A stretch of DNA of 64,000 nt from Elainellaceae cyanobacterium (GTDB lineage: Bacteria; Cyanobacteriota; Cyanobacteriia; CAZCXK01). This document shows, one piece after another, positions 1 to 64,000 of the stretch. Positions within the stretch are counted from its first letter, which is position 1. The number at the start of each line of letters is the position of its first letter. The position numbers were made by a program, and so were the translations under genes. Below the pieces are notes generated by a model. It was not told where the DNA came from and made no database searches. It saw nothing but the letters and a program-made list of their open reading frames with translations. The DNA is taken from assembly GCA_051117555.1 (NCBI GenBank), contig JBNPEG010000184.1, positions 24 to 64,023 on the forward strand. Reading direction: 5' to 3'.

Positions 1-1850
1 GGCTGGGCTATCTGCCCCTGGGGTTAGAGCTGGTGGGGCGCTTTTTACAGCGCAAACCCTGGACGCTGGCTAAAATGCAGCAGCGACTCAATGACAAACG
101 CCTGCAAGCCAGAGCCCTGTGTCAAGCCCAACCCGACATGACCGCTATCCATGAAAACGTGGCTGCCGCCTTTGAGGTGAGCTGGCAAGACCTGGATGAC
201 CCCGTGCAGGAGTTGGCCTACCGCCTCTGCCTGTTTGCCCTGGCTCCCATCCCATGGAAATGGATAGAGGACTGGTATGAAGACACCGACCCCGATGACC
301 TGGAAGACTGGCGCGATGAGGGACTGATCGACCGCAGCCTGGTGAAGACTGTCGATTGGGAACGGGAAACTGTGCAACTGCATCAGCTGATTCGAGAATT
401 CTTTCGCAGCAAGCTAGAGAAGTGGACTGAAGCCGATACCTTGAAGCGGCAATACTGTCAGCGCATGGTGCAAATCGCCCAAACCATTCCTCAAACACCG
501 ACCCGCGATCAGATTTTGGCGGTGACTTCGGCCATCCCCCACCTGGCAGAAGCCGCCACGACCTGGCAGCAATGGGTAGAGGATGATTCGTTAATCTGGC
601 CCTTCACGGGGTTGGGGCGGTTTTATGAAGGGCAAGGAGCTTATGGGCAGGCCAAACCCTGGTATGAAACCTGTCGAGAGGTGGTGGGCGATCGCCTGGG
701 CGAGGAGCATCCCGATGTGGCAACTAGCCTCAACAATCTGGCGGCACTCTACTTCAATCAAGGGCGCTATAGCGAGGCGGAACCCCTCTACCAGCAGGCG
801 CTGGCGATGAGCCAACGGCTCTTGGGCGAGGAGCATCCCGATGTGGCGCTTAGCCTCAACAATCTGGCGTTACTCTACAACCATCAAGGTTGCTATAGCG
901 AGGCGGAACCCCTCTACCAGCAGGCGCTGGCGATGAGCCAACGGCTCTTGGGCGACGAGCATCCCGCTGTGGCGCTTAGCCTCAACAATCTGGCGGCACT
1001 CTACAAAAATCAAGGGCGCTATAGCGAGGCGGAACCCCTCTACCAGCAGGCGCTGGCGATGAGCCAACGGCTCTTGGGCGACGAGCATCCCGCTGTGGCG
1101 CTTAGCCTCAACAATCTGGCGTTACTCTACAACCATCAAGGTTGCTATAGCGAGGCGGAACCCCTCTACCAGCAGGCGCTGGCGATGAGACAACGGCTCT
1201 TGGGCGACGAGCATCCCGATGTGGCGCTTAGCCTCAACAATTTGGCGGGACTCTACGCCGATCAAGGGCGCACTAGCGAGGCCGAACCCCTCTACCAGCA
1301 GGCGCTGGCGATGAATCAACGGCTCTTGGGCGAGGAGCATCCCGATGTGGCGAGTAGCCTCAACAATCTGGCGTTACTCTACGACCATCAAGGGCGCACT
1401 AGCGAGGCCGAACCCCTCTTTCAGCAGGCGCTGGCGATGAGACAACGGCTCTTGGGCGAGGAGCATCCCGATGTGGCGCGTGGCCTCAATAATCTGGCGG
1501 GACTCTACGACCATCAAGGGCGCTATAGCGAGGCCGAACCCCTCTTTCAGCAGGCGCTGGCGATATATCAACGGCTCTTGGGCGAGGAGCATCCCGCTGT
1601 GACGCGTGGCCTCAACAATCTGGCGTTACTCTACGACCATCAAGGGCGCTATAGCGAGGCCGAACCCCTCTACCTCCAAGCGATATCGGTGTTCTATCAA
1701 CAACTGGGAGAAAACCATCCCAACACCCAAACGGTTTTGAATAATTTTGTTGAGTTCCTTCGCAGGGTTATCAATTCGGGGCAAACGTCTGTGCTATCTG
1801 ACAATCCCATTACCCAACATCTGCTGCGTCAGCTTCAACAGCCAGAGTAA
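1..1850 (+). CDS. NB-ARC/TPR STAND NTPase-like protein, 5'-partial. The ORF stays open to the window start, and about eight consecutive TPR (TPR_10/12-like) repeats make up the C-terminal half.
   Basis: The reading frame upstream of the listed GTG at 33 has no stop back to base 3 and reads LGYLPLGLELVGR, which resembles the GLPLA motif of NB-ARC ARC domains. The C-terminal half consists of 42-aa repeats with the pattern NNLAxLYxxQGRYSEAEPLYQQALAMxQRLLGxEHPDVAxSL, typical of TPR units. Confidence 0.75.
   Translation, partial: LGYLPLGLELVGRFLQRKPWTLAKMQQRLNDKRLQARALCQAQPDMTAIHENVAAAFEVSWQDLDDPVQELAYRLCLFALAPIPWKWIEDWYEDTDPDDLEDWRDEGLIDRSLVKTVDWERETVQLHQLIREFFRSKLEKWTEADTLKRQYCQRMVQIAQTIPQTPTRDQILAVTSAIPHLAEAATTWQQWVEDDSLIWPFTGLGRFYEGQGAYGQAKPWYETCREVVGDRLGEEHPDVATSLNNLAALYFNQGRYSEAEPLYQQALAMSQRLLGEEHPDVALSLNNLALLYNHQGCYSEAEPLYQQALAMSQRLLGDEHPAVALSLNNLAALYKNQGRYSEAEPLYQQALAMSQRLLGDEHPAVALSLNNLALLYNHQGCYSEAEPLYQQALAMRQRLLGDEHPDVALSLNNLAGLYADQGRTSEAEPLYQQALAMNQRLLGEEHPDVASSLNNLALLYDHQGRTSEAEPLFQQALAMRQRLLGEEHPDVARGLNNLAGLYDHQGRYSEAEPLFQQALAIYQRLLGEEHPAVTRGLNNLALLYDHQGRYSEAEPLYLQAISVFYQQLGENHPNTQTVLNNFVEFLRRVINSGQTSVLSDNPITQHLLRQLQQPE
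700..1715. repeat. Intragenic tandem array of about eight near-identical 126-bp units encoding the TPR repeats.
   Basis: Long stretches such as agcgaggcggaacccctctaccagcaggcgctggcgatgagccaacggctcttgggcga recur at a 126-bp period. Frame-shifted minus-strand ORFs (870-1088, 1122-1340, 1374-1592) with near-identical translations are shadows of this repetition. Confidence 0.9.
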
Positions 1851-2140
1851 CCTATGGCCTAGAGACACAAAGGCTGAAATTCCCCAGCATCGTCAATGGG
1901 CATAAATCCAAACTCTAAAATCTAAAATCCAAAATCCAAAATCGATGGCAAGCAGTCTGCTCGTCTATGACTTTGTGAAAACGGCAGCCAAACATTCTCC
2001 CGGTCTTAAGAGCGTGGCTGACCAGTTGGGCGAACGGTTTAAGTCGATTAGTGGTCGTCGCCCCAAAGCAGACGTCACAACTGTTTAAGCCGTTTCGATA
2101 CGGAGTGCGATCGAGTCAGCCCTCACTCGATCACGTCCAG

Positions 2141-2402
2141 AGGCTCTTTAAAGAAGTTCTGAGAGTCTTTAAAGAGATTCAAAGACTCTCTAGACACTCT
2201 CAGAGACTCTTTAAAGAGATGCAGACACTCTCTAGACAATCCCAGAGACTCTTTAAAGAAGTTCCAAGACTCTCTAGACGATCCCAGAGACTCTTTAAAG
2301 AGGTTCCGAGACTCTCTAGACAATCCCAGAGACTCTTTAAAGAGGTTCGGAGACTCTTTAAAGAAGTTCAGAGACTCTCTAGAGAGATTCGAAGACTCTC
2401 TA
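2141..2402. repeat. Tandem array of about six 42-bp units with consensus AGACTCTCTAGACAATCCCAGAGACTCTTTAAAGAGGTTCCG. The 12-bp perfect palindrome CTCTTTAAAGAG is reiterated at least seven times.
   Basis: The repeat is directly visible. Both strands stay open across it (ORFs 2051-2422 + and 2123-2323 -) because of the palindromic periodicity. Unit variants are contiguous, with no interspersed unique spacers. Confidence 0.85.
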
Positions 2403-2419
2403 ATACCAATTCTCCTAAG

Positions 2420-2530
2420 TAAGTAGGTGAGACTAATTAAATATGAGACCTGTGTAGGTTGGGTTAGCGGTAGTGTAACCCAACAAAAATATTGCTAGCG
2501 TTGGGTTTCGCTACGCTCAACGCCAACCTA
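2420..2530 (+). promoter_or_regulatory. Structured 5'-leader element, copy L. It is a 46-bp core followed by hairpins (gttgggtta/taacccaac; tgtaggttgg/ccaacctaca). The core is near-identical to the inverted copy at 12548-12593.
   Basis: The core taagtaggtgagactaattaaatatgagacctgtgtaggttgggtt matches the reverse complement of 12548-12593 at 44 of 46 positions. The two copies also share downstream taacccaac...gggtt(t/a)cgcta segments. It lies about 60 nt upstream of the first GG-leader gene, in the same orientation. Confidence 0.6.
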
Positions 2531-2588
2531 CATTAGAACTTTTGTCAGTCAACGCGGATTTGTCAGATATTGTGGAGCACTATCTATC

Positions 2589-3017
2589 ATGCAAAACAAA
2601 CAACTGTTGGTTGATCTATCACCCGAGCAGTCTGCACTTATTGAAGGAGGCTATATGCTACACCTCCATAAAATTAAGGCTGTCAAAACAGGTGCCGATT
2701 CTGATGGCGTTGATGAGGCATATTTGTCTTTCTTTCCCGCTGATAAAATTCTTCCTACTGTTATCGGTGCTGGTAAAGTCTGGGGGGAAAGTATGAAAAG
2801 GGCAGATATCGCTCGCATCAACAAACGCTTTTCCATTGCAAGTAGCGGTTCAAGCCGCCTTAAGCTTTTTGACAACGACAGTTCTTGTAACTCAAGTCGT
2901 TTTGATTTAATCGGTGCGCTATCAATCTCAGGATTGCCACGTCGCAGAGCGAAAGCACGATTGAGCGGCGGCGGATCGACTTATGTATTGACGTATAGCG
3001 TCATGGCAACTTCCTGA
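2589..3017 (+). CDS. Double-glycine-leader precursor protein A (142 aa). The leader is MQNKQLLVDLSPEQSALIEGG and the core is about 120 aa of unknown family.
   Basis: The N-terminus fits the GG-leader consensus LSxxELxxIxGG (LSPEQSALIEGG). A paralog lies immediately downstream, followed by a C39-peptidase ABC exporter and HlyD. Conserved core motifs are HLHxIKAxKxGADxDGVDEAYLxFFP and RLSGxGSTYxLTYS. Confidence 0.8.
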   Translation: MQNKQLLVDLSPEQSALIEGGYMLHLHKIKAVKTGADSDGVDEAYLSFFPADKILPTVIGAGKVWGESMKRADIARINKRFSIASSGSSRLKLFDNDSSCNSSRFDLIGALSISGLPRRRAKARLSGGGSTYVLTYSVMATS

Positions 3018-3066
3018 CTCAGTCCGAAAAATCATTCTCATACAGATACAAGGAGGAACACTTATC

Positions 3067-3477
3067 ATGCAATCTAATCCATTGTTCATTGACCTATCAC
3101 CAGAACAATCTGCACTTATTGAAGGAGGATACATTTTTCACCTTCACAGTATTAAAGCCATTAAAGCAGGAGCCGATCGAGATGGTGTTGATGAGGCATA
3201 TTTGGCTTTCTTTCCTTCTATGGGTAGAGTAAACAAGATCTGGGAACGAAGCATGAAAACTGGCGATGTCGCTCGAATCAATCAACGGGTTCCTATTTCC
3301 AGAGTGGGGCGTACATCCCTTGCCCTTTTTGATGCAGATACCTGTAGTTCAGACGATTTGATTGGAGTTGTATCGAAGCCTAGACCGGCTCCAATACCGT
3401 TGCTTTTAGGACGTGGGACGATACGTTTGAGTGGCAGTGGCTCTACGTATGATTTGACATACAGCATTACTGCGTAA
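3067..3477 (+). CDS. Double-glycine-leader precursor protein B (136 aa), paralog of A. The leader is MQSNPLFIDLSPEQSALIEGG.
   Basis: A strong Shine-Dalgarno sequence aaggagg lies 8 nt upstream. The GG leader is identical in its last 12 residues to protein A. The core shares blocks with A: YxxHLHSIKAIKAGADRDGVDEAYLAFFP, ARINQR, LFDAD, DLIG, RLSGSGSTYDLTYS. Confidence 0.8.
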   Translation: MQSNPLFIDLSPEQSALIEGGYIFHLHSIKAIKAGADRDGVDEAYLAFFPSMGRVNKIWERSMKTGDVARINQRVPISRVGRTSLALFDADTCSSDDLIGVVSKPRPAPIPLLLGRGTIRLSGSGSTYDLTYSITA

Positions 3478-3517
3478 TCACAGCATCCTTAATTGCCCTC
3501 TTAATAGACTTTGAACT

Positions 3518-5731
3518 ATGCGATATCAACGTGTCCTTCAACATGACGAAGAAGACTGCGGCGCAGCCTGCGTTGCCACTGTTGCCAAACACCACGGGCG
3601 CACCTTAGCAATCAGTCGAATTCGGGAAGCCGTGGGCACCGGATCACGCGGTACGTCGCTACTCGGATTGAGTCGAGGCGCTGAATCATTAGGATTCAAC
3701 ACTCGTCAGGTGAAAGCAAACCCAGACTTTCTCGATCAGCTGCATCAAGCCCCCCTTCCTGTCATCATCCACTGGAACGGCTACCACTGGGTTGTTTTAT
3801 ATGGACGGCAGGGAAAGAAGTATGTGATTGCCGATCCAGCAGTAGGCATTCGGTATTTGACTCGTCGAGAACTGATGGAAGGGTGGGGCAATGGCGTGAT
3901 GCTATTGCTAGAACCTGATGATGGTTGGTTTTATCAGCAACCTGAAGACCAGATCGGTGGATTTGGGCGCTTTCTCCAGCGGGTGTTGCCCTATCGAAGT
4001 ATCTTGATTCAGGCGATCGCCATCAATATTTTGATTGGTCTACTATCCCTCGCGTCACCGCTGATGATGCAACTGCTCACGGATGATGTGCTGGTGCGGG
4101 GGGACACCCAACTTCTGACCACCGTGGCGATCGGCGTGATTGCGATGAATCTGTTTAGTAGCGTCATTAGTTTAGTGCAGGCGCATCTGATTGGTCATTT
4201 TGGTCAACGGCTGCAACTGGGCATGATTCTCGACTATGGGCGCAAGCTGCTGCACCTGCCCTTGAGCTACTTTGAAAGCCGTCGCAGTGGGGAAGTCGTC
4301 AGCCGCATTTCTGACGTGGATGCCGTCAATAGCCTGATTTCGCAAATCGTGTTGGGATTGCCTAGTGAATTTTTTATTGCGGTAGTATCTCTTTGTTTCA
4401 TGCTGTTTTATAGCTGGCAACTGACGCTGGCATCCCTGGCGGCTTTCGTGATCGTGACGGTAGTTAATCTGCTGTTTCTACCGGCTCTACGTCACAAAAC
4501 CCGCAATATGATTGTGTTGGGCACTGAAAATCAAGGCTTTCTGGTTGAAACATTTCGCGGGATGCAAATCCTCAAAACCACGCAAGCTACACCCCAAGCA
4601 TGGCAAGAATATCAAGCAAATTTCGGTCGGTTGGCTAATCTGGGCTGGGGCATGATGAAGCTAGAGCTGCACAGCGGCACCGTGACGGGCATTCTCTCAA
4701 CCCTGACAAGTATTTCACTGCTGTGGCTGGGTAGTTATCTGGTGATTGATCAGACGCTCACCGTGGGACAACTGCTCGCGTATAACGGCATGAGCGGCAA
4801 CTTTCTCGGCTTCCTGGGATCGGTGATTGGTTTGGTGGATGAATTTATCATGGCGCAGGTGGTGCTCCAGCGCTTAGCTGAAGTCATTGACGCGACGCCA
4901 GAAGATCAGCATGATAGCCAAAAGCCCTGGACAGAGATTCCAGCCGATGCGGATATCATATGTGCCGATCTCACCTTTCATCATGCGGGTCGGGTCGATT
5001 TGCTGCAAGATGTTTCCTTGTCCATTCCAGGCGGAGAGGTCGTGGCGCTGATTGGCAAGTCAGGCTGTGGCAAAAGCACCTTCGCTAAGCTGCTGGCTGG
5101 GTCGTATTTTCCCCAATCGGGCAACATTCGCTATGGGCTTTACAACCAGCGCGATTTGTCACTGGATTGCTTGCGGCAGCAGGTGATGTTAGTACCTCAA
5201 GAGCCCCACTTCTGGAGCCGTTCTATCATTGACAACTTCCGCTTTAGCTATCCCCACGCCACCTTTGAAAGTATCGTTCAAGCCTGTCAGATTGCGGGTG
5301 CGGATGAGTTCATTAGCAATCTACCTGACAAATACCAAACGGTGTTGGGTGAATTTGGTGCCAATCTGTCAGGCGGACAGCGGCAACGGCTGGCGATCGC
5401 CCGTGCCATTATCACTGATCCACCTGTCTTAATTCTGGATGAGTCAACAGGTGCTCTTGATCCGGTCAGTGAAGCCCAGATCCTTCAGCGGCTGTTTAAT
5501 AGTCGTCCAGGGAAAACTACGATTGTCATTAGCCATCGTCCCAGTGTTGTGCAACATGCCGACTGGCTGATCATGCTGGATCAGGGAAAGGTAGTCATTC
5601 AAGGTACGCCAGAAGATTTGCGACACCGACCCGGTGATCACCTCGATTTTCTGGGCGATGTGCCTTCATCCAATGGTTGGAATAGAAATGCAATTACGTG
5701 TACGGGCGAACGGACGTTCGCCCCTGCCTAA
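3518..5731 (+). CDS. Peptidase-C39-domain ABC transporter (PCAT; bacteriocin/GG-leader peptide processing exporter).
   Basis: The N-terminal C39 domain has the catalytic Cys in EEDCGAACVATV and His in YHWVVLYG. Six predicted TM helices are present. NBD motifs are Walker A GKSGCGKST, ABC signature LSGGQRQRLAIARA and Walker B LILDEST. Confidence 0.9.
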   Translation: MRYQRVLQHDEEDCGAACVATVAKHHGRTLAISRIREAVGTGSRGTSLLGLSRGAESLGFNTRQVKANPDFLDQLHQAPLPVIIHWNGYHWVVLYGRQGKKYVIADPAVGIRYLTRRELMEGWGNGVMLLLEPDDGWFYQQPEDQIGGFGRFLQRVLPYRSILIQAIAINILIGLLSLASPLMMQLLTDDVLVRGDTQLLTTVAIGVIAMNLFSSVISLVQAHLIGHFGQRLQLGMILDYGRKLLHLPLSYFESRRSGEVVSRISDVDAVNSLISQIVLGLPSEFFIAVVSLCFMLFYSWQLTLASLAAFVIVTVVNLLFLPALRHKTRNMIVLGTENQGFLVETFRGMQILKTTQATPQAWQEYQANFGRLANLGWGMMKLELHSGTVTGILSTLTSISLLWLGSYLVIDQTLTVGQLLAYNGMSGNFLGFLGSVIGLVDEFIMAQVVLQRLAEVIDATPEDQHDSQKPWTEIPADADIICADLTFHHAGRVDLLQDVSLSIPGGEVVALIGKSGCGKSTFAKLLAGSYFPQSGNIRYGLYNQRDLSLDCLRQQVMLVPQEPHFWSRSIIDNFRFSYPHATFESIVQACQIAGADEFISNLPDKYQTVLGEFGANLSGGQRQRLAIARAIITDPPVLILDESTGALDPVSEAQILQRLFNSRPGKTTIVISHRPSVVQHADWLIMLDQGKVVIQGTPEDLRHRPGDHLDFLGDVPSSNGWNRNAITCTGERTFAPA

Positions 5732-5898
5732 ACGATCCGCCCCTTCTGAATCAAATTTGAATACAACCTTTGAACCTTGCAATTACCTGTACGGGCGAAG
5801 CATTCGGTACACATCTTTACCTCTCTTTCATAGTACGGGCGAAGCATTCGGTACACATCTTTGCCTCTCTTTCATACCGTTTGCCCGAATGCTTCGCC
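5697..5898. repeat. Intergenic hairpin and direct-repeat cluster. A 43-bp unit gtacgggcgaagcattcggtacacatctttacctctctttcata occurs twice (5789-5831 and 5833-5875). A related palindromic hairpin gggcgaacggacgttcgccc lies at 5703-5722 and an inverted partial copy gtttgcccgaatgcttcgcc at 5879-5898.
   Basis: Directly visible in the sequence. It sits between the PCAT stop and the HlyD start. Confidence 0.7.
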
Positions 5899-5910
5899 TC
5901 TTCTACCTAA

Positions 5911-7305
5911 TTGAATTTGGATATAATCATGGCCTTAACCCATTCCTCGGATTCAACCAACCTGCCTCCCGTTTCTGCTAATGATTTTCTGCCACCCATT
6001 AGCCGCTGGACTACTACAGGAGGATTGGTGCTCATCGGCATCATGGGCATTGCGCTGGCGATCGCCTCGGTTGCCAAATACAAGGTCACAGTGAAAGCTC
6101 CGGCCAGCATTCGTCCGGCAGGAGAATTGCGAATTGTGCAAGCAGCAACAACGGGTGCTGTGACCCATATTTTGGTGAAAGAGAATCAAGCTATTCAAAG
6201 CGGAGACATGATTGCGTTGATTGATGATTCGCAACTACAAACTAAAAAGAGCCAACTGCAAAGCGCCACCCAACAGGCTCGACTTCAAATTGCCCAGATT
6301 AATGCTCAAATTCAAGCACTCGGCGATCAAATAGTAGCTGAAGAAGACCGTATGAATCGGGCGATCGCCGCTTCTGAGGCAGAACTTAGCCAACAACATC
6401 GAGATTATCAGAACCAGCAAATTAGTACTGTAATGGAAGTCGAGGAAGCAGAAGCAGAAGTCCGATCGGCAGTGGCTAGTCTGGGTGCGGCTGAATCTCG
6501 GTATCACCGCTACCAGCCCGTTGCTCAAGCGGGTGCCCTTTCCCAAGATCAACTTGAAGAGGCACACCTGGCAGTTCAGCAACAAGAACAAGCCGTCGAA
6601 GCCGCTCAAGCACGACTGCATAGACTCCAGGCAAGGTTAAATCCCAGTTCAGCCAACGTGGCGATCGCCACTGAACGCATTGCCCAAGAACAGGCAACAG
6701 GTGCTGCTACCCTTGCCGCATTGAATAAAGAGCGGGAGGCACTGATTCAACAACGGGTAGAGATGCAAAAGCAACTAGAGCAAGACACCCGCGAACTTCA
6801 GCAAGTCGAAACTGATTTGCATCAGACGGCGATCGTCGCTACGTCTGATGGCATACTTTCAACCTTGAATCTACGAAATCCAGGACAAACTGTTAGTGCA
6901 GGAGAAACCATTGCTCAGATTGTTCCAGATGACACCCCGCTGCAAATCAAAACATTTGTGCCCCCTGAACATAGAAGCAAGCTGAATGAAGGGCAATCAG
7001 CGCTGATGCGAGTGTCTGCATGTCCCTATCCCGACTATGGCACGCTCAACGGCACGGTCAGTCAAATCTCTGAAGATACGATTAAGCCCCAAACTAGCGA
7101 TACTTTGGCAGGAAGTGTTACTACTTCTGAAAATGCACCACCCACTTACGAAGTTACTATCGAGCCAAATAACTTTGTTTTGACTAGGGGCGCAGCGGAA
7201 TGTCCTATTGAGCTGGGAATGGAAGGAACCGTTGACATTATTTCGAGAGAAGAAACGGTTCTACAGTTTTTCCTGAGAAAAGCTCGGTTGATTGCAGATA
7301 ATTGA
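5911..7305 (+). CDS. HlyD-family periplasmic adaptor (membrane fusion protein) of a type I / PCAT secretion system.
   Basis: It has an N-terminal TM segment LVLIGIMGIALAIASVA followed by a long Q/A/E-rich coiled-coil region. The C-terminal beta-rich domain ends in the conserved FFLRKARL-like motif typical of HlyD/CvaA adaptors. Its position immediately after the PCAT fits this role. Confidence 0.8.
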   Translation: MNLDIIMALTHSSDSTNLPPVSANDFLPPISRWTTTGGLVLIGIMGIALAIASVAKYKVTVKAPASIRPAGELRIVQAATTGAVTHILVKENQAIQSGDMIALIDDSQLQTKKSQLQSATQQARLQIAQINAQIQALGDQIVAEEDRMNRAIAASEAELSQQHRDYQNQQISTVMEVEEAEAEVRSAVASLGAAESRYHRYQPVAQAGALSQDQLEEAHLAVQQQEQAVEAAQARLHRLQARLNPSSANVAIATERIAQEQATGAATLAALNKEREALIQQRVEMQKQLEQDTRELQQVETDLHQTAIVATSDGILSTLNLRNPGQTVSAGETIAQIVPDDTPLQIKTFVPPEHRSKLNEGQSALMRVSACPYPDYGTLNGTVSQISEDTIKPQTSDTLAGSVTTSENAPPTYEVTIEPNNFVLTRGAAECPIELGMEGTVDIISREETVLQFFLRKARLIADN

Positions 7306-7747
7306 CGAACTAAACGAGAGTCGAAGCGCATTAGATACCGCCAGAGGTGCTTTTAAGAGAGATTCTATAGATTCATACTTCTACAGACCGTTAAAAAATT
7401 TCTCAGTAGACGATTCAAATCGCATTCTCAAAATTACGAAAACTTATAGCGGTATGTGCTTGAGTTAGGACGCTGCACGTGGGGTGAACCCGTAGAGCTA
7501 TATCAGCCGATTCAGTGCTGTCAGGGAGGAGCGTAATTTTATCGGTCGACTTCATTTTTCCACTCATGATATAAATTTTTCTAATCTCAGGTATCTCCCA
7601 TTGACTCTCAGCATATGTCTCAAGAAATATTTCTATCTCATTCGCTTGACCTCCACTAAGGTGGAAAGTCTAGGGTAAACATATTAGAAAGGGCGATCGC
7701 CTTGATTCGTCATGTTCCGACGCTGCATATATTCTTGAGGACGCGCT

Positions 7748-9781
7748 ATGACACATTCGCCAAAGAATTCCAATTCTACTCATCAACAGGCTGGAACCAA
7801 CGGTCATAGTAACCAAGGCGGACACAGCGGGCACGGACATCACAGCCCTGACATGTTTCGACGAAAGTTTTGGATTAGTGTGATCCTGACGATCCCAATC
7901 TTATACTTCTCACCTCAGTTGCAAGACTGGCTCGGCTATCAAGCTGCTCAGTTTCCAGGGTCAGCTTGGATTAGCCCTATTCTGGCGATCGCCATCTACT
8001 TTTATGGAGGGTGGGTCTTTTTGCAAGGTGCGTGGCACGAATTCCAAAGCCGCATTGGCATGATGACGCTGATTGCGCTGGCGATTACCGTCGCATTTAT
8101 CTACAGCTTGGCAGTTTCCCTCGGGCTCTCAGGCACTCCCTTTTATTGGGAACTAGCGACCCTGATCGATATTATGTTGCTGGGTCACTGGGTTGAAATG
8201 GCATCCGTTCAGCGTGCGAGCAAAGCCCTAGAGCAACTGGCAGAACTCGTTCCGTCACAAGCCCATCGCATCACAGATGGAGACATCGAAGACGTGTCTG
8301 TCAGCGAGATTCAGACTGATGATGTGGTACTGATTCGTCCAGGAGAACAAATTCCCAATGATGGGGTTGTCATTGACGGAGAAACCAGCGTTAACGAGTC
8401 ATTCTTAACGGGGGAGTCGCGCCCAATTCCCAAACAAGATGGGGATGAAGTCGTTGCGGGTGCGGTAAATGGGGAAGGAGCGATCAAAGTTAAGGTGACG
8501 CGCACAGGAGATGAGACAACCCTCAACCAAATGATGCGATTAGTTGAAGAGGCTCAGTCGTCTCGCAGTGGCTATCAGCTACTTGCGGATCGTGCTGCCG
8601 CTTGGCTCACCTTTATTGCGATCGCAGCTGGAGTCGCCACATTTATTGTCTGGCTATCGTTGCAAGACCTTTTATTTGCCATCAATCGGAGCGTCACCGT
8701 GTTGGTGATTACGTGCCCCCATGCGCTAGGGTTAGCAATCCCGTTGGTGATTGTTAATGCAACGGCACTGGCTGCAAATAACGGGATCTTAGTTCGCAAT
8801 CGAGATGCGCTGGAGCGCGCGCGTAATATCAAGCTTGTGGCATTTGATAAGACCGGAACTTTGACCCAGGGCACGTTTGGCGTTCAGCATGTATACACCG
8901 ATAACTGGAATGAATCGGATGCATTGGCGATCGCTGCTGCCCTGGAAATCCCGTCTGAGCATTCCCTAGCTGCTGCCATCGTTGATTCTGCCAAAGAGCG
9001 TCAGCTTCAAATTCCTGAGGTTGAAGACTTTAAGCCTGTTGCCGGACGAGGAGTGCAAGGTCAACTACACAGCAAACACTATCGAATTGGTCGTCCTGAA
9101 TGGTTGAAAGAATTAGATCTAGCTCTACCCCCTGCGCTTCAAGATGGACTGGATGATGCCAATCAGCGGGGTGAAAGCGCAGTAGTGATGGTTGAAGATG
9201 ACACGCCCGTTGCCGTGATCTCAATGGCTGATCAGATTCGGCAGCAGGCTCGGCAAGCGATTCAAGATCTGAAAGCGCTTGATATTCAGGTGGCGATGGT
9301 GACGGGCGATGCAGAAGCAGTTGCACGCACCGTGGCGGATGAGCTCGGAATCGATCGGTATTATGCTCGCGTACTTCCCGAAGATAAAGTAGATATTATC
9401 AAACGGCTCAAGCGGGACGGGGCGATCGCTTTTGTAGGCGATGGTATTAACGATGCGGCTGCCTTACTAGAAGCAGATTTAGGCATTGCCATTGGTGCGG
9501 GTACGAATGTGGCGATTGAGTCGGCTGATTTGGTTCTGATTGAGGATAGCCCGCTAGATGCCGTAAAAGCCTTGCGACTTGCTCGAAAGACCTATGGCAA
9601 AATGATTCAAAATATTTTTTGGGCAACGGGCTACAACGTGATTGCAATCCCGCTTGCGGCAGGCGTTGCATACGCATGGGGGATTCTACTCTCTCCGGCA
9701 GTAGGGGCCATCATCATGAGTTTGTCGACGGTCATTGTGGCCATAAATGCGGTGTTGCTACGTCGAGCTAAACTTGCCTAG
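7748..9781 (+). CDS. Heavy-metal-translocating P1B-type ATPase (CopB-like; His-rich N-terminus with a CPH motif).
   Basis: The N-terminus is histidine-rich (GHSNQGGHSGHGHHSPD). The actuator motif LTGESRP, the TM6 motif CPH (VITCPHALGLAIP), the phosphorylation motif DKTGTLT and the hinge VGDGINDAAAL are all present. Confidence 0.9.
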   Translation: MTHSPKNSNSTHQQAGTNGHSNQGGHSGHGHHSPDMFRRKFWISVILTIPILYFSPQLQDWLGYQAAQFPGSAWISPILAIAIYFYGGWVFLQGAWHEFQSRIGMMTLIALAITVAFIYSLAVSLGLSGTPFYWELATLIDIMLLGHWVEMASVQRASKALEQLAELVPSQAHRITDGDIEDVSVSEIQTDDVVLIRPGEQIPNDGVVIDGETSVNESFLTGESRPIPKQDGDEVVAGAVNGEGAIKVKVTRTGDETTLNQMMRLVEEAQSSRSGYQLLADRAAAWLTFIAIAAGVATFIVWLSLQDLLFAINRSVTVLVITCPHALGLAIPLVIVNATALAANNGILVRNRDALERARNIKLVAFDKTGTLTQGTFGVQHVYTDNWNESDALAIAAALEIPSEHSLAAAIVDSAKERQLQIPEVEDFKPVAGRGVQGQLHSKHYRIGRPEWLKELDLALPPALQDGLDDANQRGESAVVMVEDDTPVAVISMADQIRQQARQAIQDLKALDIQVAMVTGDAEAVARTVADELGIDRYYARVLPEDKVDIIKRLKRDGAIAFVGDGINDAAALLEADLGIAIGAGTNVAIESADLVLIEDSPLDAVKALRLARKTYGKMIQNIFWATGYNVIAIPLAAGVAYAWGILLSPAVGAIIMSLSTVIVAINAVLLRRAKLA

Positions 9782-9871
9782 GTCATGCGATCGCACGTCA
9801 GCAATAGTTGATAATAAGTGGAAAGCCCGATTTATTTGTGTTCACATCCTTAGTAGTACGCGGCAATAGTA

Positions 9872-12145
9872 TTAAGCAAGGGGTAAAAACTCGGCTTCGA
9901 CCTCACTCCGAACGCTCTCATTGGCGGCAAAGACTAGCAATCGAACCGGCATATCATTGTCGAGTTCAATGTCATCAACTTGGATGCCTTGAGAAGAAAG
10001 ATTAAATTCAATCGGGGAGATGCCATCGGGCTGTACTTCAAACGCATCCGCTACGGTAAAATCGAGCGGCAGATCGATTTCGACATCGGGGCTAGATTCA
10101 TCAAATATCCAGTGGGGAACACTGCCTTCAGAATTCACCAGCAGACATTCTAAGTCACTCGGTTCACTCTCGGTATCGAGGCTAATGATGGGGACAATCA
10201 ACGCATCACGCGCTTGAATCACTTCAACAAGTGTTTCATCGTCTGATGATGCAGCTCCTGTTACGTCACCTTCCCGGAGCCACGGTCGGACGGCTCGAAC
10301 CATTGCATTCATATCGGCGATCGCTTGCCACCGTTCAGGTGCTTCTTCGGCTTCATCCTGGTTGACCTGAAACCACAACAGTCCTTTTGCTCCTGCGGCA
10401 ACTGCCATCATTCCTTGAGCCAAAATTTCTTGCGGGTCAGGCTGCACGCTAAATTCATCTCCTCCCAAAAGTGGGCTGCGATTCCAAGCCGGAGACAGCC
10501 CCTGAGTATACATCCACGTCGTGAGAGGCATATGGTTGTTGCGGGTGTTACGAAGATAGTCGAACGTAGCTCGCAGAGGAGGATGTTCACCGAATGATGT
10601 CACATGGGGCGCACAGGCGGCGGTGTAAAAGTCCATCCCTTGGATATCGGTCATGCCTGCAAATGAACCGATATGTTTATTCGTTTTGCCCCCATTAAAC
10701 GTCGGAAGTTCGGGATATCGCTGCCACGATCGCCACGAGTCTCGTGCTTTCAGGGCAGGAATTGGAATGCCCGTATCATCGTCATAGATGGTATCGTCTG
10801 ATTCATCGCCTGTGACAACGGCAGCAATACCAGAGGTGTTTGTAAAGTCTGGAAAGTTTCGACCGGGGTTGATATAGGGGTTGTAGTTGACAAAGGCGCT
10901 AAAGCCTTCCAAGCTCCCTAACTCATCGTTGATTACTGTATAAGGATCACACACTCCATCGTCACAGGTCGTCCCGTTCACAAAAATCGTATCAATCCCG
11001 GCCTCACGGATATTTTGATAGTTTTCGACGTTTCCCGATGGAAATGGGCGTTCTGATGTATTATTCCACGCCATTACCGGGAAAAACTCAGGAATAACGC
11101 GCCCCGTTCCCACCGCCGCCGCCGCATTTGCGTATTCCACCACCACAGTCCAAGCATCACCCGGAGCAGTAGGCTCTGCTAAAGGAACTGTCCATAGATC
11201 GTGGGACTCTGCGGCAATCGTTCGATCAGAAATTGCGGCAGGATTAGATTGCAAGATATCGACCCCATTCACCCAAACCCGCTCAACCTGATGAGCGATT
11301 TCATCGGTATTTTGTACATGAATGATAAAACTAGAGTAGTTGTCAGCAGTCGTGACATAGGTAAGCGGCGCTGGCGTTTGCGCGACAGAGAAGCGCCCGT
11401 CGACTACGATACCCTGATTCGTTTCGACTCGAATCGAGCCGCTATCGACAGCATCCCATTTGGCATCACGAGAATGAAAGTTAACCCAGATAGGCTCTCC
11501 CGCTTCAGCGCGTCGAGGCCACACATGCACCCATTCAAATGGGGGAGTTTCGCTAGGATTGCGTTCATAGATGACTTGCCGTTCGATGCCATCAATAGAA
11601 ACGTGAGTGACTCGTCCAGACGATTGAGCCGTCGTCGCAATTTGGATTCGCCCGCCCGTTAGAGGTTCAGGTGTGTCTTCATCGTAGACATCGTTCGGGA
11701 AAAAAAAGTCTTTGCGATAGGTTGCAAAGATGGACGGAGCTGTTGAAATATCGGTTGATGGCGTTGCAGGGGAAGAAAGGGATTTGGATTCGCGGATCAG
11801 GCTGTCATCAATTTGAGAGCCTGATGACGTGGGTGCAACGAGCGCATCGTTGGCTCTCCCGCCGATGAGCGATCGCCCCCTCGAACCCTCAGATTGATTT
11901 GAAGTATCACGCGTAGTCCGCCGGAACCGTTGATCAAGGAGGGATTCAGAGTCAGGCAATAAGGAGCTATCAGGTCTAGTTTCGACCAATTCAGCAGCGG
12001 CAACATCAGGGGCAGCAAGTATCTGTCGCGTCGTCTGTTGAGATATGAGGGTTGGACGTGAAAAAAGGGGATCTTCAGATTGGGAACGAATCAGGTTGGT
12101 AGTTAGCGACCCTTCATCAGACAGTAGAGTGTTGATTAGCTCCAT
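9872..12145 (-). CDS. Hypothetical 757-aa protein. It has a Ser/Thr/Pro-rich, probably disordered N-terminal region of about 150 aa and then a large domain of unrecognised family.
   Basis: It is a long uninterrupted ORF with coding-like composition. No Walker, catalytic or repeat motifs were recognised. It is convergent with the ATPase gene. Confidence 0.6.
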   Translation of the reverse strand: MELINTLLSDEGSLTTNLIRSQSEDPLFSRPTLISQQTTRQILAAPDVAAAELVETRPDSSLLPDSESLLDQRFRRTTRDTSNQSEGSRGRSLIGGRANDALVAPTSSGSQIDDSLIRESKSLSSPATPSTDISTAPSIFATYRKDFFFPNDVYDEDTPEPLTGGRIQIATTAQSSGRVTHVSIDGIERQVIYERNPSETPPFEWVHVWPRRAEAGEPIWVNFHSRDAKWDAVDSGSIRVETNQGIVVDGRFSVAQTPAPLTYVTTADNYSSFIIHVQNTDEIAHQVERVWVNGVDILQSNPAAISDRTIAAESHDLWTVPLAEPTAPGDAWTVVVEYANAAAAVGTGRVIPEFFPVMAWNNTSERPFPSGNVENYQNIREAGIDTIFVNGTTCDDGVCDPYTVINDELGSLEGFSAFVNYNPYINPGRNFPDFTNTSGIAAVVTGDESDDTIYDDDTGIPIPALKARDSWRSWQRYPELPTFNGGKTNKHIGSFAGMTDIQGMDFYTAACAPHVTSFGEHPPLRATFDYLRNTRNNHMPLTTWMYTQGLSPAWNRSPLLGGDEFSVQPDPQEILAQGMMAVAAGAKGLLWFQVNQDEAEEAPERWQAIADMNAMVRAVRPWLREGDVTGAASSDDETLVEVIQARDALIVPIISLDTESEPSDLECLLVNSEGSVPHWIFDESSPDVEIDLPLDFTVADAFEVQPDGISPIEFNLSSQGIQVDDIELDNDMPVRLLVFAANESVRSEVEAEFLPLA

Positions 12146-12299
12146 CGTGGCTTAATTCAACTTCAATCTAAGTACATTCTGACAGTAGCGGAGTGTAATG
12201 ACTTCGTGAAGTTACTGATTCGATAAACCGCTATGATTTCATCAAATCGTTACACTAGCTGACTAATTCTTTATCTTCTAAGTAGGTGGGCGGAATCAA

Positions 12300-12593
12300 A
12301 TGTAGTGGCGTGGCACAGCTAAAATAATGCATTGGTAGGGTGTCGTTAGCGCAGCGTAACACACCGGGTTCAAGAGCTTCAGCCCTTTAAGAATTTGCAC
12401 TATTTCAGGCATGTCACACCAGTAGGATGGGTATAGCCCTTCGGGCATGGCTTCGCTAAAGCGATAGCGTAACCCATGCGGGCGTTGGGTTATTGCCTTC
12501 GGCAAGGCTGCGCCTTTCTTGAATGCCCCTTGGGCTATACGTACCTCAACTCAACCTACACAGGTCTCATATTTAATTAGTCCCACCTACTTA
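12300..12593 (-). promoter_or_regulatory. Structured 5'-leader element, copy R. It is the inverted counterpart of 2420-2530, with its 46-bp core at 12548-12593 (44/46 identical).
   Basis: The reverse complement reads taagtaggtgggactaattaaatatgagacctgtgtaggttgagtt, then diverged hairpin-rich sequence that shares taacccaac and gggttacgcta blocks with copy L. It lies upstream of the minus-strand 757-aa gene (start at 12145), in the same orientation. Confidence 0.55.
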
Positions 12594-12770
12594 TAGCGTT
12601 GAAATAATCTAAGATTTCTAAGAGAACCGTAGTTAAACGATGCCGCAGGGTGCCGTTGGGCGTGGCCGTAATGCACTATCAGAATTAGTTTTGGTGCGTC
12701 ACGCTGGGCGATGACGACACCCTACGAAAATTGCGTCCAGCTACTTAAGGTGTTTATCAAGAGGTTATCC

Positions 12771-13373
12771 GTGAGTCAAGTTCAATCTGTTTCAGGACGA
12801 GGTATTCCGCTCAGCGGCAACGACATTGATACCGATCGCATCATTCCCGCACGATTTCTCAAATGCGTCACCTTTGATGGCTTAGGCGAGCATGCCTTTG
12901 AAGACGATCGCCAACAGCTAGAGGGAACACATCCGTTTGACCAGCCCCAGTATCAAGACGCAAGTATATTGGTCGTCAACCGCAACTTTGGCTGTGGATC
13001 ATCGCGAGAACATGCCCCGCAGGCGATCGCCAAGTGGGGCATCAACGCCTTGGTGGGTGAAAGCTTTGCAGAAATCTTTTTTGGTAACTGCGTTGCAATG
13101 GGAATTCCATGCGTGACGGCTGAAGCGGCTGATGTGAAACATCTGCAAGAGGCGATCGCAACCGATCCCCACGTTGAGATTCGAGTCGATTTGATGACCC
13201 TGCAAGCTACCTGTGGAGACCTGTCTATTCCAATCTCGATGGGCGAAGGTCCGCGTCAAATGTTTATCACAGGCACATGGGACGCGTGCGGTCAGCTTGT
13301 GGCTCAAGAGCAGCAAATCAAAGAAACGGCGGCCACACTTCCCTACGTCACGTGGAGTCGCTTGACGGCTTGA
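12771..13373 (+). CDS. leuD: 3-isopropylmalate dehydratase small subunit-like (aconitase C-terminal swivel domain).
   Basis: Motifs [20 protein letters not shown] and [22 protein letters not shown] are typical of LeuD and aconitase X swivel domains. I chose the GTG at 12771 with an upstream aagagg Shine-Dalgarno sequence as the start. The listed ORF begins upstream at 12711. Confidence 0.75.
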
Positions 13374-13499
13374 TGGAGTAGTAAGAGGATGTTTGAAAAG
13401 AGTCTGGCGGTTATAGACGCTTGCGGCTTCTCGAAGAGTAAACCGCGCCTATACAAATAAAGTCCGCCTACGCGGACTCTGGCAAAACCACGAGTTTAG

Positions 13500-13522
13500 A
13501 ACCTGCGGAGGCAGGTTTTGTC
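13500..13522 (+). terminator. Candidate intrinsic terminator downstream of leuD. The hairpin aacctgcggaggcaggtt is followed by tttg, and it is flanked by two further hairpins (13461-13478 and 13526-13551).
   Basis: A GC-rich inverted repeat with a short U-run is present. There are three consecutive perfect or near-perfect hairpins between the convergent genes. Confidence 0.4.
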
Positions 13523-13566
13523 TGTGTAGCCGCAGTTAAAACTGCCGCTACAAACCGTTTTGTCAG

Positions 13567-14025
13567 TCAATCAGATAGACCTACACTACAAGTTTGTTCT
13601 GACATTTGGTTGGGTTGATTTTCGACATCCCAACCAAACGTCTGTGCAAGCTGTTGAGGTAACATAACGGGATTAAACGGCTTGGCGATCGCCCCTTTCG
13701 CGCCAAGTTGCTCAAGCTGTTGGGAGGTAAACCACCTCGCTTTTGCCGTTAGCAACATCACTGGAATCGAAGCCAGCAGTGTATGCTGCTTGAGCGTTTC
13801 AAGAAATGAAACACCATCTGCTTGGGGTGATACAATGTCGAGCAAAATCGCATCCGGTTGCGTCGTAGTGAGAAACGCCAACCCTTCTTGCATTGAGGCA
13901 ACAGAAACGACGTCCCATCCACCCAAGTCGGTCAGACATGCATGAACAATCTCACGCACGTTTGCCTCGTCATCAATGAGCAGAATTACTTTGGTTAACA
14001 TGCTTAACGTTTGAGCAACATCCAA
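13567..14025 (-). CDS. Single-domain response regulator (CheY-like receiver).
   Basis: The receiver sequence ILLIDDEANVREIVHACL...DAILLDIVSPQADG...MLTAKA has an acidic pocket, the phospho-acceptor Asp in LLD, and a conserved Thr and Lys. Confidence 0.85.
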   Translation of the reverse strand: MDVAQTLSMLTKVILLIDDEANVREIVHACLTDLGGWDVVSVASMQEGLAFLTTTQPDAILLDIVSPQADGVSFLETLKQHTLLASIPVMLLTAKARWFTSQQLEQLGAKGAIAKPFNPVMLPQQLAQTFGWDVENQPNQMSEQTCSVGLSD

Positions 14026-14127
14026 CCGAGCTATAGCTCGACCCTAAACGATAAACATAAGGAATTTATAAGACGCTTGCCTGAGACCCATTCTTCACAT
14101 TGAAAGGGAACTACGAGACGACATTAT

Positions 14128-14313
14128 TAAGATTGTCATCGACAAACATAGGATTGTAGCTATTACAGAAGGATTGTTATTCTTCAACATAAGATTGTGG
14201 CGATCGCAGAAGGATTATTATCAACAAATGTAAGATTGTAGCTGCTACAGAAGGATTGTCATCGACAAACATAAGATTGCAATCATTACAGAAGGATTGT
14301 CAGCGACAAACAT
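14128..14313. repeat. Tandem array of about 4.5 copies of a 41-bp unit, aaGATTGT-N10-caGAAGGATTGT-N9-aACAT. The GATTGT core therefore recurs about every 20-21 bp.
   Basis: Directly visible: aagattgtagctattacagaaggattgttattcttcaacat, aagattgtggcgatcgcagaaggattattatcaacaaatgt, aagattgtagctgctacagaaggattgtcatcgacaaacat and aagattgcaatcattacagaaggattgtcagcgacaaacat. It sits in the divergent intergenic region between the response regulator and a secreted-protein gene. Confidence 0.85.
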
Positions 14314-14621
14314 GCCAGTGTCATAGAGCAACATCAAATGATCAAGGCTCGACATATGAATGTCATCTATGATCATTGAATTGCGATGACCCACATTGGT
14401 TTGATTTATCCTACAGAAGCATGGCGATCGCTCAACATATGCACGCGTTACAGCCGCCCTGCGATCGCTCAAGATTCCGGCATCAATCATCGATAATAGT
14501 CGTCGAGTGTCCTTTACATCGACGTTCGTGCTCGAATAGCGTGAGATTTGTAACGGTTTTTGGAAACCGTCTGCTCAAGGTCGTATCTACTGGATCTACC
14601 GCTTTGAGCAGAGCGATTCCT

Positions 14622-15122
14622 ATGTCAAAAACTCTATCGAAATTCCTGATTTTGGTCGTGTTGACCCTCGGGTTACTGCTGTCATGCCGAGTTGTTTTTG
14701 GGCTTCACGGTGAGCTGTCTCTGATTCAGCTTCAAGCTGCACCCGAAATGGTTGACATCGATGGACACACCTATGTTCTCGAAACTAATCTTTGGCAAGA
14801 CTTTATACCGACAATTTCACCGGGCGATCGCTCGTTGATTGCGCTCATCCGCATTACAGCGACCACGTCTCCAGAGTTTCCGTCCTCTGTTCGTGCGGAT
14901 CGTCTTTGGCTCATCAGAGATGAGCGAATTTGGGAAACGGTTTTCTCAGACGAACCTCGCCCCGCGGGTGCGTATCGTCCGAATCAGCTTGAAGAAATTG
15001 CCAGAAACGGCCCTAGTTGGGAACCTGGCAGCCGCGTGGATGCAGTCGTGCGACTCGTGGATTCCCAAAATCACACCTATTTATTACGGGCATCCCATCA
15101 GTTAATTCACCAGACGGATTAA
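14622..15122 (+). CDS. Hypothetical exported or membrane-anchored protein (166 aa).
   Basis: An in-frame ATG at 14622 gives MSKTLSKFLILVVLTLGLLLSCRVVFG, a signal peptide or N-terminal anchor. The listed ORF starts at 14376, but its upstream part lacks coding features and overlaps the repeat region. Confidence 0.55.
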   Translation: MSKTLSKFLILVVLTLGLLLSCRVVFGLHGELSLIQLQAAPEMVDIDGHTYVLETNLWQDFIPTISPGDRSLIALIRITATTSPEFPSSVRADRLWLIRDERIWETVFSDEPRPAGAYRPNQLEEIARNGPSWEPGSRVDAVVRLVDSQNHTYLLRASHQLIHQTD

Positions 15123-15155
15123 TCACTCGGTTGCCAAAGCAGCATTGGACATAAT

Positions 15156-17684
15156 CTAGTTGGAAGGAGCGTCAGCAACGTGATCCAGGGAGGCGATCGC
15201 CACCGCAGTAATCAGTTCTTGCTTCGGCATTTTGACAATGCGATCGCCCTTCTCATCTTTGCCTCGCAGCGGAGCGGTCTCAACTGGAAGCTGCGCAACT
15301 CGATCGGCATTCGTAATCACGGTGACTGAGGTTCCTGAGTATGCAGGAACAATCCCGACGAGCGAGTCTGTCTTATTAGCAAACTGGATGGCCTGAATGC
15401 CAATATCTCCTCGATTTGAACGTTTGAGGGCATCACCGGGCATCCGTTTGGCATAGCCCTGAGTCGTAACGACTAGCACCTCGTCGCGTTCTTCCGATAA
15501 TCGGGCACACCCAACCAGCTCTTCCTTCTTGCTGAGGCGCAAGGCTGCCTGCCCTTGAGCCGCGCGCCCCATCATGGGGAGCTGCTCATCATCCACCTCA
15601 AAGCGGAGCATCCGTCCGCCTGAGGTCGCTAAAATCAACTGTTCTCTAACCCGGACGAGGCTCACATACAAGACTTCATCATTCTCTTTTAGTTTTAAGG
15701 CTGTGAGCCCCCGCCCTGTGAGATTCGTAAACTCAGACAAGGGGAGCCGTTTAATGCGTCCACGACGGGTCACGATGATCAGGTCATCCTGTTCGTTATC
15801 GGGCGAATGGATAAACTGGGCGGCGATCGCTTCCGGATCACCTTGCACAGAGGGCGGCAGCATCGTGACCAGCGGGGTTCCCTTTGAGTTACGCGACGTA
15901 GGTGGAATATCGCCCACCATCACGGTATATGCTCGCCCGCTGCGTGTCAGTGCCAAAATTTCTTGTCCCGTGGTAGCCGCTTCGACCTGAATAATCGTGT
16001 CGCTGCTCTCTTCTAGAGAGTGTGACTCTTGAGAATCTTGACGGGCTTGTCGCCGTTCATAGGATTTTCTCGAATACCGGCGGACATAGCCCTGCTGCGT
16101 AACCTCCAGTACAACATCTTCTTCAGCCGCCGCTTCAGCCGCCGCTATTTCGGCCAGTCGTTCCGATTCTTCGGCTCGCTCGGCTTCGCTTTGAATGCGA
16201 GTCCGCCGGGGGTCGCCAAACTTTTTCTTGAGGGTTCGCAGATCTTTCTTGAGTGCTTTGAAAAACTCCCGGCGATTTGTCAACAACTCCGTGAGAGTTT
16301 GCATCCGCTCGCTTAGCTCGTCAAACTCAGTTTGCAGTTTTTGCCGCTCTAGCCCTGTCAAGCGACGGAGGGGCATGGCCAAAATCGCATCGGCTTGGCG
16401 ATCGCTAAAGTCAAATTGCTCTTGGAGTTCTGCTTTAGCACTCGTGCCGTCTGGCGCATTGCGCAAAATGTCGATGATGTCATCCAGAATTTCTAGGGCT
16501 GCGAGTAAACCAGCGACCAGGTGGCTTCTATCTTCCGCTGCTTGCAATTCGTGCTGATATTGCCGAGTCAGCGTCTCTTCACGAAAACTAAGGAAATGCT
16601 GGAGCAACTCTCGCAGGCTCATCTGACGCGGCTGCCCATCGGCGAGCGCCAGCAAAATAGCACCAAAGTTACTTTGCAGGGGAGTCAGTTTGTAGAGGCG
16701 ATTGAGAACGGTTTCGGGGTGAACTTCTCGCTTTAGCTCAATGACAACGCGCATTCCTTGGCGATCGCTCTCATCCCGAATATCAGAAATGCCATCAATC
16801 CGGTTATTGTTGACCAACTCCGCAATCTTCTCAATGCAGGCCGCCTTATTAACCTGGAACGGCATTTCGGTAATGATGATCGCAGGGCGACGATGACGCC
16901 CCCGTCCCGTTTGAATCTCCTCAAATTGGGCGATACCTCGAACCGGAATACTCCCTCGCCCCGTTCGATATGCATCGCGAATACCCTGCGTATCTATGAT
17001 TTCTCCGCCTGTCGGAAAGTCAGGCCCTGGAATGAGATCAAAGAGCTGCTCATCCGATAGAGTGGGGCGATCGATCAGAGCAATGAGCCCATCCACAACC
17101 TCGCCTAGGTTATGAGGCGGAACATTCGTTGCCATACCGACCGCAATCCCTGAACTGCCATTGAGCAGTAAAAACGGCAGTTGAGCAGGCAAAACAATCG
17201 GCTCTTGCTGGGAGCTATCAAAGTTGTCAATAAAATCGACAGTGGCTTCTCCAATCTCATCGAGCAAACAATCATCGCCAATGGGCGCGAGACGCGTCTC
17301 GGTATACCGCATCGCCGCAGGCGGATCATTATCCACCGAGCCAAAATTGCCGTGCCCTGCCAGCAACGGATAGCGACTCGAAAAGTCTTGAACCATTCGC
17401 ACCAGGGCGTCGTAGACCGCCTGATCCCCATGCGGATGATATTTACCGAGCACATCCCCCACCACGCGAGCGCACTTACGATGGGGGCGATCGGGAGTTA
17501 AGCCAAGTTCATGCATCGCGTATAGAATGCGTCGATGCACAGGTTTTAGCCCATCTTTGGCATCGGGAAGTGCCCGTCCAACGATGACACTCATGGCATA
17601 TTCCAAATACGACCGCTGCACCTCGGTGTGCAATGCGGTTCCGACGACTTGACCTGGAGAGAGAATATTGAGCTGTCTTGCCAT
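15156..17684 (-). CDS. gyrA: DNA gyrase subunit A.
   Basis: The N-terminal motifs [29 protein letters not shown] and the active-site [10 protein letters not shown] (catalytic Tyr) are present. The 842-aa length, with a C-terminal beta-pinwheel region, fits GyrA. Confidence 0.9.
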
Positions 17685-17933
17685 GAAATTTTCCCTAGAT
17701 CCTGACTTCCAAATGCCTAAGATGTAACAACTTAAATGATGATGGTGTTATCAAGTTACAAGGTCGCTTGCCTTAGTTATCCAATAATTCGGATAATTTT
17801 GAGGTAGATGTTTCAATATGCAGATACCGCCGATATAAATGGCCAATATAAATGTTGGCTTCCATTTCAAGGTAATATCAAACCGCAGAGCCTGAGAATG
17901 CCTCATGCTGGCAGTGTGAGAAGGTAAAGCACT

Positions 17934-18332
17934 ATGCAAACCGTTTTAATCGTCGAAGATGATCTGATCAACGCCCGCGTTTTTTCCAAAATCTTGGTGA
18001 AACGCGGCGGGCTAGCTGTTAAGCATACCGAAGATGTTGAAGAAGTTCTCCAAATTGCCCAAAACCATGAGGCCGATGTCATTTTGATGGATGTATCTTT
18101 ATCCCGAAGTATGTACCAAGGCAAACCCGTTGACGGCATCAAGATTACCCAAATGTTGAAATCTGATCCGAATACGGCAAACTTGCCAATTATCCTCGTC
18201 ACCGCTCACGCAATGCAAGGCGATCGCGAGAGTTTTCTAGCTCAAAGTGGCGCAGACGCCTATATCTCAAAACCTGTGGTTGACCACCAAGGGTTTGTCG
18301 ATCAAATCGTGGCGCTCCTGCCTAAAGAATAA
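17934..18332 (+). CDS. Single-domain response regulator (CheY-like receiver).
   Basis: VLIVEDDLINARVF...DVILMDVSL...ILVTAHA...KPV carries the receiver-domain hallmarks. Confidence 0.85.
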   Translation: MQTVLIVEDDLINARVFSKILVKRGGLAVKHTEDVEEVLQIAQNHEADVILMDVSLSRSMYQGKPVDGIKITQMLKSDPNTANLPIILVTAHAMQGDRESFLAQSGADAYISKPVVDHQGFVDQIVALLPKE

Positions 18333-18389
18333 GGCATTCTTGCCCCATTACGATACACCTGTACTCTTGCTGTACTGCTACTTTAGCAG

Positions 18390-19664
18390 GTGACACTACA
18401 TGCCGAATCAGATTGTGACTTGATTGAATATGGAGACTCTGTGAAGCTAGCGCGGCACACATGGACATCAGTTTTGCTGGGGATAGGGGTTGCTCTTGCA
18501 TTAATTCTTTCTGAGGCGCTATTGCCCAGTCAGCTTCTATCGCAGGAGCACAATTCAACACCAATGTCTCCTTCTCCTTACGCATCGTCCCCTCGTCAGG
18601 AATTGCGAGGAGTTTGGATGACCAACATCGACAGCGAGGTATTATTCTCTCGTGAGAATCTCAGCGATGGACTAGACCGCTTGAGCCGCCTAAATTTTAA
18701 TACGGTCTATCCCACCGTTTGGAATTGGGGCTATACCCTGTATCCCAGCGCTGTCGCTGAAGCCGAATTCGGGCAATCCCTTGATCCCCATCCGGGGCTA
18801 CAGGGGAGAGACATTCTCACAGAGATCGTTGAACAGGGGCATCAACAAGGGCTTGCTGTGATTCCCTGGTTTGAGTTTGGGCTCATGGCTCCGTCTTATT
18901 CTGTATTAGCGCAACGTCACCCGGACTGGATCACTCAGCGGCAGAATGGAACCCAAATCGTCATGGAAGGGCAACATCCTAGGGTCTGGTTGAATCCGCT
19001 TCACCCTGACGTCCAGCAGTTTATTGTTGACTTGGTAACCGAAATCATTACGACCTATGATGTCGATGGCATTCAGTTTGACGATCACTTTGGAATGCCC
19101 GTTGAGCTTGGCTACGACGACTATACGGTTCAGCAATATCAGCGCGATCATCAGGGGCAGTCTCCACCGGATGATCCCCATGACTCCGAATGGGTACGCT
19201 GGCGGGCAAACAAGATTACCAATTTAATGGTTCAAGTCTTTTATGCCGTCAAGTCTCGCAAACCAGACTGCCTGATTTCTTTGGCTCCCAATCCTTGGCA
19301 GTTTTCATATCAGTTTTATTTGCAAGATTGGTTAACGTGGGAGCGGCTTGGCTTCGTTGAAGAACTCATTGTTCAGGTCTACCGCAACAGTCTCGACAGT
19401 TTTGTTCGAGAGATTGAACGCCCAGAAGTCTTGCAGGCTATGCAGCATATTCCGGTTGGCGTTGGTATTTTAACTGGATTAAAAAATAGACCTGTTCCCA
19501 TGGAACAGATTCAAGAACAGGTCAACACCGTTCGAACCCATGAGCTTTCAGGCGTTTCATTCTTTTTCTATGAGAGCTTAGGCGATCGCGATCGCCACTT
19601 TCAAGCCCTGTTTCCGCAGAATGCTAGTCGGCCTGTGCCCCAAATGGCAGAGAGACAGGAATAA
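18390..19664 (+). CDS. Glycoside-hydrolase-like family 10 (GHL10/DUF187-type) protein with an N-terminal signal anchor.
   Basis: The TM segment is VLLGIGVALALIL. The conserved blocks GVWMTN, FNTVYPTVWNWGYTLYPS, GLAVIPWFEFGLMAP and DGIQFDDHFGMP resemble the family-10-like TIM-barrel hydrolases common in cyanobacteria. Confidence 0.6.
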   Translation: MTLHAESDCDLIEYGDSVKLARHTWTSVLLGIGVALALILSEALLPSQLLSQEHNSTPMSPSPYASSPRQELRGVWMTNIDSEVLFSRENLSDGLDRLSRLNFNTVYPTVWNWGYTLYPSAVAEAEFGQSLDPHPGLQGRDILTEIVEQGHQQGLAVIPWFEFGLMAPSYSVLAQRHPDWITQRQNGTQIVMEGQHPRVWLNPLHPDVQQFIVDLVTEIITTYDVDGIQFDDHFGMPVELGYDDYTVQQYQRDHQGQSPPDDPHDSEWVRWRANKITNLMVQVFYAVKSRKPDCLISLAPNPWQFSYQFYLQDWLTWERLGFVEELIVQVYRNSLDSFVREIERPEVLQAMQHIPVGVGILTGLKNRPVPMEQIQEQVNTVRTHELSGVSFFFYESLGDRDRHFQALFPQNASRPVPQMAERQE

Positions 19665-19670
19665 AAAGCT

Positions 19671-20582
19671 TTATTCTCCCTCTTCTTCGACGTTAGGAAT
19701 CTCTTCAGCGTCAGGACTTGGGCTGTTACTAATCTGAGCAACCGTTTCTCGAATTTGGGGCAAATTGAGGAAAGCTTCGGCTTCAGACAGGAGGCGATCG
19801 CCCCAGAGATTGGCTCGTAAAAACTCCACCTCTGCATAGCGCTGATCGCTCCGGAGAGCCGTTTCACCCAGTCGGACGCCCTCGTCTCGTTCACCCTGGG
19901 CATATAGGGCAACGGCGATCGCCAATTGAGGCTCAGCTTCACCATCCGAAGTGGCTAGGGCTTCTCGCCATTTTTCGAGAGCCCCATCCACATCGCCCAT
20001 TTCATAGAGCACTAAGCCAATATTGTTGGTAGCGGGCCAAAATTGCTCTTCTAGCTCAACAGCCCGTTCGTATTCTTCGATTGCCTGGTCATATTGGCTC
20101 ATTTTGTAGTAGGCATTGCCTAGATCGAAGCGGGCGCCAGGCACATTGGGGCTAATCTCCAGCCCAGCCTGCAAATAGTCTACCGACCTATCATAATCTT
20201 CTATGCGGAAGTAGACCGACCCCAAATCAAATAAGACGGCTGGGTCTTCCGGGTCGATGGCTTCGGCTTGTTTAAGCGCCTCCAGGGACTGGTCAAACTC
20301 TTCCCTTTGGAGATAGAGGCGACCTAGAAGCACCCATACCGCAGAATTGTTGGGAGCCAGTTGACTCGCCAATTCAGCTTTGGGCAGCGCTAGTTCATAC
20401 TGCTGAAATTGTGCCAGTTGAGCTGCTTCTTGTGCAAGGCTAAGTCCTTGCTGCTCGAGCTGTTCTCCATCAAGCTGAGGCACATGAGGCACGAGCGCCT
20501 GCCCATATGCAGCTTGCATCGGGCTGAACAAGCCAACCAAAATAATTAGGGAAATGAAGGGAATACGCTTAGGCACAACCAA
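19671..20582 (-). CDS. Secreted TPR-repeat protein.
   Basis: It has the signal peptide MVVPKRIPFISLIILVGLFSPMQAAYG and several TPR-like units (AxxxLGxxYxxxxxYDxAIxxYxxAL). Confidence 0.75.
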   Translation of the reverse strand: MVVPKRIPFISLIILVGLFSPMQAAYGQALVPHVPQLDGEQLEQQGLSLAQEAAQLAQFQQYELALPKAELASQLAPNNSAVWVLLGRLYLQREEFDQSLEALKQAEAIDPEDPAVLFDLGSVYFRIEDYDRSVDYLQAGLEISPNVPGARFDLGNAYYKMSQYDQAIEEYERAVELEEQFWPATNNIGLVLYEMGDVDGALEKWREALATSDGEAEPQLAIAVALYAQGERDEGVRLGETALRSDQRYAEVEFLRANLWGDRLLSEAEAFLNLPQIRETVAQISNSPSPDAEEIPNVEEEGE

Positions 20583-20657
20583 ATACCATCAAAATTTGAA
20601 TATTGCTTCCGCTAGCTTAGATCATCTACCCCCGGTCGTGGCAAAAATTCTTATATG

Positions 20658-21665
20658 TCACGGTTGCTTTTCACTCTCATCTCCCACTCTCATCTCTAGA
20701 TTCTCCCGAGCATTCCGACGCATCATGTCTGGCTTGATTCGTCGGAGAGCAGATGCGCGAAACCGCTGATCGTGCTCGTCATCTGATAAGGTGGCTAGCT
20801 CATCAAGGGTAGGAGCGACATTCCAAGGATAGGGCTGAAAATCAGAAATATCTGTTTCTTGGGCAAAGCGCTGATTCCACGGGCAGACATCCTGACAAAT
20901 ATCGCACCCTGCAACCCAACCGTCTAGATGAGGGGCGATCGCATCTGGTAACGAATCCGATCGATTTTCGATGGTGTGATACGAGATACAGCGATTTGCA
21001 TCCACGACAAATGGCTGCGTGATGGCTTGGGTTGGGCAGGCGTCGATGCAGCGAGTACAGGTGCCGCAGTGCTCGGTATGCGGGCGATCGGGAGTCAGAG
21101 TGATAGTGGTCAATAGCTCTCCCAAAAATACCCAAGAGCCGTACTCTCGCGTGATCACGTTGCTATTTTTGGCAATCCAGCCAAGTCCGGCTCGTTGTGC
21201 CCACGCTTTGTCTTGAATGGGACCCGCATCGGCGTAATAGCGAACCTGAGCTGTCTCATGATTAGTTTGTATCCAATGGGCGAGTGCCTTCAGCTTTTTC
21301 TGCATGACCCGATGATAGTCTCGTCCCCACCCATAGCGAGAAATCTTAGCATAGTGGTGACCTGGAGGGCGCTGATGCGGCGTGTAATAGTTGAGGGCTA
21401 CACAAATGACCGCCTGGACATTTGGCATTACGCGCCGAATATCCCGCCGTTTAGACGATTCCATCCACGCCATATCGGCGTGATAGCCCTGAGCGAGCCA
21501 TTGTTCTAGCGCCCGGACGTCTGCGGCCTCACCTGCGTCATCCGCTGCATCAGAATGTGGCATCACAGCAGCGATCCCCACTTTGTGAAAACCTAGTTCG
21601 AATGCCTTTTGTTTAATTGATTGACTGGTAAGCTCAACCCTGTCTGGAGTTGCTGGTGACATCAC
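20658..21665 (-). CDS. queG: Epoxyqueuosine reductase (tRNA queuosine biosynthesis).
   Basis: The two 4Fe-4S cluster motifs CGTCTRCIDACP and CDICQDVCPWN and the conserved QueG core WGRDYHRVMQKKL are present. Confidence 0.75.
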   Translation of the reverse strand: MMSPATPDRVELTSQSIKQKAFELGFHKVGIAAVMPHSDAADDAGEAADVRALEQWLAQGYHADMAWMESSKRRDIRRVMPNVQAVICVALNYYTPHQRPPGHHYAKISRYGWGRDYHRVMQKKLKALAHWIQTNHETAQVRYYADAGPIQDKAWAQRAGLGWIAKNSNVITREYGSWVFLGELLTTITLTPDRPHTEHCGTCTRCIDACPTQAITQPFVVDANRCISYHTIENRSDSLPDAIAPHLDGWVAGCDICQDVCPWNQRFAQETDISDFQPYPWNVAPTLDELATLSDDEHDQRFRASALRRIKPDMMRRNARENLEMRVGDESEKQP

Positions 21666-21980
21666 AAACCTGCATACTCATAAAATTAAAATCGAGCTGA
21701 GACGTATTGTCTTGGCGGACTTTGTGTCATGATCTAAATTTATGCCTTAAGGCTGTGTTCCATTATTTCTTCAATTTTATAAGTTCATTACAACGGGCGA
21801 TCGCGCGAAGATTTATATCCAGCAGATTGATGCTAAATGGCAGTTGTGACTCAATTAATGCTGACGGTTGGTTTGAAGGATTGCGACTCATCATCTCATT
21901 GACCATGCATGAATTTGCTGCCGCCGTATGTAGCATTCGCAAGCTTAAAAGACTTAAAAGAAACGAGATTTAGGAGAATA

Positions 21981-22397
21981 ATGTCTATGTCTGCTCAATC
22001 TAAGGTGTCTGAAACAATTATCATTGACGGAATTTCAGACCTCAGCATCTACCGTTATTTTGAAATGCTCAATACCGAAGATTATTCCGCCGCCGCCGCC
22101 TTGTTTGCATCTGACGGTGCATTGCGACCGCCTTTTGAGGAACCCATAATCGGTCGAGAGGCGATCGCCCACTACCTAACCACCGAAGCCGCCGGAATGC
22201 GACTTCAACCCCGCCAAGGAACCTTGGAGCGCCTCGATGACGGAAACACCCAGTACCACATCACTGGAAAGGTGCAAACCTCTATGTTTGGCGTCAATGT
22301 CGCGTGGTTCTTTATCCTAAACCCTCAATCAGACATTGTATCTGTTCGAGTTAAGCTCCTGGCTGCCCCCCAAGATCTGCTCAACATGCGCCGCTAG
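21981..22397 (+). CDS. NTF2-like / SnoaL-like small protein (ketosteroid-isomerase fold).
   Basis: An ATG at 21981 is preceded by a ggag Shine-Dalgarno sequence. It is a 138-aa protein with the ETIIIDGISDLSIYRYFEMLNTEDYSAAAALFASDGAL pattern typical of SnoaL-like domains. Confidence 0.5.
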   Translation: MSMSAQSKVSETIIIDGISDLSIYRYFEMLNTEDYSAAAALFASDGALRPPFEEPIIGREAIAHYLTTEAAGMRLQPRQGTLERLDDGNTQYHITGKVQTSMFGVNVAWFFILNPQSDIVSVRVKLLAAPQDLLNMRR

Positions 22398-22447
22398 TCT
22401 GACTCAATCAGCTTATAGGACTAGGCTTCGGGACTAGGCGTTGGAAA

Positions 22448-23062
22448 TTAGCCCTTGGCTAAGACGCCATTTAAGAAAATATCAGCTATGCCTTCCGCCA
22501 TTTCCTTCATAGACTCAGGCGATGCCCCTTCTTTCATCACAGTGTCTTTGCTGAAACCCGATACCGCAAACATTCCCAAAAATATTTGAGCAACCACGCG
22601 AGGATTCATGGGGCGGTAGATTCCCCGATCCATGGCGGTTTGGAAAAACGCCTCGGCAACATCTGTCATCTTGTCGATGATTTCTGACTGGATGCGATCG
22701 CGCAAGTCAGGATGAAACTGAGCTTCCATAAAACAAACTCGTAGCATGTCAGCATTTTTGTGCATTTGCAGCATGCGTTTACGCATGACCTGATCAATGG
22801 CTTTATAGCTGCCCATTTCGCTCAGTTCGGTTAAGAGATCGGTCAAAATCTCAACCCAACCCTGAGTGACGACTTCTACAAGGATTGCTTTTTTGTTCTC
22901 AAAATGTCGAAATAGGGTTCCTTCGGCAATTCCCGCTGCATGAGCTAACTCGCGAGTTGTCGTGCCATCATACCCTTGACGGGCAAATAGCCGTTGTGCA
23001 GCTTTTAGGATTCGAGCTTGAGTTTCCTCCTCAGCGGGAGGAGAACGATATAGAAGTCCCAT
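22448..23062 (-). CDS. TetR-family transcriptional regulator.
   Basis: The N-terminal HTH is ILKAAQRLFARQGYDGTTTRELAHAAGIAEGTLFRHFENK. Confidence 0.85.
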   Translation of the reverse strand: MGLLYRSPPAEEETQARILKAAQRLFARQGYDGTTTRELAHAAGIAEGTLFRHFENKKAILVEVVTQGWVEILTDLLTELSEMGSYKAIDQVMRKRMLQMHKNADMLRVCFMEAQFHPDLRDRIQSEIIDKMTDVAEAFFQTAMDRGIYRPMNPRVVAQIFLGMFAVSGFSKDTVMKEGASPESMKEMAEGIADIFLNGVLAKG

Positions 23063-23422
23063 AGTCAGGCGCCCAACTTACAAAAAACTCGATATCTCTG
23101 TAATCAGAATATGGGGAATGTTTCTTAAATTGTCTAACGTCCGAGTGATTCATCCCAGCAACATTTACAGAACATTACGAAGTAAGGCTTTTAAATACGC
23201 AATTTAAATGTAAATATGCGGTTATTAAGAAGAGGTTTGGAGGCAGATAACCTCAATTGGATATAGGAATGGGTAGCATAGCAAGCCCAGACCGTGCGAG
23301 AGTTTTAACGTTTAGAACCGATTCAACAAACGGAGCGAACCGTTAAATAAACCTGCTGAGTTTTAAGCATCGCTGCATAGGATGGAAAAATTCGATATAA
23401 AATGGGAGTCCATGCAGCTTTC

Positions 23423-23495
23423 CCAGGGTTGGCCGAGCGGTTGAGGCAGCGAACTCATAATTCGCGCTAGGCAGGTTCGACTCCTGCACCCTGGA
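23423..23495 (+). tRNA. tRNA with anticodon CAU. It is an elongator tRNA-Met or a lysidine-type tRNA-Ile2, and it is not initiator-like.
   Basis: A manual cloverleaf gives acceptor ccagggt/accctgg, U8, a D-loop with GG, anticodon stem gcgaa/ttcgc with loop ctCATaa, and T-arm gcagg-ttcgact-cctgc. No CCA is encoded. The anticodon stem lacks the three G-C pairs of initiator tRNAs. Confidence 0.8.
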
Positions 23496-23533
23496 TTTTC
23501 AGGATACGCAGCGATCGCTGCCATAGCGCAGCA

Positions 23534-24004
23534 CTACCACAGCGCAGGCACAGGCTGTGGAGGCGTGGGTTGTTGCTGAACGGGTAGAGGGACTGGCGGA
23601 ATCGGGTCACGCCTTACGTCTCGTTCTTCCTCAACTTCGGGAGGCATTGATAGCAGGGACGTTTCGTAGGGATTGACTAAATCCGGAGTTCGAATCAGCG
23701 GTGTTGTTGAGACTTGCGCGTCTAGCAGCTCATTATAAATCTCATTGATTTCTCGCCCATCCCGATAAATTTCATTTTCTGGATATGAAAGTCCAAAAAC
23801 CCACTCAACCTGCCGAGTCAGCGATCGATTTCGATAGAAGTCGCGATCGTGGGAGAAATATTCGTTCTCAACGGCTTCAAAAATTGTGATGGTTTCGTCT
23901 AGCTCAGTTGGGGCTTGCTGGGCGATCGCTACACCAGACGTAAAAATTAGCGAGGAAGTTGCTAGCGTCAATGCAGCAAAGGAATTCTTAAGGCTGATGC
24001 TCAT
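23534..24004 (-). CDS. Hypothetical secreted protein with a Pro-rich C-terminus.
   Basis: It has the signal peptide MSISLKNSFAALTLATSSLIFTSGVAIAQQA and the C-terminal stretch PIPPVPLPVQQQPTPPQPVPALW. Confidence 0.55.
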   Translation of the reverse strand: MSISLKNSFAALTLATSSLIFTSGVAIAQQAPTELDETITIFEAVENEYFSHDRDFYRNRSLTRQVEWVFGLSYPENEIYRDGREINEIYNELLDAQVSTTPLIRTPDLVNPYETSLLSMPPEVEEERDVRRDPIPPVPLPVQQQPTPPQPVPALW

Positions 24005-24192
24005 ATTTAATCCTCAGCTTTTAATGCGTGATAATTCATATTAAAGCGTATGATCATCAACAGTCGAATTTTTTATGATTCGGCATTACCTATGGTTTTT
24101 GATCGTAATTCAAACTCATCAGAATCCAGTGTCTAAATTCTAAAAGCCAAAATGAACAAACTGGCATCGAAAGAATTGGTCTGTTTCAGTTC

Positions 24193-24846
24193 TTGATCAT
24201 CATGAACTCATCCGCCATGGATCCCGCTCTGATTCAAACAGAATTAATTCAGCTCCGAGAATTAACTGACCCGGACGAACTGCGTTTGCGCTTGCTTGAT
24301 CTGTTGTGTACTGTCGCATATCAGGAAGGCGACTTTGTTCTCTCGTCTGGGCAGCAGAGTAGCTATTACATCAACGGGAAGCAGGTGACGCTTCATCCGA
24401 TGGGTGGATTTTTGGTTGGGCGAACTGTGATGTCTAGAGTTTTGCCTGACGTGCAAGCGGTTGCTGGATTGACATTGGGAGCCGATCCGATGGTTTCGGC
24501 AGTGAGCGTTGTAGGGGCGTATGAGGGGCGATCGCTCGCGGCACTCATCATTCGCAAAGAAGCCAAAGGGCATGGTACTCGCGCTTACATCGAAGGTCCA
24601 GATTTACCATCCGGAACTCCCATTGCAGTCTTAGAAGATGTCGTAACGACGGGGCAATCTGCTCTCAAAGCGGTCGATCGCCTGAAACAAGCAGGCTATG
24701 TTATTCGTCAAATAATTGCGTTGGTCGATCGCAATCAGGGGGCTGCTGAGCTTTATCAACACCATGATTTACCATTCCAGGCATTATTTTCTATTCACGA
24801 TATCCAGGCTCGATGGGCGCAACTCCAGGCTGATTCAAATTCGTAG
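24193..24846 (+). CDS. pyrE: Orotate phosphoribosyltransferase-like (type I PRTase).
   Basis: GDFVLSSGQQSSYYINGKQV matches the PyrE hood region. The PRPP-binding motif is IAVLEDVVTTGQS. The start may be an internal Met (MDPALIQ). Confidence 0.7.
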   Translation: MIIMNSSAMDPALIQTELIQLRELTDPDELRLRLLDLLCTVAYQEGDFVLSSGQQSSYYINGKQVTLHPMGGFLVGRTVMSRVLPDVQAVAGLTLGADPMVSAVSVVGAYEGRSLAALIIRKEAKGHGTRAYIEGPDLPSGTPIAVLEDVVTTGQSALKAVDRLKQAGYVIRQIIALVDRNQGAAELYQHHDLPFQALFSIHDIQARWAQLQADSNS

Positions 24847-25030
24847 TTTGGCTTGAATGCTAGATTAAAAAAAGTTTTGCATGATGTCATAGCAGTTGAT
24901 TAGCCAGTCTGGTCGCAAGGCAACTTACATGGTCACGGACATAGTCACGGACATAGTCACGGATTAGCATTTGCTAATTCAGAATTTGAATCTTAAAGTT
25001 TTAATCTAAACAACGTGGGAACTCTAAGGG

Positions 25031-25675
25031 ATGAATAGACACCTGCCTTATTCTCATTCGTTAAATGCTATTCTTAGTTCTGCTCTGTTGGTCCTCTTAG
25101 CACAAGGAGCAGGCGTAGCTCAAACCCCTCCTGCTCCGTCCTCCAGTGAAGCCGAGCCGTCTGACGACTTGACCGCTGTTTATTTACAGCCGCTATCCCT
25201 TCCTGAGCGAGTCTTCCAGCCTTATTATCCGCCGTTATCCCTTTCCAATCTGCCGATTCCAAGCCCTATCTTTCCCGAAGTCGTGCCGAGGATGCAGCTA
25301 GTGATTCGGCTTGGGCAGCGTCGGGTCTATGTCTATAAAAATGACGAAATCTTCATTAGCTACCCGATTGCCGTCGGTCGAGCGGGATGGGAAACGCCCA
25401 CGGGTGAGCATGAGGTTATTAGCATGGTTCAAGACCCAGGATGGCAAAATCCCTTTACCGGAGAGGTGATTCCCCCAGGACCTAGTAACCCACTGGGCGA
25501 ACGGTGGATTGGGTTTTGGACAGATGGGCAGAATTATATTGGGTTTCATGGCACACCCAATACTCAGTCTGTTGGGCGAGCCGCCTCTCATGGCTGTATT
25601 CGGATGTATAACGAAGACGTGCGCGCCCTATTTGAAATTGTGGCGGTAGGAACTCCGGTGATTGTTGAACCCTGA
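25031..25675 (+). CDS. L,D-transpeptidase (YkuD domain), secreted.
   Basis: A signal peptide is present. The catalytic motif is GFHGTPNTQSVGRAASHGCIRM. Confidence 0.85.
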   Translation: MNRHLPYSHSLNAILSSALLVLLAQGAGVAQTPPAPSSSEAEPSDDLTAVYLQPLSLPERVFQPYYPPLSLSNLPIPSPIFPEVVPRMQLVIRLGQRRVYVYKNDEIFISYPIAVGRAGWETPTGEHEVISMVQDPGWQNPFTGEVIPPGPSNPLGERWIGFWTDGQNYIGFHGTPNTQSVGRAASHGCIRMYNEDVRALFEIVAVGTPVIVEP

Positions 25676-25851
25676 TTGCATATGGCCAATCGGATGGCTC
25701 GTATTGTCACTACCCTAGTCTCAGTATTTTATGAATTATTTTATGAATTTTTTACTCAGTCTTCCAAATGGTACTGATTTGAAGGGAGGCACTCGGGCAA
25801 AATAAATGACATAGATTTTCAATTTAGATTTTTATTTATTAATACGCTTTA

Positions 25852-26652
25852 TTGATCATGACTATTCCGGCTTATCCTTCGGCAGCGATCGCCCATTTCT
25901 CAGATGGTCATAACATCTTGGGGAAACTGCCGCTTGAAGCACGAGAATGGGTAGAAAGCTTGTCTTGGCAGCAACGACGATATGTTCTTTCTCTATGTCA
26001 TTTCATTTGTGCTGCTTCACCCGAAGCTCAGGCTGAGTTTCTAAATAATTACACAGCCGACGGTCTCGTTTCTAAAAAGCTAGAAGACCGAGATACCCGT
26101 CAGAGGGTAACCAGTTATTTAAGACAACTTCGAATTGAGACAGAATTAACGGCACCCGTCTTGCGGCGATATATTCGTCAGTTTTATATTCACTCCGCTC
26201 AGGATGCCCGTCGACAGCCTGACTTATATTTAGAATCGGCTCTCAGGCTCGTCTTTAACACTGAAGAACGCAATAACGTGTTTAATTACGTTTTAGGGTT
26301 TGAACTGTTTCGCATGCTGTTTTGCATGAGTTGGCAGCAGCATGAGCGGCTCTATCGCCTCCAGCGAAACCAGGAAGATTTTATCAACACTTACATCAAA
26401 CCAGTTCAGCACACGCATCGAATCAACGGGATCATCGTCCCTAGAGATGAAGGCATTTTTTTTGCGAAACGGGATTATTTTGTGCAAGTGCCAAAAATGT
26501 CTGATAAAAAACTCGTTGAGCTGATCATGGCAACCTTTACCACTGATAAAACAACCCGATTTGGATTTTCGATCATTCGGCATCCTAATGCGTTGATGTT
26601 TGATTATGACTATATTTTTGCGCCGGAGCCCGACGTCATTTTCTCGACCTGA
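25852..26652 (+). CDS. Hypothetical protein (266 aa), no recognisable domain.
   Basis: It is a long ORF preceded by an AT-rich leader. Its GC content looks lower than that of its neighbours. Confidence 0.5.
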   Translation: MIMTIPAYPSAAIAHFSDGHNILGKLPLEAREWVESLSWQQRRYVLSLCHFICAASPEAQAEFLNNYTADGLVSKKLEDRDTRQRVTSYLRQLRIETELTAPVLRRYIRQFYIHSAQDARRQPDLYLESALRLVFNTEERNNVFNYVLGFELFRMLFCMSWQQHERLYRLQRNQEDFINTYIKPVQHTHRINGIIVPRDEGIFFAKRDYFVQVPKMSDKKLVELIMATFTTDKTTRFGFSIIRHPNALMFDYDYIFAPEPDVIFST

Positions 26653-26753
26653 GATGCGCTCTGGGGGCTGTCCAATGGGTGTTTGCTCTATTACTGGTAA
26701 GGTAGTTCAGTAGTGAATGCTGACGAACACTATCGGGAACTAGTAGAAAGAGC

Positions 26754-27608
26754 ATGGGATTTTACATCGGGTGTGCAGTTTGGGCATATAAAGATTGGGT
26801 TGGGAGTTTTTATCCGTCGAGGAGTCGAGCGTCAGACTTTCTACGTCTCTACAGTCAGCGCTTAACGACTGTCGAAGGAAACACGACCTTCTATTCGATT
26901 CCCAAGGCAGAAACGGTGACGCGCTGGGCGAATGAAACACCCTCTAGCTTCAAATTTTGTCTCAAGTTTCCCCGCAGTATTACCCACCAGGGAATGCTGA
27001 TGCCTCAGCTCAACGAGGCGATCGCCTTTATTAACCACATGCAACTCCTCGGATCACGCTTGGGGCCTATCTTTGCTCAACTGCCACCCAGCTATCATCC
27101 CCATCATTTAGATGACTTAATCACATTTTTAGACTCCTTACCGCATCACGATCTGCCGTTTGCGGTGGAAGTGCGCCACGCTGATTGGTTTGAGTCGCCT
27201 CATGCCGAAACGTTGAATCAAGAATTATCCAAACTGGGAATTGGACGAGTGCTACTGGATTCTCGTCCTATCTATGATTGTCCAGATAATCCACAAGTAG
27301 CATCTGAACGAAAGAAGCCCCAAGTCCCGCTTCAGCGAGTTACGACAGCTAATTTTAGCCTAGTTCGATTTATTAGCCATCCTGATTTAGAGTTTAATCA
27401 CTTCTATTTGCAAGACTGGGTAACGCCAATTAATCAATGGCTTCAAGAGGAAACGGATATTTATTTCTTTGTGCATTGCCCTGATGAGGGGCGATCGCCT
27501 CACATCGCTCGGCAGTTTCAACGAATGCTGGAGCACAATAACGTGCCCGTTTCACCCTTACCGTGGAACGGGGTAGAGCCATCACTCGCTCAGCTCAGCC
27601 TATTCTAG
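26754..27608 (+). CDS. DUF72 (YecE-like) family protein.
   Basis: The N-terminal MGFYIGCAVWAYKDWVGSFYP and the FLRLYSQRLTTVEGNTTFY block are typical of DUF72/UPF0759. Confidence 0.75.
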   Translation: MGFYIGCAVWAYKDWVGSFYPSRSRASDFLRLYSQRLTTVEGNTTFYSIPKAETVTRWANETPSSFKFCLKFPRSITHQGMLMPQLNEAIAFINHMQLLGSRLGPIFAQLPPSYHPHHLDDLITFLDSLPHHDLPFAVEVRHADWFESPHAETLNQELSKLGIGRVLLDSRPIYDCPDNPQVASERKKPQVPLQRVTTANFSLVRFISHPDLEFNHFYLQDWVTPINQWLQEETDIYFFVHCPDEGRSPHIARQFQRMLEHNNVPVSPLPWNGVEPSLAQLSLF

Positions 27609-27697
27609 AAATCAACGACACCTCACCTTCAATGAAAATGGTATAAGCCTGGGATTCAAATTCTAACGATGTCTTGCTCATCCTACCTTCCTGACCT

Positions 27698-29140
27698 ATG
27701 ACCACGCGCGATCGCCCTCCAATTCAATCTGGCTCATCGGGGCACTCCTGTCCCAAAATCAATACGTTGACCATGTTTCGGCTTGGACTCTTTCAGATGG
27801 GACTGGGTGTTTTGACTGTCCTCACAGTGGGTGTTCTCAATCGAGTCATGATCACCGAATTGTCGATTCCCGAAGCAATCACATCAACGGTGCTGGCAAT
27901 TTCGCTGCTCGTTGCCCCAGCCAGGATTTGGGTAGGGCAAGTGTCGGATGCCAAACCTCTAGGCAGATATCATCGCACGGGATACGTCTGGATTGGCGCA
28001 GCGTGTTTTATGGCAATTTTGCTGGCTGCCGTCCAGGTTGTCTGGCAACTGGGTGCATTGGTGCAGCTCAATGGAGGCTGGAGTTGGACGACGCCAATAA
28101 TTGGATGGACGGCACTTTTAGCACTCCTGATGGGGCTGTATGGCTTGGTAACCAGCCTGAGTTCTACCTCATTTTTTGCGTTACTCGTGGATGTGTCTGA
28201 CGATGATGATCGTGGCAAACTGATTGGGATTGTCTGGACGATGCTCATGGTCGGGTTAGCCATTGGCGGAATTAGCAGCAAAATTTTGCTCAGTCCATTA
28301 GACGATATCAATGCCTCCATTGACCTAGTGCAACGCTCAGTGACCCATCTATTTTGGGTAGTGCCGCTGATTGTGTTTGGGCTGGCGATCGCAGCCACAG
28401 TCGGGGTAGAAACGAAATATTCTAGATATTCATATCGCTCAATGGCCGTTAACCGAGAAGACCAAATTACCCTGGGCGCTGCGCTACGAGTGTTAACGGC
28501 AAGTCGTCAAACGGTGATCTTCTTTGTGTTCTTGCTGATGATGACATTTAGCCTATTTCTGCAAGAAACTGTGTTAGAGCCTTATGGGGGCGAAGTGTTT
28601 CAGATGTCAATTCCTGAAACATCGTTGCTCAATACCTATTGGGCGATAGGGCTATTGCTAAGCCTAAGCGCAACGGGGTTTTTCCTCATTCCCCGCCTGG
28701 GCAAGCGACGAACCACAAAATTAGGCTGTTTGGCAGTCGCGTTTTCGTTCTTTTTAATTATTTTGTCGGGTTTCACAGCCAATGAAAATATGCTGAGACT
28801 TGCCCTAGTGTTATTTGGTATGGCAACCGGAATTTTGACCACCGGAGCCTTGAGCCTAACGCTTGATCTCACTGCGGCTGAAACGGCTGGAACGTTTAGC
28901 GGTGCGTGGGGGTTGGCACAGTCAATGGCGCGAGGGGTTGCCGTTGCCGGAGGTGGCTATGTTCTTGGGTTTGGAAAGATGATATTCGACTCTCCTGTTT
29001 TGGCATATGGGGTGGTATTCAGTCTGCAAGCCATCGGCATGGTGTTAGCCATCGGGGTCTTAAATCGCGTCAACGTCCAAGAATTCCGCTCAACTACTAA
29101 CGAGGCGATCGCCACCGTATTGAAAAATGACCTAGATTGA
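27698..29140 (+). CDS. PucC/BCD-family MFS transporter-like membrane protein.
   Basis: It has about 12 predicted TM helices. The N-terminal signature is MFRLGLFQMGLGVLTVLTVGVLNRVMITEL, characteristic of the PucC (bacteriochlorophyll delivery) MFS subfamily. Confidence 0.65.
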   Translation: MTTRDRPPIQSGSSGHSCPKINTLTMFRLGLFQMGLGVLTVLTVGVLNRVMITELSIPEAITSTVLAISLLVAPARIWVGQVSDAKPLGRYHRTGYVWIGAACFMAILLAAVQVVWQLGALVQLNGGWSWTTPIIGWTALLALLMGLYGLVTSLSSTSFFALLVDVSDDDDRGKLIGIVWTMLMVGLAIGGISSKILLSPLDDINASIDLVQRSVTHLFWVVPLIVFGLAIAATVGVETKYSRYSYRSMAVNREDQITLGAALRVLTASRQTVIFFVFLLMMTFSLFLQETVLEPYGGEVFQMSIPETSLLNTYWAIGLLLSLSATGFFLIPRLGKRRTTKLGCLAVAFSFFLIILSGFTANENMLRLALVLFGMATGILTTGALSLTLDLTAAETAGTFSGAWGLAQSMARGVAVAGGGYVLGFGKMIFDSPVLAYGVVFSLQAIGMVLAIGVLNRVNVQEFRSTTNEAIATVLKNDLD

Positions 29141-29198
29141 AGTCATCTGAAGAGGCCGATCGCCCCCTCTTTCATCCCTTATTCTCTATTCCCTCACC

Positions 29199-30014
29199 AT
29201 GAGCTTTTGGACTGAAATTCTGACCTTTTCCGAACAAACGACTCATCGAGTTGGCAAACAATTGCTAGACGACTTTGGTTCTGCTCAAGCGAGTGAAAAA
29301 GCCGATGGCAGCTTAGTCACGCGATCGGACAAATGGGCTGACGAAGAATTGAGACGATCTATTTTGAACGCATTTCCCAGTCATGGAGTGCTCAGTGAAG
29401 AAGTCGAGCATGTTTTTCCAGAGACAGACTGGTGTTGGATTATTGACCCTATTGATGGCACCACCAACTTCACGCGCGGCATTCCACTATGGGGCATTTC
29501 ATTGGGGGTGCTTTATCACGGTACTCCTGTCTTTGGATATGTGTATTTGCCCCCGCTTAACTACGCATTTTATGGCTATTGGTCAGGAGCGTCAGGGTTA
29601 GATATGCCGTCAGGCGCTTTTCTGAATGGTCAACCCATTCAGAAAAGCACAGATGCGCCCTCATCCAATCATTTTTTTAGCTTGTGTGCCCGTAGCATAA
29701 AGGTCTTGCAGAATCCGGAGCCGTTCCCGTGCAAGATTCGGATGTTAGGCATTGCAACCTATAATTTGCTGACAGTGGCGATGGGAACCGCGCTGGGCGG
29801 CGTAGAAGCTACGCCTAAAATCTGGGACATCGCGGCAATTTGGGCGATCGCCCACGCTGCTGGGGCGATTTGGGTGCCGCTCGATGAAAATCCTGTGTTT
29901 CCACTCCAAGCCGGACACGATTATGGCACGCGATCGTTCCCCACACTGGTTGTGAGCCAAGATGAATGGGTGCCGCTATTTCAAAACCGAGTACAAGTCG
30001 TTATTAATCGCTAA
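29199..30014 (+). CDS. Inositol monophosphatase family protein (IMPase/SuhB/CysQ-like).
   Basis: The metal-binding motifs EE(x)... and WIIDPIDGTTNF are present, along with the C-terminal WDIAA motif. Confidence 0.85.
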   Translation: MSFWTEILTFSEQTTHRVGKQLLDDFGSAQASEKADGSLVTRSDKWADEELRRSILNAFPSHGVLSEEVEHVFPETDWCWIIDPIDGTTNFTRGIPLWGISLGVLYHGTPVFGYVYLPPLNYAFYGYWSGASGLDMPSGAFLNGQPIQKSTDAPSSNHFFSLCARSIKVLQNPEPFPCKIRMLGIATYNLLTVAMGTALGGVEATPKIWDIAAIWAIAHAAGAIWVPLDENPVFPLQAGHDYGTRSFPTLVVSQDEWVPLFQNRVQVVINR

Positions 30015-30033
30015 GCAAACAGGGGCAGCACGT

Positions 30034-30588
30034 GTGAATTTGATCACCGCCAAATGGAGCATCAAGGACTATCACCAGATGATTGCGGCTGGCATCTTAG
30101 AGACTCGTCATGTCGAATTAATCGATGGAGAAATTGTGGAGATGGCTCCTGAAGGTGAAGCCCATGCATACCTCAGCGATGAAGCCGGGGAATATTTGAT
30201 CTATGTGTTGGGCGATCGCGCAAAAGTTCGTCAGGGTAAGCCCATCACATTGCCCAACAGCAACTCAGAGCCAGAGCCCGATATCTCGATTGTTCAACGA
30301 TTAGGACCTGATTATCGAGAACATCATCCCTATCCTGAAAACATCTTTTGGGTCATCAAATATTCAGAATCGAGCTTGATCAAAGATTTAGAGGTCAAAC
30401 CCAAAATCTATTCAGCAGCCGGAATCTCCGAGTATTGGGTCATTAATCTCCGCACTCTCCAATTGACGGTCTTTCGTGACCCCAGCGACGACGGATATCA
30501 ATCTAGAGAAATCTTAAGTCAAGGTACGATTTGCCCGTTGGCGTTTCCTGCGATTGACATCTCAATCCAGCGATTAGTGGGCAATTAA
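30034..30588 (+). CDS. Uma2-family (DUF820) putative restriction-endonuclease-like protein.
   Basis: Family hallmarks are ITLPNSNSEPEPDISIV...YWVINL and the acidic patch ELIDGEIVEMAPEGE. I chose the in-frame GTG at 30034, which avoids overlap with the upstream gene. The listed ORF begins at 29962. Confidence 0.7.
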   Translation: MNLITAKWSIKDYHQMIAAGILETRHVELIDGEIVEMAPEGEAHAYLSDEAGEYLIYVLGDRAKVRQGKPITLPNSNSEPEPDISIVQRLGPDYREHHPYPENIFWVIKYSESSLIKDLEVKPKIYSAAGISEYWVINLRTLQLTVFRDPSDDGYQSREILSQGTICPLAFPAIDISIQRLVGN

Positions 30589-32069
30589 GTCGATGGAATT
30601 GATTCTATTGGAGTTGATTCTAATTGCCAAACCCGAATTGTTTCATCAGCACTAGCGCTAGCAAGCAGTTGACCATCTGAGCTAAAATTCACCGCTAAAA
30701 CAGCATCATCATGGTCAGTTAGCGTATGTTGTAACCCTTCAGATGACCAAATTTTTACTGTATGGTCATCGCCGCCGCTGGCAAATAGCTCCCCGTTAGC
30801 TTGCGTGGCGATCGCCCAAATCTTGCCCATATGCCCAACTTGCGTATCTGTCAAAATCGCCTGGTCAATCGTCCAGCGCTGAATTTCTCCGGAGTTATTC
30901 CCGAGCAATACATCCTGCTGATCACGGCTCATCGCTAGCGCCAGAATTTGATGGTCAGGATTGGCAATAGTCTGAACCAAGGTTCCGGTCTGTAAATCCC
31001 ACACCTTAAGGCACTGATCGTCTCCACCACTGACCAAAATGCGGCTGTCAGAACTAAGGGCGATCGCCCTGATGGGGGCTGAGTGACCAACTAGCGTGCG
31101 GATTAGTTTTCCGGATGTTATATCCCAAACCCCAATTTGATGATCCCATCCTGCACTAATCAAAGTATGGCGATTTGGAGTAAATACAACGGATGTGACG
31201 ATATCTGAATGTCCGGCCAGGATGCGAATCAAACTCCCCGTGCGGAGGTGCCAAAGTTTGATGGTGCAGTCTTTGCTTCCGCTCGCCAAGATTTGCCCAT
31301 CTGGACTCATCGCTAAGCACTGCACCGCGGCTGAATGCCCCTCTAGTGTGGCAAAGCATTCCCGAGTGCGGAGATTCCACAAGCCAATTGTGCCATCTCG
31401 GCTACCGCTCGCCAGCATCTTGTTTCCTTGAACAACGACAACGCTGGTCACGCTGTCGGAATGCCCGATTAGGGTATGCACGCATTCCCACGAACACTGG
31501 AGTGTCGAGAGTGGTTCTTGGGAGGAAGAGGGCATTGGAGACTGAGCTTCGGGTGAAGAATGTCGTTCAGCAGGTTGCGTGGATTCAACGGTTTGCTTTA
31601 ATTCGAGCTGGTTTGCTTTCAACAAATCAGATTCAGCTCGATTCTCATATCCCAATACCGAAAAGACGAGTCCTCGATAGCGATACGCTTCTGCATAGTT
31701 TGGATTGAGGCGAATTGCCATCGTGAACGCATCAATGGCATTTTGATAGTCTCGCTGTTTCGCATTTTCCGCGCCCTGATTGTAATAACGTTCAGGATTG
31801 GTCGGTCGAGTTGAGTAGGTGTTTAGCTGAGACGATGGCGTCGATCGTGAAACGACATCGTTCAATGGTTTAGAAACAATTCGCAATGCCTGATATGCCT
31901 CATTCAGCCGTTTGATCAATTCTTCGGCTATTTGCTGTTTTTCAGGATTGTTCGGAAACCGATCAGGGTGCCATTGCTTGGCTAGCTCACGATAAGCTTG
32001 CTTTATTTCGTGTTGGGATGCCCCGGGGTGAAGCCTCAAAATTTTGTAATATTTTTGGGTATCGATCAT
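30585..32069 (-). CDS. Multidomain protein with an N-terminal DnaJ (J) domain, TPR repeats and C-terminal WD40 repeats.
   Basis: The J-domain is YYKILRLHPGASQHEIKQAYRELAKQWHPDRF (HPD motif). TPR units are present (AIDAFTMAIRLNPNYAEAYRYRG). There are about seven WD40 units (GHSDSVTSVVV...SGSRDGTIGLWNL; GHSAAVQCLAMS...SGSKDCTIKLWHL). Confidence 0.85.
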   Translation of the reverse strand: MIDTQKYYKILRLHPGASQHEIKQAYRELAKQWHPDRFPNNPEKQQIAEELIKRLNEAYQALRIVSKPLNDVVSRSTPSSQLNTYSTRPTNPERYYNQGAENAKQRDYQNAIDAFTMAIRLNPNYAEAYRYRGLVFSVLGYENRAESDLLKANQLELKQTVESTQPAERHSSPEAQSPMPSSSQEPLSTLQCSWECVHTLIGHSDSVTSVVVVQGNKMLASGSRDGTIGLWNLRTRECFATLEGHSAAVQCLAMSPDGQILASGSKDCTIKLWHLRTGSLIRILAGHSDIVTSVVFTPNRHTLISAGWDHQIGVWDITSGKLIRTLVGHSAPIRAIALSSDSRILVSGGDDQCLKVWDLQTGTLVQTIANPDHQILALAMSRDQQDVLLGNNSGEIQRWTIDQAILTDTQVGHMGKIWAIATQANGELFASGGDDHTVKIWSSEGLQHTLTDHDDAVLAVNFSSDGQLLASASADETIRVWQLESTPIESIPST

Positions 32070-32213
32070 TGCGTTCAGGCTGATTCGTCTACATCCGGGC
32101 TCTTTACATTTCAGTTTTCCCGACTAAGTGTGCTGAATCCGCATTTTATAGCAATCCTAGATGGGTTGCTCTGCTTCCTATACTCACCAACTTTCAAGGA
32201 AACCTGGTAAAAA

Positions 32214-32681
32214 ATGAATAAAATCCTTTACTTGGCCAATCCTTACGGCTTTTCTCAACAGCAGCGAACCCTTTTGCTTCCCCCCATTATTCAAATACTT
32301 GAATCCTTGGGAGCTGAGGTGTGGGAACCATTTGAGCGTAATAATCAAGTTGACATCTCAAAGCAGGGGTGGGCCTATACCGTTGCACAAGCGGATGCTC
32401 AGGATGTGAAAAATTGTGGCGGCATTTTTGCAATTGTGAATGGCACCCCGCCCGACGAAGGCGTAATGGTTGAGCTAGGAATGGCGATCGCCCTCAATAA
32501 GGCAATTTTCCTGTTCCGAGATGACTTTCGTCAGTGCGCCGACAGTGACGAATATCCCCTCAATCTAATGCTGTTCGCGGGGTTACCTCAAACCCAGTGG
32601 CAGAATTACTATTACACATCGGTCGATGAAATCAGTTCACCCCAAAAGGCTCTCTATCAATGGCTGCAAGGGAATAAGTGA
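32214..32681 (+). CDS. Nucleoside 2-deoxyribosyltransferase-like protein (NDT-like, PF05014-type fold).
   Basis: YLANPYGFS and DEGVMVELGMAIALNKAIFLF match the NDT nucleophile and substrate-binding motifs, including the conserved Glu. Confidence 0.6.
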   Translation: MNKILYLANPYGFSQQQRTLLLPPIIQILESLGAEVWEPFERNNQVDISKQGWAYTVAQADAQDVKNCGGIFAIVNGTPPDEGVMVELGMAIALNKAIFLFRDDFRQCADSDEYPLNLMLFAGLPQTQWQNYYYTSVDEISSPQKALYQWLQGNK

Positions 32682-32833
32682 CAAGACAGCGATCGCTCAG
32701 AAAAGGCCGATACTGTTTCACTCCGTAGTTAGAATTACCAACTGCCTAGCAAGATAGAGGCTTCGGCTGCTTAGGGAACACGGTCTGCCTATGTCCCCAA
32801 TGTGTAATCATTGCTACTCAAAATTCCTACGCT

Positions 32834-34255
32834 TTGAGCGAGTCTCATTACGAGTATTCGTGTAAGTTATTATTTGGAGAAGGTTTAATGGTGATGGAGA
32901 TGAGTGCTCCGGGCATGCTCGAAGGATTAGATGACGATCGCATTATTCAATTCATGACCGAACTCAATCGCCAAGGGGTTGAGTATCTGCGATTTGAGCT
33001 GCCCGACTTGCACGGTGTCTCCCGCCTCAAAGTCGTGCCAGTTGACAAGGTCGAAGGATATATTCGCAAAGGGCTTAACTTCTATGGAGGCACTCTGGCA
33101 CTAGATACAGCTTCGATAGTGGTTCCTAATTCGGGGTATCACGCCGAGCGTAAATATCAAGACCATAATCTGTTCCCTGATCTGGATACGTTAACGATAG
33201 TTCCTTGGCTTGAGAAAACCGCGAAAGTTATTTGTGATCCGTATTGGAGCCCTGCCGAACCTCTGCAAGCAGCTCCCCGTCGAGTGCTCAAAAATCTGCT
33301 GGCATACGCTCATCAATTGGGCTTTGATGTCCTGATGGGGCACGAATTTGAGTTTTATCTATTAGATGCCAAAACAAAAACTCCTCTATTTGAGGGGCTG
33401 CATATTTTCAACCACATTCGTAACCAATATGTGCCTGAACTCGATCAAATGCTTGCTTATCTTCAAGCATCTGGAATTGATGTGATCACCCATAACTGCG
33501 AATACGCCCCATCTCAGTTTGAAATTAATTATGGTGCATCAACAGGAATCAAAGGCGCAGATAAAGCGTTTACCTTCAAAAATGCGGTGAAAGAAATCGC
33601 GCATCGGCTAGGCTATCAGGCAACCTTTATGTCTAAACCTTTCGAAGCAACGGCGGGGTGCTGTTGCCACTTTCATGTCAGCTTGTGGAATGCGGGCACC
33701 GATACCAATGAATTCCTAGATCCCCACGATGAACTAGGGCTATCTGCCATAGCCAAGTCGTTTATTCAGGGCATTCTCGATCATGCTCCGGCAATGATGG
33801 CACTGATTGGGCCTACCCCAAATTGCTACCGTCGCCTCAAGCCCCATACCTTTGCTCCGTCAAACATTAGTTGGGGCATCGAAGATCGATCGGCCATGGT
33901 GAGAGTAAAGGCGACTCGTGATGAAGGCACTCATATCGAAATGCGGGCAGCATCCGGATTAAGCAATCCCTATTTGACGGCTGCAGCAACCCTGGCTGCG
34001 GGGCTTTTAGGTATTAAGAATCAGAGTGTCTTGCAGCCGATGGCCAAGGGGCCCAGTGAAGATGATCCCGATTTACCCAAACTTCCGGCCACGCTTGATG
34101 TTGCTTTAGACGCATTGAGTGCTGATACGGACATGCAAGAACAGCTAGGAACTGATTTCTCCCATCTATTTGCTACAGTCAAACGCTTTGAGCTGACTCG
34201 TTTTCATGACCACATTACTGAGTGGGAGAAACATGAATATATGGAGATCTATTAA
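32834..34255 (+). CDS. Glutamine synthetase family protein (GlnA-like catalytic domain; possibly a gamma-glutamyl-amine ligase).
   Basis: GS catalytic-domain blocks are GHEFEFYL, the ATP-binding TFMSKPF...CHFHVSLWN and ANPYL. The true start may be internal (MLEGLDD). Confidence 0.75.
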   Translation: MSESHYEYSCKLLFGEGLMVMEMSAPGMLEGLDDDRIIQFMTELNRQGVEYLRFELPDLHGVSRLKVVPVDKVEGYIRKGLNFYGGTLALDTASIVVPNSGYHAERKYQDHNLFPDLDTLTIVPWLEKTAKVICDPYWSPAEPLQAAPRRVLKNLLAYAHQLGFDVLMGHEFEFYLLDAKTKTPLFEGLHIFNHIRNQYVPELDQMLAYLQASGIDVITHNCEYAPSQFEINYGASTGIKGADKAFTFKNAVKEIAHRLGYQATFMSKPFEATAGCCCHFHVSLWNAGTDTNEFLDPHDELGLSAIAKSFIQGILDHAPAMMALIGPTPNCYRRLKPHTFAPSNISWGIEDRSAMVRVKATRDEGTHIEMRAASGLSNPYLTAAATLAAGLLGIKNQSVLQPMAKGPSEDDPDLPKLPATLDVALDALSADTDMQEQLGTDFSHLFATVKRFELTRFHDHITEWEKHEYMEIY

Positions 34256-34317
34256 TCGGGCAGCGATCGCCTAGCTGAGCGATCGCCCATTGGATAGCTG
34301 CTCTTCTCTCTATCCAG

Positions 34318-34755
34318 CTACATCTTGATTTGGTGCATTCCCCCAACTGTCACTAAGAGTTGGCGATCGCGCTGAAGAATTTGATTAGACGGCTCAAGAC
34401 GAATTGCATAATCCATCGACAAAATAGCCTCATCATACCGGTTTAATTGGGCAAGGCATTCCGCCCGAATAGCCCATAATCCTGAAGCTTGAGGAATGTA
34501 CCGGAGCGCTTGGCTTAAATCTTCGAGAGCCTGTTGATAGTGACCCTCTTGATAGTGCTTAATTCCGGTGTCCGAAAGTTCTTGAAATATCTTTTCTTGA
34601 GCTTCTTGCTCAAATTTAGGAGACTCTACGGCCCCATTTTTACGGATTGGAACTCCCCTGTAAGTAATAGGGGGCAGCGGAGATGAGGGAGGAGGGGAAG
34701 ACGATTCTTCTGCCCTACGTTGCTGATATCGGTTACCACGATAGTTTAGTTCCAT
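34318..34755 (-). CDS. Small TPR-repeat protein.
   Basis: TPR units are present (HYQQALEDLSQALRYIPQASGLWAIRAECLAQLNRYDEAILSMDYAIRLEP). The N-terminus is Pro/Ser-rich. Confidence 0.65.
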   Translation of the reverse strand: MELNYRGNRYQQRRAEESSSPPPSSPLPPITYRGVPIRKNGAVESPKFEQEAQEKIFQELSDTGIKHYQEGHYQQALEDLSQALRYIPQASGLWAIRAECLAQLNRYDEAILSMDYAIRLEPSNQILQRDRQLLVTVGGMHQIKM

Positions 34756-35259
34756 AGTTTATGCCCTTAATCCCAGGAAAACTCACGACAATTAGATTAA
34801 ATATTTAATGCTTAAGGAAAGAAATTCCTTCGAGAAATCAAAAGAATAAAGTGTAGGGGCTTAACAAGCTTTAATAAAGCATGTATTCGCTGAGAAATAC
34901 ACTGGTATGTACACGTCTTTACGTAAAAAAAATGCGATCTTGTAGACATCTCAAATCCTTTGAACGGAATAAATTCAGCCTTTCCACCGAGACACTATGG
35001 TGGTATGCACTTGGGTGGAAATATGCGTATAATTCGATACACTCATTCGGGTAGCCAGGATTAAAACTGACACATGCGGTGGTTTTGATACATCGATCAT
35101 CAATTAGGTTTAGACTTTGAGCGGGCAGCATGTGCGTTTTAGATTTTGAGATAAAAATTTGAAATTCTTCGCACAAGGGTTCATTGTGGTAGTATCTTGT
35201 ATGGTTCGAAGCCTTACGCTGCCCCGTTCATTGAACCTGTGGTGTAGGAGACAGCAGGA

Positions 35260-36345
35260 GTGCGTGAGAGTACATTAATTAGCAATGCCGATGCTGGTTC
35301 CCAGCGGAGTTCACTAGCACCAATTCGAATTGGTGTCATTGGAGTGGGCAACATGGGACAACACCATACACGAGTCCTTAGCTTGCTGAAGGATGTCGAA
35401 TTAATAGGTGTGGCTGACGTCAATGCAGAACGAGGAATTGATACCGCTAGTAAATACCAAGTTCGGTTTTATGAGGACTACAAGGATTTGTTACCTCATG
35501 TTGATGCGGTATGTATTGCAGTCCCAACTCGCTTGCATCACGACGTTGGTATGACCTGTTTGCAAGCTGGCGTTCATGTCCTAATTGAAAAGCCCATTGC
35601 TGCGAGCATTGCGGAGGCAGAGTCTTTGGTGAACGCCGCAGCCGAATTTCATCGAATTTTGCAGGTTGGACATATCGAGCGGTTTAATCCTGCCTTTCAG
35701 GAACTTAGCAAAGTTCTGAAGACCGAAGAGATTCTCGCACTAGAGGCGCATCGAATGAGTCCTTACTCAACGAGGGCGAATGATGTCTCGGTTGTGCTTG
35801 ATTTGATGATTCACGATATTGACCTTTTGATGGAGTTAGTGGGCGTTCCAGTAGCAAAACTCACATCGAGCGGCAGTCGTGCTTCAGATTCGGGATACCT
35901 GGACTACGTAACCGCTACGCTAGGGTTTGCCAATGGCATCGTAGCGACCGTGACCGCAAGTAAGGTCACGCATCGGAAGACTCGACGAATTGCTGCCCAT
36001 TGTAAGCATTCACTGACTGAAGCAGATTTTCTCAACAATGAAATTCTGATTCATCGCCAAACAATTGCGAATTGTTCAACTGATTATGGTCAAGTTTTGT
36101 ATCGGCAAGATGGACTAATTGAAAAGGTCTATACCAGTAATATCGAACCGCTACATGCTGAACTAGAGCATTTTGTGAGCTGTGTCAGAGGCGGAAACCA
36201 GCCTTCTGTAGGGGGTGAACAAGCTCTCAAAGCGCTTCGATTGGCTAGTCTAATTGAACAGATGGCGCTCGACGGGCAGCCATGGCAATCATCAGATTCT
36301 GATACAGACGTCGCATATCCGAATTCTCCACCGATCGCGGTTTAG
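35260..36345 (+). CDS. Gfo/Idh/MocA-family NAD(P)-dependent oxidoreductase.
   Basis: The Rossmann motif is IRIGVIGVGNMGQHH, and the EKP motif LIEKPIA is present. Confidence 0.85.
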   Translation: MRESTLISNADAGSQRSSLAPIRIGVIGVGNMGQHHTRVLSLLKDVELIGVADVNAERGIDTASKYQVRFYEDYKDLLPHVDAVCIAVPTRLHHDVGMTCLQAGVHVLIEKPIAASIAEAESLVNAAAEFHRILQVGHIERFNPAFQELSKVLKTEEILALEAHRMSPYSTRANDVSVVLDLMIHDIDLLMELVGVPVAKLTSSGSRASDSGYLDYVTATLGFANGIVATVTASKVTHRKTRRIAAHCKHSLTEADFLNNEILIHRQTIANCSTDYGQVLYRQDGLIEKVYTSNIEPLHAELEHFVSCVRGGNQPSVGGEQALKALRLASLIEQMALDGQPWQSSDSDTDVAYPNSPPIAV

Positions 36346-36375
36346 ATCACGTGATATCGCTTGATTATCGGTTCT

Positions 36376-37851
36376 TTAGTCACTAGAGTGCGTGGCGTCG
36401 ATCTCTCGACGCAGGTTATGCATTACGGTGTCAGAATCGACCTGCTCAAGAATATCTCGAATGATGGTGTTGATGCCTTGAGGTCCCCAGGTGCAGCCTT
36501 GTTTTAAATAAATCTGCGCTGCTTTGCCAACGCGGTATGCTCCATAGCCAGCAAGACTTGCTTGGGCGATCGCCGTTGTTGAATAGGCTGCAAACCCACC
36601 GACGCTGTCAAATGCAGAGGCTAGAGCGGCAGCACTCTTTCCAAAACCTAGCAGCAGTCCACTGCCAAATTCTCCTAGAAATAAGCTACCCGAACTCCAG
36701 ACAATTGCATTCCAAAGCTTGTTTGCCTCATAGCCCGTCATCGGTAGCCCATATAAACGAGCCAGAGAGCGAATCATCACTAAGTCCGCTGCGGCACCCC
36801 CGAGTAGGTCAATCACGGCAATCGGATTTGCGGCAACCGCGATCGCCTTCCAACGAGCAAATTTCCAGATTAAATCGTCTGCTTCATCCTCATGGATTTG
36901 GAGAGTTTTGTGAGCGATCGCTGCTTCTGCGTCTCTCGCCTGTCGAAGTGCGTTTAAGGCCAGCAACGATTTACCTTCGCGCTTCAGAATAGCTATCAGT
37001 TTTTGGCTTAATTCATCAATTTGGGCAGGTGGTGACTCCCAGTCATGAGTGACTCGACCGTCAGGCCACTCAATTCTCACTTGAAGCGGAGCAGGCTCAG
37101 CGGCTACCATCACAATATCATTCGACAAAATTGGCTGAGGGAGAGTAGCCCCTAAATCTTGCTTAAAAAGAACCTGAAGCTTTTGATAAATTGCTTGACG
37201 ATCGGTATTGGGATATAGGTCGGTTTTATTAAAAACTAAGATTAGGGGCTTGTGAGCGTCTTGAAGCTGCACCAATGATTCATATTCGCGACGAGTAATA
37301 TCGCCTGACACCACAAACAGAATCAGATCGGCTTGGTAAGCAACTTCCTGAGCCATTCCGGCACGAACCTCACCGCCGACTTCATCGAGCCCAGGTGTGT
37401 CAATCAATTCTAGTGTGGGTAATTGATTTGTTTGACCTAACGGCGACCAATACACCGAGCGAGGCCAGCGCGTTACACCGTGGAGTGGCCCTGTTTGAAG
37501 AATTTTTTGTCCAATTAAGGCATTGATGACAGCTGACTTACCTCGGCTCACCAGTCCGAAGACAGCAATACGAATAACGTTGTGATTCAGCTTATCTAAG
37601 GTGGCTGAGATCTGTTCTAGATCCGTCTTGAGAGCAGATTGCAAATTGATTGCTTGAGGATGCCGCTTTGACAAGCGTAACTGCCTAGAATAACGGCTAA
37701 TTGCTTGTTTGAGACTAGCGCGAGCTCGATTAAAGTGGGCGTCTGATAAATTCACCCATGTCAAATTTGAATGGGGCGATGGTGCCGATGCCTCATTCAA
37801 CTCAGAAAAATTAGAATTTTCACCCGATGATTGTGGACGCCTCAAAGCCAA
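36376..37851 (-). CDS. GTPase domain fused to a DUF697 (YcjF-like) membrane domain.
   Basis: GTPase motifs are G1 GLVSRGKSAVINAL, G3 DTPGLDE and G4 NKTD. The C-terminal hydrophobic DUF697-like region carries GxxGGxxxA repeats. Confidence 0.7.
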   Translation of the reverse strand: MALRRPQSSGENSNFSELNEASAPSPHSNLTWVNLSDAHFNRARASLKQAISRYSRQLRLSKRHPQAINLQSALKTDLEQISATLDKLNHNVIRIAVFGLVSRGKSAVINALIGQKILQTGPLHGVTRWPRSVYWSPLGQTNQLPTLELIDTPGLDEVGGEVRAGMAQEVAYQADLILFVVSGDITRREYESLVQLQDAHKPLILVFNKTDLYPNTDRQAIYQKLQVLFKQDLGATLPQPILSNDIVMVAAEPAPLQVRIEWPDGRVTHDWESPPAQIDELSQKLIAILKREGKSLLALNALRQARDAEAAIAHKTLQIHEDEADDLIWKFARWKAIAVAANPIAVIDLLGGAAADLVMIRSLARLYGLPMTGYEANKLWNAIVWSSGSLFLGEFGSGLLLGFGKSAAALASAFDSVGGFAAYSTTAIAQASLAGYGAYRVGKAAQIYLKQGCTWGPQGINTIIRDILEQVDSDTVMHNLRREIDATHSSD

Positions 37852-37940
37852 TCAAACTCACCATTCCCTATTAATTGATAAAGTTTATTGATAGATTACT
37901 CTATTCTCTCTAATTTCCTGAGCAACTCATTTTTGATCAC

Positions 37941-39536
37941 TCAGGATGATTTTGCGAGTGACTGCGACGTAGGTATCAAGCTATCGTCTAATGTAGAACG
38001 ATTATCTGTCAGCGAAATTTGCGCCGAATTTCCAGGGTTCAACTGTTTGATGCCCTGCTGAACCAGTGTGCTAAGAAATGCAGTTCGCCGATTCTGTTGA
38101 AAGATTGTGGTGAGTGAAGCCGTTAACCGTTCGAATTGAAATGGCGATGCAGACTCGGCATCAGCGTGATGGCTCTGTTCTTCAAAATAGGCAATTAGGC
38201 TTAATCCAGCAATTCGTGTGAGGTAAGCGGCGCTAATGCCTTGAACTAACCCACCTGCAACAAATGTAGCAGCATGGCTTTTGAGCAGCGGGCTAATTGC
38301 CTGAGTTGACAGTTCGACCAATCCAAGCTTCACCATGACAGATGCTAGGGTGCTAGCCGCAGTTTTTGCCTGTTCGACGGAAAATTTCTGCTGATAGAGC
38401 GTGCCCAAATCAATAATTAGCTGGGTATTGATTGCAGCAGTCGCAATGACATCCAAACTAGGAACTGGATTGGCAAATGCTGCAGTCGCAGCAATCCATT
38501 GATATTGCTCAATGAGAGGTAACGCGCGATCGCGTCGAATTTGGTTTAACCGAATCTGAATCTCAGCTTGGAGAGTTTGTGCTTCCCGAAAAACAGTTGC
38601 TAAGACGAGCTGCTGCCCTTCTTGGTGTAAAACCCGACCTAAACGGTCAGTCAAGCCTGCAACATCCGATTCAGATTGCTCGAGCCACTCTTGCAGTGAG
38701 CCATCCGATTGAAGTTGACGCACTTTAATCGGCGCTGGTGCCGTAGAGATTGCGACAATATCGTCGTGCTGCAAATTGCCCCGCATTTGATCCTGCAACT
38801 GCTTCAGAATGGTAAGACGATCGGCTGGCAAATATTGATCTTGTTTGTTAAAGACTAAAAGCAGTCGCTGGTTGCGATCGAGAAATTGATGGATCTGCCG
38901 AAACTCTAGCTGAGTTAAATCTCCATTAACCACAAATAGCACTAGGTCAGATTTTAAGACATCAGCGCTTTCGCTAGCGGCTTGATCAATGCCTATTGCT
39001 GACGAGCAGCTTGTCTCTTGAATAGAAATCTGGAGTGGAAACGTTTTAGAAAACTCAGCAAGCCAATCTGAGGTGAGCTGATTAGCCAAAGAAGATTTAC
39101 CGACCGCCGTTCCGCCTACAACATGAATAAGAATCTCAGTGCGATGGAGATCTGCATTGAGTCGGGTGAGCTGAGTTCGTAAGTCGGCAATGGAGTCTGA
39201 ATTGTCTCCAGATTCAGCAAGCAGCGTACTAAGACGAGTTTCTGCCGCAGCGATCGCCCCTTTAACTGCTTCATAATCAATGTCAATTGGGGCAGATGAG
39301 AGAGACTCGTCGGCTAATGACGCTTTTTGCTTGAGCCACCAGACACTAGAACCGATGGCGATCGCCCCCCAAACGAGCGTCCCGCCGACGTCTAAGACCG
39401 ACGGAGAAAAACTATCCCAAATCCAGACTCCAAAGGAGAGCCCTAATCCACCGATTAAAATAGGTCGCCGCAGCTTTACCGCCATGAAAAATCCGTTTAT
39501 GTTGGGAACACGCATCGATTGCCAATCAAAATCCAT
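37941..39536 (-). CDS. Paralogous GTPase-DUF697 protein.
   Basis: G1 VVGGTAVGKSSLANQL and G4 NKQD are present. The C-terminal organisation is similar to the upstream paralog. It lies in tandem, in the same orientation. Confidence 0.7.
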   Translation of the reverse strand: MDFDWQSMRVPNINGFFMAVKLRRPILIGGLGLSFGVWIWDSFSPSVLDVGGTLVWGAIAIGSSVWWLKQKASLADESLSSAPIDIDYEAVKGAIAAAETRLSTLLAESGDNSDSIADLRTQLTRLNADLHRTEILIHVVGGTAVGKSSLANQLTSDWLAEFSKTFPLQISIQETSCSSAIGIDQAASESADVLKSDLVLFVVNGDLTQLEFRQIHQFLDRNQRLLLVFNKQDQYLPADRLTILKQLQDQMRGNLQHDDIVAISTAPAPIKVRQLQSDGSLQEWLEQSESDVAGLTDRLGRVLHQEGQQLVLATVFREAQTLQAEIQIRLNQIRRDRALPLIEQYQWIAATAAFANPVPSLDVIATAAINTQLIIDLGTLYQQKFSVEQAKTAASTLASVMVKLGLVELSTQAISPLLKSHAATFVAGGLVQGISAAYLTRIAGLSLIAYFEEQSHHADAESASPFQFERLTASLTTIFQQNRRTAFLSTLVQQGIKQLNPGNSAQISLTDNRSTLDDSLIPTSQSLAKSS

Positions 39537-39699
39537 CTGGACTAGCAGATTTATAGCATCGTGCTACTAATATCTTCATCTTACCGAGCGTTTGTCATCC
39601 TTAAAGGAGAGTTATTACCCAGATCTTTACAGTGGAAATCACTACCATTCAGCATAAAAAAATCCACGATAGCGATGTATCGTGGATTAAATAAATAAG

Positions 39700-39773
<74 letters not shown>

Positions 39774-40055
39774 ATACATAATAAGCGTGCTTCCTAAGCA
39801 CTTTTATTAAGTATAGCCTAAAAACCTAAACATCACCAACATCCGTCATTTTGGTCGAGTTCATCATTAGGCGCACATTTTTAGCAATTTGCAATTGCGT
39901 CAAGTACAGAAACAGTGGTGTGGGGCACGCCGCACCCCGTACCACCGTACTTAACCCAAATACATACCGCTCAAACACGGCGGTAAACAAAGCGGCCACT
40001 GTCGACCTTACTAACGGAGGGCTTGCGCGAGTCCTAAATTTAAATAATAGAAAGT

Positions 40056-41009
40056 TTAAATAATAGAAAGTTCTCCAACGACATCTAACCGCTTAAAGTC
40101 TCCAAGCGCCATAAATCGCTCAGACAAGGTTTCTGCAATGGTCGGACTAATCCATCCAAGTTGCTTTGCGAGATGAATTGCCACCGCATATTTGGCTCGC
40201 TTTGCTCCATCCACGACCTTAATCGCTAAACCCAGTCCCTCACCCATACGGGCAATACACTGAATCCCTTCTGCGCCAGCTTTGCTGATGAGCTCTCCTT
40301 CGGTAAGCTGCATGACTTCAGTATCAAATGCTCCCTCTCCAGCTATCATCCGTGGATAGTGAATCATCGCGCGAGCAATTCGCTCCATGTCTAAGTTGTC
40401 GCCAGACGCAAGTTGAGCATAAAGCGTCGCCATCTGACCCAACTGCATAAAATAGGTGGGTGCCCCACAATCATCATGAGCAGCAATAAATTCTTCTGCG
40501 GGCATCTTTAGCAGCTCAGCCACTTTATCAAGAATCAATTTTTGAACCGGATGATTGCGCTGAAGATAGGTATTTAAGGACCAATTACGTTGCTGGCAAA
40601 CTGCCAGCATACCTGCGTGTTTCCCTGAACAGTTATTTTGGAGTGGGCTATGATTTCCCGGCGGGATCGGGCATTGGAGTAAAGATGGTTCTAAATCACA
40701 GCGCCAGAGAATATTAAACGCCTGTCGCGCATGCTCGATGGTGCCTCGGTGAGAGCTACACATAATTGCCAAATCTTTGTCGGTCAATTTATAGCGCTCG
40801 ACAGCTCCAGTAGTCGTGACAGCTAAGGCTTGAAATGGTTTCAGGGCTGAACGAACAAATGCAGCAGTTTCTGGGTCACCTGCCACTGACAATAATCGTC
40901 CCCGATTATCGCAGACAACAGCCTGAACAGAATGTGTCGATTCTACGATGCCTTCTCGGAGCAGCCGAACTTGTAAGGCTGCGGTTTGGGTGCGTTTTCC
41001 TCGTGTCAT
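40056..41009 (-). CDS. Asparaginase family protein (Asparaginase_II / Rhizobium AnsA-type).
   Basis: Conserved blocks are REGIVESTHSVQAVV, ALKPFQAL and NNCSGKHAGMLA. Confidence 0.65.
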   Translation of the reverse strand: MTRGKRTQTAALQVRLLREGIVESTHSVQAVVCDNRGRLLSVAGDPETAAFVRSALKPFQALAVTTTGAVERYKLTDKDLAIMCSSHRGTIEHARQAFNILWRCDLEPSLLQCPIPPGNHSPLQNNCSGKHAGMLAVCQQRNWSLNTYLQRNHPVQKLILDKVAELLKMPAEEFIAAHDDCGAPTYFMQLGQMATLYAQLASGDNLDMERIARAMIHYPRMIAGEGAFDTEVMQLTEGELISKAGAEGIQCIARMGEGLGLAIKVVDGAKRAKYAVAIHLAKQLGWISPTIAETLSERFMALGDFKRLDVVGELSII

Positions 41010-41079
41010 GATTGCGACTGTGACATACTCCTAGCCTTGTCGTAATGATTAGCTTGCAATGATCGGTAAGGTTTGTATT

Positions 41080-41580
41080 CTAACTCAAGGCTATGCAAAC
41101 CCAGATAGATGTCAAAAAGAGTATGGCAAGCACGCCCAAAGTAATCTTTAAACGGCGCAACATCGGCTGAATTTGATATGTCACAATTAGGCGATCGCGG
41201 TGTACTACCTCTTCGGGCTTTGTCCATGTCTGCCCATCATACCAGCCCGATTCTTCATAAAAAATTGTTTCTTTGAGCAAGCGGCTTTGCACATAATTCC
41301 AGCCTAAATAAAGTCGTAAGACAGTCAAAAGAGGCAGCACGCTTGCCCCGGACGTGCCGGCTACTAAGAACAGCATCGGGTGTCTCGCAAACGGGAAGCT
41401 TGCTGCCGCAATGGGACCCGAAACCAGCCAGCTAATTCCCCAGAGAATGATAATGGGTTTAAGGTAACGGGCCATATCAAGGGCAGCCCAGCGAAAAAAC
41501 CAGGAATCCCTTAAGTCTTGATACTCGTTGATTGGCAGTTGTTCAGCTGGAACTGGACAAACAAATGTGGAAGATTTCAT
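41080..41580 (-). CDS. DUF1230 (Ycf36/CGLD27-like) membrane protein.
   Basis: Two TM helices are present. The N-terminal CPVPAEQLPINEYQDL block matches the Ycf36 family. Confidence 0.5.
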   Translation of the reverse strand: MKSSTFVCPVPAEQLPINEYQDLRDSWFFRWAALDMARYLKPIIILWGISWLVSGPIAAASFPFARHPMLFLVAGTSGASVLPLLTVLRLYLGWNYVQSRLLKETIFYEESGWYDGQTWTKPEEVVHRDRLIVTYQIQPMLRRLKITLGVLAILFLTSIWVCIALS

Positions 41581-41645
41581 GGTTCACCGCTCGCTAGACG
41601 CATGAGCGCGTCAACATGCTTTTGCTTATTAATTTAACGAATCTT

Positions 41646-42089
41646 TTACGATTCAGATGCAAAAAACTCGATCCGCTCAGCATGTCCCCAAAACGCCTCC
41701 AAATTATAAAACTCGCGCTCTTGTGGCAAGAAAATATGAACAATGACCTCACCATAATCGAGCAGCACCCAACGCCCTTCTGACATACCCTCAACTTGCT
41801 CAGGTTTGCGCTGCCAGTCATCTTCGATGGTGTCTTGAATAGACCGGGCGATCGCCCGGACCTGAACATTTGAAAAGCCTGTGATGATAACAAAATAGTC
41901 CGCCAAGTAGCAGACGTCTGCCACTCTAAGAAGAGAAATGTTAGCACCTTTCCGTTCATCAGCAGCTTGGCAGACCGTCATCGCGAGTTCAAGGCTGCCG
42001 CTGTCAATCGCAGATAGTTTGGCCAAGGATTCGGCATGAGCAGGCGGGATTGGAGTGTTTAACCGAGTTTTGAAATGATTAGACATCAA
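41646..42089 (-). CDS. rsfS: Ribosomal silencing factor RsfS (Iojap).
   Basis: ANISLLRVADVCYLADYFVIITGFSNVQVRAIA...WVLLDYGEVIVHIF are conserved RsfS blocks. Confidence 0.85.
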   Translation of the reverse strand: MMSNHFKTRLNTPIPPAHAESLAKLSAIDSGSLELAMTVCQAADERKGANISLLRVADVCYLADYFVIITGFSNVQVRAIARSIQDTIEDDWQRKPEQVEGMSEGRWVLLDYGEVIVHIFLPQEREFYNLEAFWGHAERIEFFASES

Positions 42090-42149
42090 ATATTTTTTTC
42101 CTCAATTCAGTCAATATGGAGGCCATCGCTCTAGATATTCACGAGATAT

Positions 42150-42977
42150 TCAGTGGGAAGAATCGGAGTTTTGAGAGCATTCTACCGATCTTTCGCTCGA
42201 AGAGAGTCGAGTCTTAGTGCTTTGTAAAAACCAATTTCGAGTCAGAACCGCACGAGGATGAATCAGACGCCCCTTTCCAATCAATTGCTTAAAGGTATAG
42301 TCGCAGGTCATCCAGACGGCTTGTGCTAAATCTTGCTGGCTCGTATGGCGGAGATGGTTTAGATCTGGGGTGTCTCCCCGACCGGGCTCTAAGCTATCTG
42401 CCAAAAATACAGCGCAACTTAGAGCATCCATACCGGGTTTGCCAAGGGTATGGTTGGCAATTGCATCCAGAATTTGCGGATCGCTAACGCTGAATTCATT
42501 CCGAGCAATGATAGCGCTAACATCTGCGTGCAGCAAATGAGGCGTCGTCTCATAAACTGTATCTAAAGCGATGCCTTCGGATTTAGCGATCGCCAGCAAC
42601 TTCTTGGGCTTAAAGTACTTAGCCAGGTCGTGCATGAGACCCGCTCGAGCTGCTTTATGAACATCTAGCGAGTGATGTCTCGCCAGTGCGATCGCCAGGG
42701 ATTCTACCCTAAGGACATGCTCTATCCGGGGCTTTGGCACATGATTTTCTAGCCATTTCAGAACTTTTTCTCGTGGGGCCTCAGACAATTTTCCCATGAG
42801 CAAATTTCGAAACTGAGTTTGTCGTGTTGAAAAATGACACACATGCGGAGGCATGCAGCCTCTTTTCCAAGAGGTGCGCCTAGCCACAAAGTCGCAACTA
42901 TGTAGCACTACCATTGTAGATCGGTCTTCTGTGTTGCTGTAGTGAAGCGACCTACACTCATGGTGAATACGCGACAA
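42150..42977 (-). CDS. yqeK: HD-domain bis(5'-nucleosyl)-tetraphosphatase (symmetrical), YqeK-type.
   Basis: The HD motif (H...HD) occurs in HVLRVESLAIALARHHSLDVHKAARAGLMHDLAK. It sits in the conserved yqeK-rsfS arrangement. The likely start is an internal Met (MGKLSEAP). Confidence 0.75.
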   Translation of the reverse strand: MSRIHHECRSLHYSNTEDRSTMVVLHSCDFVARRTSWKRGCMPPHVCHFSTRQTQFRNLLMGKLSEAPREKVLKWLENHVPKPRIEHVLRVESLAIALARHHSLDVHKAARAGLMHDLAKYFKPKKLLAIAKSEGIALDTVYETTPHLLHADVSAIIARNEFSVSDPQILDAIANHTLGKPGMDALSCAVFLADSLEPGRGDTPDLNHLRHTSQQDLAQAVWMTCDYTFKQLIGKGRLIHPRAVLTRNWFLQSTKTRLSSSERSVECSQNSDSSH

Positions 42978-42979
42978 AT

Positions 42980-44266
42980 TCAGACGATCATCTCAGATGA
43001 GGTTTCATTTTTATTAGATAGGGGATTATCAGACTTGTAGTCAGCTAACACCTTTGTAAAAAGAGCTTCATAACATTTAATTGCCTGCTCAAAGGAGTAA
43101 TTTTCTACCGCATACTGGCGACCTTGTTTCCCAAGAACATTCGCCCTTTCGGGATCTTGATAGAGGTCGAAGATTGCATCCGCCAAAATATTAGCGCGTT
43201 CGGGAGCTACGACCACACCACCACCACTAGCCCGTATTGCCGCAGCAGCCGTTCCATTCAGGGGGACTGAGGCAATGACAGGTCGACCACTTGCCAATAA
43301 CACTTGGGTCTTAGAAGGCATATTAAACGATACGACATTGGATTTCTGAACAATGAGCCCTACGTCAGCGGCAGCCAACATTTGAGGAAGCTGTTCACGA
43401 GGCTGAAACGGTAGCAATATAACGTTATCGGTTTGATACTGAATGCAGATTTTTCGTAAGTCCTCTAACGCCGATTCCTCTCCAATGATTACAAAAACGA
43501 TGTCTGGCACGTGGCGTAGCAAGGCAGCAGCCTTGATAACAGTCTTTAAGCCTTGAGTTAAAGCAATATTGCCGCAATACATTGCGACGAACTTTTCTCC
43601 GAGATTATGATCGGTTCGAAATGAACCGGTATGAGGTGGTAGAGGACAGATAAAGTGTGTATCAACCCAGTTGGGAATACAGGTGATTTTGTCAGACGGA
43701 ACCCCTTTACCAACTAAATTTTCCACGAAGCCATCTGTGATGACGCTAATAGACGTTGCGCTATGATATGCGAATCTTTCTAGTGCTTCAAACACTCGAA
43801 TCGCAAACTTGTTGCTCAGCAACCCTACCTGAACGGCTGCCTCTGGCAGAATGTCTTGAAGGTTCAAGACAACAGGACACGAACTCAGCCACGCCAAAAG
43901 GGCAGCAGGTACGCTGACGGGCAGCGGAGGGACAGTTAGTAAAACTACGTCAGGCTTCCAGCCCCTCAAGGCTTGGAACATGCTAGTTACCACAAAACTA
44001 CCATCCAGTAAGATACGAGCAATCAATCCTGGCTTAGGTCTAGCCCAAACATAGCTGCGCTGAATCTTCACCCCATTACGCTCTTCGGTCGTATAGAACT
44101 TCCCTTTGTACTCCTCATAAATGCGTCGTTGAGGATAGTTAGGCATACCCGTGATAACTCTAATCTCATGACCTCGAGCTACCAGACCTTCGGCTAATTC
44201 TGTCATTAAGGGAGCAATGCCAATAGGTTCAGGATGATAATTGTAGGAGTAAATCAGGATTCGCAT
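42980..44266 (-). CDS. GT4-family glycosyltransferase (WcaI-like).
   Basis: MRILIYSYNYHPEPIGIAPLMTELAEGLVARGHEIRVIT is the WcaI-type N-terminus. The C-terminal GT-B EX7E-like region is present. Confidence 0.8.
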   Translation of the reverse strand: MRILIYSYNYHPEPIGIAPLMTELAEGLVARGHEIRVITGMPNYPQRRIYEEYKGKFYTTEERNGVKIQRSYVWARPKPGLIARILLDGSFVVTSMFQALRGWKPDVVLLTVPPLPVSVPAALLAWLSSCPVVLNLQDILPEAAVQVGLLSNKFAIRVFEALERFAYHSATSISVITDGFVENLVGKGVPSDKITCIPNWVDTHFICPLPPHTGSFRTDHNLGEKFVAMYCGNIALTQGLKTVIKAAALLRHVPDIVFVIIGEESALEDLRKICIQYQTDNVILLPFQPREQLPQMLAAADVGLIVQKSNVVSFNMPSKTQVLLASGRPVIASVPLNGTAAAAIRASGGGVVVAPERANILADAIFDLYQDPERANVLGKQGRQYAVENYSFEQAIKCYEALFTKVLADYKSDNPLSNKNETSSEMIV

Positions 44267-45109
44267 AACATTTCAGTCGATTTTATAAAGCGCTATTGAA
44301 GAAAGGGAAAGACTATTAACATGTTGATTAATGCAATGCTTCCTCCAATGCTGCTAAAGGTAGATTCTAGAACAAATTTTTGTTAGGACAAAGCTTAAAT
44401 ACCCATCTCAATTGATCAATCTGGTATTGGAATTGTCCTTAGTAAGATTCACTGAACGTGAACACCTTTTCGGAAATCAATTGAGTCGGAAATGAACAGA
44501 TCAGCAAAGCCAGTTATGAACTGAAGGTAAAATGAAGCACATCTGCAAAACTAAAGAGTAGACTAACAAACATGTCGTTGAATCTGACTTAAGGGAAGAC
44601 GGATTTAATGAAACAATATCTGAAGCAATCAGGGCTTGAAGACTATGTGAATTTTCCGAAGCAATTTCAACACTCAATACTCACATAAATTTCATAGTCA
44701 CATAAATTCAATCGGGTCTACTGATACGACTTGGCGCTCAATGGGCTGCAACGATCGCCAAGTACTAATTCATAACGTCAACGGGAATCTAGGGCAGCTT
44801 TAGTCAGCTACCGCGAGAAAAATTTCTGGAATTGGAGATAGCGCTCAGCGGTAAATAAATCTAAAGACTCTCTATTAACTGGCTGACGTATGATAATCGC
44901 GATCGCACCCCGACACGAGTTATCCCAAATGCTTCGACAGCAACTCACGACATAGAACTAAGCTGAGTTGGACAATTTCGATTGAATTCAATTGTTTGCC
45001 TGTACAAACCAACTTCACCCATATCACTGTCAAGACAACTCTACTTGTAAATTAAGATTTAATTTACCTCACAAATGTTCCTTCCAATAGCTTACCCACA
45101 AACCAGCTT

Positions 45110-46543
45110 GTGCGTGACATCGATGCGGGTTTGTCAGCGTCTATGAAAAAAAAAGATCCACTCGATCCACGTCAGCTAGCCTTCATCGCTCTCCGTCGCA
45201 TTCGGCAGGGCAGCTTTGCCGACCAGGCCCTCGATCAGGTGTTGCATCCAGTAAGTCTTAAGTCAGCAGATCGTCGGCTTACGACCGAATTAGTGTACGG
45301 GACGATCAGACGTCAGCGCACACTGGACACCATTATTAGTCACTTGACAACCAAAAAAACAGATCAACAGCCACCTGATCTACAAATCATTCTTCGCTTG
45401 GGGTTATATCAGCTAATTTGGCTGAATCATGTTCCTCCGTCTGCCGCTGTCAACACGGCAGTAGAACTTGCAAAACGGTATCAACTCGGTAAATTGTCTG
45501 GAGTTGTGAATGGTGTCTTGCGTCAATATAGTCGACGCGTAAGAGTTGACTATATATCCAATGAAAATAAATCATCTCATCTTGCGCGTATCTTCTCGGA
45601 CTTGGAATTGAATTTGCCTCAAGATGCTGAGTTGCAACTCGGCGTGTTGCACAGTTTTCCGGATTGGATTATCGACGTTTGGTTGGAGCAGCTTAGCGTT
45701 GATGAAACTAAAATGCTGTGTGAATGGTTTAATCGACCTCCTACGATTGATTTGCGGATTAATGCTCTGGTAACGTCGATCCAATATGTTGAGACGGCAA
45801 TGCAGAATGCAGGCATTGAGACTCGTGGCATTGCTCACCTACCCTCTGGATTGAGATTGATGGATAGGCCAGGAAATATCCAGCAATTGCCTGGCTTCCA
45901 GGATGGGTGGTGGATGATTCAAGATGCCAGTGCTCAGTTAGTCGGGTATTTACTTGATCCCCATCCTGGAGACTTGGTCGTTGATGCCTGTGCGGCTCCT
46001 GGGGGTAAGACCACCCATATTGCTGAGATAATGGGCGATCGCGGCGAGGTCTGGGGATGCGATCGCAATCCCTCTCGATTAAAAAAGCTAATAGAGAATG
46101 TTAAACGACTCAAGCTCACATCAATCCGAGTTTTAGCCCACGATAGCCGTCATCTTCAGAAATTCATTGGGCAAGCGGATCGCGTCTTGGTTGATGTGCC
46201 CTGTTCAGGATTGGGCACGCTACATCGCCACGCAGATGCTCGATGGCGACAAACTCCAGATACCGTCCGAGAACTCACTCAGCTTCAGACTGATTTGCTA
46301 GAACAGGCATCCACCTGGATCAAACCTGGCGGTAAGCTAGTGTATTCGACCTGTACGCTTCATCCGGCAGAAAATGAAGCCATCATTCGGTCATTTTTAA
46401 GCCAGCATCCAGGCTGGCAAATTTTTCAACCGGCGCCTACAAACCCAGCGGCTGCCTTTGTGGAGTCAGAGGGATGGATTAAAGTTTGGCCTCACCGGCA
46501 CTGGATGGATGGATTTTTCATGGTGTGTCTCCAGCAGTCATAA
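45110..46543 (+). CDS. rsmB: 16S rRNA (cytosine-C5)-methyltransferase RsmB (Sun).
   Basis: There is an N-terminal NusB-like domain. The SAM motif is DACAAPGGKT, and catalytic Cys residues are present in DVPCSGLG and YSTCT. Confidence 0.85.
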   Translation: MRDIDAGLSASMKKKDPLDPRQLAFIALRRIRQGSFADQALDQVLHPVSLKSADRRLTTELVYGTIRRQRTLDTIISHLTTKKTDQQPPDLQIILRLGLYQLIWLNHVPPSAAVNTAVELAKRYQLGKLSGVVNGVLRQYSRRVRVDYISNENKSSHLARIFSDLELNLPQDAELQLGVLHSFPDWIIDVWLEQLSVDETKMLCEWFNRPPTIDLRINALVTSIQYVETAMQNAGIETRGIAHLPSGLRLMDRPGNIQQLPGFQDGWWMIQDASAQLVGYLLDPHPGDLVVDACAAPGGKTTHIAEIMGDRGEVWGCDRNPSRLKKLIENVKRLKLTSIRVLAHDSRHLQKFIGQADRVLVDVPCSGLGTLHRHADARWRQTPDTVRELTQLQTDLLEQASTWIKPGGKLVYSTCTLHPAENEAIIRSFLSQHPGWQIFQPAPTNPAAAFVESEGWIKVWPHRHWMDGFFMVCLQQS

Positions 46544-46588
46544 ATCCTCCCCCTGATAAACACGTGCTCTTAAACGAGCATCAGAACA

Positions 46589-46834
46589 CTATGACTTGTC
46601 AGAGGATGATTCGCTGTCGTCTTGCTCATTTACCTTTGGAACAATATCAGGGCGTTCAGCACCTTCCCAACCAGGCGGGCGCTTGGAGTTATACCAAGCA
46701 ATTGACCCAATCACGACCGCTGCGATAAAGCCCACGACGTAAACTAGCGTAAATGCTGCCGGAAGCCCTGAAGACGCCCCTGACGCAACATCCATCATAA
46801 TAAAATTCATATTTAGCAACTCCCTTGAGTCCAA
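46589..46834 (-). CDS. Small single-pass membrane protein (about 70-80 aa).
   Basis: One TM helix (FTLVYVVGFIAAVVIGSIAWY) is followed by an acidic tail. The start is ambiguous (MNFIMMDVAS). Confidence 0.4.
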   Translation of the reverse strand: MDSRELLNMNFIMMDVASGASSGLPAAFTLVYVVGFIAAVVIGSIAWYNSKRPPGWEGAERPDIVPKVNEQDDSESSSDKS

Positions 46835-47105
46835 TTATTCATTCAGAATACAAGGGATCGAGGGTTAGAGATCATTTAGATGCGGTAGGTAAGCGATGAC
46901 TGTGGATATTGCCGATGCTACAGAGCCCGTTCTCAATGTCACACCGCTATCAATCTGTAAATTTTCTGTAAATGTCAAGTCTATAGACCATCAGTAGATC
47001 TATGGAATCAACGCCCCAGATTCTCGTAATGTCACTTAACTATACTGAAATCCATCTCCGTGGTTTGGGCATAATGGGGGTGCTAGAATTCTCGATGGTT
47101 GATTC

Positions 47106-47870
47106 ATGGCTCCTACACCGTTTCTGACAATTGACGACCAATCCGTTTCACTGGCTCAGGCTGTTCGTTATTTGCAAACTGCGCGGAAATTTGATGCGTT
47201 TATTGGAGAGATCCTTCGTCAGTTCGTCGTCGAACAAGAGTTGCGGACTCGAGATGACCTTCATGTGAGTTCGCCCGTCATTGAGCAGGCAATTATTGAT
47301 TTTCGTCTCCAGCGGCAACTGACTGACCCCAAGCAGTTTCAGGAATGGTTGGCTGCAAACGGTACTACCTACGACACGTTTCATAATCAGATTGCGACAG
47401 GATTTAAGCTCAAGAAACTCAAGGATGCGATCGCCCAATCCAAGCTTCAAGAATATTTCATTGAACGCAAAATTTATCTCGATCGGGTCGTCATTTCTCG
47501 TATCATCGTCGCGGATAAAGAGCTTGCCGACGAGTTGAAAAGTCAAATTGAAGAAGGGAGCAGCAGCTTCGAGCAGCTCGCGCGCGACTATTCGTTAACG
47601 GATGACCGGATTGTAAACGGCATGGTGGGGCCCGTAAGTCGGGGATCGATGCCTGATTTACTGAGAGTTGCAATCGATGAGGCACAACCGGGGGAAATTG
47701 TCGGCCCCATTGGGATGGAAGAACGGTGGGGCTTATTTCGAATTGAAGAGATGCTACCCGCATCGCTAGATAACCCTCAACTAAGACAGTCGCTCCAAGA
47801 CGAGTTGTTTGAGCAATGGCTAGCTGAGAAAATGCAGAATTTACCCATCAAGCTGCAGGTGGGTGAATGA
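47106..47870 (+). CDS. Parvulin-type (PpiC/PrsA-like) peptidyl-prolyl isomerase domain protein.
   Basis: The C-terminal region ISRIIVADKELADELKSQIEEGSSSFEQLARDYS...GMVGPVSRGSMPDLLRVAIDEAQPGEIVGPIGMEERWGLFRIEEM resembles PpiC rotamase domains. Its stop overlaps the start of the downstream ABC gene (ATGA). Confidence 0.55.
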   Translation: MAPTPFLTIDDQSVSLAQAVRYLQTARKFDAFIGEILRQFVVEQELRTRDDLHVSSPVIEQAIIDFRLQRQLTDPKQFQEWLAANGTTYDTFHNQIATGFKLKKLKDAIAQSKLQEYFIERKIYLDRVVISRIIVADKELADELKSQIEEGSSSFEQLARDYSLTDDRIVNGMVGPVSRGSMPDLLRVAIDEAQPGEIVGPIGMEERWGLFRIEEMLPASLDNPQLRQSLQDELFEQWLAEKMQNLPIKLQVGE

Positions 47871-50422
47871 CATTACAAAACCAACTCGCTAGCTTAGATT
47901 GGAATCATGCACCCCTCAGCTGGTTGGACTCAAAGCAGCAGGAAACGATTCAGGCAAATGCCCAAGAATGCGTCTATCGGTTAGGGGAAGTCATTGGGTC
48001 GACTGAATCACCTGGCTACCAATACTGCATCATTTCGGGAAAAGTTCGGCTGATCCCGAATGAGGAGAAGCCAGTTTTGCTCACGGCAGGCGACTGGTTT
48101 GGTGATTTGCCTGAGCTTTCCGGAGAATGGAAAGCGAGAGCTGCTAGTAAAGATGTGGTGATTCTGAGATGGGAATCATCAGTATGGTTTGATATGCTGA
48201 CGGGCGATCGCAACGGTTCGGCAGAGGCATCTCAAGCCCTCCGCCAGTTTTGGGCGGGACTGCGATCGCGCTATCAACCTGATGTTTCTGACACCCCTCA
48301 GCCCGTGGCAGGATACCCTTTTGTGACGGGTCTCAACACGGCTGCGGCATGCCTAACCATGGCGAGCCAGTATTTTGATGCGCCTGTCCAGTTTGACTGG
48401 ATGAAGCGACAGCTTCGAGGACAAACTCCAAAACATGTCGTTGATGGAGCGGAGAAGGCGGGACTGCATCTGCGGCGGCTGCTAATTGGCACATGGGCAG
48501 ATTTACGACAGATCAATCTACCGGCATTACTTCGCTGGCAAGATGAGCGATGGGTCGCCCTTTACGATATCCGGGGCGATCGCCTCGTGATTGGCGACCC
48601 CATGAATCCGGCTCAGACGTGTGAGAGTATTCCTCGGCGCATGGCTGAGGAGCGATGGGATGGTGAACTGTGGCAAGTTGAGCCGATTCAAAAGCAGGAA
48701 ACATTTAACTTGAGCTGGTTTCTGCCTGCGGTTTGGCGCTACAAACGCTTGCTCGGCGAAGTTCTATTAGCATCGTTTACGCTTCAGCTTTTAGGATTGG
48801 CAACGCCCATCATTACTCAGGTGATCATTGACAAGGTGATGGTGCAGGGTAGTATTCCTACCCTCGACGTGATGGCGATCGCCCTACTGAGCGTTGCTGT
48901 CTTTGAGGGGTTATTGGGCACGCTGCGGATGTTTATTTTCACCCACACAACCAATCGCCTCGACCTGAGTTTGTCTGCTCAACTGTTTCGTCATCTGCTG
49001 CGCTTGCCCCTGTCTTATTTTGAATCGCGGCGGGTCGGTGATACAGTCGCCCGTGTGCAAGAGCTAGAAGAAATTCGTCAGTTTCTGACCAGCACGGCGC
49101 TCACCGTCATTTTAGACAGCATTTTTGCAGTGATTTATCTGCTGGTGATGTTTTATTACAGCGTTAAGCTTACAGGCGTTGCGTTGGCAGTCTTACCTCT
49201 GTTTGCGGTGCTAACGTTGACGGCAACGCCCGTTTTGCGCGTGTGGCTCAACGAAACCTTTAATCGAAGCGCAGATAGTCAATCGTATTTAGTTGAGACC
49301 GTTACAGGCATTCATACAGTCAAAGCGCATGCTGCCGAAAAAGCGGCGCGCGATCGCTGGGAAGGGCTGTATGCGAGATTTGTTCGTACGGGCTTTCGAG
49401 CCAATACAACAGCAAATATCAGCAACCATATCGGAGATTTTTTAACCAGCTTTTCGAGCCTATTGTTGCTCTGGATCGGCGCTAGATTGGTGATTAATCA
49501 AGACTTTACGATTGGTCAGCTGATTGCCTTTCAAATGCTCTCAGCACGGGTTACTGGGCCTCTTCTCCGTTTGGTACAGCTTTGGCAAAATCTGCAAGAG
49601 GTGTTATTAGCTGTCGATCGCATTGGTGACATTCTCAATGTCCCTCCTGAAGCTGAACCGGGCACTGGGTTAGTGTTACCCCCTCTCCAAGGGAAGGTTG
49701 CTTTTGACAAAATCTTTTTCCGCTACCAAAGCGAACAAGAGCCCATTCTCAAAGGGGTGTCGTTTACCGTAGAACCCGGCATGTTTGTGGGCATCGTTGG
49801 TCGGAGCGGATCGGGTAAGAGCACTCTCTCTAAGCTCATTCAGCGGCTCTACCCGGCTGAAGCAGGTCGCATCACTATTGATGGATTTGATATCAAAAGC
49901 GCCGATTTAGCCTCTCTGCGTCCTCAAATTGCGGTTGTCCTACAAGACGACTTCTTATTTAACGGAACGATTTTAGAGAATATCACGTTAGGTAATCCAG
50001 ATGTTTCTGCTGAAGATGTGGTTGAAGCAGCCCGATTAGCAGTCGCTCACGATTTTATTTCTGACTTACCCCACGGCTATGAAACCAACGTGGGAGAAAG
50101 GGGGGTAGCGCTTTCAGGCGGGCAGCGGCAGCGCATTACGCTAGCACGACTATTTCTCTCGCAAGCGCCCATTATGATCTTAGACGAAGCAACCAGCAAT
50201 CTAGATGCAGAAACTGAACAGCAAGTCTTAGAGAATCTCCGCAACGTGTCTCACAATCGAACGGTGTTTCTCATCGCCCATCGCTTCGCACCTTTAAAAA
50301 CCGCAGACTTAATTTTGGCAATGGACAAGGGGATCGTTGTGGAGCGAGGCACCCATCAATCGCTGTTGAATGATAAAGGACTATATTATTCCCTTTATCA
50401 ACGCCAGCAATCTTCAGTGTAA
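47867..50422 (+). CDS. HlyB-like type I secretion ABC transporter. It has an N-terminal cyclic-nucleotide-binding-like domain and a degenerate C39-like domain (CLD).
   Basis: The cNMP-like region is GEVIGSTESPGYQYCIISGKVRLI. Compared with the intact C39 at 3518, the domain NTAAACL...RWVALYD has Cys to Thr and His to Arg at the catalytic positions. Six TM helices are predicted. NBD motifs are Walker A GRSGSGKST, signature LSGGQRQRITLAR and Walker B IMILDEA. Confidence 0.85.
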   Translation: MTLQNQLASLDWNHAPLSWLDSKQQETIQANAQECVYRLGEVIGSTESPGYQYCIISGKVRLIPNEEKPVLLTAGDWFGDLPELSGEWKARAASKDVVILRWESSVWFDMLTGDRNGSAEASQALRQFWAGLRSRYQPDVSDTPQPVAGYPFVTGLNTAAACLTMASQYFDAPVQFDWMKRQLRGQTPKHVVDGAEKAGLHLRRLLIGTWADLRQINLPALLRWQDERWVALYDIRGDRLVIGDPMNPAQTCESIPRRMAEERWDGELWQVEPIQKQETFNLSWFLPAVWRYKRLLGEVLLASFTLQLLGLATPIITQVIIDKVMVQGSIPTLDVMAIALLSVAVFEGLLGTLRMFIFTHTTNRLDLSLSAQLFRHLLRLPLSYFESRRVGDTVARVQELEEIRQFLTSTALTVILDSIFAVIYLLVMFYYSVKLTGVALAVLPLFAVLTLTATPVLRVWLNETFNRSADSQSYLVETVTGIHTVKAHAAEKAARDRWEGLYARFVRTGFRANTTANISNHIGDFLTSFSSLLLLWIGARLVINQDFTIGQLIAFQMLSARVTGPLLRLVQLWQNLQEVLLAVDRIGDILNVPPEAEPGTGLVLPPLQGKVAFDKIFFRYQSEQEPILKGVSFTVEPGMFVGIVGRSGSGKSTLSKLIQRLYPAEAGRITIDGFDIKSADLASLRPQIAVVLQDDFLFNGTILENITLGNPDVSAEDVVEAARLAVAHDFISDLPHGYETNVGERGVALSGGQRQRITLARLFLSQAPIMILDEATSNLDAETEQQVLENLRNVSHNRTVFLIAHRFAPLKTADLILAMDKGIVVERGTHQSLLNDKGLYYSLYQRQQSSV

Positions 50423-50439
50423 GTCTCAATTTATCTGGC

Positions 50440-51300
50440 TCAATTTACTTTTTTCTGTACGCTTCGATAGCGAATATATTCAGCAATAAACGCGACGATT
50501 CCTGAACCTGTAATTAGAACTACGCTCAGCGCATTAATGTCGGGCTTAACGCCTGTGCGAATCCGGCTGAAAATCTCAATTGGGAGCGGATTGGCTCCCC
50601 CTCCTGCCGTGAAACTAGAGATGAGCAGATCATCCATGCTGAGTACAAACGCCAACAGGCATCCTGAGATAATGCCGGGCATTAGTTCGGGTAGCAGTAC
50701 TTTAATAAATGCCTGTGCCGGAGTTGCACCGAGGTCTAGGGCAGCTTCCTCTAAGTAGGGATTGAGATCGGCAAGCCGAGCCGAGACTACGATCGCAATA
50801 TACGCAATACAAAACACCATGTGAGCAGCGATAATCGTCCAAATGCTCAAGGGAATTGCCAAGGTGGCTAAGAAAATCAGCGTGGCAACGGCAATCGAAA
50901 TATCAGGAATAATCAGCGGAAGATAGGAAATGCCTCGATATAGCCCTTTCCCAGGAAATCGATAGCGAGCTAACCCAACCGACATCATCGTCCCCAACAT
51001 CGCAGAGATCCCCACGGCAACAAACGCGACCTTCAGGCTGTCACCCAGGGCTGATAACAGCCGCTCATCGTGAATCATCTGGTCGTACCACGTCAAGCTA
51101 AATCCTTCCCAAACGGCTCCATAGCGAGACTCATTAAAGCTGTAAACAGCTAGAACGAGAATAGGGAAATACATAAACGCAAACATGACCAGGGAAAAGA
51201 CTAACTGCCAATGGCGTCGCATAAATGGCAGCAGCCATCGAAACGGCTTCAATATAGGGGTCGTAAACCGGGAAGACGGGCTTTGCCAAGATTTTTCCAT
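50440..51300 (-). CDS. potC: Polyamine ABC transporter permease (PotC-like).
   Basis: It has six TM helices. The EAA-like loop is EAALDLGATPAQAF. Confidence 0.7.
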   Translation of the reverse strand: MEKSWQSPSSRFTTPILKPFRWLLPFMRRHWQLVFSLVMFAFMYFPILVLAVYSFNESRYGAVWEGFSLTWYDQMIHDERLLSALGDSLKVAFVAVGISAMLGTMMSVGLARYRFPGKGLYRGISYLPLIIPDISIAVATLIFLATLAIPLSIWTIIAAHMVFCIAYIAIVVSARLADLNPYLEEAALDLGATPAQAFIKVLLPELMPGIISGCLLAFVLSMDDLLISSFTAGGGANPLPIEIFSRIRTGVKPDINALSVVLITGSGIVAFIAEYIRYRSVQKKVN

Positions 51301-51357
51301 GATGCGGTTAGAAGTTGAGGTTCATGATGTCTTGAGTCAGAGTTGGATACGGCTCGC

Positions 51358-52314
51358 TCATGAAAGAGTGTCAGCGTTGCGATCGCCATATTTAATCAAC
51401 AACGCAATGGCTAAGCTCACGCCCAAAATCAGAATCATACTCAACGCCGAACCAAATCCCCAGTTGCGAACGGTTAGAAATTGGTTGTAAATCAGGCGTG
51501 GAATCGTCATGCTAGGAGGACCGAGCAATTCAGGATTTACAAAATCGCCAGCACTGGTGATAAACACCAGCAGACATCCGGCGGTGATTCCTGGCATGGT
51601 TTGAGGGACAGTAATTTTCCAGAATGTCTCGCTAGGGGCTGCACCCAAATCGGCGGCGGCTTCAAGTAAGCGGCGATCGAGCTTTTCGAGCGACGCATAT
51701 AAAATCAAGACCATGTAGGGCAAGAAGCTGTAGCTTAGCCCAATAAACACGGCAATATCTCGATGCAAAAAATCGAGCGTCGGCAGGTGGACAAATCCTA
51801 ACAATGTATTGAGAACCCCAGTCGGGCGGAGAATGCTAATCCAGGCATAGGCTCGCAGTAGAGAGGATGTCCACAGCGGCAACACGAAGACCACTAACAA
51901 CAAGTTGCGCCAGCGCTGGGGAGACATGATGGCAATCCAATAGGCGACTGGAAACCCCAATAACAGGCAAAGCACTGTTGCCCCAAAGCCAAAGTAAAAC
52001 GTTCTGAGAATGACTCGAATATAAACTCCCTCGATAGAGATAAAGGGAAAACCAGTCTGAAAACTGAGCCCAAACCCTTCAAAAATATGGATATAGTTGG
52101 CAAGCGAATAGTTCGCAATCGGGTCTTCGGGACGTAAATTAGAGACTAGGCTGATTTCGGTAATCAGTAACGTTGGCATGACCAGCAGAAGCAACAGCCA
52201 AAGACCCGATGGGCCGAGTAATACAATTGGCTGAATGAGCTTCCGCAGTCTGGCTGCCCAGCCTGTGGGGGGACGTTTAAGTTCGACTGGGTTTGAAGAC
52301 GTTGAGGCAGCCAT
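51358..52314 (-). CDS. potB: Polyamine ABC transporter permease (PotB-like).
   Basis: The EAA loop is EAAADLGAAPSETFWKITVP. It belongs to the PotB-type TMD family. Confidence 0.7.
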   Translation of the reverse strand: MAASTSSNPVELKRPPTGWAARLRKLIQPIVLLGPSGLWLLLLLVMPTLLITEISLVSNLRPEDPIANYSLANYIHIFEGFGLSFQTGFPFISIEGVYIRVILRTFYFGFGATVLCLLLGFPVAYWIAIMSPQRWRNLLLVVFVLPLWTSSLLRAYAWISILRPTGVLNTLLGFVHLPTLDFLHRDIAVFIGLSYSFLPYMVLILYASLEKLDRRLLEAAADLGAAPSETFWKITVPQTMPGITAGCLLVFITSAGDFVNPELLGPPSMTIPRLIYNQFLTVRNWGFGSALSMILILGVSLAIALLIKYGDRNADTLS

Positions 52315-52340
52315 AGGCAGTATCTAATTTTCAAAAGAGA

Positions 52341-53504
52341 TTAGGCGCTCTTGATCTGGGTCCAAAAGCGGTCGTACATTTGAGTCGCATCTCCTACAGG
52401 AGCAATGCCTTCGCATTGGTCAAGGATGTCATCGGGGGGGAATAGATCGTCGTTGTTTTTGAGCTCATCGGAGAGCATATCAAAGGCGATCGCATGGGGA
52501 GTTGCAAACTTTAGCCGATCGACTGCTTTTGCCGCCACTTCTGGAGTGAGCATAAAATTAATCCACTCATAGGCGGCATCTACGTTGGGGGCTGACGTTG
52601 GAATCACCATCGTGTCTGTCCAGACGGACGAACCGCTTTCAGGAATGATGTAACTTAGCTTGGGATTCTTGAGCGTTGCTGAGATTGCATCGACGGAATA
52701 ACTCATCGCCACCAGCACATCTCCTCCCATGAGCTGATCTTCCCAGCCAAATGACTTAAACGACGCAACGTGAGGTTTGAGTTCTGCCAGCCTCGCATAG
52801 GCTTCTTCGAGTTCTGCTTCGTTGGTTGAATTGTAGGAATAGCCCAATGATTTGAGCACGGCTCCTAGCATCTCGCGCATATCATCGAGCAGGGTCATAC
52901 GGCGGGAGAGGCGATCGCGATTTTCCCACAAATAATCCCAATCCGATGGACCTGGGCTCAACGCCTCCGAGTTGTAAATTAACCCGGTCGTTCCCCAACT
53001 GGTTGGAACACTGTGCTGATTACCCGGATCGTAGCCTGGATCTTGCCACTTATCCTGCATATTTTCTAGCCCATCGAGACGGGCGTGATCCATCTCGGTC
53101 AACATGCCAAGTTGAATCATCTGCGTGACCATGTAGTCGGACGGATACAAAATGCTATACGCATCGCCGCCGCCCGCCTGCATCTTGGCAAGCATTGCTT
53201 CGTTTGATTCATAAACGTCAACGATGACCTCAATGCCGGTTTGGTCAGTAAATTGAGCCGTTAGTTCTTCATCGGTATAGTCTGCCCAGGTGTAGATATG
53301 AAGAGGTCCCGACGCTGCCGGGATGGATTGGGAGCCGCCTGCATCTGACTCGGCACTCGTATCCGACTGAACATCCGATACATTTCGACTACAGTTTGAA
53401 AGGGCGATCGCAGAGAGAGTCGCTGCTGAACCTTGGAGAAAACGCCGTCGAGTCGGCTTTCGGCTTGATAGGTGACGTATATTAAACCGAGGATTCATAT
53501 GCAT
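52341..53504 (-). CDS. potD: Polyamine-binding periplasmic lipoprotein (PotD/PotF-like) with a Tat signal.
   Basis: The Tat signal TRRRFLQGSAATLSAIALSNCS carries a lipobox. It has the PotD/PotF fold, with YTWADY and LYNSEAL blocks. Confidence 0.75.
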   Translation of the reverse strand: MHMNPRFNIRHLSSRKPTRRRFLQGSAATLSAIALSNCSRNVSDVQSDTSAESDAGGSQSIPAASGPLHIYTWADYTDEELTAQFTDQTGIEVIVDVYESNEAMLAKMQAGGGDAYSILYPSDYMVTQMIQLGMLTEMDHARLDGLENMQDKWQDPGYDPGNQHSVPTSWGTTGLIYNSEALSPGPSDWDYLWENRDRLSRRMTLLDDMREMLGAVLKSLGYSYNSTNEAELEEAYARLAELKPHVASFKSFGWEDQLMGGDVLVAMSYSVDAISATLKNPKLSYIIPESGSSVWTDTMVIPTSAPNVDAAYEWINFMLTPEVAAKAVDRLKFATPHAIAFDMLSDELKNNDDLFPPDDILDQCEGIAPVGDATQMYDRFWTQIKSA

Positions 53505-53788
53505 GTCTTAAATGAATGGAATAGTCTTTAACGGGAGAATGTTTTGATACCTACTAAGGTGTCTGATATCACCGAGGCAGGATTAAGGGCTATGAGAAAA
53601 TTACTTCAGATTGGGGATCAGCAGAAACAATATCTCAGCAGGTGAGTAGGGGCATTGGTGACGCCTGACTTTAGTCTCACAGTCTGGTGTTAAAGATAGC
53701 TTCCAGACGAGGTGCTCTGGGTGTTATGTTGCTTGCGAAACGCCAATGCCCTACCGATTATTGACCGATCCTGTAAGTTGAAATGGGG

Positions 53789-54943
53789 TCACGCACTGGT
53801 CAATTGAGTCCAGTAGCGATCGTAGGTGTCTGTCGCATCTCCAACGGGAGCGATCCCCTCGCAATTGTCAAGGATGTCTTGGGGAGGGAACAGGTCAGGA
53901 TTTTCTTTGAGCTCATCGGAGAGCATGTCATAGGCCGCTTTATTAGGAGTTGCAAAATAGAGACTCTCCACTGCCTGCTTCGATACCTCAGGGTCAAGAA
54001 TAAAGTTCATCCATTGATATGCTGCATCGACATTGGGTGCCGATGTTGGAATCACCATCGTATCAGTCCACAGAGAGGAGCCGCTTGCTGGGACGATATA
54101 TTCAAGGTTTTCATCTTCTAAGGTGGCGGCGATCGCATCGACAGAATAGCTCATCACCAACAGTAAGTCCCCTCCCAGAAGCTGATCTTCCCATCCAAAT
54201 GATTGAAACGATGCCACCGCAGGCTTAAGCTCAACCAATCTGTTGTAGGCTTCTTCAATCTCAGCCGGATCGGTTGAGTTATATGAGTAGCCGAGCGATC
54301 GAAGCACCGCACCCATCGTTTCTCTCACGTCATTGAGCAAGGTCATACGGTTTTCGAGCTGCTCCTGGTTTTCCCACAGATAATCCCAGTCTTCGGGACC
54401 AGGATCAAGTTCTGCCCGGTTATATAACAACCCGGTCGTCCCCCAAGAATACGGCACGCTATGAGCATTGCCTGGGTCGTAGACTGGATCTTGCCATTTA
54501 TCGAGAATATTATCTAAGCCTTCTAAGCGGTCTTTCTCAAGAGTGGTGAGCATCTCTAGCTCAATCATTTGCGCGACCATATAGTCAGACGGATAGATGA
54601 TGCTATAGGCATCGCCGCCGCCTGCCTGCATCCGAGCGAGCATGGTTTCATTCGAGTCATAGATATCGACAACCACGTCAATGCCTGTCCGCTCAGTAAA
54701 TAGGTCGGTCAGGTCTTCGTCCGTATAGTCTGCCCATGTGTAAATGTGCAGCGTCTTTCCATCACCTGTGGCTGCGGGTGATTCCCCATCCGTTGGAGAT
54801 GACTGAACGTTCGTCACGCTACGTCGGCAATTTGACAGCATGACTCCCGACAGTGCCGCTGCTGAGGCTTGCAAAAATCGGCGTCGAGTTGGTTTCGAAA
54901 TCCGTGGCGATCGCCCCGCATACAATCGAGAATGATTTTTCAT
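53789..54943 (-). CDS. potD: Second PotD/PotF-like binding lipoprotein, a tandem paralog with high amino-acid and nucleotide similarity to 52341-53504.
   Basis: The Tat signal is TRRRFLQASAAALSGVMLSNC. Long colinear identity blocks run through the whole protein (IYTWADYTDE, SWGTTGLLYN, WTDTMVIPTSAPNVDAAY). Confidence 0.75.
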   Translation of the reverse strand: MKNHSRLYAGRSPRISKPTRRRFLQASAAALSGVMLSNCRRSVTNVQSSPTDGESPAATGDGKTLHIYTWADYTDEDLTDLFTERTGIDVVVDIYDSNETMLARMQAGGGDAYSIIYPSDYMVAQMIELEMLTTLEKDRLEGLDNILDKWQDPVYDPGNAHSVPYSWGTTGLLYNRAELDPGPEDWDYLWENQEQLENRMTLLNDVRETMGAVLRSLGYSYNSTDPAEIEEAYNRLVELKPAVASFQSFGWEDQLLGGDLLLVMSYSVDAIAATLEDENLEYIVPASGSSLWTDTMVIPTSAPNVDAAYQWMNFILDPEVSKQAVESLYFATPNKAAYDMLSDELKENPDLFPPQDILDNCEGIAPVGDATDTYDRYWTQLTSA

Positions 54944-55069
54944 TCCTAGTTTTTACTCCCCAAACCCTACTAAATAGAACAGACGGGCCATTTTATTGCT
55001 GCACTTTTAATCAACTTAAGGCAGTCCTGATATGGCATGGAATTCACCAGGAAATTACCATCCCTTTAA

Positions 55070-56230
55070 TCAGACAGTCAACGCCAAGCAGTCATCTGCT
55101 GTCCAATGGGCATACACAGACGTATAAAGCTCTGGTAAATTTGAGAATTTATTGGGCTGTAAAATTTTAAGCGAATCTCCCGACGGCAGCTCCATCATAT
55201 AGTGAACGTGAGTGCCCAAATACATGATGTTGGTTAGACGACCTTCAAAACAGTTGATTCCGCTCTCATTGGGTGGCTCAAAGCTCACCTGAATTTTCTC
55301 TGGACGGATGCTCACAACCACACTCCGATGTGCCGCAGATCCATTCCAATGGTCAGGAGGTTTCACGATCAGCCGTAATCCCGAATCTGTGAAAACTTGG
55401 AGCGATGAATAGTCTGATCGGTCAATAGTGCCCTGGAACAGATTGGTATCACCGATAAAATCAGCAACAAATGGGGACTTTGGATAATCGTAGATGTCAC
55501 TGGGAGTCCCGATTTGCTCAATCTTGCCATCTTGCATGACCGCAATGCGATCGGACAGACTCAGTGCTTCTTCTTGGTCATGAGTCACCATGACGAAGGT
55601 GACGCCGATCTGGTGATGTAAATTGGAGAGTTCGACCTGCATCTCTTTGCGAAGCTTTAAGTCGAGAGCACCTAACGGTTCATCGAGTAAAATGACAGTC
55701 GGACGATTGACCAAGGCTCTAGCCAGTGCAACTCGCTGCTGCTGACCTCCTGAGAGCTGCATGGGATATCGGCGGGCGAAGCTTTCCATCTTAACTAGCT
55801 GTAGCGATTCTTGGACACGTTCAGCGACTTCGGGCTTGCTGAGCCGTTTGATTCGTAATCCGAATGCAATGTTGTCCCAAACCGTCATGTGATTAAAGAG
55901 AGCATAGCTTTGAAATACGGTATTCACAGGACGACGATAGGGGGGCACATAGGTCATCGATCGCCCCCGAATTAGCACCTCGCCAGCAGAGGGATCTTCA
56001 AATCCCGCAATGAGTCGGAGAGTGGTCGTTTTGCCGCAACCGGAGGGGCCTAAAATACTAAAAAATTCACCTTGGTGAATATCCAGATCGACGCCTCGAA
56101 CCGCAGTTTCTCCATTAAAAACCTTGAAGACTTTCCGAAGTTCAACATCCAGGCGAGTTTCAACGTCGGCTGTGATCTGGTCTGGTGCAACAGTCTGGGA
56201 CACAGTGGCAATTCCTCGATCAATATTCAT
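55070..56230 (-). CDS. potA: Polyamine import ATP-binding protein (PotA-like).
   Basis: Walker A GPSGCGKTT, signature LSGGQQQRVALARAL and Walker B ILLDEPLGALD are present. The C-terminal TOBE/MOP-like domain is typical of PotA. Confidence 0.8.
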   Translation of the reverse strand: MNIDRGIATVSQTVAPDQITADVETRLDVELRKVFKVFNGETAVRGVDLDIHQGEFFSILGPSGCGKTTTLRLIAGFEDPSAGEVLIRGRSMTYVPPYRRPVNTVFQSYALFNHMTVWDNIAFGLRIKRLSKPEVAERVQESLQLVKMESFARRYPMQLSGGQQQRVALARALVNRPTVILLDEPLGALDLKLRKEMQVELSNLHHQIGVTFVMVTHDQEEALSLSDRIAVMQDGKIEQIGTPSDIYDYPKSPFVADFIGDTNLFQGTIDRSDYSSLQVFTDSGLRLIVKPPDHWNGSAAHRSVVVSIRPEKIQVSFEPPNESGINCFEGRLTNIMYLGTHVHYMMELPSGDSLKILQPNKFSNLPELYTSVYAHWTADDCLALTV

Positions 56231-56618
56231 AAGTAGTGAGTAATGCCCAAGTACAATGAACGATGGTTGAGTGATGGCAAAGCGTTTCTAGATCGTTGGC
56301 AGGCAAGTCTTAGACCATTAATACTCCTTATTATTGTTCCCATTGACGAAATCACGCCGGCTCTACCCTCCTTAATATTTGGTCAGCTCGTTAAAAATGG
56401 TCGTCAAATCTGATACAAGACTCACTAAGCTCTCACCATACCTCAGCACTCAGAACAAATGACAAACGGGAGATGTCGCGTTTTCGATCTCTGAATTCGT
56501 TTCTTAAAATCAATTGTATTCATCTATATTGAGCATGGCGCTAGACTAGGTAAGCATTGCCAATTCCTAGTCTGAGTCATGGTGTTAGGAGTTCCCTGAC
56601 CCGCTATCTACAGAGGCT

Positions 56619-58445
56619 ATGACACTCACCCAACATTCTCCACTGAGTCGCCAGCCAAAATCTCGGCAAATTTCTCGAACGGTCGGCAAGTCCTTTCGTT
56701 CGCTCATTATCATGCTGATTGTGTTGCTCGTCTTACCCGTTGGAATGGGAAGCCGCCTAGCCTACTTGCAGCTCGTTCAGGGCGATCGCAACCGACAGCT
56801 TGCAGAAGATAACCGAATTCGGCTAATTCCAAAGAACCCTGAGCGGGGCAAAATTTTAGATCGCAACGGCAAAATTCTAGTCGGAAGTCGACTTTCTTAT
56901 TCGGTGTATTTGTGGCCCATCAGCAACACGCAACGCGAATGGACATTAATTATCTGTCGGCTTGCTCAGATTTTGGAAATTCCAACCGATGAAATTCAAA
57001 AGCGTTTAGGCCAAGCCGGATATGAGTCTCCATTTCTCGTCAGAATTGCGAGAGGAATTAGTCCCGCCAAACTCACTGCTCTCGCTGAGTATAGCCAAGA
57101 ACTTAAAGGAGTTCAGGTTGAAGCTGAAACTGAGCGTAACTATCCCTATGGCGATTTAGCAGCGCACGTCTTGGGCTACACCGGGGAGATGAGCGATGAT
57201 GAGCTCCATCGATATCAAGAGCGGGGATATCGTTTGGGAGACGTGATCGGTCAGATGGGCGTCGAGGCTGCATTTGAGCCTCGCTTACGAGGGGAATGGG
57301 GTGGCCAGCAAGTCGAGGTTGATGGTGCAGGACGCGTTTTAAGGATATTAGGAGAAAAACCCTCTCAACCCGGAAATGATGTGCAATTGACTCTCGATAT
57401 AAGCGTTCAACAAGCCGCTGAGAAGGCTTTAGGCGATCGCATAGGGGCGATTGTAGCGCTTGATCCACGTAACGGTGCCGTGCTGGCGATGGTGAGTCGC
57501 CCTGCCTTTGATCCCAATATTTTTTCAACTCACATCACCGATGCTCAATGGCAGCAGCTCCAGAGCAAAGAATATCCATTCCTCAACCGTGCCCTCCAAG
57601 GCTATCCGCCTGCTAGCACATTTAAGATTGCAACAACGACCGCCGCGATCGAGTCGGGGCGATTTTCTCCAAGGACAGTATTGCAAACATATCCCTTTGT
57701 TACAGCTGGGGGAATTCAGTTTTGGGATTGGAACCGAGCCGGATTTGGTCCGTTGGGATTCATTGGTGCGATGGCATGGAGCAGCGACACCTTTTTCTAT
57801 CAAACTGCGATGCGCATGGGCGAGCAACCGTTAATCCAATGGACTCGCCGATATGGGTTTGGGCAAAAGACAGGCATTGAAATTGCGAATGAAGAGTCTC
57901 CCGGTCTAGTCCCAGACGAAGAGTGGAAACTAGAGGAAATTGGCGAACCGTGGTACCAGGGAGACACCATTAATATGTCAATTGGTCAAGGATATATGCA
58001 ATCCTCGCCGCTACAGGTCGCCGTCATGTTTGCGGTGGTTGCTAATGGGGGCGATCGCGTCACCCCTCACCTCCTTAAAGACAACGAAGCCGCTCAAACC
58101 TGGCGAGAGTCAATCGGGCTACAACCCGAAACGCTACGAGTGTTGCAGAAAGGTCTGCGCCAGGTAATCACCGGGGGAACAGGCACTGCCCTAAATGTAT
58201 CAACACTGCCTCCCGTAGCAGGTAAGAGCGGTACTGCCGAAGATCCGCCCCGTGATTCTCATACGTGGTTTGGGGCATATGCGCCCTATGACAATCCAGA
58301 AATTGTTGTTGTCGCATTTGGGGAGAACTCTGGCGGCGGCGGTGGTTCGGTGGCGGCTCCAATGGTTCGCCACGTTTTAGAAGCTTATTTCAATGGAACT
58401 CAACCAACCGAATCAGCGACACCGTCCTCCACAGTCACCGACTAA
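56619..58445 (+). CDS. mrdA: Penicillin-binding protein 2 (elongasome transpeptidase).
   Basis: It has an N-terminal TM anchor. The class B PBP motifs are ASTFK (SxxK), SSD (SxN) and KSGTA (KTG-like). The PBP2 dimerisation-domain block is RNGKILVGSRLSY. Confidence 0.85.
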   Translation: MTLTQHSPLSRQPKSRQISRTVGKSFRSLIIMLIVLLVLPVGMGSRLAYLQLVQGDRNRQLAEDNRIRLIPKNPERGKILDRNGKILVGSRLSYSVYLWPISNTQREWTLIICRLAQILEIPTDEIQKRLGQAGYESPFLVRIARGISPAKLTALAEYSQELKGVQVEAETERNYPYGDLAAHVLGYTGEMSDDELHRYQERGYRLGDVIGQMGVEAAFEPRLRGEWGGQQVEVDGAGRVLRILGEKPSQPGNDVQLTLDISVQQAAEKALGDRIGAIVALDPRNGAVLAMVSRPAFDPNIFSTHITDAQWQQLQSKEYPFLNRALQGYPPASTFKIATTTAAIESGRFSPRTVLQTYPFVTAGGIQFWDWNRAGFGPLGFIGAMAWSSDTFFYQTAMRMGEQPLIQWTRRYGFGQKTGIEIANEESPGLVPDEEWKLEEIGEPWYQGDTINMSIGQGYMQSSPLQVAVMFAVVANGGDRVTPHLLKDNEAAQTWRESIGLQPETLRVLQKGLRQVITGGTGTALNVSTLPPVAGKSGTAEDPPRDSHTWFGAYAPYDNPEIVVVAFGENSGGGGGSVAAPMVRHVLEAYFNGTQPTESATPSSTVTD

Positions 58446-58574
58446 GGGGAGATTAACGATGATTCTTCGATTGATCGCGCAGAAAACCGTAATAAATTCT
58501 CAAGAAAACCGAACTCTGGTTAACTGACACAGGGCAGGGTACCCAGATATAATGTAGTTAAGAAAACAAAGCGA

Positions 58575-58958
58575 GGGGCTGTAACGGTTTCGACGTTTTG
58601 GCGAAAGCTACCTTATGACGCAGGTCGAGAGTGAGTCTACTCTCGTAAATCAAGACTCAAACAAAAAGTAAGTGCGAATAACATCGTTCCTTTTGCTCGC
58701 AAAGCGGCTCCTGTTGCTGCTTAATTAAAACTCTTCGCGAGCGCTCATAGCTTGACTCCGTTAAGGGCTATGGGCACAACCCCAACGGATGCTCTAGTCG
58801 TTTGTCTCTGGTCAACGGCTAGCTAAGACTTCACCAGAGAATCCCTATCGTTCGGGATAATGAACGATTCCCGCCTTGAGGACAAGATAGGCTAAACCTG
58901 TGAATGAATGAGGTATTAATACCCAGAGCGGACACGGGTTCGACTCCCGTCAGCTCCA
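58575..58958 (+). ncRNA. ssrA: tmRNA (SsrA), standard one-piece form. The tag reading frame encodes ANNIVPFARKAAPVAA.
   Basis: The 5' end is GGGGCTGTAACGGTTTCGACG and the 3' tRNA-like end is GGACACGGGTTCGACTCCCGTCAGCTCCA. The internal ORF gcgaataacatcgttccttttgctcgcaaagcggctcctgttgctgcttaa gives a cyanobacterial-type tag. Confidence 0.95.
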
Positions 58959-59016
58959 TTATTGGTTAGGTCTTGGCAGTTAGCTCTGCATCATCAAAGT
59001 TAGTGTTATCGAGTAG

Positions 59017-59045
59017 AGGAGTGCTTACAAAAGCACTCTTTTTTG
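59017..59045 (+). terminator. Intrinsic terminator downstream of ssrA.
   Basis: The hairpin ggagtgctt-acaaa-agcactc is followed by tttttt. Confidence 0.65.
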
Positions 59046-59387
59046 CATAGCGAACATGCGGCCACACAGTGTTCATAACTGTTAAGAATTTCTAACCCAT
59101 CTTCTGAATTTTGAAATCCTTAATTATCCGTAAACGCCTCTGTCGAAAATCTGCGAATTTCACATATCAAATTGCGCTCACAACCAAAGTTATTGGGGCA
59201 AATTCCCGATCACGGCGAATATATCTGAAAAATTTAAAACTAGGGTTAATGTCTGCCGAGGAGAGTGTCGACGTGAAGTGTATTAGATTCGATCACCTTT
59301 GAGCGTGTCTTTGATGATCATTATGGATTATGAAAGTCTCAAGGTATTTATCTATAGATCGTGGAAAATCTAACTGAGACTACAAAT

Positions 59388-59444
59388 ATAGCAATCCTAG
59401 ATGGGTTGTGAGCGGTGGGGCGGGCAGACAGCCCCACCGCTCAC
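59388..59444 (+). promoter_or_regulatory. A 22-bp motif tatagcaatcctagatgggttg (also present at 32148-32169) is followed by a perfect 13-bp-stem hairpin gtgagcggtgggg-N11-ccccaccgctcac. The pair lies upstream of the histidine kinase gene.
   Basis: The 22-mer is identical at both sites, each upstream of a plus-strand gene. The hairpin has no U-run, so it is not a canonical terminator. Confidence 0.4.
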
Positions 59445-59490
59445 ACACCATTCACAAGCGATTTAGGATCGCTATAGTTAATCAAACGAA

Positions 59491-62400
59491 TTGTCTACGC
59501 CCAAAGCTTTAATCGTGATGCACACTGTGCATAGCACCATGATGACCTCGCTTGATCAGATCATTCAGCCCTGTCCAATTGTTGTTTCATCTCAAACACT
59601 GGCAGAACAGGTCGTTTCACTGATGAGCCAACATGAATTGAGCTATGCAATCATTGCAGATGCAGGTCAAATCAAAGGCATCTTCACCGAGCGGGATTTA
59701 GTTCGCGTAGTGGCAACAAAAAAGTTTTCGCTAGAATTGCCCATTTCAGATTTGATGGTATCTGCTGTTATTATCTTCAACATTGATCTAGATCAACTCA
59801 ATATTGAAGGGATTCTCCAGCGAATGAGACAGCATCAAATCCAACAGTTGCCAGTTGTGGATGCCCACAATCAGCTTCTGGGAGTCATAACCGATGCCAA
59901 TCTGGTGCGATCGCTCGATTCCGACAAACATCCTGCCCAGATAAAAGCGTCATACCCCAACGATCTTGACAATACGCGCAGGACTCAGTCCTTGCAAGAA
60001 AGCGAGGAATGCCTTCGGTCTATTTTAGATAGTTCACCCTATTCTATTTTTCTCAAAGATTTGCAGGGGCGATACATCTATGCCAACTCTGCTTATCAGC
60101 GCATGACCCAGCTTCGTCAAGACCAGCTCATTGACAAAACTGACTTTGATATTCTCTCAAATGAAGCAGCATTAGGGTGTCAGGCCAGCGACAATGCGGC
60201 GTTGACATCCGATCATCCTCTCGTGTTTGAAGAACAGGTGCCCCTTGCCGAAGGACTATGCACACTGCTGATGACAAAATTTCCGTTACGCGATTCCGAT
60301 CATCATCCATTTGCAGTGTGTGGTATTGCGCTCGATATTACTGAACGCAGGCGGGCTGAGGAAATTTTGTGCCAGCGGGAGCAAGAATTTCGAGCGTTGG
60401 TTGAAAATTCTCCTGACATCATTTCTCGACTCGATCCAGACCATCGATTTGTTTATGTCAATCCTGCTGTGGAAAGAGCGACTGGCATTCCGATGACGGA
60501 CTGGATTGGCAAGACGGAACTGGAGTTGGGCTTTCCAGAAGACATTGTAAATCCTTGGCACGTTGCCCTACAGCACGTATTTGAGACGGGTGACGAACTC
60601 GTTTATGAATCAGATTTTCCATCACCCGATGGAGCAAAGTATTGGTCAATCCGGATGGTTCCAGAGTTGGGTGAAGATGGCTCGGTTCAGACTGTTTTGA
60701 ACATTGGTCGAGACATTACTGGCTATAAGTACGCCGAACTTGAACGGATTCGGAATCACGATTTGCGAGAGGCAATTTTTCACAAATCAGCCGATGCAAT
60801 CTTTGTTGTCGATCCTGACACGCTATCAATTATGGATTGTAATGAGCGAGCCGTCGAATTATTTGAAGCCGACGATAAAAGCGCCCTATTGAATATCAAA
60901 GGCTATATGCTCCACAAGCATTCATTTAAGCCTGCTGAGATCGAACAGAGCAGACGTGCGGTTGATCATCAGCATTTTTGGAGCCAAGAGGTTGAATATG
61001 TAACCTTAAAAGGACATGAATTTTGGGGAAATTTAGCGGCAACGCAAATTTGTGTGGCAGATCAGACGTTTCACCTAGTACGAGTCACAGATATCAGCGA
61101 TCGCAAACGCAGTGAAGAATCTTTGAGGAAATATGAACGCATCATTGCTGCGAGTACTGATGGAGTGGCATTGGTAGATACTAACTACGTCTATCAAGTG
61201 GCAAATCAAGCGCATCTTGACTGGCATCGACTAGGGCGCAGCGACGTCTTAGGGCATACCGTTGCAGATTTGATTGGGAATGAGGTTTTTGAATCGGTGA
61301 TTCGAGAGCCACTAGACCAGTGCTTATCCGGGCAGACTGTTCAGTATGAGAACTGGTTTCCCTATCCCAATACTGGGCACCACTTCATGAACGTCACTTA
61401 TTATCCCTATATTGATGAAGCAGGAGAAATCACCGGGGCAGTGGTGAGCATCCGAAATTTGACTGCATTGAAGGAAGCTGAAATTGCGCTGCGTGAGAGT
61501 GAAGAGCGTTTTCGTCGCGTTTTTGAAGATACAGCCGTTGGCATGGCGATCGCACGTTTGGATGGGCGATTAATCCAGGTAAATCAAGCCCTATGCGATA
61601 TTGTTGGCTACTCTGAAGCAGACTTGCTAACCAAAGTCGTTCAAGATTTTACTCATCCAGACGACCTTGAACGTGAGCTTGAGTATCTTCAACAGCTTAT
61701 TAACAACACGATTTTCTACTACCACATCGAGAAGCGATATATCCATAAACAAGGCCATATTGTTTGGGTATTGCTGAGCGTGTCGTTGGTTCGAGATGCC
61801 CACGGCAGTCCATCTCACGTCATTGGTATTGCTCAAGACATTAGCGATCGCAAAGAAATTGATCGCATGAAAGATGAGTTTATTTCTATCGTGAGCCATG
61901 AACTTCGGACTCCTCTTACCGCAATTCAAGGATCGCTCGGAATCTTAGCAACGGGTATTTACGATAAAAATCCTACAAAAGCCAGGCGCATGTTAGAGAT
62001 TGCGGCGCTTGATACAGAACGATTAGCGCGTTTAGTCAACGACATTCTTGATCTTGAACGTCTCGAATCAGGAAAAGTCGAATTGGTGATGCAATCCTGT
62101 CAGGTTGCTGATTTGCTTCAGCAATCCGTTGAAGCGATGCAAAGCATTGCAGAGGATGCCAACGTTTCGCTTGTGTGTCAGCCTATTCCAGTCATGGTGA
62201 GGGCTGCCCCCGATGCGATTATTCAAACCTTGACTAATCTGATTAGCAATGCCATCAAGTTTTCACCCAGCCATTCTGTCGTCACTGTTTCAGCGATTCC
62301 CGCAGAAAGTTTTATTCGGTTTCAAATTGCCGATCAAGGGCGTGGTGTTCCACCTGAGAAATTTGACAGTATCTTTAAGCGATTCGAGCAAGTCGATGCT

Positions 62401-62580
62401 TCAGACTCGCGCCAAAAAGGAGGAACGGGCTTGGGGTTAACCATTTGCCAGACGATTGTCGAACAGCATGGTGGAAAAATTTGGGTCGACAGTGTTCTCA
62501 ATCAGGGAAGTACCTTTTATTTCACAATTCCGAGAGACAACGGTTCATCGAGAGCCTCCGACATAGACCTGATTGGCTGA
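59491..62580 (+). CDS. Multi-sensor signal-transduction histidine kinase (CBS pair, several PAS/PAC domains, HisKA, HATPase_c).
   Basis: The N-terminus has a CBS pair. Repeated PAS/PAC blocks (DITERRRAEE, DISDRKRSEE, DISDRKEIDRMK linkers) are present. The H-box is FISIVSHELRTPLTAIQG, and the N, G1 and G2 boxes (NLISNAIKFS, DQGRGV, GGTGLGLTI) are present. Confidence 0.9.
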   Translation: MSTPKALIVMHTVHSTMMTSLDQIIQPCPIVVSSQTLAEQVVSLMSQHELSYAIIADAGQIKGIFTERDLVRVVATKKFSLELPISDLMVSAVIIFNIDLDQLNIEGILQRMRQHQIQQLPVVDAHNQLLGVITDANLVRSLDSDKHPAQIKASYPNDLDNTRRTQSLQESEECLRSILDSSPYSIFLKDLQGRYIYANSAYQRMTQLRQDQLIDKTDFDILSNEAALGCQASDNAALTSDHPLVFEEQVPLAEGLCTLLMTKFPLRDSDHHPFAVCGIALDITERRRAEEILCQREQEFRALVENSPDIISRLDPDHRFVYVNPAVERATGIPMTDWIGKTELELGFPEDIVNPWHVALQHVFETGDELVYESDFPSPDGAKYWSIRMVPELGEDGSVQTVLNIGRDITGYKYAELERIRNHDLREAIFHKSADAIFVVDPDTLSIMDCNERAVELFEADDKSALLNIKGYMLHKHSFKPAEIEQSRRAVDHQHFWSQEVEYVTLKGHEFWGNLAATQICVADQTFHLVRVTDISDRKRSEESLRKYERIIAASTDGVALVDTNYVYQVANQAHLDWHRLGRSDVLGHTVADLIGNEVFESVIREPLDQCLSGQTVQYENWFPYPNTGHHFMNVTYYPYIDEAGEITGAVVSIRNLTALKEAEIALRESEERFRRVFEDTAVGMAIARLDGRLIQVNQALCDIVGYSEADLLTKVVQDFTHPDDLERELEYLQQLINNTIFYYHIEKRYIHKQGHIVWVLLSVSLVRDAHGSPSHVIGIAQDISDRKEIDRMKDEFISIVSHELRTPLTAIQGSLGILATGIYDKNPTKARRMLEIAALDTERLARLVNDILDLERLESGKVELVMQSCQVADLLQQSVEAMQSIAEDANVSLVCQPIPVMVRAAPDAIIQTLTNLISNAIKFSPSHSVVTVSAIPAESFIRFQIADQGRGVPPEKFDSIFKRFEQVDASDSRQKGGTGLGLTICQTIVEQHGGKIWVDSVLNQGSTFYFTIPRDNGSSRASDIDLIG

Positions 62581-62926
62581 CAAACCTAACGATACTGGCG
62601 GCTGTTCGCGAAGCGTCCCGCAGGGTAACCGCGCCTAGTTACAAAATGAACGTGTATGGCCCTCCCGCGCCGCGAGTGGGCTACACACAAATCTGAGGTT
62701 GTAGGGCTATAAGTAGGGCTATACGTGGCGATCGCATCCCTTTCTTCCCGACTTCTTCCCGTTGTGTTGACATACTTAAGGCAAGAGACAGTCAACGTTT
62801 CAGTAGCAGCGTCTCTCTGTCCGACAGGGAAAACGACAGAAGCGACGATGAGTGAGAAGCGACAGTGAGTGATTCAGCTTTACGTATACTGCGGTTTCGA
62901 TGAATAGTCCTTTAAGGGAGCCTATC

Positions 62927-64000
62927 ATGATATTCAACTACAACTATTCTGCTTTACTTCTAGCCACTATCCTGGCATCGTTAGGAATTGCTAGCAGTCC
63001 CATACTTTTTGTAAATCCAGTCTATTCTCAGGAAACGGAATCGATTATACCTGAAACTAGATCAGGCGCGATCGCCCCTTTACTCAACAATCTGGGTGAC
63101 TATCAGTTTCCTATTTCAACTAACAATATCTTGACCCAACATTTTTTTAATCAGGGCATGATTCTTGCCTATGGCTTTAACCATGCAGAAGCAGCTCGGT
63201 CATTTCGGGAAGCGGCTCGCCATGATTCGACCTGTGCCATGTGCTACTGGGGGTTGGCATATTCGCTGGGTCCAAACATCAATGCCGCAATGGAGGCTGA
63301 TGATGTTCCTACCGCTTACGACGCCATTCAACAGGCGATCGCCCTCAAAGACTACGCCACCGAGCGAGAGCAAGCCTATATCGAGGCAATGGCAGACCGA
63401 TATGTGGCTGCCCCCGTCGATGACCGCTCTGAGCTAGATTTGGCCTATACCGATGCCATGCGCGCCGTGGCGCAGCGCTATCCCGATGACGCAGATGCAC
63501 AGACTCTATTTGCCGAAGCGTTGATGGATACCATGCCCTGGGACTACTGGACGGATGAGGGGGATGCCAAGCCTGACACCATTGAAGTACTTAGCACCCT
63601 AGAATCTACGATTGAGAAATACCCCAACCATCTGGGTGCCCTCCACTTTTATATTCATGCGGTCGAGAAAGAAAGACCTGAATTGGGCGTCGAAGCTGCC
63701 GACCGCTTAGGAGATTTGGCCCCCGGAGCCGGGCATTTGGTGCATATGCCCTCCCATATTTACATTCGGGTGGGGCGCTATCACGATGCCGTGGTCGCAA
63801 ACCAAGAGGCCGCCGCCGCCGACCAAGCGTATGTAACCCAGTGCCATGCTCAAGGGATTTATCCGGCTGCTTATATGCCGCACAACCATCATTTCCTCAA
63901 CTTCGCGGCGATCATGGCAGGACAAAAAGAGGTAGCGATGGAGTCGGCTTACCAGACCTCCCAGATGGCCGATCAAGACCTGATGCGGCAGGTGGGCTAT
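62927..64000 (+). CDS. Secreted helical-repeat (TPR-like) protein, 3'-partial. It runs off the window end.
   Basis: I translated this manually from the ATG at 62927. No stop occurs through 64000 (about 358 codons), so it is absent from the ORF track. The signal peptide is MIFNYNYSALLLATILASLGIASSPILFVNPVYSQE. It is an Ala-rich helical repeat protein with coding-like codon usage. Confidence 0.6.
   Translation, partial: MIFNYNYSALLLATILASLGIASSPILFVNPVYSQETESIIPETRSGAIAPLLNNLGDYQFPISTNNILTQHFFNQGMILAYGFNHAEAARSFREAARHDSTCAMCYWGLAYSLGPNINAAMEADDVPTAYDAIQQAIALKDYATEREQAYIEAMADRYVAAPVDDRSELDLAYTDAMRAVAQRYPDDADAQTLFAEALMDTMPWDYWTDEGDAKPDTIEVLSTLESTIEKYPNHLGALHFYIHAVEKERPELGVEAADRLGDLAPGAGHLVHMPSHIYIRVGRYHDAVVANQEAAAADQAYVTQCHAQGIYPAAYMPHNHHFLNFAAIMAGQKEVAMESAYQTSQMADQDLMRQVGY

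Follow-up and report, generated by a model that had tools for sequence, protein, structure and literature searches.

The window, by which we mean the whole stretch of 64,000 nucleotides that was analysed, carries a tandem array of 21-bp repeats near its left end. The array is bordered on the left by a TPR gene and a gene remnant and on the right by an operon for double-glycine (GG)-leader peptides and their export. The features of the region are as follows.

33..1850, + strand: C-terminal part of a TPR (STAND-type) gene, the left neighbour (Pfam TPR_12/TPR_10, E 1e-140)
1904..1943: (AAATCCA)n heptanucleotide repeat of the cyanobacterial STRR type (TRF, period 7, 5.7 copies)
1945..2088, + strand: pseudogene remnant of a ~158-aa gene, last 47 codons plus stop (family HMM and alignments with full-length genes)
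2089..2137, + strand: linker conserved with loci L025 and L052 and containing a hairpin (alignment)
2138..2410: 21-bp array (TRF, unit listing, dyad positions)
2411..2423: short conserved tail after the last unit (..TCTCCTAAGTAAG; alignment, BLAST end point 2423)
2454..2531: inverted-repeat "leader element", GTAGGTTGGGTT...CCAACCTAC (sequence)
2589..7305, + strand: right neighbours of the array (ORFs, Pfam), comprising the following three entries
2589-3017 and 3067-3477, + strand: two double-glycine-leader precursor ORFs
3518-5731, + strand: C39-peptidase ABC exporter (Pfam Peptidase_C39, ABC_membrane, ABC_tran)
5911-7305, + strand: HlyD-type protein (Pfam HlyD_3)

An earlier reading of the sequence only had placed the array between a STAND NTPase gene and the GG-leader operon. 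This is true but incomplete, as the gene remnant (1945-2088) and the linker hairpin (2109-2132) intervene. The hairpin has an 8-bp stem, GATCGAGT (2109-2116) paired with ACTCGATC (2125-2132), of which the stem is conserved and the loop variable. Its predicted RNA fold has an energy of -16.2 kcal/mol (z -2.0).

The array spans 2138-2410 and consists of 13 head-to-tail units of 21 bp, the last of which is degenerate. TRF reported 2138-2403 with period 21 and 12.7 copies, and in addition a 42-bp super-period (2161-2402, 5.8 copies, 86% matches, score 309), which arises because two types of 21-bp unit alternate. The array is non-random and lies far above chance. The tandem organization described in the sequence-only reading therefore stands, but the true base period is 21 bp and not 42 bp. 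The two unit types are given below.

Type A: ..AGACTCTTTAAAGAR.., carrying CTCTTTAAAGAR; full unit CAGAGACTCTTTAAAGAGGTT
Type B: ..AGACTCTCTAGAS.., carrying CTCTCTAGAS; full unit CCAAGACTCTCTAGACAATCC

Both types have the core AGACTCTYTA in common, and the exact core AGACTC(T/A)(T/C)TA was found in the 21-bp register in 10 of the 13 units. The perfect 12-mer CTCTTTAAAGAG occurs only at 2207, 2291 and 2333, with one-mismatch copies at 2144, 2165, 2249 and 2354, so that the previously reported "at least seven" perfect palindromes amount to three perfect copies and four imperfect ones. Outside the array the 12-mer was absent from the 64 kb (0.17 matches expected). The second dyad of the earlier description was confirmed, with five occurrences of TCTCTAGA and one full CTCTCTAGAGAG at 2375. 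The proposed phasing on one face of the helix was borne out as well: the 12 dyad centres, from 2149.5 to 2380.5, are spaced by exactly 21.0 bp throughout. The array has partly palindromic repeats and regular spacing in common with CRISPR, but its period is 21 bp, its approximately 9 variable bases per unit recur between units, and it has no unique spacers, cas genes or leader. CRISPR identity, which the sequence-only reading had denied, was rejected on these grounds. Open frames cross the array on both strands, from 2051 to 2422 on the + strand (123 aa, GTG start, heptads QRLFKEV/PRLSRQS) and from 2123 to 2323 on the - strand (66 aa), and the previous view that the periodicity alone keeps them open is essentially correct. 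A search of the array against Rfam 15 gave no match that reached the gathering score. Below this threshold, PyrR (33 bits versus 54) and animal miRNA hairpins without relation to the array were matched, which are artefacts of the self-complementary repeats. No promoter was predicted inside the array.

Orthologous loci and the gene remnant

Positions 883-1936 of the window align with the Elainellaceae MAG contig L025 at 88.6% nucleotide identity, and positions 1940-2400 align with the same contig at 84%. The (AAATCCA)n repeat is also found at the orthologous place in L025. Judged from these alignments, the window locus is the orthologue of L025, which carries an intact 158-aa gene at this place. 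Approximately 450 bp of L025 are missing from the window, comprising the promoter region and codons 1 to about 111 of the 158-aa gene; the family HMM matched only profile positions 111-156 on 1945-2088. The junction of the deletion lies between two TCGATG direct repeats, which point to a microhomology deletion. The TPR gene at 33..1850 is part of a conserved gene order, TPR gene > 158-aa gene > array, and the array starts 49 bp after the stop codon of the remnant. On the right side, homology with L025, L052 and L029 ends approximately 13 bp past the last unit, with nothing in common beyond; with L052 it stops at the 2411-2423 tail. The comparison identifies the window array as the relic of a module of TPR gene, 158-aa gene and array after a microhomology-mediated deletion of approximately 450 bp. 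The array thus sits at a synteny break and adjoins a microhomology deletion, which fits the alternative raised in the sequence-only reading, a satellite at a rearrangement boundary.

The number of units differs between the related loci, with 13 in the window, 15-16 in L025, 14 in L052 and 11 in L029. When the window, L025 and L052 are aligned, three indels appear, and each measures exactly 21 bp. A change of length by whole 21-bp units fits slippage.

A dispersed family of 21-bp repeats

The distribution of the repeat was examined with the pattern AGACTCTYTA-N11-AGACTCTYTA, i.e. two cores 21 bp apart, in one genome per prokaryotic species. The scan yielded 77 genome loci, of which approximately 60 were cyanobacterial, and several genomes had 4 to 10 or more contigs with the pattern. 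The loci belong to Nostoc, Tolypothrix, Fischerella, Scytonema, Dendronalium, Spirirestis, Coleofasciculaceae, Elainellaceae and Nodosilinea. The non-cyanobacterial loci had two to four matching units each and were close to the expected handful of chance matches. Arrays of 4-23 units with the core AGACTC(T/A)(T/C)TA in the 21-bp register were found at approximately 50 cyanobacterial loci. The Elainellaceae loci have the same A and B units as the window; in Nostocales the unit consensus is CAAAGACTC(T/A)TTAATGAGTAT or ends in ..GGAGTT. Each unit contains a conserved dyad-symmetric core of 11-12 nt, CTC(T/A)TTAA(A/T)GAG or the CTCTCTAGAGAG form, plus approximately 9 variable bases; the dyad in the unit measures 12-14 bp. 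Conservation within the unit is confined to one contiguous block, positions 3-13. Units within an array are all direct repeats, and an adjoining inverted array was found only in L069 and L076.

Conserved non-repeat termini, as expected of a MITE- or BOX-like mobile element, were not found; the array edges decay into partial units, and this origin was rejected. An origin from phages or plasmids was likewise rejected, since IMG/VR contained single chance matches only and no arrays. Units resemble each other more closely within a genome (mean cosine similarity 0.36) than between genomes (0.22). Array L065, for example, has a similarity of 0.83 to L012 from its own genome versus 0.25 and 0.16 to its orthologues L051 and L058. 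This pattern suggests either homogenization between the arrays of a genome or co-evolution with a trans factor. Short repeats such as HIP1, STRR and MITEs are well known from filamentous cyanobacteria. The motif strings of the present family were not found in the searchable literature, nor was a description of such a 21-bp dyad repeat. The family, widespread among filamentous cyanobacteria, is apparently undescribed, although it belongs to a known kind, the intergenic repetitive elements.

To define the genomic position of the arrays, flanking genes were called as crude ORFs of at least 120 aa, which gave 34 arrays with both flanks known. Of these, 17 were located between convergent, 14 between tandem and 3 between divergent genes. 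After collapse of obvious orthologous loci, approximately 11 convergent, 13 tandem and 3 divergent cases remained, and the tendency towards gene 3' ends persisted at moderate significance with these crude ORF calls. The genes that face the arrays with their 3' ends are unrelated and include catalase, IlvD (dihydroxy-acid dehydratase), a RecJ-like DHH protein, NDH-2 and CHAT-TPR, together with genes that from their sequences we take to be NifJ and MetH. The units have no set orientation with respect to the gene upstream: they are reverse in Nostocales and forward in Elainellaceae and Kovacikia. A hand tally gave roughly 25 co-directional versus 19 anti-directional arrays, and the fixed orientation expected of an RNA element was thus not found.

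These data bear on the proposal, made in the sequence-only reading, that the palindromes form a binding-site array that regulates the GG-leader operon, i.e. that they are transcription-factor operators controlling the promoter of the downstream peptide/export genes. The dyads are phased, and the array lies approximately 130 bp upstream of the sole promoter-like site predicted in the region (2542-2571), a position and spacing that would suit operators. The operon itself could be compared through the exporter, which was used in place of the first GG-leader precursor, for which no homologues were found in metagenomes. None of 80 metagenomic loci with homologues of the C39-ABC exporter (60-81% identical) had such an array upstream, and no period-21 repeat of any kind was found upstream of the exporter homologue at these loci. 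Four period-21 matches were present among the 80 loci, all of them downstream of the exporter homologue. The homology to related genomes that stops at the right edge of the array, the attachment of the array to the gene remnant on its left, and the position of the family, which lies behind unrelated genes at their 3' ends and seldom between divergent ones, also argue against operators. Because of the homology on the left and the absence from all 80 exporter loci, the array is assigned to the left-hand module and not to the GG-leader operon. The "leader element" at 2454..2531 does not belong to the array but is a different dispersed repeat of cyanobacteria; its motif is found 16 bp after the Calothrix array (L100) and also in L007, L033, L046 and L064, and it occurs in only 4 of 69 exporter loci. 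Control of the GG-leader operon by the array is very improbable, and from the comparisons made here we regard the operator reading as close to refuted. A common dispersed satellite without regulatory position bias is what the arrays turned out to be, an outcome that the sequence-only reading had itself named beforehand as counting against its proposal. The array is unsuitable for inferring regulation of the bacteriocin-like GG-leader operon.

The companion gene and the coding capacity of the arrays

Clustering of the flanking ORFs revealed a ~158-aa protein whose gene points with its 3' end toward the array at 12 loci. With the family HMM the gene was detected at the arrays of 15 loci, the window included. 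At 90% clustering the family numbers at least 701 members, every one of them annotated as "hypothetical" and lacking a Pfam domain, and a profile search found 3,331 clusters at 50% identity, many of them outside cyanobacteria. In a test from the side of the gene, the DNA behind 158-aa homologues was inspected in 12 distinct genomes or metagenomic contigs. A period-21 array was present within 0-240 bp behind the gene in 9 of the 12, namely in N. punctiforme, another Nostoc, Calothrix NIES-22, Kovacikia, Oscillatoria FACHB-1407, Oculatella, Stenomitos and two metagenomic contigs; it was absent in Nodosilinea, L098 and L103. In the genetically tractable N. punctiforme ATCC 29133 (gene ACC79204.1, array at about 527,180-527,410 of CP001037.1) the array starts at the TGA stop codon of the gene and in other Nostocales within approximately 11 bp of it, and in Kovacikia an STRR block is located between gene and array. 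In the majority of the cyanobacterial lineages examined, the 158-aa gene is directly followed at its 3' end by a 21-bp array.

The sequence of the array units is not conserved behind this gene. In Oscillatoria, Oculatella, Stenomitos, L101 and L102 the units are unrelated to those of the window, and one of these arrays is GC-rich. The period of the arrays with unrelated units (loci L082, L092, L094, L101 and L102) is still 21 (or 42/84), and most of their units contain a dyad of 6-10 bp. Across lineages with such unrelated units the 158-aa protein is 60-80% identical.

The AlphaFold model of the 158-aa protein is confident and all-helical, with a helix of 54 residues. Searches of Pfam, NCBIfam, PHROG and PADLOC detected no domain in the family, and no fold match was obtained in the PDB or BFVD. 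In particular, Pfam, NCBIfam and PHROGs gave no match to a transposase family. No array accompanies the distant homologue (38% identical) that is located on a Thiodictyon plasmid, and the family is absent from phage records. By our own reading, the protein sequence contains no histidine. The family is flagged here as a conserved orphan (about 3,300 clusters, no Pfam domain) that has an array at its 3' end in most cyanobacterial lineages examined.

Tentatively, and with low confidence, gene and array may be seen as an ancient functional module of two parts that has persisted across cyanobacterial orders despite complete turnover of the repeat sequence. The array would then be either a fast-evolving heptad partner or extension of the protein, reached via the +1 frame, or a cis-acting site of the protein, with the dispersed arrays as further sites and the window copy as a dead example. 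If the link between gene and array is functional, it would represent a cis element of a new type or a novel route to repeat proteins.

The first of these options requires that the arrays are translated, as small fast-evolving heptad-repeat (coiled-coil-like) peptides that either have their own start as second gene of a 158-aa operon or form a C-terminal extension through a +1 shift or overlap; the window would retain a remnant ORF at 2051/2105-2422. The period corresponds to exactly 7 codons in all lineages in spite of the unrelated units, and clean a/d heptads can be read in Nostoc (LNSINES), L101 (KVSGELR) and L102 (IAEIAGAIKK). Yet any stop-free 21-nt unit is automatically open and heptad-periodic, and scoring of a/d positions is not diagnostic, as equally good scores are obtained for antisense frames. 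A co-directional frame that stays open across the array exists in 10 of 14 lineages, and in 12 of 16 gene-linked loci the +1 frame has no stop between the interior of the 158-aa gene and the far end of the array. Against this, no frame is open in every array: of 53 arrays, the three frames are free of stops in 31, 42 and 42. Stops lie inside the units in Calothrix, Dendronalium and Oculatella, the 3 of 14 gene-linked lineages that lack a co-directional open frame, and in many dispersed arrays. In every frame the three codon positions have the same mean information, third positions show no excess of variation, and changes at the variable unit positions alter the amino-acid class or create stops (Q/L/P/R/stop). 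The inversion of the array relative to the 158-aa gene between Nostocales and Elainellaceae/Kovacikia and the STRR block that separates the two in Kovacikia are further difficulties for a translated extension.

In one metagenomic protein, P0096, heptads encoded by the array are fused in frame to the 158-aa protein, and some arrays are annotated as genes by GenBank and JGI gene callers. A search with the + strand ORF of the window gave no match at E <= 0.01 among 5.8 billion proteins, and all 1672 word-sharing candidates failed, a negative that is weak since the composition correction of HMMER penalizes repeats. In Pfam the same ORF produced only coiled-coil noise (best DUF948, 28 bits versus a cut-off of 37), and an exact look-up of the N. 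punctiforme array "protein" with M start showed that it is absent from the protein collection. As to possible starts in the window, the GTG at 2105 is conserved in L025 and L052, but the GTG at 2051 is GCG in L052. The linker changes between the window and L052 are 5 non-synonymous to 2 synonymous by hand count, and the window frames contain a proline in every second heptad. A frame common to all arrays, a codon-position pattern of variation and database homologues, as expected of a protein-coding heptad-repeat gene, were not found for the arrays, and we consider their translation unlikely. Recognition of the 21-bp family prevents mis-annotation, as several arrays are annotated as hypothetical proteins.

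Structure and possible roles of the arrays

On balance we lean towards the window array being a copy of a dispersed, multi-copy, non-coding 21-bp minisatellite that, if it acts at all, would act through structure at gene 3' ends. A non-coding structural element appears most likely because conservation within the unit runs through one uninterrupted block and shows no codon periodicity, and because every frame is closed in at least some arrays. More precisely, the arrays are most likely either non-coding, structure-forming 3' elements or tolerated selfish DNA, with the structural role purely inferred from sequence. Among 258 distinct units, unit positions 10 and 13 were paired in 221 versus 145 expected, through paired changes of the type TTAA <-> CTAG; part of this may reflect two old unit lineages. 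Whole arrays are predicted to fold better than shuffled sequences, with z -2.7 in the case of the window and z -7.5 in that of N. punctiforme. Hairpins of single units are short, weak and A+U-rich and are not followed by a U-tract, and for this reason they are not classical intrinsic terminators.

The self-complementary units would allow a transcript or single-stranded DNA to fold into long imperfect hairpins, and on the duplex they would present identical dyads on one face at every second helical turn. Such a 3'-end element could be used in either orientation and might serve in forming the transcript end, in stability or as an insulator between neighbouring transcription units, in analogy to the roles that REP/BIME elements are thought to have. 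Alternatively, the arrays may be largely selfish DNA that is tolerated only where promoters are undisturbed. Structure, and not a coded product, would be the mode of any action. Several observations speak against the structural reading: the exact 21-bp (7-codon) period behind the 158-aa gene in spite of unrelated units is also what a heptad-coding gene predicts, and the +1 frame open across most gene-linked arrays, the fusion protein P0096 and the arrays annotated as genes likewise count against it. To our knowledge, cyanobacteria have no Rho factor, and the biology of their transcript 3' ends is poorly understood.

Alternatively, a dimeric DNA-binding protein or a nucleoid-associated one, perhaps the 158-aa protein, could bind the dyads as phased sites, and the dispersed arrays would be further sites. 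The model for this is sopC of the F plasmid, an array of 12 x 43 bp just downstream of sopB with an inverted repeat in each unit, and the 21-bp arrays resemble it as dyad-bearing tandem arrays 3' of one gene. Each unit has one dyad, the centres are exactly 21 bp, i.e. two helical turns, apart, and such phasing would allow cooperative binding as in plasmid centromeres and iterons. The dyad symmetry kept by paired changes, the independence from the orientation of neighbouring genes, the location directly behind one conserved gene in most lineages examined, and the unit variants common to the arrays of one genome, as expected from co-evolution with a trans factor, are all consistent with binding sites. 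Sequence-specific recognition by the 158-aa protein does not suit units that are unrelated while the protein remains 60-80% identical. Domain and fold searches found no adjoining ParB/RHH/Rep-type binding gene: the all-helical model of the 158-aa protein has no detectable DNA-binding fold and no structural or sequence relative, and the protein lacks a ParB, HTH or RHH signature. Homologues outside cyanobacteria, and some inside, have no arrays. Unlike plasmid centromeres, the 21-bp arrays are chromosomal, occupy many loci and have no partner ATPase, with no ParA-like protein consistently nearby. In Kovacikia, the palindrome is broken by one base change (TCTCCAGA) that has spread through the array. 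We consider a role as protein-binding array unlikely, to the same degree as translation.

As a class, the array is an intergenic repetitive element that is REP/BIME-like in position and dyad and MIRU/VNTR-like in tandem structure. For the REP/BIME elements of enterobacteria and pseudomonads, proposed roles include mRNA 3'-end protection, termination and the binding of gyrase or IHF. These elements are short imperfect palindromes, extragenic at gene 3' ends or in convergent gaps, clustered in many copies per genome and foldable in the transcript. The array agrees with them in its imperfect palindromic unit, in the range of 20-40 bp, and its extragenic 3' position. It differs in that its units are strict direct repeats of fixed period and not alternating inverted copies, are A+T-rich, and carry no GTAG/CGTC tag, and in that the family comprises tens of loci per genome and not hundreds. 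No RAYT transposase was seen near the arrays at the loci examined. The STRR repeats, one of which, (AAATCCA)n, lies 200 bp to the left of the window array, are likewise tandem, intergenic and typical of heterocystous and other filamentous cyanobacteria; their units are 7 bp long and non-palindromic, and the 21-bp unit is not composed of three heptamers.

The MIRU-type intergenic minisatellites (VNTRs) of Mycobacterium, reportedly described by Supply and colleagues in 1997, are intergenic direct tandem repeats whose copy number differs between relatives and whose open frames are possibly incidental. These traits are found in the 21-bp arrays, including copy-number differences of whole units between related genomes. 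MIRU ends may also touch the preceding stop codon or overlap it; the 21-bp arrays vary in this respect, from a start at the TGA in N. punctiforme to one 49 bp past the stop in the window. Differences are the unit length (21 bp versus 46-101 bp), the strong internal dyad, the mostly terminal or convergent position as opposed to a position inside operons, and the phylum. With their variable copy number, the arrays are ready VNTR markers for strain typing of Nostoc and its relatives.

The 158-amino acid protein family and its arrays

A first search placed the conserved, all-helical family of ~158 amino acids, whose genes precede many arrays of this type, in 701 or more clusters at 90% identity; a profile search yielded 3,331 at the 50% level. 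No Pfam or NCBIfam domain was assigned to the family. In cyanobacteria, a tandem array with a 21-bp period was nearly always located 3' of the gene (for example in L025 and L052, which align with the window here, and in L079). STAND-type or defence-like genes often adjoined the 158-amino acid gene (L078, L079, L100, L025, L029, L101, and L102), and its neighbors across these loci were NNH2-NACHT-HEAT, TPR, CHAT-TPR, TIR plus AAA_16, HNH, and HicAB genes. The PADLOC models gave no match to the 158-amino acid protein itself.

The arrays 3' of the homologues in L082, L092, L094, L101, and L102 kept a period of 21, 42, or 84 bp with unrelated unit sequences. In L101, where TIR and AAA_16 genes adjoin, the GC-rich unit GAAGGTGTCGGGCGAGCTTCA is repeated 20 times, and the array was called as a gene of 159 amino acids; the L102 array has 19 units, and one of its frames reads IAEIAGAIKKITRP. 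In L069 and L076, the left flank of the forward array adjoins an inverted array made of AGTGAGATGAATGAGTCTTTK units, which belong to the repeat family of the window, and the two together form a long composite palindrome. Comparison of L012/L065, L051/L058, L032/L047, and L064/L070 showed that different loci of one genome have more unit variants in common than orthologous arrays of different genomes. Such sharing within a genome points to dispersed arrays evolving in concert.

Elements flanking the array in the window

The following elements lie on either side of the array at 2138-2410.

1904-1943, (AAATCCA)n heptanucleotide repeat, STRR type
1945-2088, remnant of the 158-amino acid gene, last 47 codons only
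2109-2132, hairpin GATCGAGT-(8 nt)-ACTCGATC, a short way 3' of the gene remnant
2454-2531, "leader element," inverted repeat GTAGGTTGGGTT ... GTTGGGTTTCG ... CCAACCTAC

The heptanucleotide repeat was kept at the orthologous position in L025. The hairpin, which includes the HIP1-like GCGATCG, had a conserved stem and a variable loop in L025 and L052. The leader element is a dispersed cyanobacterial repeat that was found near arrays elsewhere too, in L007, L033, L046, L064, and the Calothrix locus L100 (at 3330), where the copy lies 16 bp 3' of the array. Upstream of exporter homologues it was present in only 4 of 69 cases.

Reading frame across the gene/array junction

In 12 of 16 loci (L004, L025, L029, L033, L041, L047, L052, L064, L078, L079, L081, and the window at 2051-2422), the +1 frame relative to the 158-amino acid gene was stop-free through the entire array, beginning 55-109 nt 5' of the stop codon of the gene. 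It was seen with arrays of either orientation and may be due to chance, to a phase that was inherited, or to a link at the level of translation. In one predicted metagenomic protein, P0096 (231 amino acids, encoded on a 1692-bp contig), the 158-amino acid domain runs in frame into array-encoded heptads (..YLINESFFLASEFLHLIDESFLLVSESQNLIEESF..). P0096 may be a fusion that exists in nature, or it may stem from the loss of a stop codon or from misassembly.

Other repeats in the window

The TPR gene holds a 126-bp tandem repeat (697-1674; 7.8 copies, 91% identical) that encodes near-identical 42-residue TPR_12 units, a near-identity that suggests recent expansion or homogenization. The region that separates the HlyD gene from the ABC exporter contains a 44-bp direct repeat (GTACGGGCGAAGCATTCGGTACAC...) in two copies of 97% identity (5789-5876). 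A second intergenic tandem array, unrelated to that at 2138-2410, occupies 14131-14313 with 4.5 copies of a 41-bp period, in which 21- and 20-bp units of the form AAGATTGT-N9-10-ACAKA alternate. Their centers are variable and partly palindromic, for example TGTAGCTGCTACA, and one contains HIP1 (GCGATCGC). A short distance past the tmRNA gene (58575-58958), a 93-bp stretch (59386-59476) is 90% identical to positions 846-938 of L057, another Elainellaceae contig.

Follow-up and report, generated by a model that had tools for sequence, protein, structure and literature searches.

We have identified a four-gene export module in a filamentous cyanobacterium (an Elainellaceae MAG) that encodes two tandem paralogous proteins with double-glycine (GG) leaders, a C39-peptidase ABC exporter (PCAT) and a HlyD-family adaptor. 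On predicted structures and profile comparisons, the cores of the two proteins can be placed as remote members of the C2 superfamily of Ca2+/lipid-binding beta-sandwiches, whose calcium-dependent membrane-binding domains are familiar mainly from animals and plants. The best reading of the locus is that such C2-like proteins are a new class of cargo for an export system that is itself known. We judge the chances slightly better than even that stand-alone C2-like proteins are exported here by a PCAT/type I-like route and act as Ca2+-dependent surface- or matrix-binding exoproteins, a role that we infer, and we favour an exoprotein of this kind over a classical bacteriocin.

The module is located in the window, which is the whole stretch of 64,000 nucleotides analysed, and the ORF listing gives the order ORF1, ORF2, PCAT and HlyD on the plus strand (Table 1). 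The original prediction of tandem GG-leader ORFs followed by an exporter and an adaptor is confirmed, with all four genes found. A GGAG sequence is located about 10 nt upstream of the ORF1 ATG, and 40 bp separate the stop codon of ORF2 from the PCAT ORF. ORF1 is identical to the NCBI MAG protein ACFE0J_21565 (Elainellaceae cyanobacterium, annotated as hypothetical) and ORF2 to ACFE0J_21570. The two ORFs, already proposed to be paralogs, were observed to be 53% identical (BLASTP E 2e-48). Their dN/dS was 0.16 against each other and 0.12-0.21 against orthologs on other contigs (range for ORF1, 0.16-0.19), with dS near saturation. The low dN/dS and near-saturated dS therefore indicate real genes under purifying selection that arose from an old duplication. 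Among the ORFs of the 64-kb window, the family core and leader profiles match only ORF1 and ORF2. As anticipated, no small membrane-protein ORF of the immunity type is evident between positions 1850 and 7750, and none was called in the related loci either.

Table 1. Features of the export module (positions in the window)
Feature	Position	Strand	Evidence
ORF1, predicted precursor of C2-like secreted protein, paralog A, 142 aa	2589..3017	+	ORF listing
ORF1 leader, 21 aa	2589..2651	+	ORF listing, leader profile
ORF1 predicted mature core, 121 aa, predicted C2-type beta-sandwich	2652..3014	+	
AGGAGG ribosome-binding site, 10 nt 5' of ORF2 ATG	3051..3056	+	read from sequence
ORF2, predicted precursor of C2-like secreted protein, paralog B, 136 aa	3067..3477	+	ORF listing, BLASTP
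ORF2 leader	3067-3129	+	
ORF2 predicted mature core, 115 aa	3130-3474	+	
PCAT, 737 aa	3518..5731	+	Pfam, NCBIfam, PCAT1 4ry2/ComA alignment, motif positions
HlyD-family periplasmic adaptor, 464 aa from TTG	5911..7305	+	HlyD_3, TIGR01843

Both precursors start with a leader of 21 residues ending LSPEQSALIEGG. The N-terminus of ORF1 reads MQNKQLLVDLSPEQSALIEGG followed by YMLHLH, with the cut predicted after Gly21, and that of ORF2 reads MQSNPLFIDLSPEQSALIEGG followed by YIFHLH. These leaders have the double-glycine form, in which the mature part is immediately preceded by some 15-30 residues with GG (or GA/GS) at their end. The ORF1 leader has a pI of 4.1 and matches a leader profile built from family members with an E of 8e-13. 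Leaders of the GG type usually carry hydrophobic residues at positions -4, -7, -12 and -15 of an amphipathic helix. The family consensus at these positions is Ile/Val, Ala, Leu and Phe respectively, and the consensus leader EQLFTELTPEQAAVIEGG is found directly before strand 1 in about 32 of the approximately 46 family clusters. The window leaders had been described as a textbook match; this holds at -1, -2, -4, -11 and -12 (and -15), where Ile -4, Leu -12 and Leu -15 are present, but not at -7, where serine replaces the usual hydrophobic residue. Hydrophobic leader contacts have been described previously (PMC6959990).

The 737-aa protein was found to match Peptidase_C39 (E 3.9e-36), ABC_membrane (E 3e-38) and ABC_tran (E 2.1e-30) in Pfam and aligns end to end with the solved PCAT1 (4ry2, E 1.5e-102) and with ComA. 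A C39 domain (aa 3-134, nt 3524-3919), a TMD (aa 166-427) and an NBD with intact motifs (Walker A at aa 513, signature at 617, Walker B at 638 and H-loop at 671) are contained in one chain, which together with the catalytic residues assigns the protein to the PCAT class. The catalytic Cys and His, which the exporter had been said to retain, are Cys14 of DCGAAC (3557-3559) and His90 of HWVVLY (3785-3787), and they are accompanied by Gln8 and Asp106 (3833-3835). The exporter is left without a named NCBIfam subtype because the equivalog and subfamily scores fall below their cutoffs. The 464-aa protein that follows matches HlyD_3 (E 1.2e-15, 58.6 bits, cutoff 22.2), Biotin_lipoyl (28 bits, cutoff 22.1) and TIGR01843 (E 1.4e-45, but with 156 bits below the cutoff of 208.65); it is therefore the expected adaptor, a HlyD-family protein encoded beside an ABC exporter. 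Since alignments with orthologs begin only at residue 7-9, the ATG at 5929 (458 aa) is a more likely true start than the TTG at 5911. A TolC-like gene was not found among the scanned large ORFs of the window.

Cleavage at the predicted sites would release cores of 121 aa (13.0 kDa, pI 9.9) from ORF1 and 115 aa (12.5 kDa, pI 9.5) from ORF2, in agreement with the 115-120 aa originally estimated, and all of the conserved core blocks noted earlier are present in the alignments. Both cores exceed the limit of about 10 kDa for microcins and class II bacteriocins. The suggestion that their size is atypically large is thus correct for microcins, but the precursors are inside the range of 28-164 aa reported for cyanobacterial GG precursors (PMC3140520). 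The basic character of the window subfamily (pI 9.5-10) is not shared by the family, where 21 of 37 GG-type members have a pI below 6. Net charge is not conserved, and therefore a single shared electrostatic target is not obvious.

An AlphaFold model calculated from 4 sequences gave a pLDDT of 82.5 and a pTM of 0.79, and one from 58 sequences gave 90.1 and 0.84; the same eight strands were observed in both, forming in these predicted models an antiparallel beta-sandwich of C2 topology. The best Foldseek matches were the C2 domain of perforin (mouse, PDB 4y1s/7pag; E 2.9e-5), SmC2P1 (PDB 3w56/3w57), Munc13 C2B and dysferlin C2A, all with a probability of 1.00, and the first two have the eight-strand sandwich that is predicted for the window proteins. 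When the family profile was compared with PDB sequences, C2 domains formed 16 of the 17 matches at E<=10, with a marginal best E of 0.018. Alignment with hhalign to small C2 alignments gave probabilities of 92.6-95.1% and E values down to 3.3e-8 over only 20-24 columns, which correspond to the b5-loop-b6 motif. The Pfam C2 model (PF00168) matches neither the window proteins nor 33 of the 34 single-domain members. A relative with three tandem domain copies (P0008) passes its threshold (32.4 bits against 22, E 1.1e-7), and two others, P0049 (E 0.0011) and P0033 (E 0.0099), do not reach it. No GG-leader member, the window proteins included, has a match in Pfam, and the two window proteins have none in NCBIfam (E<=0.1). 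The original prediction that the cores cannot be assigned is therefore upheld for Pfam and NCBIfam families but not for the superfamily, where Foldseek and the profile place them near C2.

The predicted sandwich contains a cluster of acidic residues, which in ORF1 consists of D37, D42/E43, D95, D97 and D106 (precursor numbering). Core positions 16, 22, 74, 76 and 85 align, in an alignment of marginal significance, with D429, D435, D483, D485 and D491 of perforin, which are Ca2+ ligands (PMC10400287). These positions were observed to be acidic in 55, 54, 58, 58 and 58 of the 58 domain copies respectively. On this marginal alignment, the cores carry the five-Asp loop-tip cluster of the Ca2+-dependent C2 subclass, and they may bind Ca2+. 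The likeness extends to the surrounding motifs, where GADxDGxDEAYL and LFDxD..DDLIG of the family correspond to GDADTATDAYLKV and VWDADAGADDDLLG of the perforin type. However, overall identity to perforin-type C2 domains is only 8-18%, and Pfam C2 misses the window proteins. In perforin, a eukaryotic pore former, the C2 domain is moreover a targeting domain at the C-terminus, whereas the window domain is bacterial, stands alone and is presumably exported by a PCAT.

An exhaustive profile search over 1.84 billion representatives found about 46 related clusters. The named clusters among those with a GG leader all come from filamentous cyanobacteria, and every named family member is annotated as 'hypothetical protein'. 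The GG-leader gene was observed directly upstream of an orthologous PCAT in all seven loci examined (the window, L001, L006 from Dulcicalothrix PCC 7102, L007 from Calothrix SM1_7_51, L011, L012/13 and L014), and HlyD comes next in all six loci whose contig reaches that far. An unannotated GG-leader family with its own C39 exporter and HlyD adaptor had been proposed, and the co-occurrence put forward as its check was thus observed. Four full-length PCATs are 69-92% identical to that of the window while their cargos are only 35-60% identical. Most of the related loci contain a single cargo copy. Some of them also encode GG-leader beta-gamma-crystallins, one of which scores 27.4 bits with Pfam Crystall, above the threshold of 25; these carry motifs of the ND.xSS type, which we take to be the microbial crystallin Ca2+ motif. 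The GG leader is missing precisely in those members that have no PCAT neighbour or have Sec signals. Other members have Sec-type signal peptides, and therefore in several phyla the site of action of the domain is outside the cytoplasm. Relatives that lack a leader altogether are a minority and occur in other contexts, for example beside caspase-like and NTPase-WD40 genes, so the domain is not exclusively extracellular.

We propose that the two paralogous precursors would be made with their acidic 21-residue leaders, which would dock on the C39 domain of the PCAT (Cys14/His90/Asp106). The cargo, still unfolded, would enter the transporter and the leader would be cut after Gly21. The model of an unfolded cargo held in the TM cavity during leader cutting is borrowed from PCAT1-CtA of Clostridium thermocellum (PMC6959990; PDB 4ry2), with which the window PCAT shares a full-length alignment and the same arrangement of catalytic Cys and His. 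ATP-driven exit would then proceed through the PCAT, HlyD and a TolC-like outer-membrane channel encoded elsewhere. Outside the cell, the core of 115-121 residues would form a free-standing C2-type beta-sandwich whose strands follow the type II order. Five to six near-invariant Asp/Glu residues in the loops of one of its tips (b1-b2 and b5-b6) would bind Ca2+, an ion that is plentiful in the surroundings but scarce in the cytoplasm. The Ca2+-loaded tip would attach the protein to anionic surfaces; candidates are phospholipid/LPS membranes and the acidic exopolysaccharide of the producer's own sheath or mat, or of other cells.

Export systems of this type are known in cyanobacteria. EbfG1-4 and PteB of Synechococcus elongatus PCC 7942 (PMC4997328) are similar in that small GG-motif proteins are encoded in tandem beside a C39 ABC transporter; secretion of EbfG depends on the conserved peptidase cysteine, and its extracellular role is non-antibiotic (biofilm). 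Mature EbfG proteins, however, are 6-7 kDa with no recognised domain and no homologs in other cyanobacteria (PMC4997328), whereas the window cargos are 12.5-13 kDa, conserved across cyanobacterial orders and predicted to have a C2 fold with a putative Ca2+ site. In the cyanobacterial 'bacteriocin' clusters surveyed by Wang, Fewer and Sivonen (2011, PMC3140520), GG-leader precursors are likewise encoded next to a short-type C39 ABC transporter and HlyD. The survey sorted the clusters by their enzymes, and most precursor cores stayed unclassified (150 of 290 precursors as 'other'). It describes no C2-like or crystallin-like cargo class.

The systems of colicin V and the class II microcins (CvaC with CvaA-CvaB-TolC) are built in a similar way: a C39 ABC exporter cuts the GG leader and works with a HlyD-type adaptor, and the gene for the outer-membrane channel lies elsewhere. 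Microcins are antibacterial, smaller than 10 kDa and paired with an immunity gene. The window proteins might be large microcin-like toxins of class II or a two-component pair that, once exported, binds and damages membranes of cyanobacterial competitors, which the C2-like tip would target or permeabilise. Such toxins would explain the architecture, which is also that of the cyanobacterial clusters (PMC3140520), the resemblance of tandem paralogs to two-peptide bacteriocins, the membrane-targeting C2 domain of a pore former as closest fold match, and the strongly basic window subfamily. Nevertheless we regard toxins as quite unlikely: the locus has no evident immunity gene nearby, a targeting-type domain is present alone with no pore-forming or enzymatic domain, the predicted folded domain is larger than the usual microcin, many family members are acidic, and the proteins are conserved across cyanobacterial orders under purifying rather than diversifying selection. 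A two-component toxin is in any case not a family property because most related loci are single-copy. The exported sandwich could instead be a lectin- or CBM-like module that binds carbohydrate or mineral in a Ca2+-dependent manner, organising the exopolysaccharide sheath or binding Ca2+ at calcifying surfaces, so that its sole difference from the explanation we favour is the ligand. The sources of relatives, a stromatolite metagenome and filamentous cyanobacteria that form mats or sheaths, are consistent with this, as are the co-resident beta-gamma-crystallins with another extracellular Ca2+-binding fold, the widely varying net charge, which fits varied polymer targets, and the EbfG/PteB precedent that ties GG-motif proteins to cyanobacterial biofilm (PMC4997328). 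We still find a non-lipid ligand rather unlikely, since the top structural matches are C2 domains instead of CBMs or lectins and the acidic constellation corresponds residue for residue to the Ca2+ site of lipid-binding C2 domains.

Two other explanations are disfavoured and appear very improbable. Among the GG-leader precursors of cyanobacteria, which reach 164 aa, RiPP precursors are frequent (PMC3140520), and a short modified fragment of NHLP/N11P-like precursors could be the product. But neither NHLP, N11P nor any other NCBIfam leader family is matched (E<=0.1), genes for LanM, cyclodehydratase or S8/M16 peptidases were not seen in the window locus or its relatives, the leader has just 21 aa, and conservation covers the entire core, for which a fold is predicted with a pLDDT of 90. 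It is comparably hard to credit that the GG motif is coincidental and that the proteins are cytoplasmic while the PCAT serves another cargo, even though some family members are leaderless in unrelated contexts and the C2 domains of eukaryotes are classic cytoplasmic domains. About 32 clusters have kept the leader as a separate module, PCAT synteny holds in every locus examined, and the family-profile search gave no other GG-leader ORF in the window as alternative cargo. A cytoplasmic family with no PCAT association, the outcome named in advance as counting against the original prediction, was not what the homologs proved to be, since their link to the PCAT is strong. Leaderless relatives and those of the Sec type form a minority.

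The favoured Ca2+-dependent exoprotein also resembles the RTX/type I system (HlyA with HlyB-HlyD-TolC), where an ABC exporter, a HlyD adaptor and an outer-membrane channel carry cargo with Ca2+ sites, which are putative in the window proteins. Such sites would be empty in the cytoplasm and filled outside, which suggests folding after export. RTX proteins differ in their uncleaved C-terminal signal, GGxGxD nonapeptide repeats and the inactive C39-like domain of HlyB, whereas the window system has an N-terminal signal predicted to be cleaved and intact peptidase motifs. An RTX type I substrate was rejected for the absence of these repeats and the N-terminal position of the signal. We tentatively raise a wider possibility, which we consider more doubtful than probable: the cores may be genuine prokaryotic homologs of eukaryotic Ca2+-dependent C2 domains, nearest the perforin type, free-standing and secreted. 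Together with the GG-leader crystallins they would form a cargo class of whole Ca2+ domains for PCAT/type I export, unfolded in the low-Ca2+ cytoplasm and folding on extracellular Ca2+. If so, an RTX-like folding ratchet would have been attained by a different route, C2 domains, of which a 2012 paper states that none were known outside eukaryotes (PMC3495828), would gain a bacterial starting point for their origin, and the range of cargo that PCATs are thought able to carry would be broader.

The size of the cargo counts against the proposed passage through the exporter. The cavity of PCAT1 measures 15,000 A^3, of which its 66-aa cargo, CtA, fills 9,000 A^3 (PMC6959990). Scaled from these figures, the window cargos of 115-121 aa would occupy about 15,700-16,500 A^3, at or above the volume of that cavity, and would have a second membrane to cross by way of HlyD and an outer-membrane channel. 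Either the window PCAT differs from PCAT1 or transport would take place by threading.

ORF1 and ORF2, the two adjacent paralogs carrying double-glycine (GG) leaders, share a 21-residue start segment that ends in LSPEQSALIEGG and precedes Y(M/I)(L/F)HLH. The ORF listing places these genes, the C39-peptidase-containing ABC exporter (PCAT) and the HlyD adaptor on the forward strand where the original prediction had located all four, and the paralogy claimed there for ORF1 and ORF2 was confirmed with 53% identity (E 2e-48). The ORF2 ATG is preceded at 10 nt by a ribosome-binding-type AGGAGG, and the ORF1 ATG at about 10 nt by a GGAG. The dN/dS ratio (Nei-Gojobori) was 0.16 between ORF1 and ORF2 and 0.12-0.21 between these genes and orthologs on two other contigs, with dS close to saturation. 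The sequence comparisons indicate that purifying selection acts on ORF1 and ORF2, that both are real genes and that their duplication is old. Identical sequences are found in an Elainellaceae MAG as ACFE0J_21565 (ORF1) and ACFE0J_21570 (ORF2), where both are annotated as hypothetical. GG leaders in the window were searched with a leader HMM, and ORF1 and ORF2 were the only core/leader profile matches in the 64 kb. Pfam and NCBIfam scans of both proteins, either full length or core only (the residues after the leader), gave no match even at E<=10.

Features of the window and of related loci on other contigs (L-numbers; positions within each)
Feature	Position	Strand	Size (aa)	Remarks
TPR protein	33-1850		605	Upstream of export locus; TPR_12/TPR_10 repeats of 42 residues, about ten in all and very regular (TPR_12 E 4e-140)
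Heptamer and inverted repeat	1904-1943 and 2456-2540			Between TPR gene and ORF1
Spurious ORF	2051-2422		123	QRLFKEV repeats
Tandem array	2138-2403			21-bp unit x ~12.7 (42-bp unit x 5.8)
ORF1	2589-3017	+	142
ORF2	3067-3477	+	136
PCAT	3518-5731	+	737	Peptidase_C39 (E 3.9e-36), ABC_membrane and ABC_tran domains
PCAT-HlyD spacer repeat	5789-5905			44-bp unit repeated twice, 97% match
HlyD-type adaptor	5911-7305	+	464	HlyD_3 58.6 bits; TIGR01843 E 1.4e-45
P-type ATPase gene	7748-9781
ORF downstream of P-type ATPase gene	9872-12145	-	757	No Pfam match at E<=0.1
Second ABC exporter	47106-50422		851	ABC_membrane and ABC_tran
L001, extra GG-leader cargo	525-932			Crystallin-like
L004, extra GG-leader cargo	156-497			Crystallin-like
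L002, extra GG-leader cargo	202-504		100
L011, extra GG-leader cargo	7223-7612		129
L007, broken PCAT and HlyD genes	2005-5847
L008, leaderless family member P0057	8001-8324		107	Also in L009 and L010

When 1.84 billion cluster representatives were searched exhaustively with a profile (cutoff E<=0.001), 51 matches were returned, and about 46 clusters were left after the removal of five false positives. The rejected matches were four Ig V-set proteins (P0006, P0007, P0038 and P0040) and a DUF5649 repeat protein (P0042), which match other Pfam families or gave no match with the broadened profile. A word-indexed homolog search recovered only 4 proteins with ORF1 as the query and 12 with the profile. 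About 32 of the ~46 clusters are single-domain proteins of 118-158 aa where the leader consensus EQLFTELTPEQAAVIEGG is found immediately before strand 1; some of the remaining clusters are one- or two-domain proteins with Sec-type signal peptides and others are leaderless or multi-domain. The named GG-type members come from Moorena, Calothrix, Leptolyngbya, Dulcicalothrix and the Elainellaceae MAG, and non-GG members from Prosthecochloris, a Rhizobiaceae MAG and Streptomyces. All named members, GG or not, are annotated as 'hypothetical protein', and a Pfam scan of the GG-leader members gave no match.

The core of ORF1 was modelled by AlphaFold2 as eight beta strands using 4 aligned sequences (pLDDT 82.5, pTM 0.79), and the strands were unchanged when 58 domain copies were used (pLDDT 90.1, pTM 0.84). 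Foldseek with the core model placed the perforin C2 domain at the top (E 2.9e-5), followed by SmC2P1, Munc13 C2B and dysferlin C2A, all with a probability of 1.00. Among PDB sequences, C2 chains were reached by the 58-copy profile only, with C2 domains forming 16 of the 17 sequences at E<=10 (best E 0.018); the 4-sequence profile gave no match, and phmmer with ORF1 gave chance matches only (E ~0.5), TRIM2 being rejected on this ground. P0008, a relative with three tandem copies, scored above the Pfam C2 threshold (32.4 bits vs 22), and the relatives P0049 and P0033 scored slightly under it. Alignment of the family with small C2 alignments in hhalign gave 92.6-95.1% probability over spans of only 20-24 columns, at the strand 5-loop-strand 6 motif. 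A C2 alignment made from database hits was spoiled by fragmentary eukaryotic gene calls that read through introns, and a cleaner 4-sequence C2 alignment still gave only a local, 24-column match. From the structure matches and the weaker but consistent sequence link, the predicted C2 fold of the cores is therefore well supported, and their homology to C2 domains is probable, not proven.

In the HMM alignments, core positions 16 and 22 (GADxDGxDE) align with perforin D429 and D435, and positions 74, 76 and 85 (LFDxD....DLIG) with D483, D485 and D491; all five perforin residues are Ca2+ ligands and function is lost on their mutation (PMC10400287). An acidic residue was observed at these positions in 55, 54, 58, 58 and 58 of the 58 domain copies respectively, and Asp occupies position 21 in every copy. 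On the strand map of both AlphaFold2 models, the acidic cluster falls at a single tip, in loops b1-b2 and b5-b6, where it would match the Ca2+-binding regions of C2 domains with type II topology.

The window PCAT can be aligned end to end with the solved PCAT1 (E 1.5e-102) and with ComA. Residues Gln8, Cys14, His90 and Asp106 are present in this intact peptidase-exporter, and the ATPase motifs are located at residues 513 (Walker A), 617 (signature), 638 (Walker B) and 671 (H-loop). The start of the HlyD adaptor is more likely to be the ATG at 5929 because orthologs align only from residue 7-9. Of those large window ORFs that were scanned, none is TolC-like. Around the export locus lie housekeeping genes of the chromosome, among them gyrA, glnA and a PBP. 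A promoter/terminator scan of 1800-7800 gave fewer sites than shuffled sequence, and Rfam gave no match in window positions 1-10000.

In every GG-type neighbourhood read, a GG-type gene is located directly upstream of an orthologous PCAT, and HlyD comes next wherever the contig extends far enough. This gene order was observed in the window, L011, L012/L013, L001 (a stromatolite MAG), L006 (Dulcicalothrix desertica PCC 7102), L007 (Calothrix sp. SM1_7_51) and L014, a short contig with a PCAT fragment only. The four full-length PCATs that were compared are 69-92% identical to the window copy, and cargo identity is only 35-60%. The original prediction of a GG-leader family with a dedicated PCAT and HlyD is supported by the wider family and by its synteny with PCAT in other loci, and sharpened by the placement of the cores near C2. 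Extra GG-leader cargos were found upstream of the C2-like gene in four loci. Those of L001 and L004 are beta-gamma-crystallin-like and contain NDxxSS-type motifs; they match Pfam Crystall with E 3.8e-6 and 1.2e-4, one of them reaching 27.4 bits against a cutoff of 25. Those of L002 and L011 have no family assignment. GG-leader cargos of differing folds occur in sister loci, and therefore a single PCAT group seems to handle a varied set of small beta-rich proteins. In L007, frameshifts divide both export genes that follow the C2-like gene (PCAT and HlyD) into several ORFs, a pattern which could be due to assembly error or pseudogenisation.

In the export route that we propose, the leader would dock onto the C39 domain, the unfolded cargo would enter the transporter with the leader being cut after Gly21, and the cargo would exit via PCAT and HlyD and then through an outer-membrane channel whose gene lies elsewhere. 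Outside the cell, the cargo would fold and load Ca2+, and its Ca2+-bearing tip would bind anionic surfaces. Strand 1 starts one residue past the cleavage site in both AlphaFold2 models, a position which fits processing before folding. The cavity of PCAT1 is 15,000 A^3 and its 66-residue cargo occupies 9,000 A^3 (PMC6959990); scaled to 115-121 residues, these figures give 15,700-16,500 A^3 and the cargos would therefore reach the size limit of a one-shot cavity model. Because two unrelated Ca2+-binding folds share the loci, we hypothesise that cargo folding may be triggered by extracellular Ca2+, as in RTX proteins.

We favour the view that the ORF1 and ORF2 products act as Ca2+-dependent surface- or matrix-binding exoproteins, given the precedent of EbfG/PteB in S. 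elongatus biofilm formation (PMC4997328), the purifying selection and the lack of an immunity gene. On the last point the original prediction was borne out, as no immunity-candidate small membrane protein was found among the ORFs listed within 1850-7750. A bacteriocin role is still a live rival, but both the locus without an immunity-gene candidate and the purifying selection on the genes speak against it. Binding of polysaccharide or mineral is a further live rival to the favoured surface- or matrix-binding role. The window subfamily is basic (pI 9.5-10), and 21 of the 37 GG-type members are acidic.

PCATs are commonly regarded as peptide exporters, with bacteriocins, RiPPs and quorum signals as cargo. 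In cyanobacteria, a conserved pair of PCAT and HlyD is linked here with complete foldable domains of 12-13 kDa, which by the PCAT1 figures would take up about the whole cavity; with cargo and cavity so similar in size, the size limit and transport mode of PCATs become directly testable. The cyanobacterial GG-leader/PCAT/HlyD cluster is a known export architecture, and since precursors of up to 164 aa were already surveyed (Wang et al. 2011, PMC3140520), cargo size alone is not unprecedented. Compared by description only with that survey, the new element is a conserved, unannotated class of stand-alone C2-like cargos with a full predicted set of Ca2+ ligands, which in the gene neighbourhoods read is tied specifically to one PCAT ortholog group. 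C2 domains were stated in a 2012 analysis as not known outside eukaryotes (PMC3495828), and our literature search, of incomplete coverage, found no paper on bacterial secreted C2 domains or on C2 cargos of PCATs. A predicted stand-alone C2-like domain outside the bacterial cell would be a simple system in which to study Ca2+-dependent surface binding, and would bear on the question of whether C2 domains arose before eukaryotes did. Members occur in mat-, sheath- and stromatolite-associated filamentous cyanobacteria, where secreted Ca2+-binding proteins could influence adhesion, sheath organisation or calcification. About 46 clusters of 'hypothetical protein' gain a predicted fold and a testable function.

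Several relatives have other architectures. P0008 (615 aa) has its three tandem C2-like copies followed by ~250 residues without a Pfam match, P0011 (636 aa, Prosthecochloris spp.) has ~270 N-terminal residues without a Pfam match followed by three copies, and P0033 and P0052 are also multi-domain. In such proteins, the C2-like domain may provide targeting for a putative effector. The gene of P0057, the leaderless member, occurs on 19 contigs and lies closely upstream of genes for a 1192-aa Peptidase_C14 (caspase-like) protein and a Peptidase_C14-nSTAND-WD40 protein. Its locus adjoins transposase and resolvase genes, a context very unlike that of the PCAT loci which may represent a conflict system.

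The tandem array, which lies 190 bp 5' of ORF1 and yields the spurious ORF, has units centred on the palindrome CTCTTTAAAGAG. It contains 7 copies of GACTCTTTAAAGA against a chance expectation of 0.07, and the rest of the window has none. This array could be a regulatory site or a mere local repeat; its 21/42-bp motif is missing from 14 of 14 related loci and hence is not a conserved part of the export system. The heptamer AAATCCA (x 5.7) and an imperfect inverted repeat seen by eye, GTAGGTTGGGTTAGCG ... CGCTCAACGCCAACCTAC, were also noted in this intergenic region. The PCAT-HlyD spacer, towards which the C-terminal tail of the PCAT ORF extends, contains an inverted repeat (GGCGAAGCATTCGG / CCGAATGCTTCGCC, 14 nt, 100% complementary) and resembles the short interspersed repeats of cyanobacteria. 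The second ABC exporter, in which no C39 domain was detected, has an N-terminal extension of ~290 residues without a Pfam match at E<=1e-5 and is preceded by an overlapping 254-aa ORF.

Follow-up and report, generated by a model that had tools for sequence, protein, structure and literature searches.

What is the role of a parvulin-like gene whose stop codon overlaps the start codon of a HlyB-type ABC exporter, at a locus where neither an adaptor nor a substrate lies beside the two? The window (the whole 64-kb stretch of cyanobacterial DNA that was analysed) contains such a pair, the first gene of which we call the partner.

47106..47870, + strand: partner ORF, 254 aa, parvulin-like and SurA/PrsA-like, with a degenerate parvulin domain (ORF list)
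47867..50422, + strand: exporter ORF, 851 aa, a HlyB-type ABC exporter with the order cyclic-nucleotide-binding-homology domain (CNB), C39-like domain (CLD), transmembrane domain (TMD), nucleotide-binding domain (NBD)
47867..47870, + strand: ATGA overlap of partner stop and exporter start (direct reading of the junction)

The junction reads GGTGAATGACA, in which the TGA stop and the ATG start overlap as ATGA, exactly where the first-pass annotation had placed this overlap. An RsmB gene lies upstream of the pair, and an ABC importer operon lies downstream on the opposite strand. No gene for a membrane-fusion protein (MFP), no TolC-like gene and no cargo gene was found in the 64-kb window outside a separate cassette for a peptidase-containing ABC transporter (PCAT), and a tblastn search of the window with the cargo candidates of relatives returned no match. 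The sole HlyD-like gene of the window, at 5911, is part of this active PCAT cassette at 3518. Neighbouring genes, domain scans and tblastn therefore agree with the earlier claim that adaptor and substrate are absent beside the pair, and since the window holds none of these components, the case for secretion across both membranes comes from relatives only.

The exporter contains the following domains and sites.

47867..48286, + strand: CNB, residues 1-140 (profile, AlphaFold and Foldseek)
48098-48148, + strand: non-canonical phosphate-binding cassette of the CNB, residues 78-94, FGDLPELSGEWKARAAS
48314..48691, + strand: CLD, residues about 150-275 (Pfam Peptidase_C39)
48338-48340, + strand: T158, at the catalytic Cys site of the CLD (alignment to the paralog at 3518)
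48548-48550, + strand: R228, at the catalytic His site of the CLD (alignment to the paralog at 3518)
48734..49576, + strand: TMD (Pfam ABC_membrane, E=6.2e-55, residues 299-566; hydrophobic windows)
49694..50419, + strand: NBD (Pfam ABC_tran, E=9.3e-32), with all ATPase motifs intact

As a whole the protein passes the type_I_sec_HlyB model TIGR01846 (774.4 bits, cut-off 725.55, residues 161-848) and matches E. coli HlyB (7SGR) with 578.8 bits over residues 275-847; cyanobacteria widely carry orthologs of 841-890 aa. The NBD carries Walker A GRSGSGKS at 645, LSGGQ at 749, IMILDE at 769 and IAHR at 803. When residues 141-290 were scanned alone, Peptidase_C39 was matched with 29.2 bits (E=9e-7, cut-off 22). 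BLASTP against the active paralog at 3518 pairs NTAAAC with DCGAAC and ERWVALY with YHWVVLY, which identifies T158 as the catalytic Cys position and R228 as the His position. Across 121 orthologs, site 158 is occupied by Thr (92), Ser (22), Ala (6) or Pro (1) and never by Cys, and site 228 is variable (His in 67, Arg in 40, Glu in 10). The C39-like domain is thus inactivated as had been proposed, with both Cys and His replaced. These residues also bear on whether the exporter might instead be a PCAT-kind exporter of bacteriocins or peptides that processes double-glycine (GG) leaders. Some orthologs are named 'peptidase domain-containing ABC transporter' in databases, the NHLM and bacteriocin ABC models score sizeably, though below threshold, and the active PCAT cassette elsewhere in the window comes with GG-leader genes. 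However, the catalytic Cys is missing from 121 of 121 orthologs, all PCAT models fall under their cut-offs while the HlyB model passes, and no GG-leader ORF lies beside the pair. The residue data contradict a PCAT-type exporter, which we regard as extremely unlikely.

The N-terminal domain had been described as cNMP-binding-like, and its fold bears this out. Its AlphaFold model (pLDDT 88.6) retrieved, among the top 50 Foldseek matches listed, almost exclusively solved cyclic-nucleotide-binding (or -homology) domains (E about 1e-7, TM 0.5-0.7), and a profile of 26 exporter orthologs matches the cyclic-nucleotide-binding domains of PKG, PKA and MloK1 in the PDB. Does it then truly sense cAMP or cGMP and gate secretion accordingly? 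The closest solved matches do bind cGMP or cAMP, many orthologs have a precomputed PF00027 match, and the cassette region is nearly invariant, retaining a Gly, one acidic and two basic residues (G79, K89 and R91 are invariant or nearly so in 121 orthologs). Yet in the cassette pattern, G-D...W-K-A-R, three independent alignments place Asp where the ribose-binding Glu is expected and Lys-Ala where the phosphate-binding Arg-Ser/Thr would stand; K89 is the counterpart of the cassette Arg in three alignments, and D80 that of CRP Glu72. In addition, residues 1-152 scanned alone reach 19.6 bits for cNMP_binding, under the Pfam cut-off of 27.5, and the fourth-ranked fold match is a non-binding CNB-homology domain (EAG1, 4f8a). 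The one characterised protein of related architecture, HetC of Nostoc sp. PCC 7120, combines a cNMP domain, a C39 peptidase and an ABC exporter and depends on its cNMP-type domain, and this domain was unresponsive to cAMP and bound ppGpp and GTP (PMC10986499), a precedent for non-cNMP regulation. Of the suggested nucleotide gating, therefore, the CNB fold stands, whereas gating by cAMP or cGMP is made doubtful by the non-canonical cassette; we consider a cAMP/cGMP sensor distinctly unlikely, and the regulatory input would more likely be another small ligand or a protein contact. HetC resembles the exporter in being cyanobacterial, in its domain order and in having no MFP gene nearby, a likeness drawn from its description and not from its sequence. 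It differs in its active Cys/His peptidase, which is needed for function, and in its length of about 1044 aa, as compared to an exporter of 851 aa that is of the CLD/HlyB type and has one CNB; no parvulin-like partner has been described for HetC.

The partner has the following parts.

47106..47480, + strand: residues 1-125, the N-terminal segment of the chaperone (NC) module, built from two short strands and five helices (AlphaFold model)
47481..47756, + strand: parvulin-fold domain, residues about 126-217 (Foldseek match to a PpiC/Pin1 domain, rmsd 1.5-2.0 A)
47499-47501, + strand: codon of R132, which replaces a signature parvulin His (alignment to B. subtilis PrsA)
47730-47732, + strand: codon of G209, which replaces a signature parvulin His (alignment to B. 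subtilis PrsA)
47757..47867, + strand: C-terminal helix closing the chaperone module (helix 224-244, AlphaFold model) and tail LPIKLQV

Pfam detects Rotamase (E=7.6e-10, 40.1 bits, cut-off 21.7) and, weakly, SurA_N and SurA_N_3 at residues 39-105. The AlphaFold model (pLDDT 86.3) gave full-length Foldseek matches to PrsA and SurA (probability 1.00), and together these describe a chaperone module with an inserted parvulin domain, the full PrsA/SurA-like architecture; SurA N-domain alignments occur among the PDB matches of the NC module. In the alignment to B. subtilis PrsA, ASHILV pairs with ISRIIV and YGYHII with ERWGLF. The resulting R132 and G209 are invariant in 21 close orthologs, and both sites vary across the wider family. 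Hydropathy (maximum 0.83 over residues 1-50) and ortholog alignment, used here in place of a dedicated predictor, indicate no signal peptide. The foldase-like parvulin partner of the first-pass annotation is thus retained as a Rotamase-domain protein, but it is probably not an active periplasmic foldase; with no signal peptide and both histidines replaced, it is probably a non-enzymatic SurA/PrsA-like protein. Pin1 histidine mutants retain some function, so the loss of both histidines does not prove that isomerase activity is lost.

We infer a cytoplasmic location and a chaperone or adaptor role for the partner, together with loss of isomerase activity. Such a role would depart from SurA/PrsA precedent, in which all structurally characterised proteins are extracytoplasmic. 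Bacillus PrsA and E. coli SurA share the partner's overall build, a parvulin domain set into a chaperone module, but they are exported (as a lipoprotein or by a Sec signal) and retain the histidine pair in at least one parvulin domain, and the partner has neither. The sole precedent that we found is MirC (TIGR04500, 'PpiC-related peptide maturation system protein'), a cytoplasmic SurA-like partner needed for peptide maturation, whose gene cluster also holds a PCAT (PMC13097080). No NCBIfam family matches the partner better than TIGR04500 (E=3.6e-23), although that match, at 82 bits, lies far under the cut-off of 180 and spans model positions 90-331 only, so that the RRE-like N-domain is missing. 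The two proteins share a SurA-like chaperone module, and MirC is a non-isomerase clustered with a C39-type ABC exporter. In contrast, the present locus has no graspetide synthetase or precursor, and MirC's own partner is an ATP-grasp enzyme rather than a transporter.

The arrangement had been called uncommon, which is not the case: the partner has 312 species-level matches, and partner and exporter are a standard two-gene module of filamentous cyanobacteria. An ABC gene directly follows the partner in 77 of 80 partner-centred species-level loci, and of 40 metagenome loci centred on the exporter, 29 have the partner upstream, among them all whose exporter is at least 63% identical, although part of this synteny comes from common descent among related genera, and some of the metagenome loci repeat loci already counted by species. 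The upstream gene thus stays with the exporter across genomes, and its retention in 77 of 80 loci makes the pair more than chance. The ATGA overlap recurs in 31 of the 72 loci with an assignable start, and a further 32 loci have spacers of 5-38 nt (33 when every spacer of up to 38 nt is counted). Such spacing fits one operon, and the two genes would be co-transcribed as a conserved unit. We found no description of the pairing in the literature, though it recurs in hundreds of species, and it may point to a type I secretion helper that has so far gone unrecognised.

Could this still be an operon of convenience, the partner serving the cytoplasm at large as a prolyl isomerase or chaperone and having nothing specific to do with the exporter? 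The pairing is missing in 3 of the 80 and 11 of the 40 loci, the exporter's sister clade (about 58% identity) mostly has no adjacent partner, and in one genome the two genes lie on separate contigs; linkage of the partner to the exporter is therefore not obligatory. Similarly, one distant relative of the partner (P0389) adjoins cytochrome c genes. Against this, genes flanking the pair are otherwise not conserved and the pairing persists as all neighbours change, the ATGA overlap is itself conserved, and the partner is missing the catalytic histidines of a working parvulin. Moreover, in distant relatives, which are probably non-cyanobacterial, the pairing returns with the gene order reversed and with an exporter from another subfamily whose C39 domain is active. 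A general, unlinked chaperone is for these reasons very unlikely.

Relatives also supply the type I secretion context. HlyD directly follows the ABC gene in three loci (L103, L122, L123) and lies within 5 kb in four (L109, L112, L115, L117). In some relatives, genes for S8 subtilases and lysozyme/CHAP proteins that lack Sec signals stand between the ABC gene and HlyD. A lectin-RTX-bluetail (NF041519) protein is encoded on the same strand 446-817 nt downstream in nine loci and farther downstream in one additional locus. Hence the absence of adaptor and substrate, true of the window, does not extend to orthologs in other genomes. Among distant partner relatives (27-42% identity), six of seven sampled adjoin cNMP-C39/CLD ABC exporters or giant RTX/S8 proteins. 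The orders are HlyD, cNMP-C39-ABC, partner (L126); cNMP-C39-ABC, partner (L129); partner, cNMP-C39-ABC (L131); partner, CLD-ABC, S8 and lysozyme (L127); partner, giant RTX protein of >4054 aa (L130); and giant S8/PPC protein, partner (L124/L125).

Might the partner itself be the cargo of the adjacent ABC exporter and act outside the cytoplasm as a SurA/PrsA-type foldase? With no linked MFP, such export might reach only the periplasm, as was proposed for HetC because no MFP gene lies nearby (PMC10986499). All solved structural relatives of the partner found by Foldseek (PrsA, SurA, PEB4, Cj1289, CBF2) are extracytoplasmic chaperones. A pI of 4.8, the lack of cysteines in the translation and of a signal peptide, and a gene immediately upstream of the exporter are typical of cargo of type I secretion systems (T1SS) or of frequent places of cargo genes. 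The tail LPIKLQV is likewise conserved among partner orthologs (P247 and I248 invariant, L250 and Q251 nearly so) and poorly ordered, with mean pLDDT 73 at residues 241-250 and <50 from residue 252. However, RTX cargo is characteristic of CLD-type exporters, and Pfam and NCBIfam scans found neither RTX repeats nor a C-terminal domain of the bluetail kind in the partner. Fast-folding proteins are poor T1SS cargo, as HlyA secretion illustrates, and the partner is predicted by AlphaFold to be compact and confidently folded. The 4-nt overlap suggests matched rather than excess production, some partner relatives adjoin giant RTX or S8 proteins with no ABC in 6-7 kb, related cassettes hold HlyD and separate cargo-like genes, and MirC, of the nearest family, acts in the cytoplasm (PMC13097080). 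Export of the partner is, on this evidence, unlikely.

Our preferred reading is built on these observations: what the domains are and how they fold, which residues are substituted, in what order the genes lie and how well this order is conserved, and which relatives have HlyD and cargo-like genes beside the pair. Exporter and partner are most likely the inner-membrane part of a T1SS and a dedicated cytoplasmic chaperone or adaptor. The explanation as a whole, a HlyB-type export pump with a cytoplasmic cargo chaperone or adaptor and the remaining T1SS parts elsewhere, is one that we favour by a little over even chances. The partner would be made in step with the pump and act in the cytoplasm, where it might keep large non-Sec cargo secretion-competent or pass it to the CLD. 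Facing the cytoplasm, and without its catalytic Cys, the CLD would bind cargo and not cut it, as in HlyB; NBD ATP hydrolysis would drive unfolded cargo through the TMD; the CNB would supply regulatory input; and MFP, TolC-like channel and cargo would be encoded elsewhere in the genome.

The closest known exporter is E. coli HlyB, which the present protein resembles strongly in TMD and NBD and also in having, on the cytoplasmic side, an N-terminal C39-like domain that lacks the catalytic Cys; as in the hly system, HlyD-family genes and genes for RTX-repeat proteins accompany relatives of the present exporter. The exporter differs in its additional CNB and in the replaced His of its CLD, and the locus differs from hly in having no adjacent hlyD or cargo gene in the window and in a SurA/PrsA-like partner that the hly operon does not have. 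To our knowledge, the only textbook cytoplasmic anti-folding chaperone needed by a T1SS substrate is SecB, for HasA of Serratia. Like the proposed partner, SecB serves type I secretion from the cytoplasm, but its fold is unrelated, it acts as a chaperone for proteins in general, and its gene does not accompany that of the transporter.

The two genes at issue overlap on the same strand and are called here the partner and the exporter; a separate exporter and its neighbour elsewhere in the window serve for comparison:

47106-47870 (+), partner, a parvulin-like, SurA/PrsA-like protein of 254 aa
47867-50422 (+), exporter, an HlyB-type ABC protein of 851 aa with, in order, a cyclic-nucleotide-binding (CNB)-homology domain, a C39-like domain (CLD), a transmembrane domain (TMD) and a nucleotide-binding domain (NBD)
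3518-5731, PCAT, an exporter with an active C39 domain
5911-7305, HlyD-like gene of the PCAT cassette

The ATGA overlap claimed by the first-pass annotation can be read directly in the junction sequence, GGTGAATGACA, where the TGA stop of the partner and the ATG start of the exporter overlap within four bases. The window is cyanobacterial, and Elainellaceae metagenome-assembled genomes encode proteins 98-100% identical to the two products. Housekeeping neighbours lie on both sides of the pair, with RsmB upstream and, downstream on the opposite strand, an ABC importer operon encoding two permeases, two binding proteins and an ATPase. With these as neighbours and no HlyD, TolC or RTX gene near the pair in the window, the earlier statement that no adaptor, channel or substrate adjoins it was confirmed. 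The sole HlyD-like gene of the 64-kb window is the one at 5911, adjoining the PCAT, and neither RTX-bluetail and S8 cargo candidates (tblastn) nor RTX motifs (scan) gave a match in the window. Promoter and terminator scans returned sites no more frequent than in shuffled sequence and are uninformative on co-transcription, and Rfam matched no RNA element close by. Between rsmB and the pair lies an 81-aa ORF (46589-46834, minus strand) with one hydrophobic segment; it has no Pfam match, and its conservation in L001, the sister genome, is 91%.

Although described at first as uncommon, the arrangement proved to be recurrent. A pattern scan with one genome per species revealed 312 partner relatives, and in 77 of the best 80 of these 312 loci an exporter lies directly downstream on the same strand. 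Chlorogloeopsis fritschii PCC 6912 and Leptolyngbya sp. O-77 are examples of strains with the pair. The three exceptions carry an ORF of ~500 aa instead (a sodium:solute symporter in two, without a Pfam match in the third), and one of these genomes encodes the exporter on another contig, without the partner. Starts could be assigned at 72 loci (by a heuristic for Nostocales start codons), revealing an ATGA overlap in 31, a 1-nt overlap in 1, a 5-38 nt spacer in 32 and a 72-257 nt spacer in 8. Viewed from the exporter, the neighbourhood is likewise conserved, with the partner upstream in 29 of 40 informative metagenome loci, including all of those whose exporters show at least 63% identity; these partner- and exporter-centred counts are not independent events, since closely related genera share ancestry and some species loci are represented again among the metagenome loci. 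In an exporter sister clade with ~58% identity the partner is mostly absent, and the genes flanking the pair are not conserved across loci.

The exporter passed the NCBIfam model for HlyB-type permease/ATPases of type I secretion systems (T1SS), TIGR01846, at 774.4 bits against a curated cut-off of 725.55, its residues 161-848 aligning to model positions 3-693. Its TMD and NBD, both of exporter type and found via Pfam ABC_membrane and ABC_tran, score 578.8 bits to E. coli HlyB (7SGR) versus 335 bits to PCAT1, and all of the ATPase motifs (Walker A, signature, Walker B-Glu and H-loop) are intact. Residues 141-290, scanned alone, are above the Pfam Peptidase_C39 threshold. Alignment to the active paralog at 3518 places NTAAAC opposite DCGAAC and ERWVALY opposite YHWVVLY, so that the reported replacement of the catalytic Cys and His was borne out, by T158 and R228, respectively. 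Among 121 orthologs the Cys site is Thr in 92, Ser in 22, Ala in 6 and Pro in 1, but never Cys, and the His site is His in 67, Arg in 40 and Glu in 10. Since the nucleophile is lost family-wide and the His site is free to vary, the domain is, judged from sequence, a non-catalytic CLD of the HlyB kind. Such CLDs are textbook knowledge, and that of E. coli HlyB is non-catalytic as well. We rejected a PCAT or bacteriocin exporter identity because the family as a whole lacks the catalytic Cys; every PCAT and bacteriocin model scores the exporter under its cut-off (for example, TIGR01193 with 396.8 vs 523.85 bits and TIGR03796 with 448.2 vs 853.3 bits).

At the N-terminus of the exporter, the cyclic-nucleotide-binding-like domain of the first-pass annotation was supported as a fold, but it neither reaches the Pfam threshold nor carries the canonical cassette. 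The cNMP_binding model (PF00027) gave 19.6 bits against a gathering threshold of 27.5 for the window exporter; a PF00027 match is precomputed for some orthologs. A profile of 26 orthologs matches CNB domains of PKG, PKA regulatory subunits and MloK1 in the PDB, with E=2e-7 for single-domain PKA-R. The AlphaFold model of the domain (pLDDT 88.6) consists of eight strands in a beta-roll followed by helices, and the Foldseek matches listed for it are almost only solved CNB or CNB-homology domains (probability 1.00, TM 0.5-0.7), with PKG, HCN, MloK1 and PKA domains at the top. Because ortholog profile, model and Foldseek all agree, we regard the CNB fold as established. Searched on their own for homologs, the N-terminal 152 aa returned one protein only, as the word index misses so divergent a domain.

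The phosphate-binding cassette, F78-G79-D80 ... W88-K89-A90-R91-A92-A93, is nearly invariant in the 121 orthologs and does not match the canonical PF00027 cassette G-E ... R-[ST]-A, having G79-D80 ... K89-A90 in its stead. Here the ribose-binding Glu is replaced by Asp, with D80 opposite Glu72 of CRP, and the phosphate-binding Arg-Ser/Thr by Lys-Ala, the latter in three independent alignments; the hhalign alignment of the ortholog profile to E. coli CRP was short and of low probability, and is usable for the G-D/G-E position only. EAG1, a non-binding CNB-homology domain, ranks fourth among the fold matches listed by Foldseek. The architecture is known from database names, for example 'cyclic nucleotide-regulated ABC bacteriocin/lantibiotic exporter' (PMC8707875); its experimental precedent is HetC of Nostoc, the only cyanobacterial exporter of this domain order to have been characterized. 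The CNB domain of HetC is essential, bound ppGpp and GTP, and did not respond to cAMP (PMC10986499). By analogy, HetC argues for nucleotides other than cAMP or cGMP as ligands here. In view of the altered cassette, the EAG1 match and the HetC ligands, we therefore call the domain a CNB-homology regulatory domain and leave its ligand unnamed. Residue 44 (47996-47998), within a strand of this domain, is Gly here and in the identical metagenome-derived protein P0121, versus Trp in 119 of the 121 orthologs.

The partner was originally described as a parvulin-type prolyl isomerase-like protein, a view that holds for its fold and Pfam score but not for its active site. It passed Pfam Rotamase (PF00639) at 40.1 bits against a threshold of 21.7, has weak SurA_N matches over residues 39-105, and yielded an AlphaFold model (pLDDT 86.3) whose whole length Foldseek aligns with PrsA (4wo7, 6vj6, 5htf) and SurA (2pv3, 1m5y). 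Together, Foldseek and the secondary structure of the model describe a chaperone module built from helices of both termini, into which a parvulin domain is inserted; this domain superposes on PpiC and Pin1 domains with an rmsd of 1.5-2.0 Å. Both parvulin histidines, however, are replaced, by R132 and G209, which are invariant in 21 close orthologs; in the wider family the first site is R/C/Q/H/E/W and the second G/F/C/L/Y/Q/H. Hydropathy and alignment revealed neither a signal peptide nor a lipobox at the N-terminus (MAPTPFLTIDDQSVS, maximum hydropathy 0.83), which is polar in 21/21 aligned orthologs. Therefore, while the architecture is common to PrsA, SurA and the partner, those foldases have a signal or lipobox and the parvulin histidines, and the partner has neither.

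Might the exporter secrete the partner itself, as a periplasmic foldase? All solved structural relatives of the partner are extracytoplasmic, and it is acidic, Cys-free and signal-less, as is typical of type I cargo. We nonetheless consider this main rival explanation unlikely, as the partner lacks RTX or bluetail features and is predicted to fold compactly, and as there is precedent for a cytoplasmic role in MirC, a SurA-like partner protein of family TIGR04500 that is needed by a graspetide synthetase and whose cluster also encodes a PCAT (PMC13097080). TIGR04500 is in fact the nearest NCBIfam family of our partner, but we rejected membership, since the score of 82.4 bits is far under the cut-off of 180 and the match covers model positions 90-331 only, the N-domain being absent. 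Similarly, no graspetide synthetase or precursor peptide lies by the partner, whose neighbours are RsmB and the ABC importer, with no evident short precursor-like ORF.

Adaptor and cargo-like genes were found beside relatives of the pair. In nine species loci a protein of 416-457 aa is encoded 446-817 nt after the exporter on the same strand. Its lectin-like domain is accompanied by RTX repeats that exceed the PF00353 threshold and by a C-terminal 'bluetail' domain, for which the NCBIfam model (cut-off 21 bits) gives 73-83 bits; a tenth locus has two RTX-bluetail copies further downstream. An HlyD-family gene directly follows the exporter in loci L103, L122 and L123, while in L109, L112, L115 and L117 S8 subtilases lie between exporter and HlyD, accompanied in L117 by a lysozyme/CHAP protein. 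These S8 and lysozyme/CHAP proteins are without Sec signals and have a Q/S-rich N-terminus in common. The cargo-like genes of the sister clade are:

L117, 12639-19145
L115, 7026-11822
L112, 3501-8210
L109, 4425-9208
L127, 4262-8643

Downstream of the CLD-type exporters, these sister-clade genes encode S8 subtilase, lysozyme/CHAP/LysM and PG_binding/lipase types, all without Sec signals and with an 'SFQP' motif in their common Q/S-rich N-terminus. The cargo-like genes precede HlyD in L109, L112, L115 and L117, and no HlyD gene was seen in the truncated L127. The S8, lysozyme and lipase proteins resemble secreted effectors that degrade cell walls and share an N-terminal tag. As the HlyD ortholog group of the relatives, seen in L052, L103 and L122, is only 22% identical to the window HlyD at 5911, the cognate adaptor of the exporter is presumably encoded elsewhere in the genome.

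In most of 18 Nostocales loci, a PPC and S8 subtilase protein of ~700 aa with no evident signal peptide is encoded on the opposite strand 1.4-2 kb upstream of the pair (for example, L046:5677-7893 and L049:6566-8650, both minus strand), with a DUF92 membrane-protein gene in between. A few kb from the pair, the Nostocaceae locus L057 encodes another ABC exporter with a CNB domain (997 aa; 15501-20194, minus strand), which has a degenerate C39 site and an adjoining HlyD gene; in cyanobacteria there are thus two or more families of HlyB-like exporters with a CNB domain.

To reach more distant relatives of the partner, we searched 1.84 billion representative proteins exhaustively, which revealed 83 representatives with E<=1e-30 and 920 with E<=1e-10. 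Most of these are ~250 aa long, and fusion proteins among the distant relatives have duplicated parvulin domains only, with no informative fusion. Gene context was inspected for seven (protein, identity, locus, gene order):

P0334, 28%, L126: HlyD, cNMP-C39-ABC, partner
P0379, 27%, L129: cNMP-C39-ABC, partner
P0364, 29%, L131: partner, cNMP-C39 ABC (partial)
P0298, 33%, L127: partner, CLD-ABC, S8/lipase, lysozyme
P0250, 42%, L130: partner, giant RTX protein of >4054 aa
P0277, 35%, L124/L125: giant S8/PPC protein, partner
P0389, 26%, L132: adjoining cytochrome c genes, without exporter or cargo context

The exporters of L126, L129 and L131 each have an active C39 domain and two CNB domains; those of L126 and L129 have retained both active motifs, DCGAAC and YH, and that of L131 has a canonical G-E…R-S-A cassette. 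At L126 GyrA is only 40% identical to that of the window and GC is 59%, so that this locus is probably non-cyanobacterial; GC ranges from 59 to 64% over the three contigs, all of which are probably outside the cyanobacteria. Partner genes also adjoin cargo genes where no ABC gene is near, which again speaks against the partner itself being what the exporter secretes. The link of the partner family with C39/CLD exporters and giant non-Sec cargo thus survives changes of gene order and exporter subtype, and probably also a change of phylum, and this persistence is the strongest argument for a functional tie between partner and exporter.

The best-supported reading of the pair, towards which we lean modestly, is that of a T1SS inner-membrane pump with a cytoplasmic SurA-like chaperone or adaptor. 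The exporter would be the inner-membrane ABC component of a T1SS for large non-Sec proteins, its CLD would bind cargo without cleaving it, and its CNB-homology domain would provide regulatory input; the partner, probably non-enzymatic, would be produced in step with the pump. More tentatively, the partner may found an unrecognized class of dedicated cytoplasmic T1SS/PCAT accessory proteins, SurA-like 'pseudo-parvulins' that would act as chaperones of giant non-Sec cargo (RTX-bluetail proteins, S8 proteases and cell-wall hydrolases) or bring it to exporters made ligand-dependent by their N-terminal CNB-homology domain, and also, outside the cyanobacteria, to exporters with an active C39 domain. 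A W-x-x-P-P-L-x-W-L motif before the CNB-homology domain (47900-47917, residues 12-17) is nearly invariant in the 121 orthologs, and the position of this proline motif beside a pseudo-parvulin partner suggests a putative docking site for the pseudo-parvulin domain.

The T1SS is taught as a system of three parts (ABC protein, adaptor and outer-membrane channel) in which a dedicated chaperone is not needed. We found no description in the open-access literature of a parvulin- or SurA-like partner of T1SS or PCAT exporters, nothing relevant on the NCBI 'bluetail' domain or on this gene pair in cyanobacteria, and no helpful information on sll1180. To our knowledge, cyanobacterial routes of RTX secretion are barely mapped. 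RTX proteins are more numerous in cyanobacteria than in any other group (PMC3034196). A conserved, tightly linked, presumably cytoplasmic partner and a sensor-like pump domain offer two concrete points at which cargo handling and regulation can be tested. They would also be useful for matching cargo with transporters in cyanobacterial genomes and for engineering protein secretion in cyanobacterial production strains.

Several further features of the window are worth recording:

2051-2422 (+), ORF made up nearly entirely of RLFKEV/RLSRxSQ repeats, between a TPR gene and the GG-leader genes
2589-3017 (+) and 3067-3477 (+), two paralogous ORFs of ~140 aa with a double-glycine (GG) leader, …DLSPEQSALIEGG/Y…
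9872-12145 (-), ORF of 757 aa without a Pfam family at E<=0.01
23423-23495 (+), tRNA gene
39700-39773 (-), tRNA gene
58575-58961 (+), tmRNA gene

The repeats of the first ORF probably reflect a tandem DNA repeat. The PCAT gene lies directly downstream of the GG-leader ORFs and, together with them and the HlyD-like gene, forms a complete cassette for export of GG-leader proteins, with an unusually large cargo.
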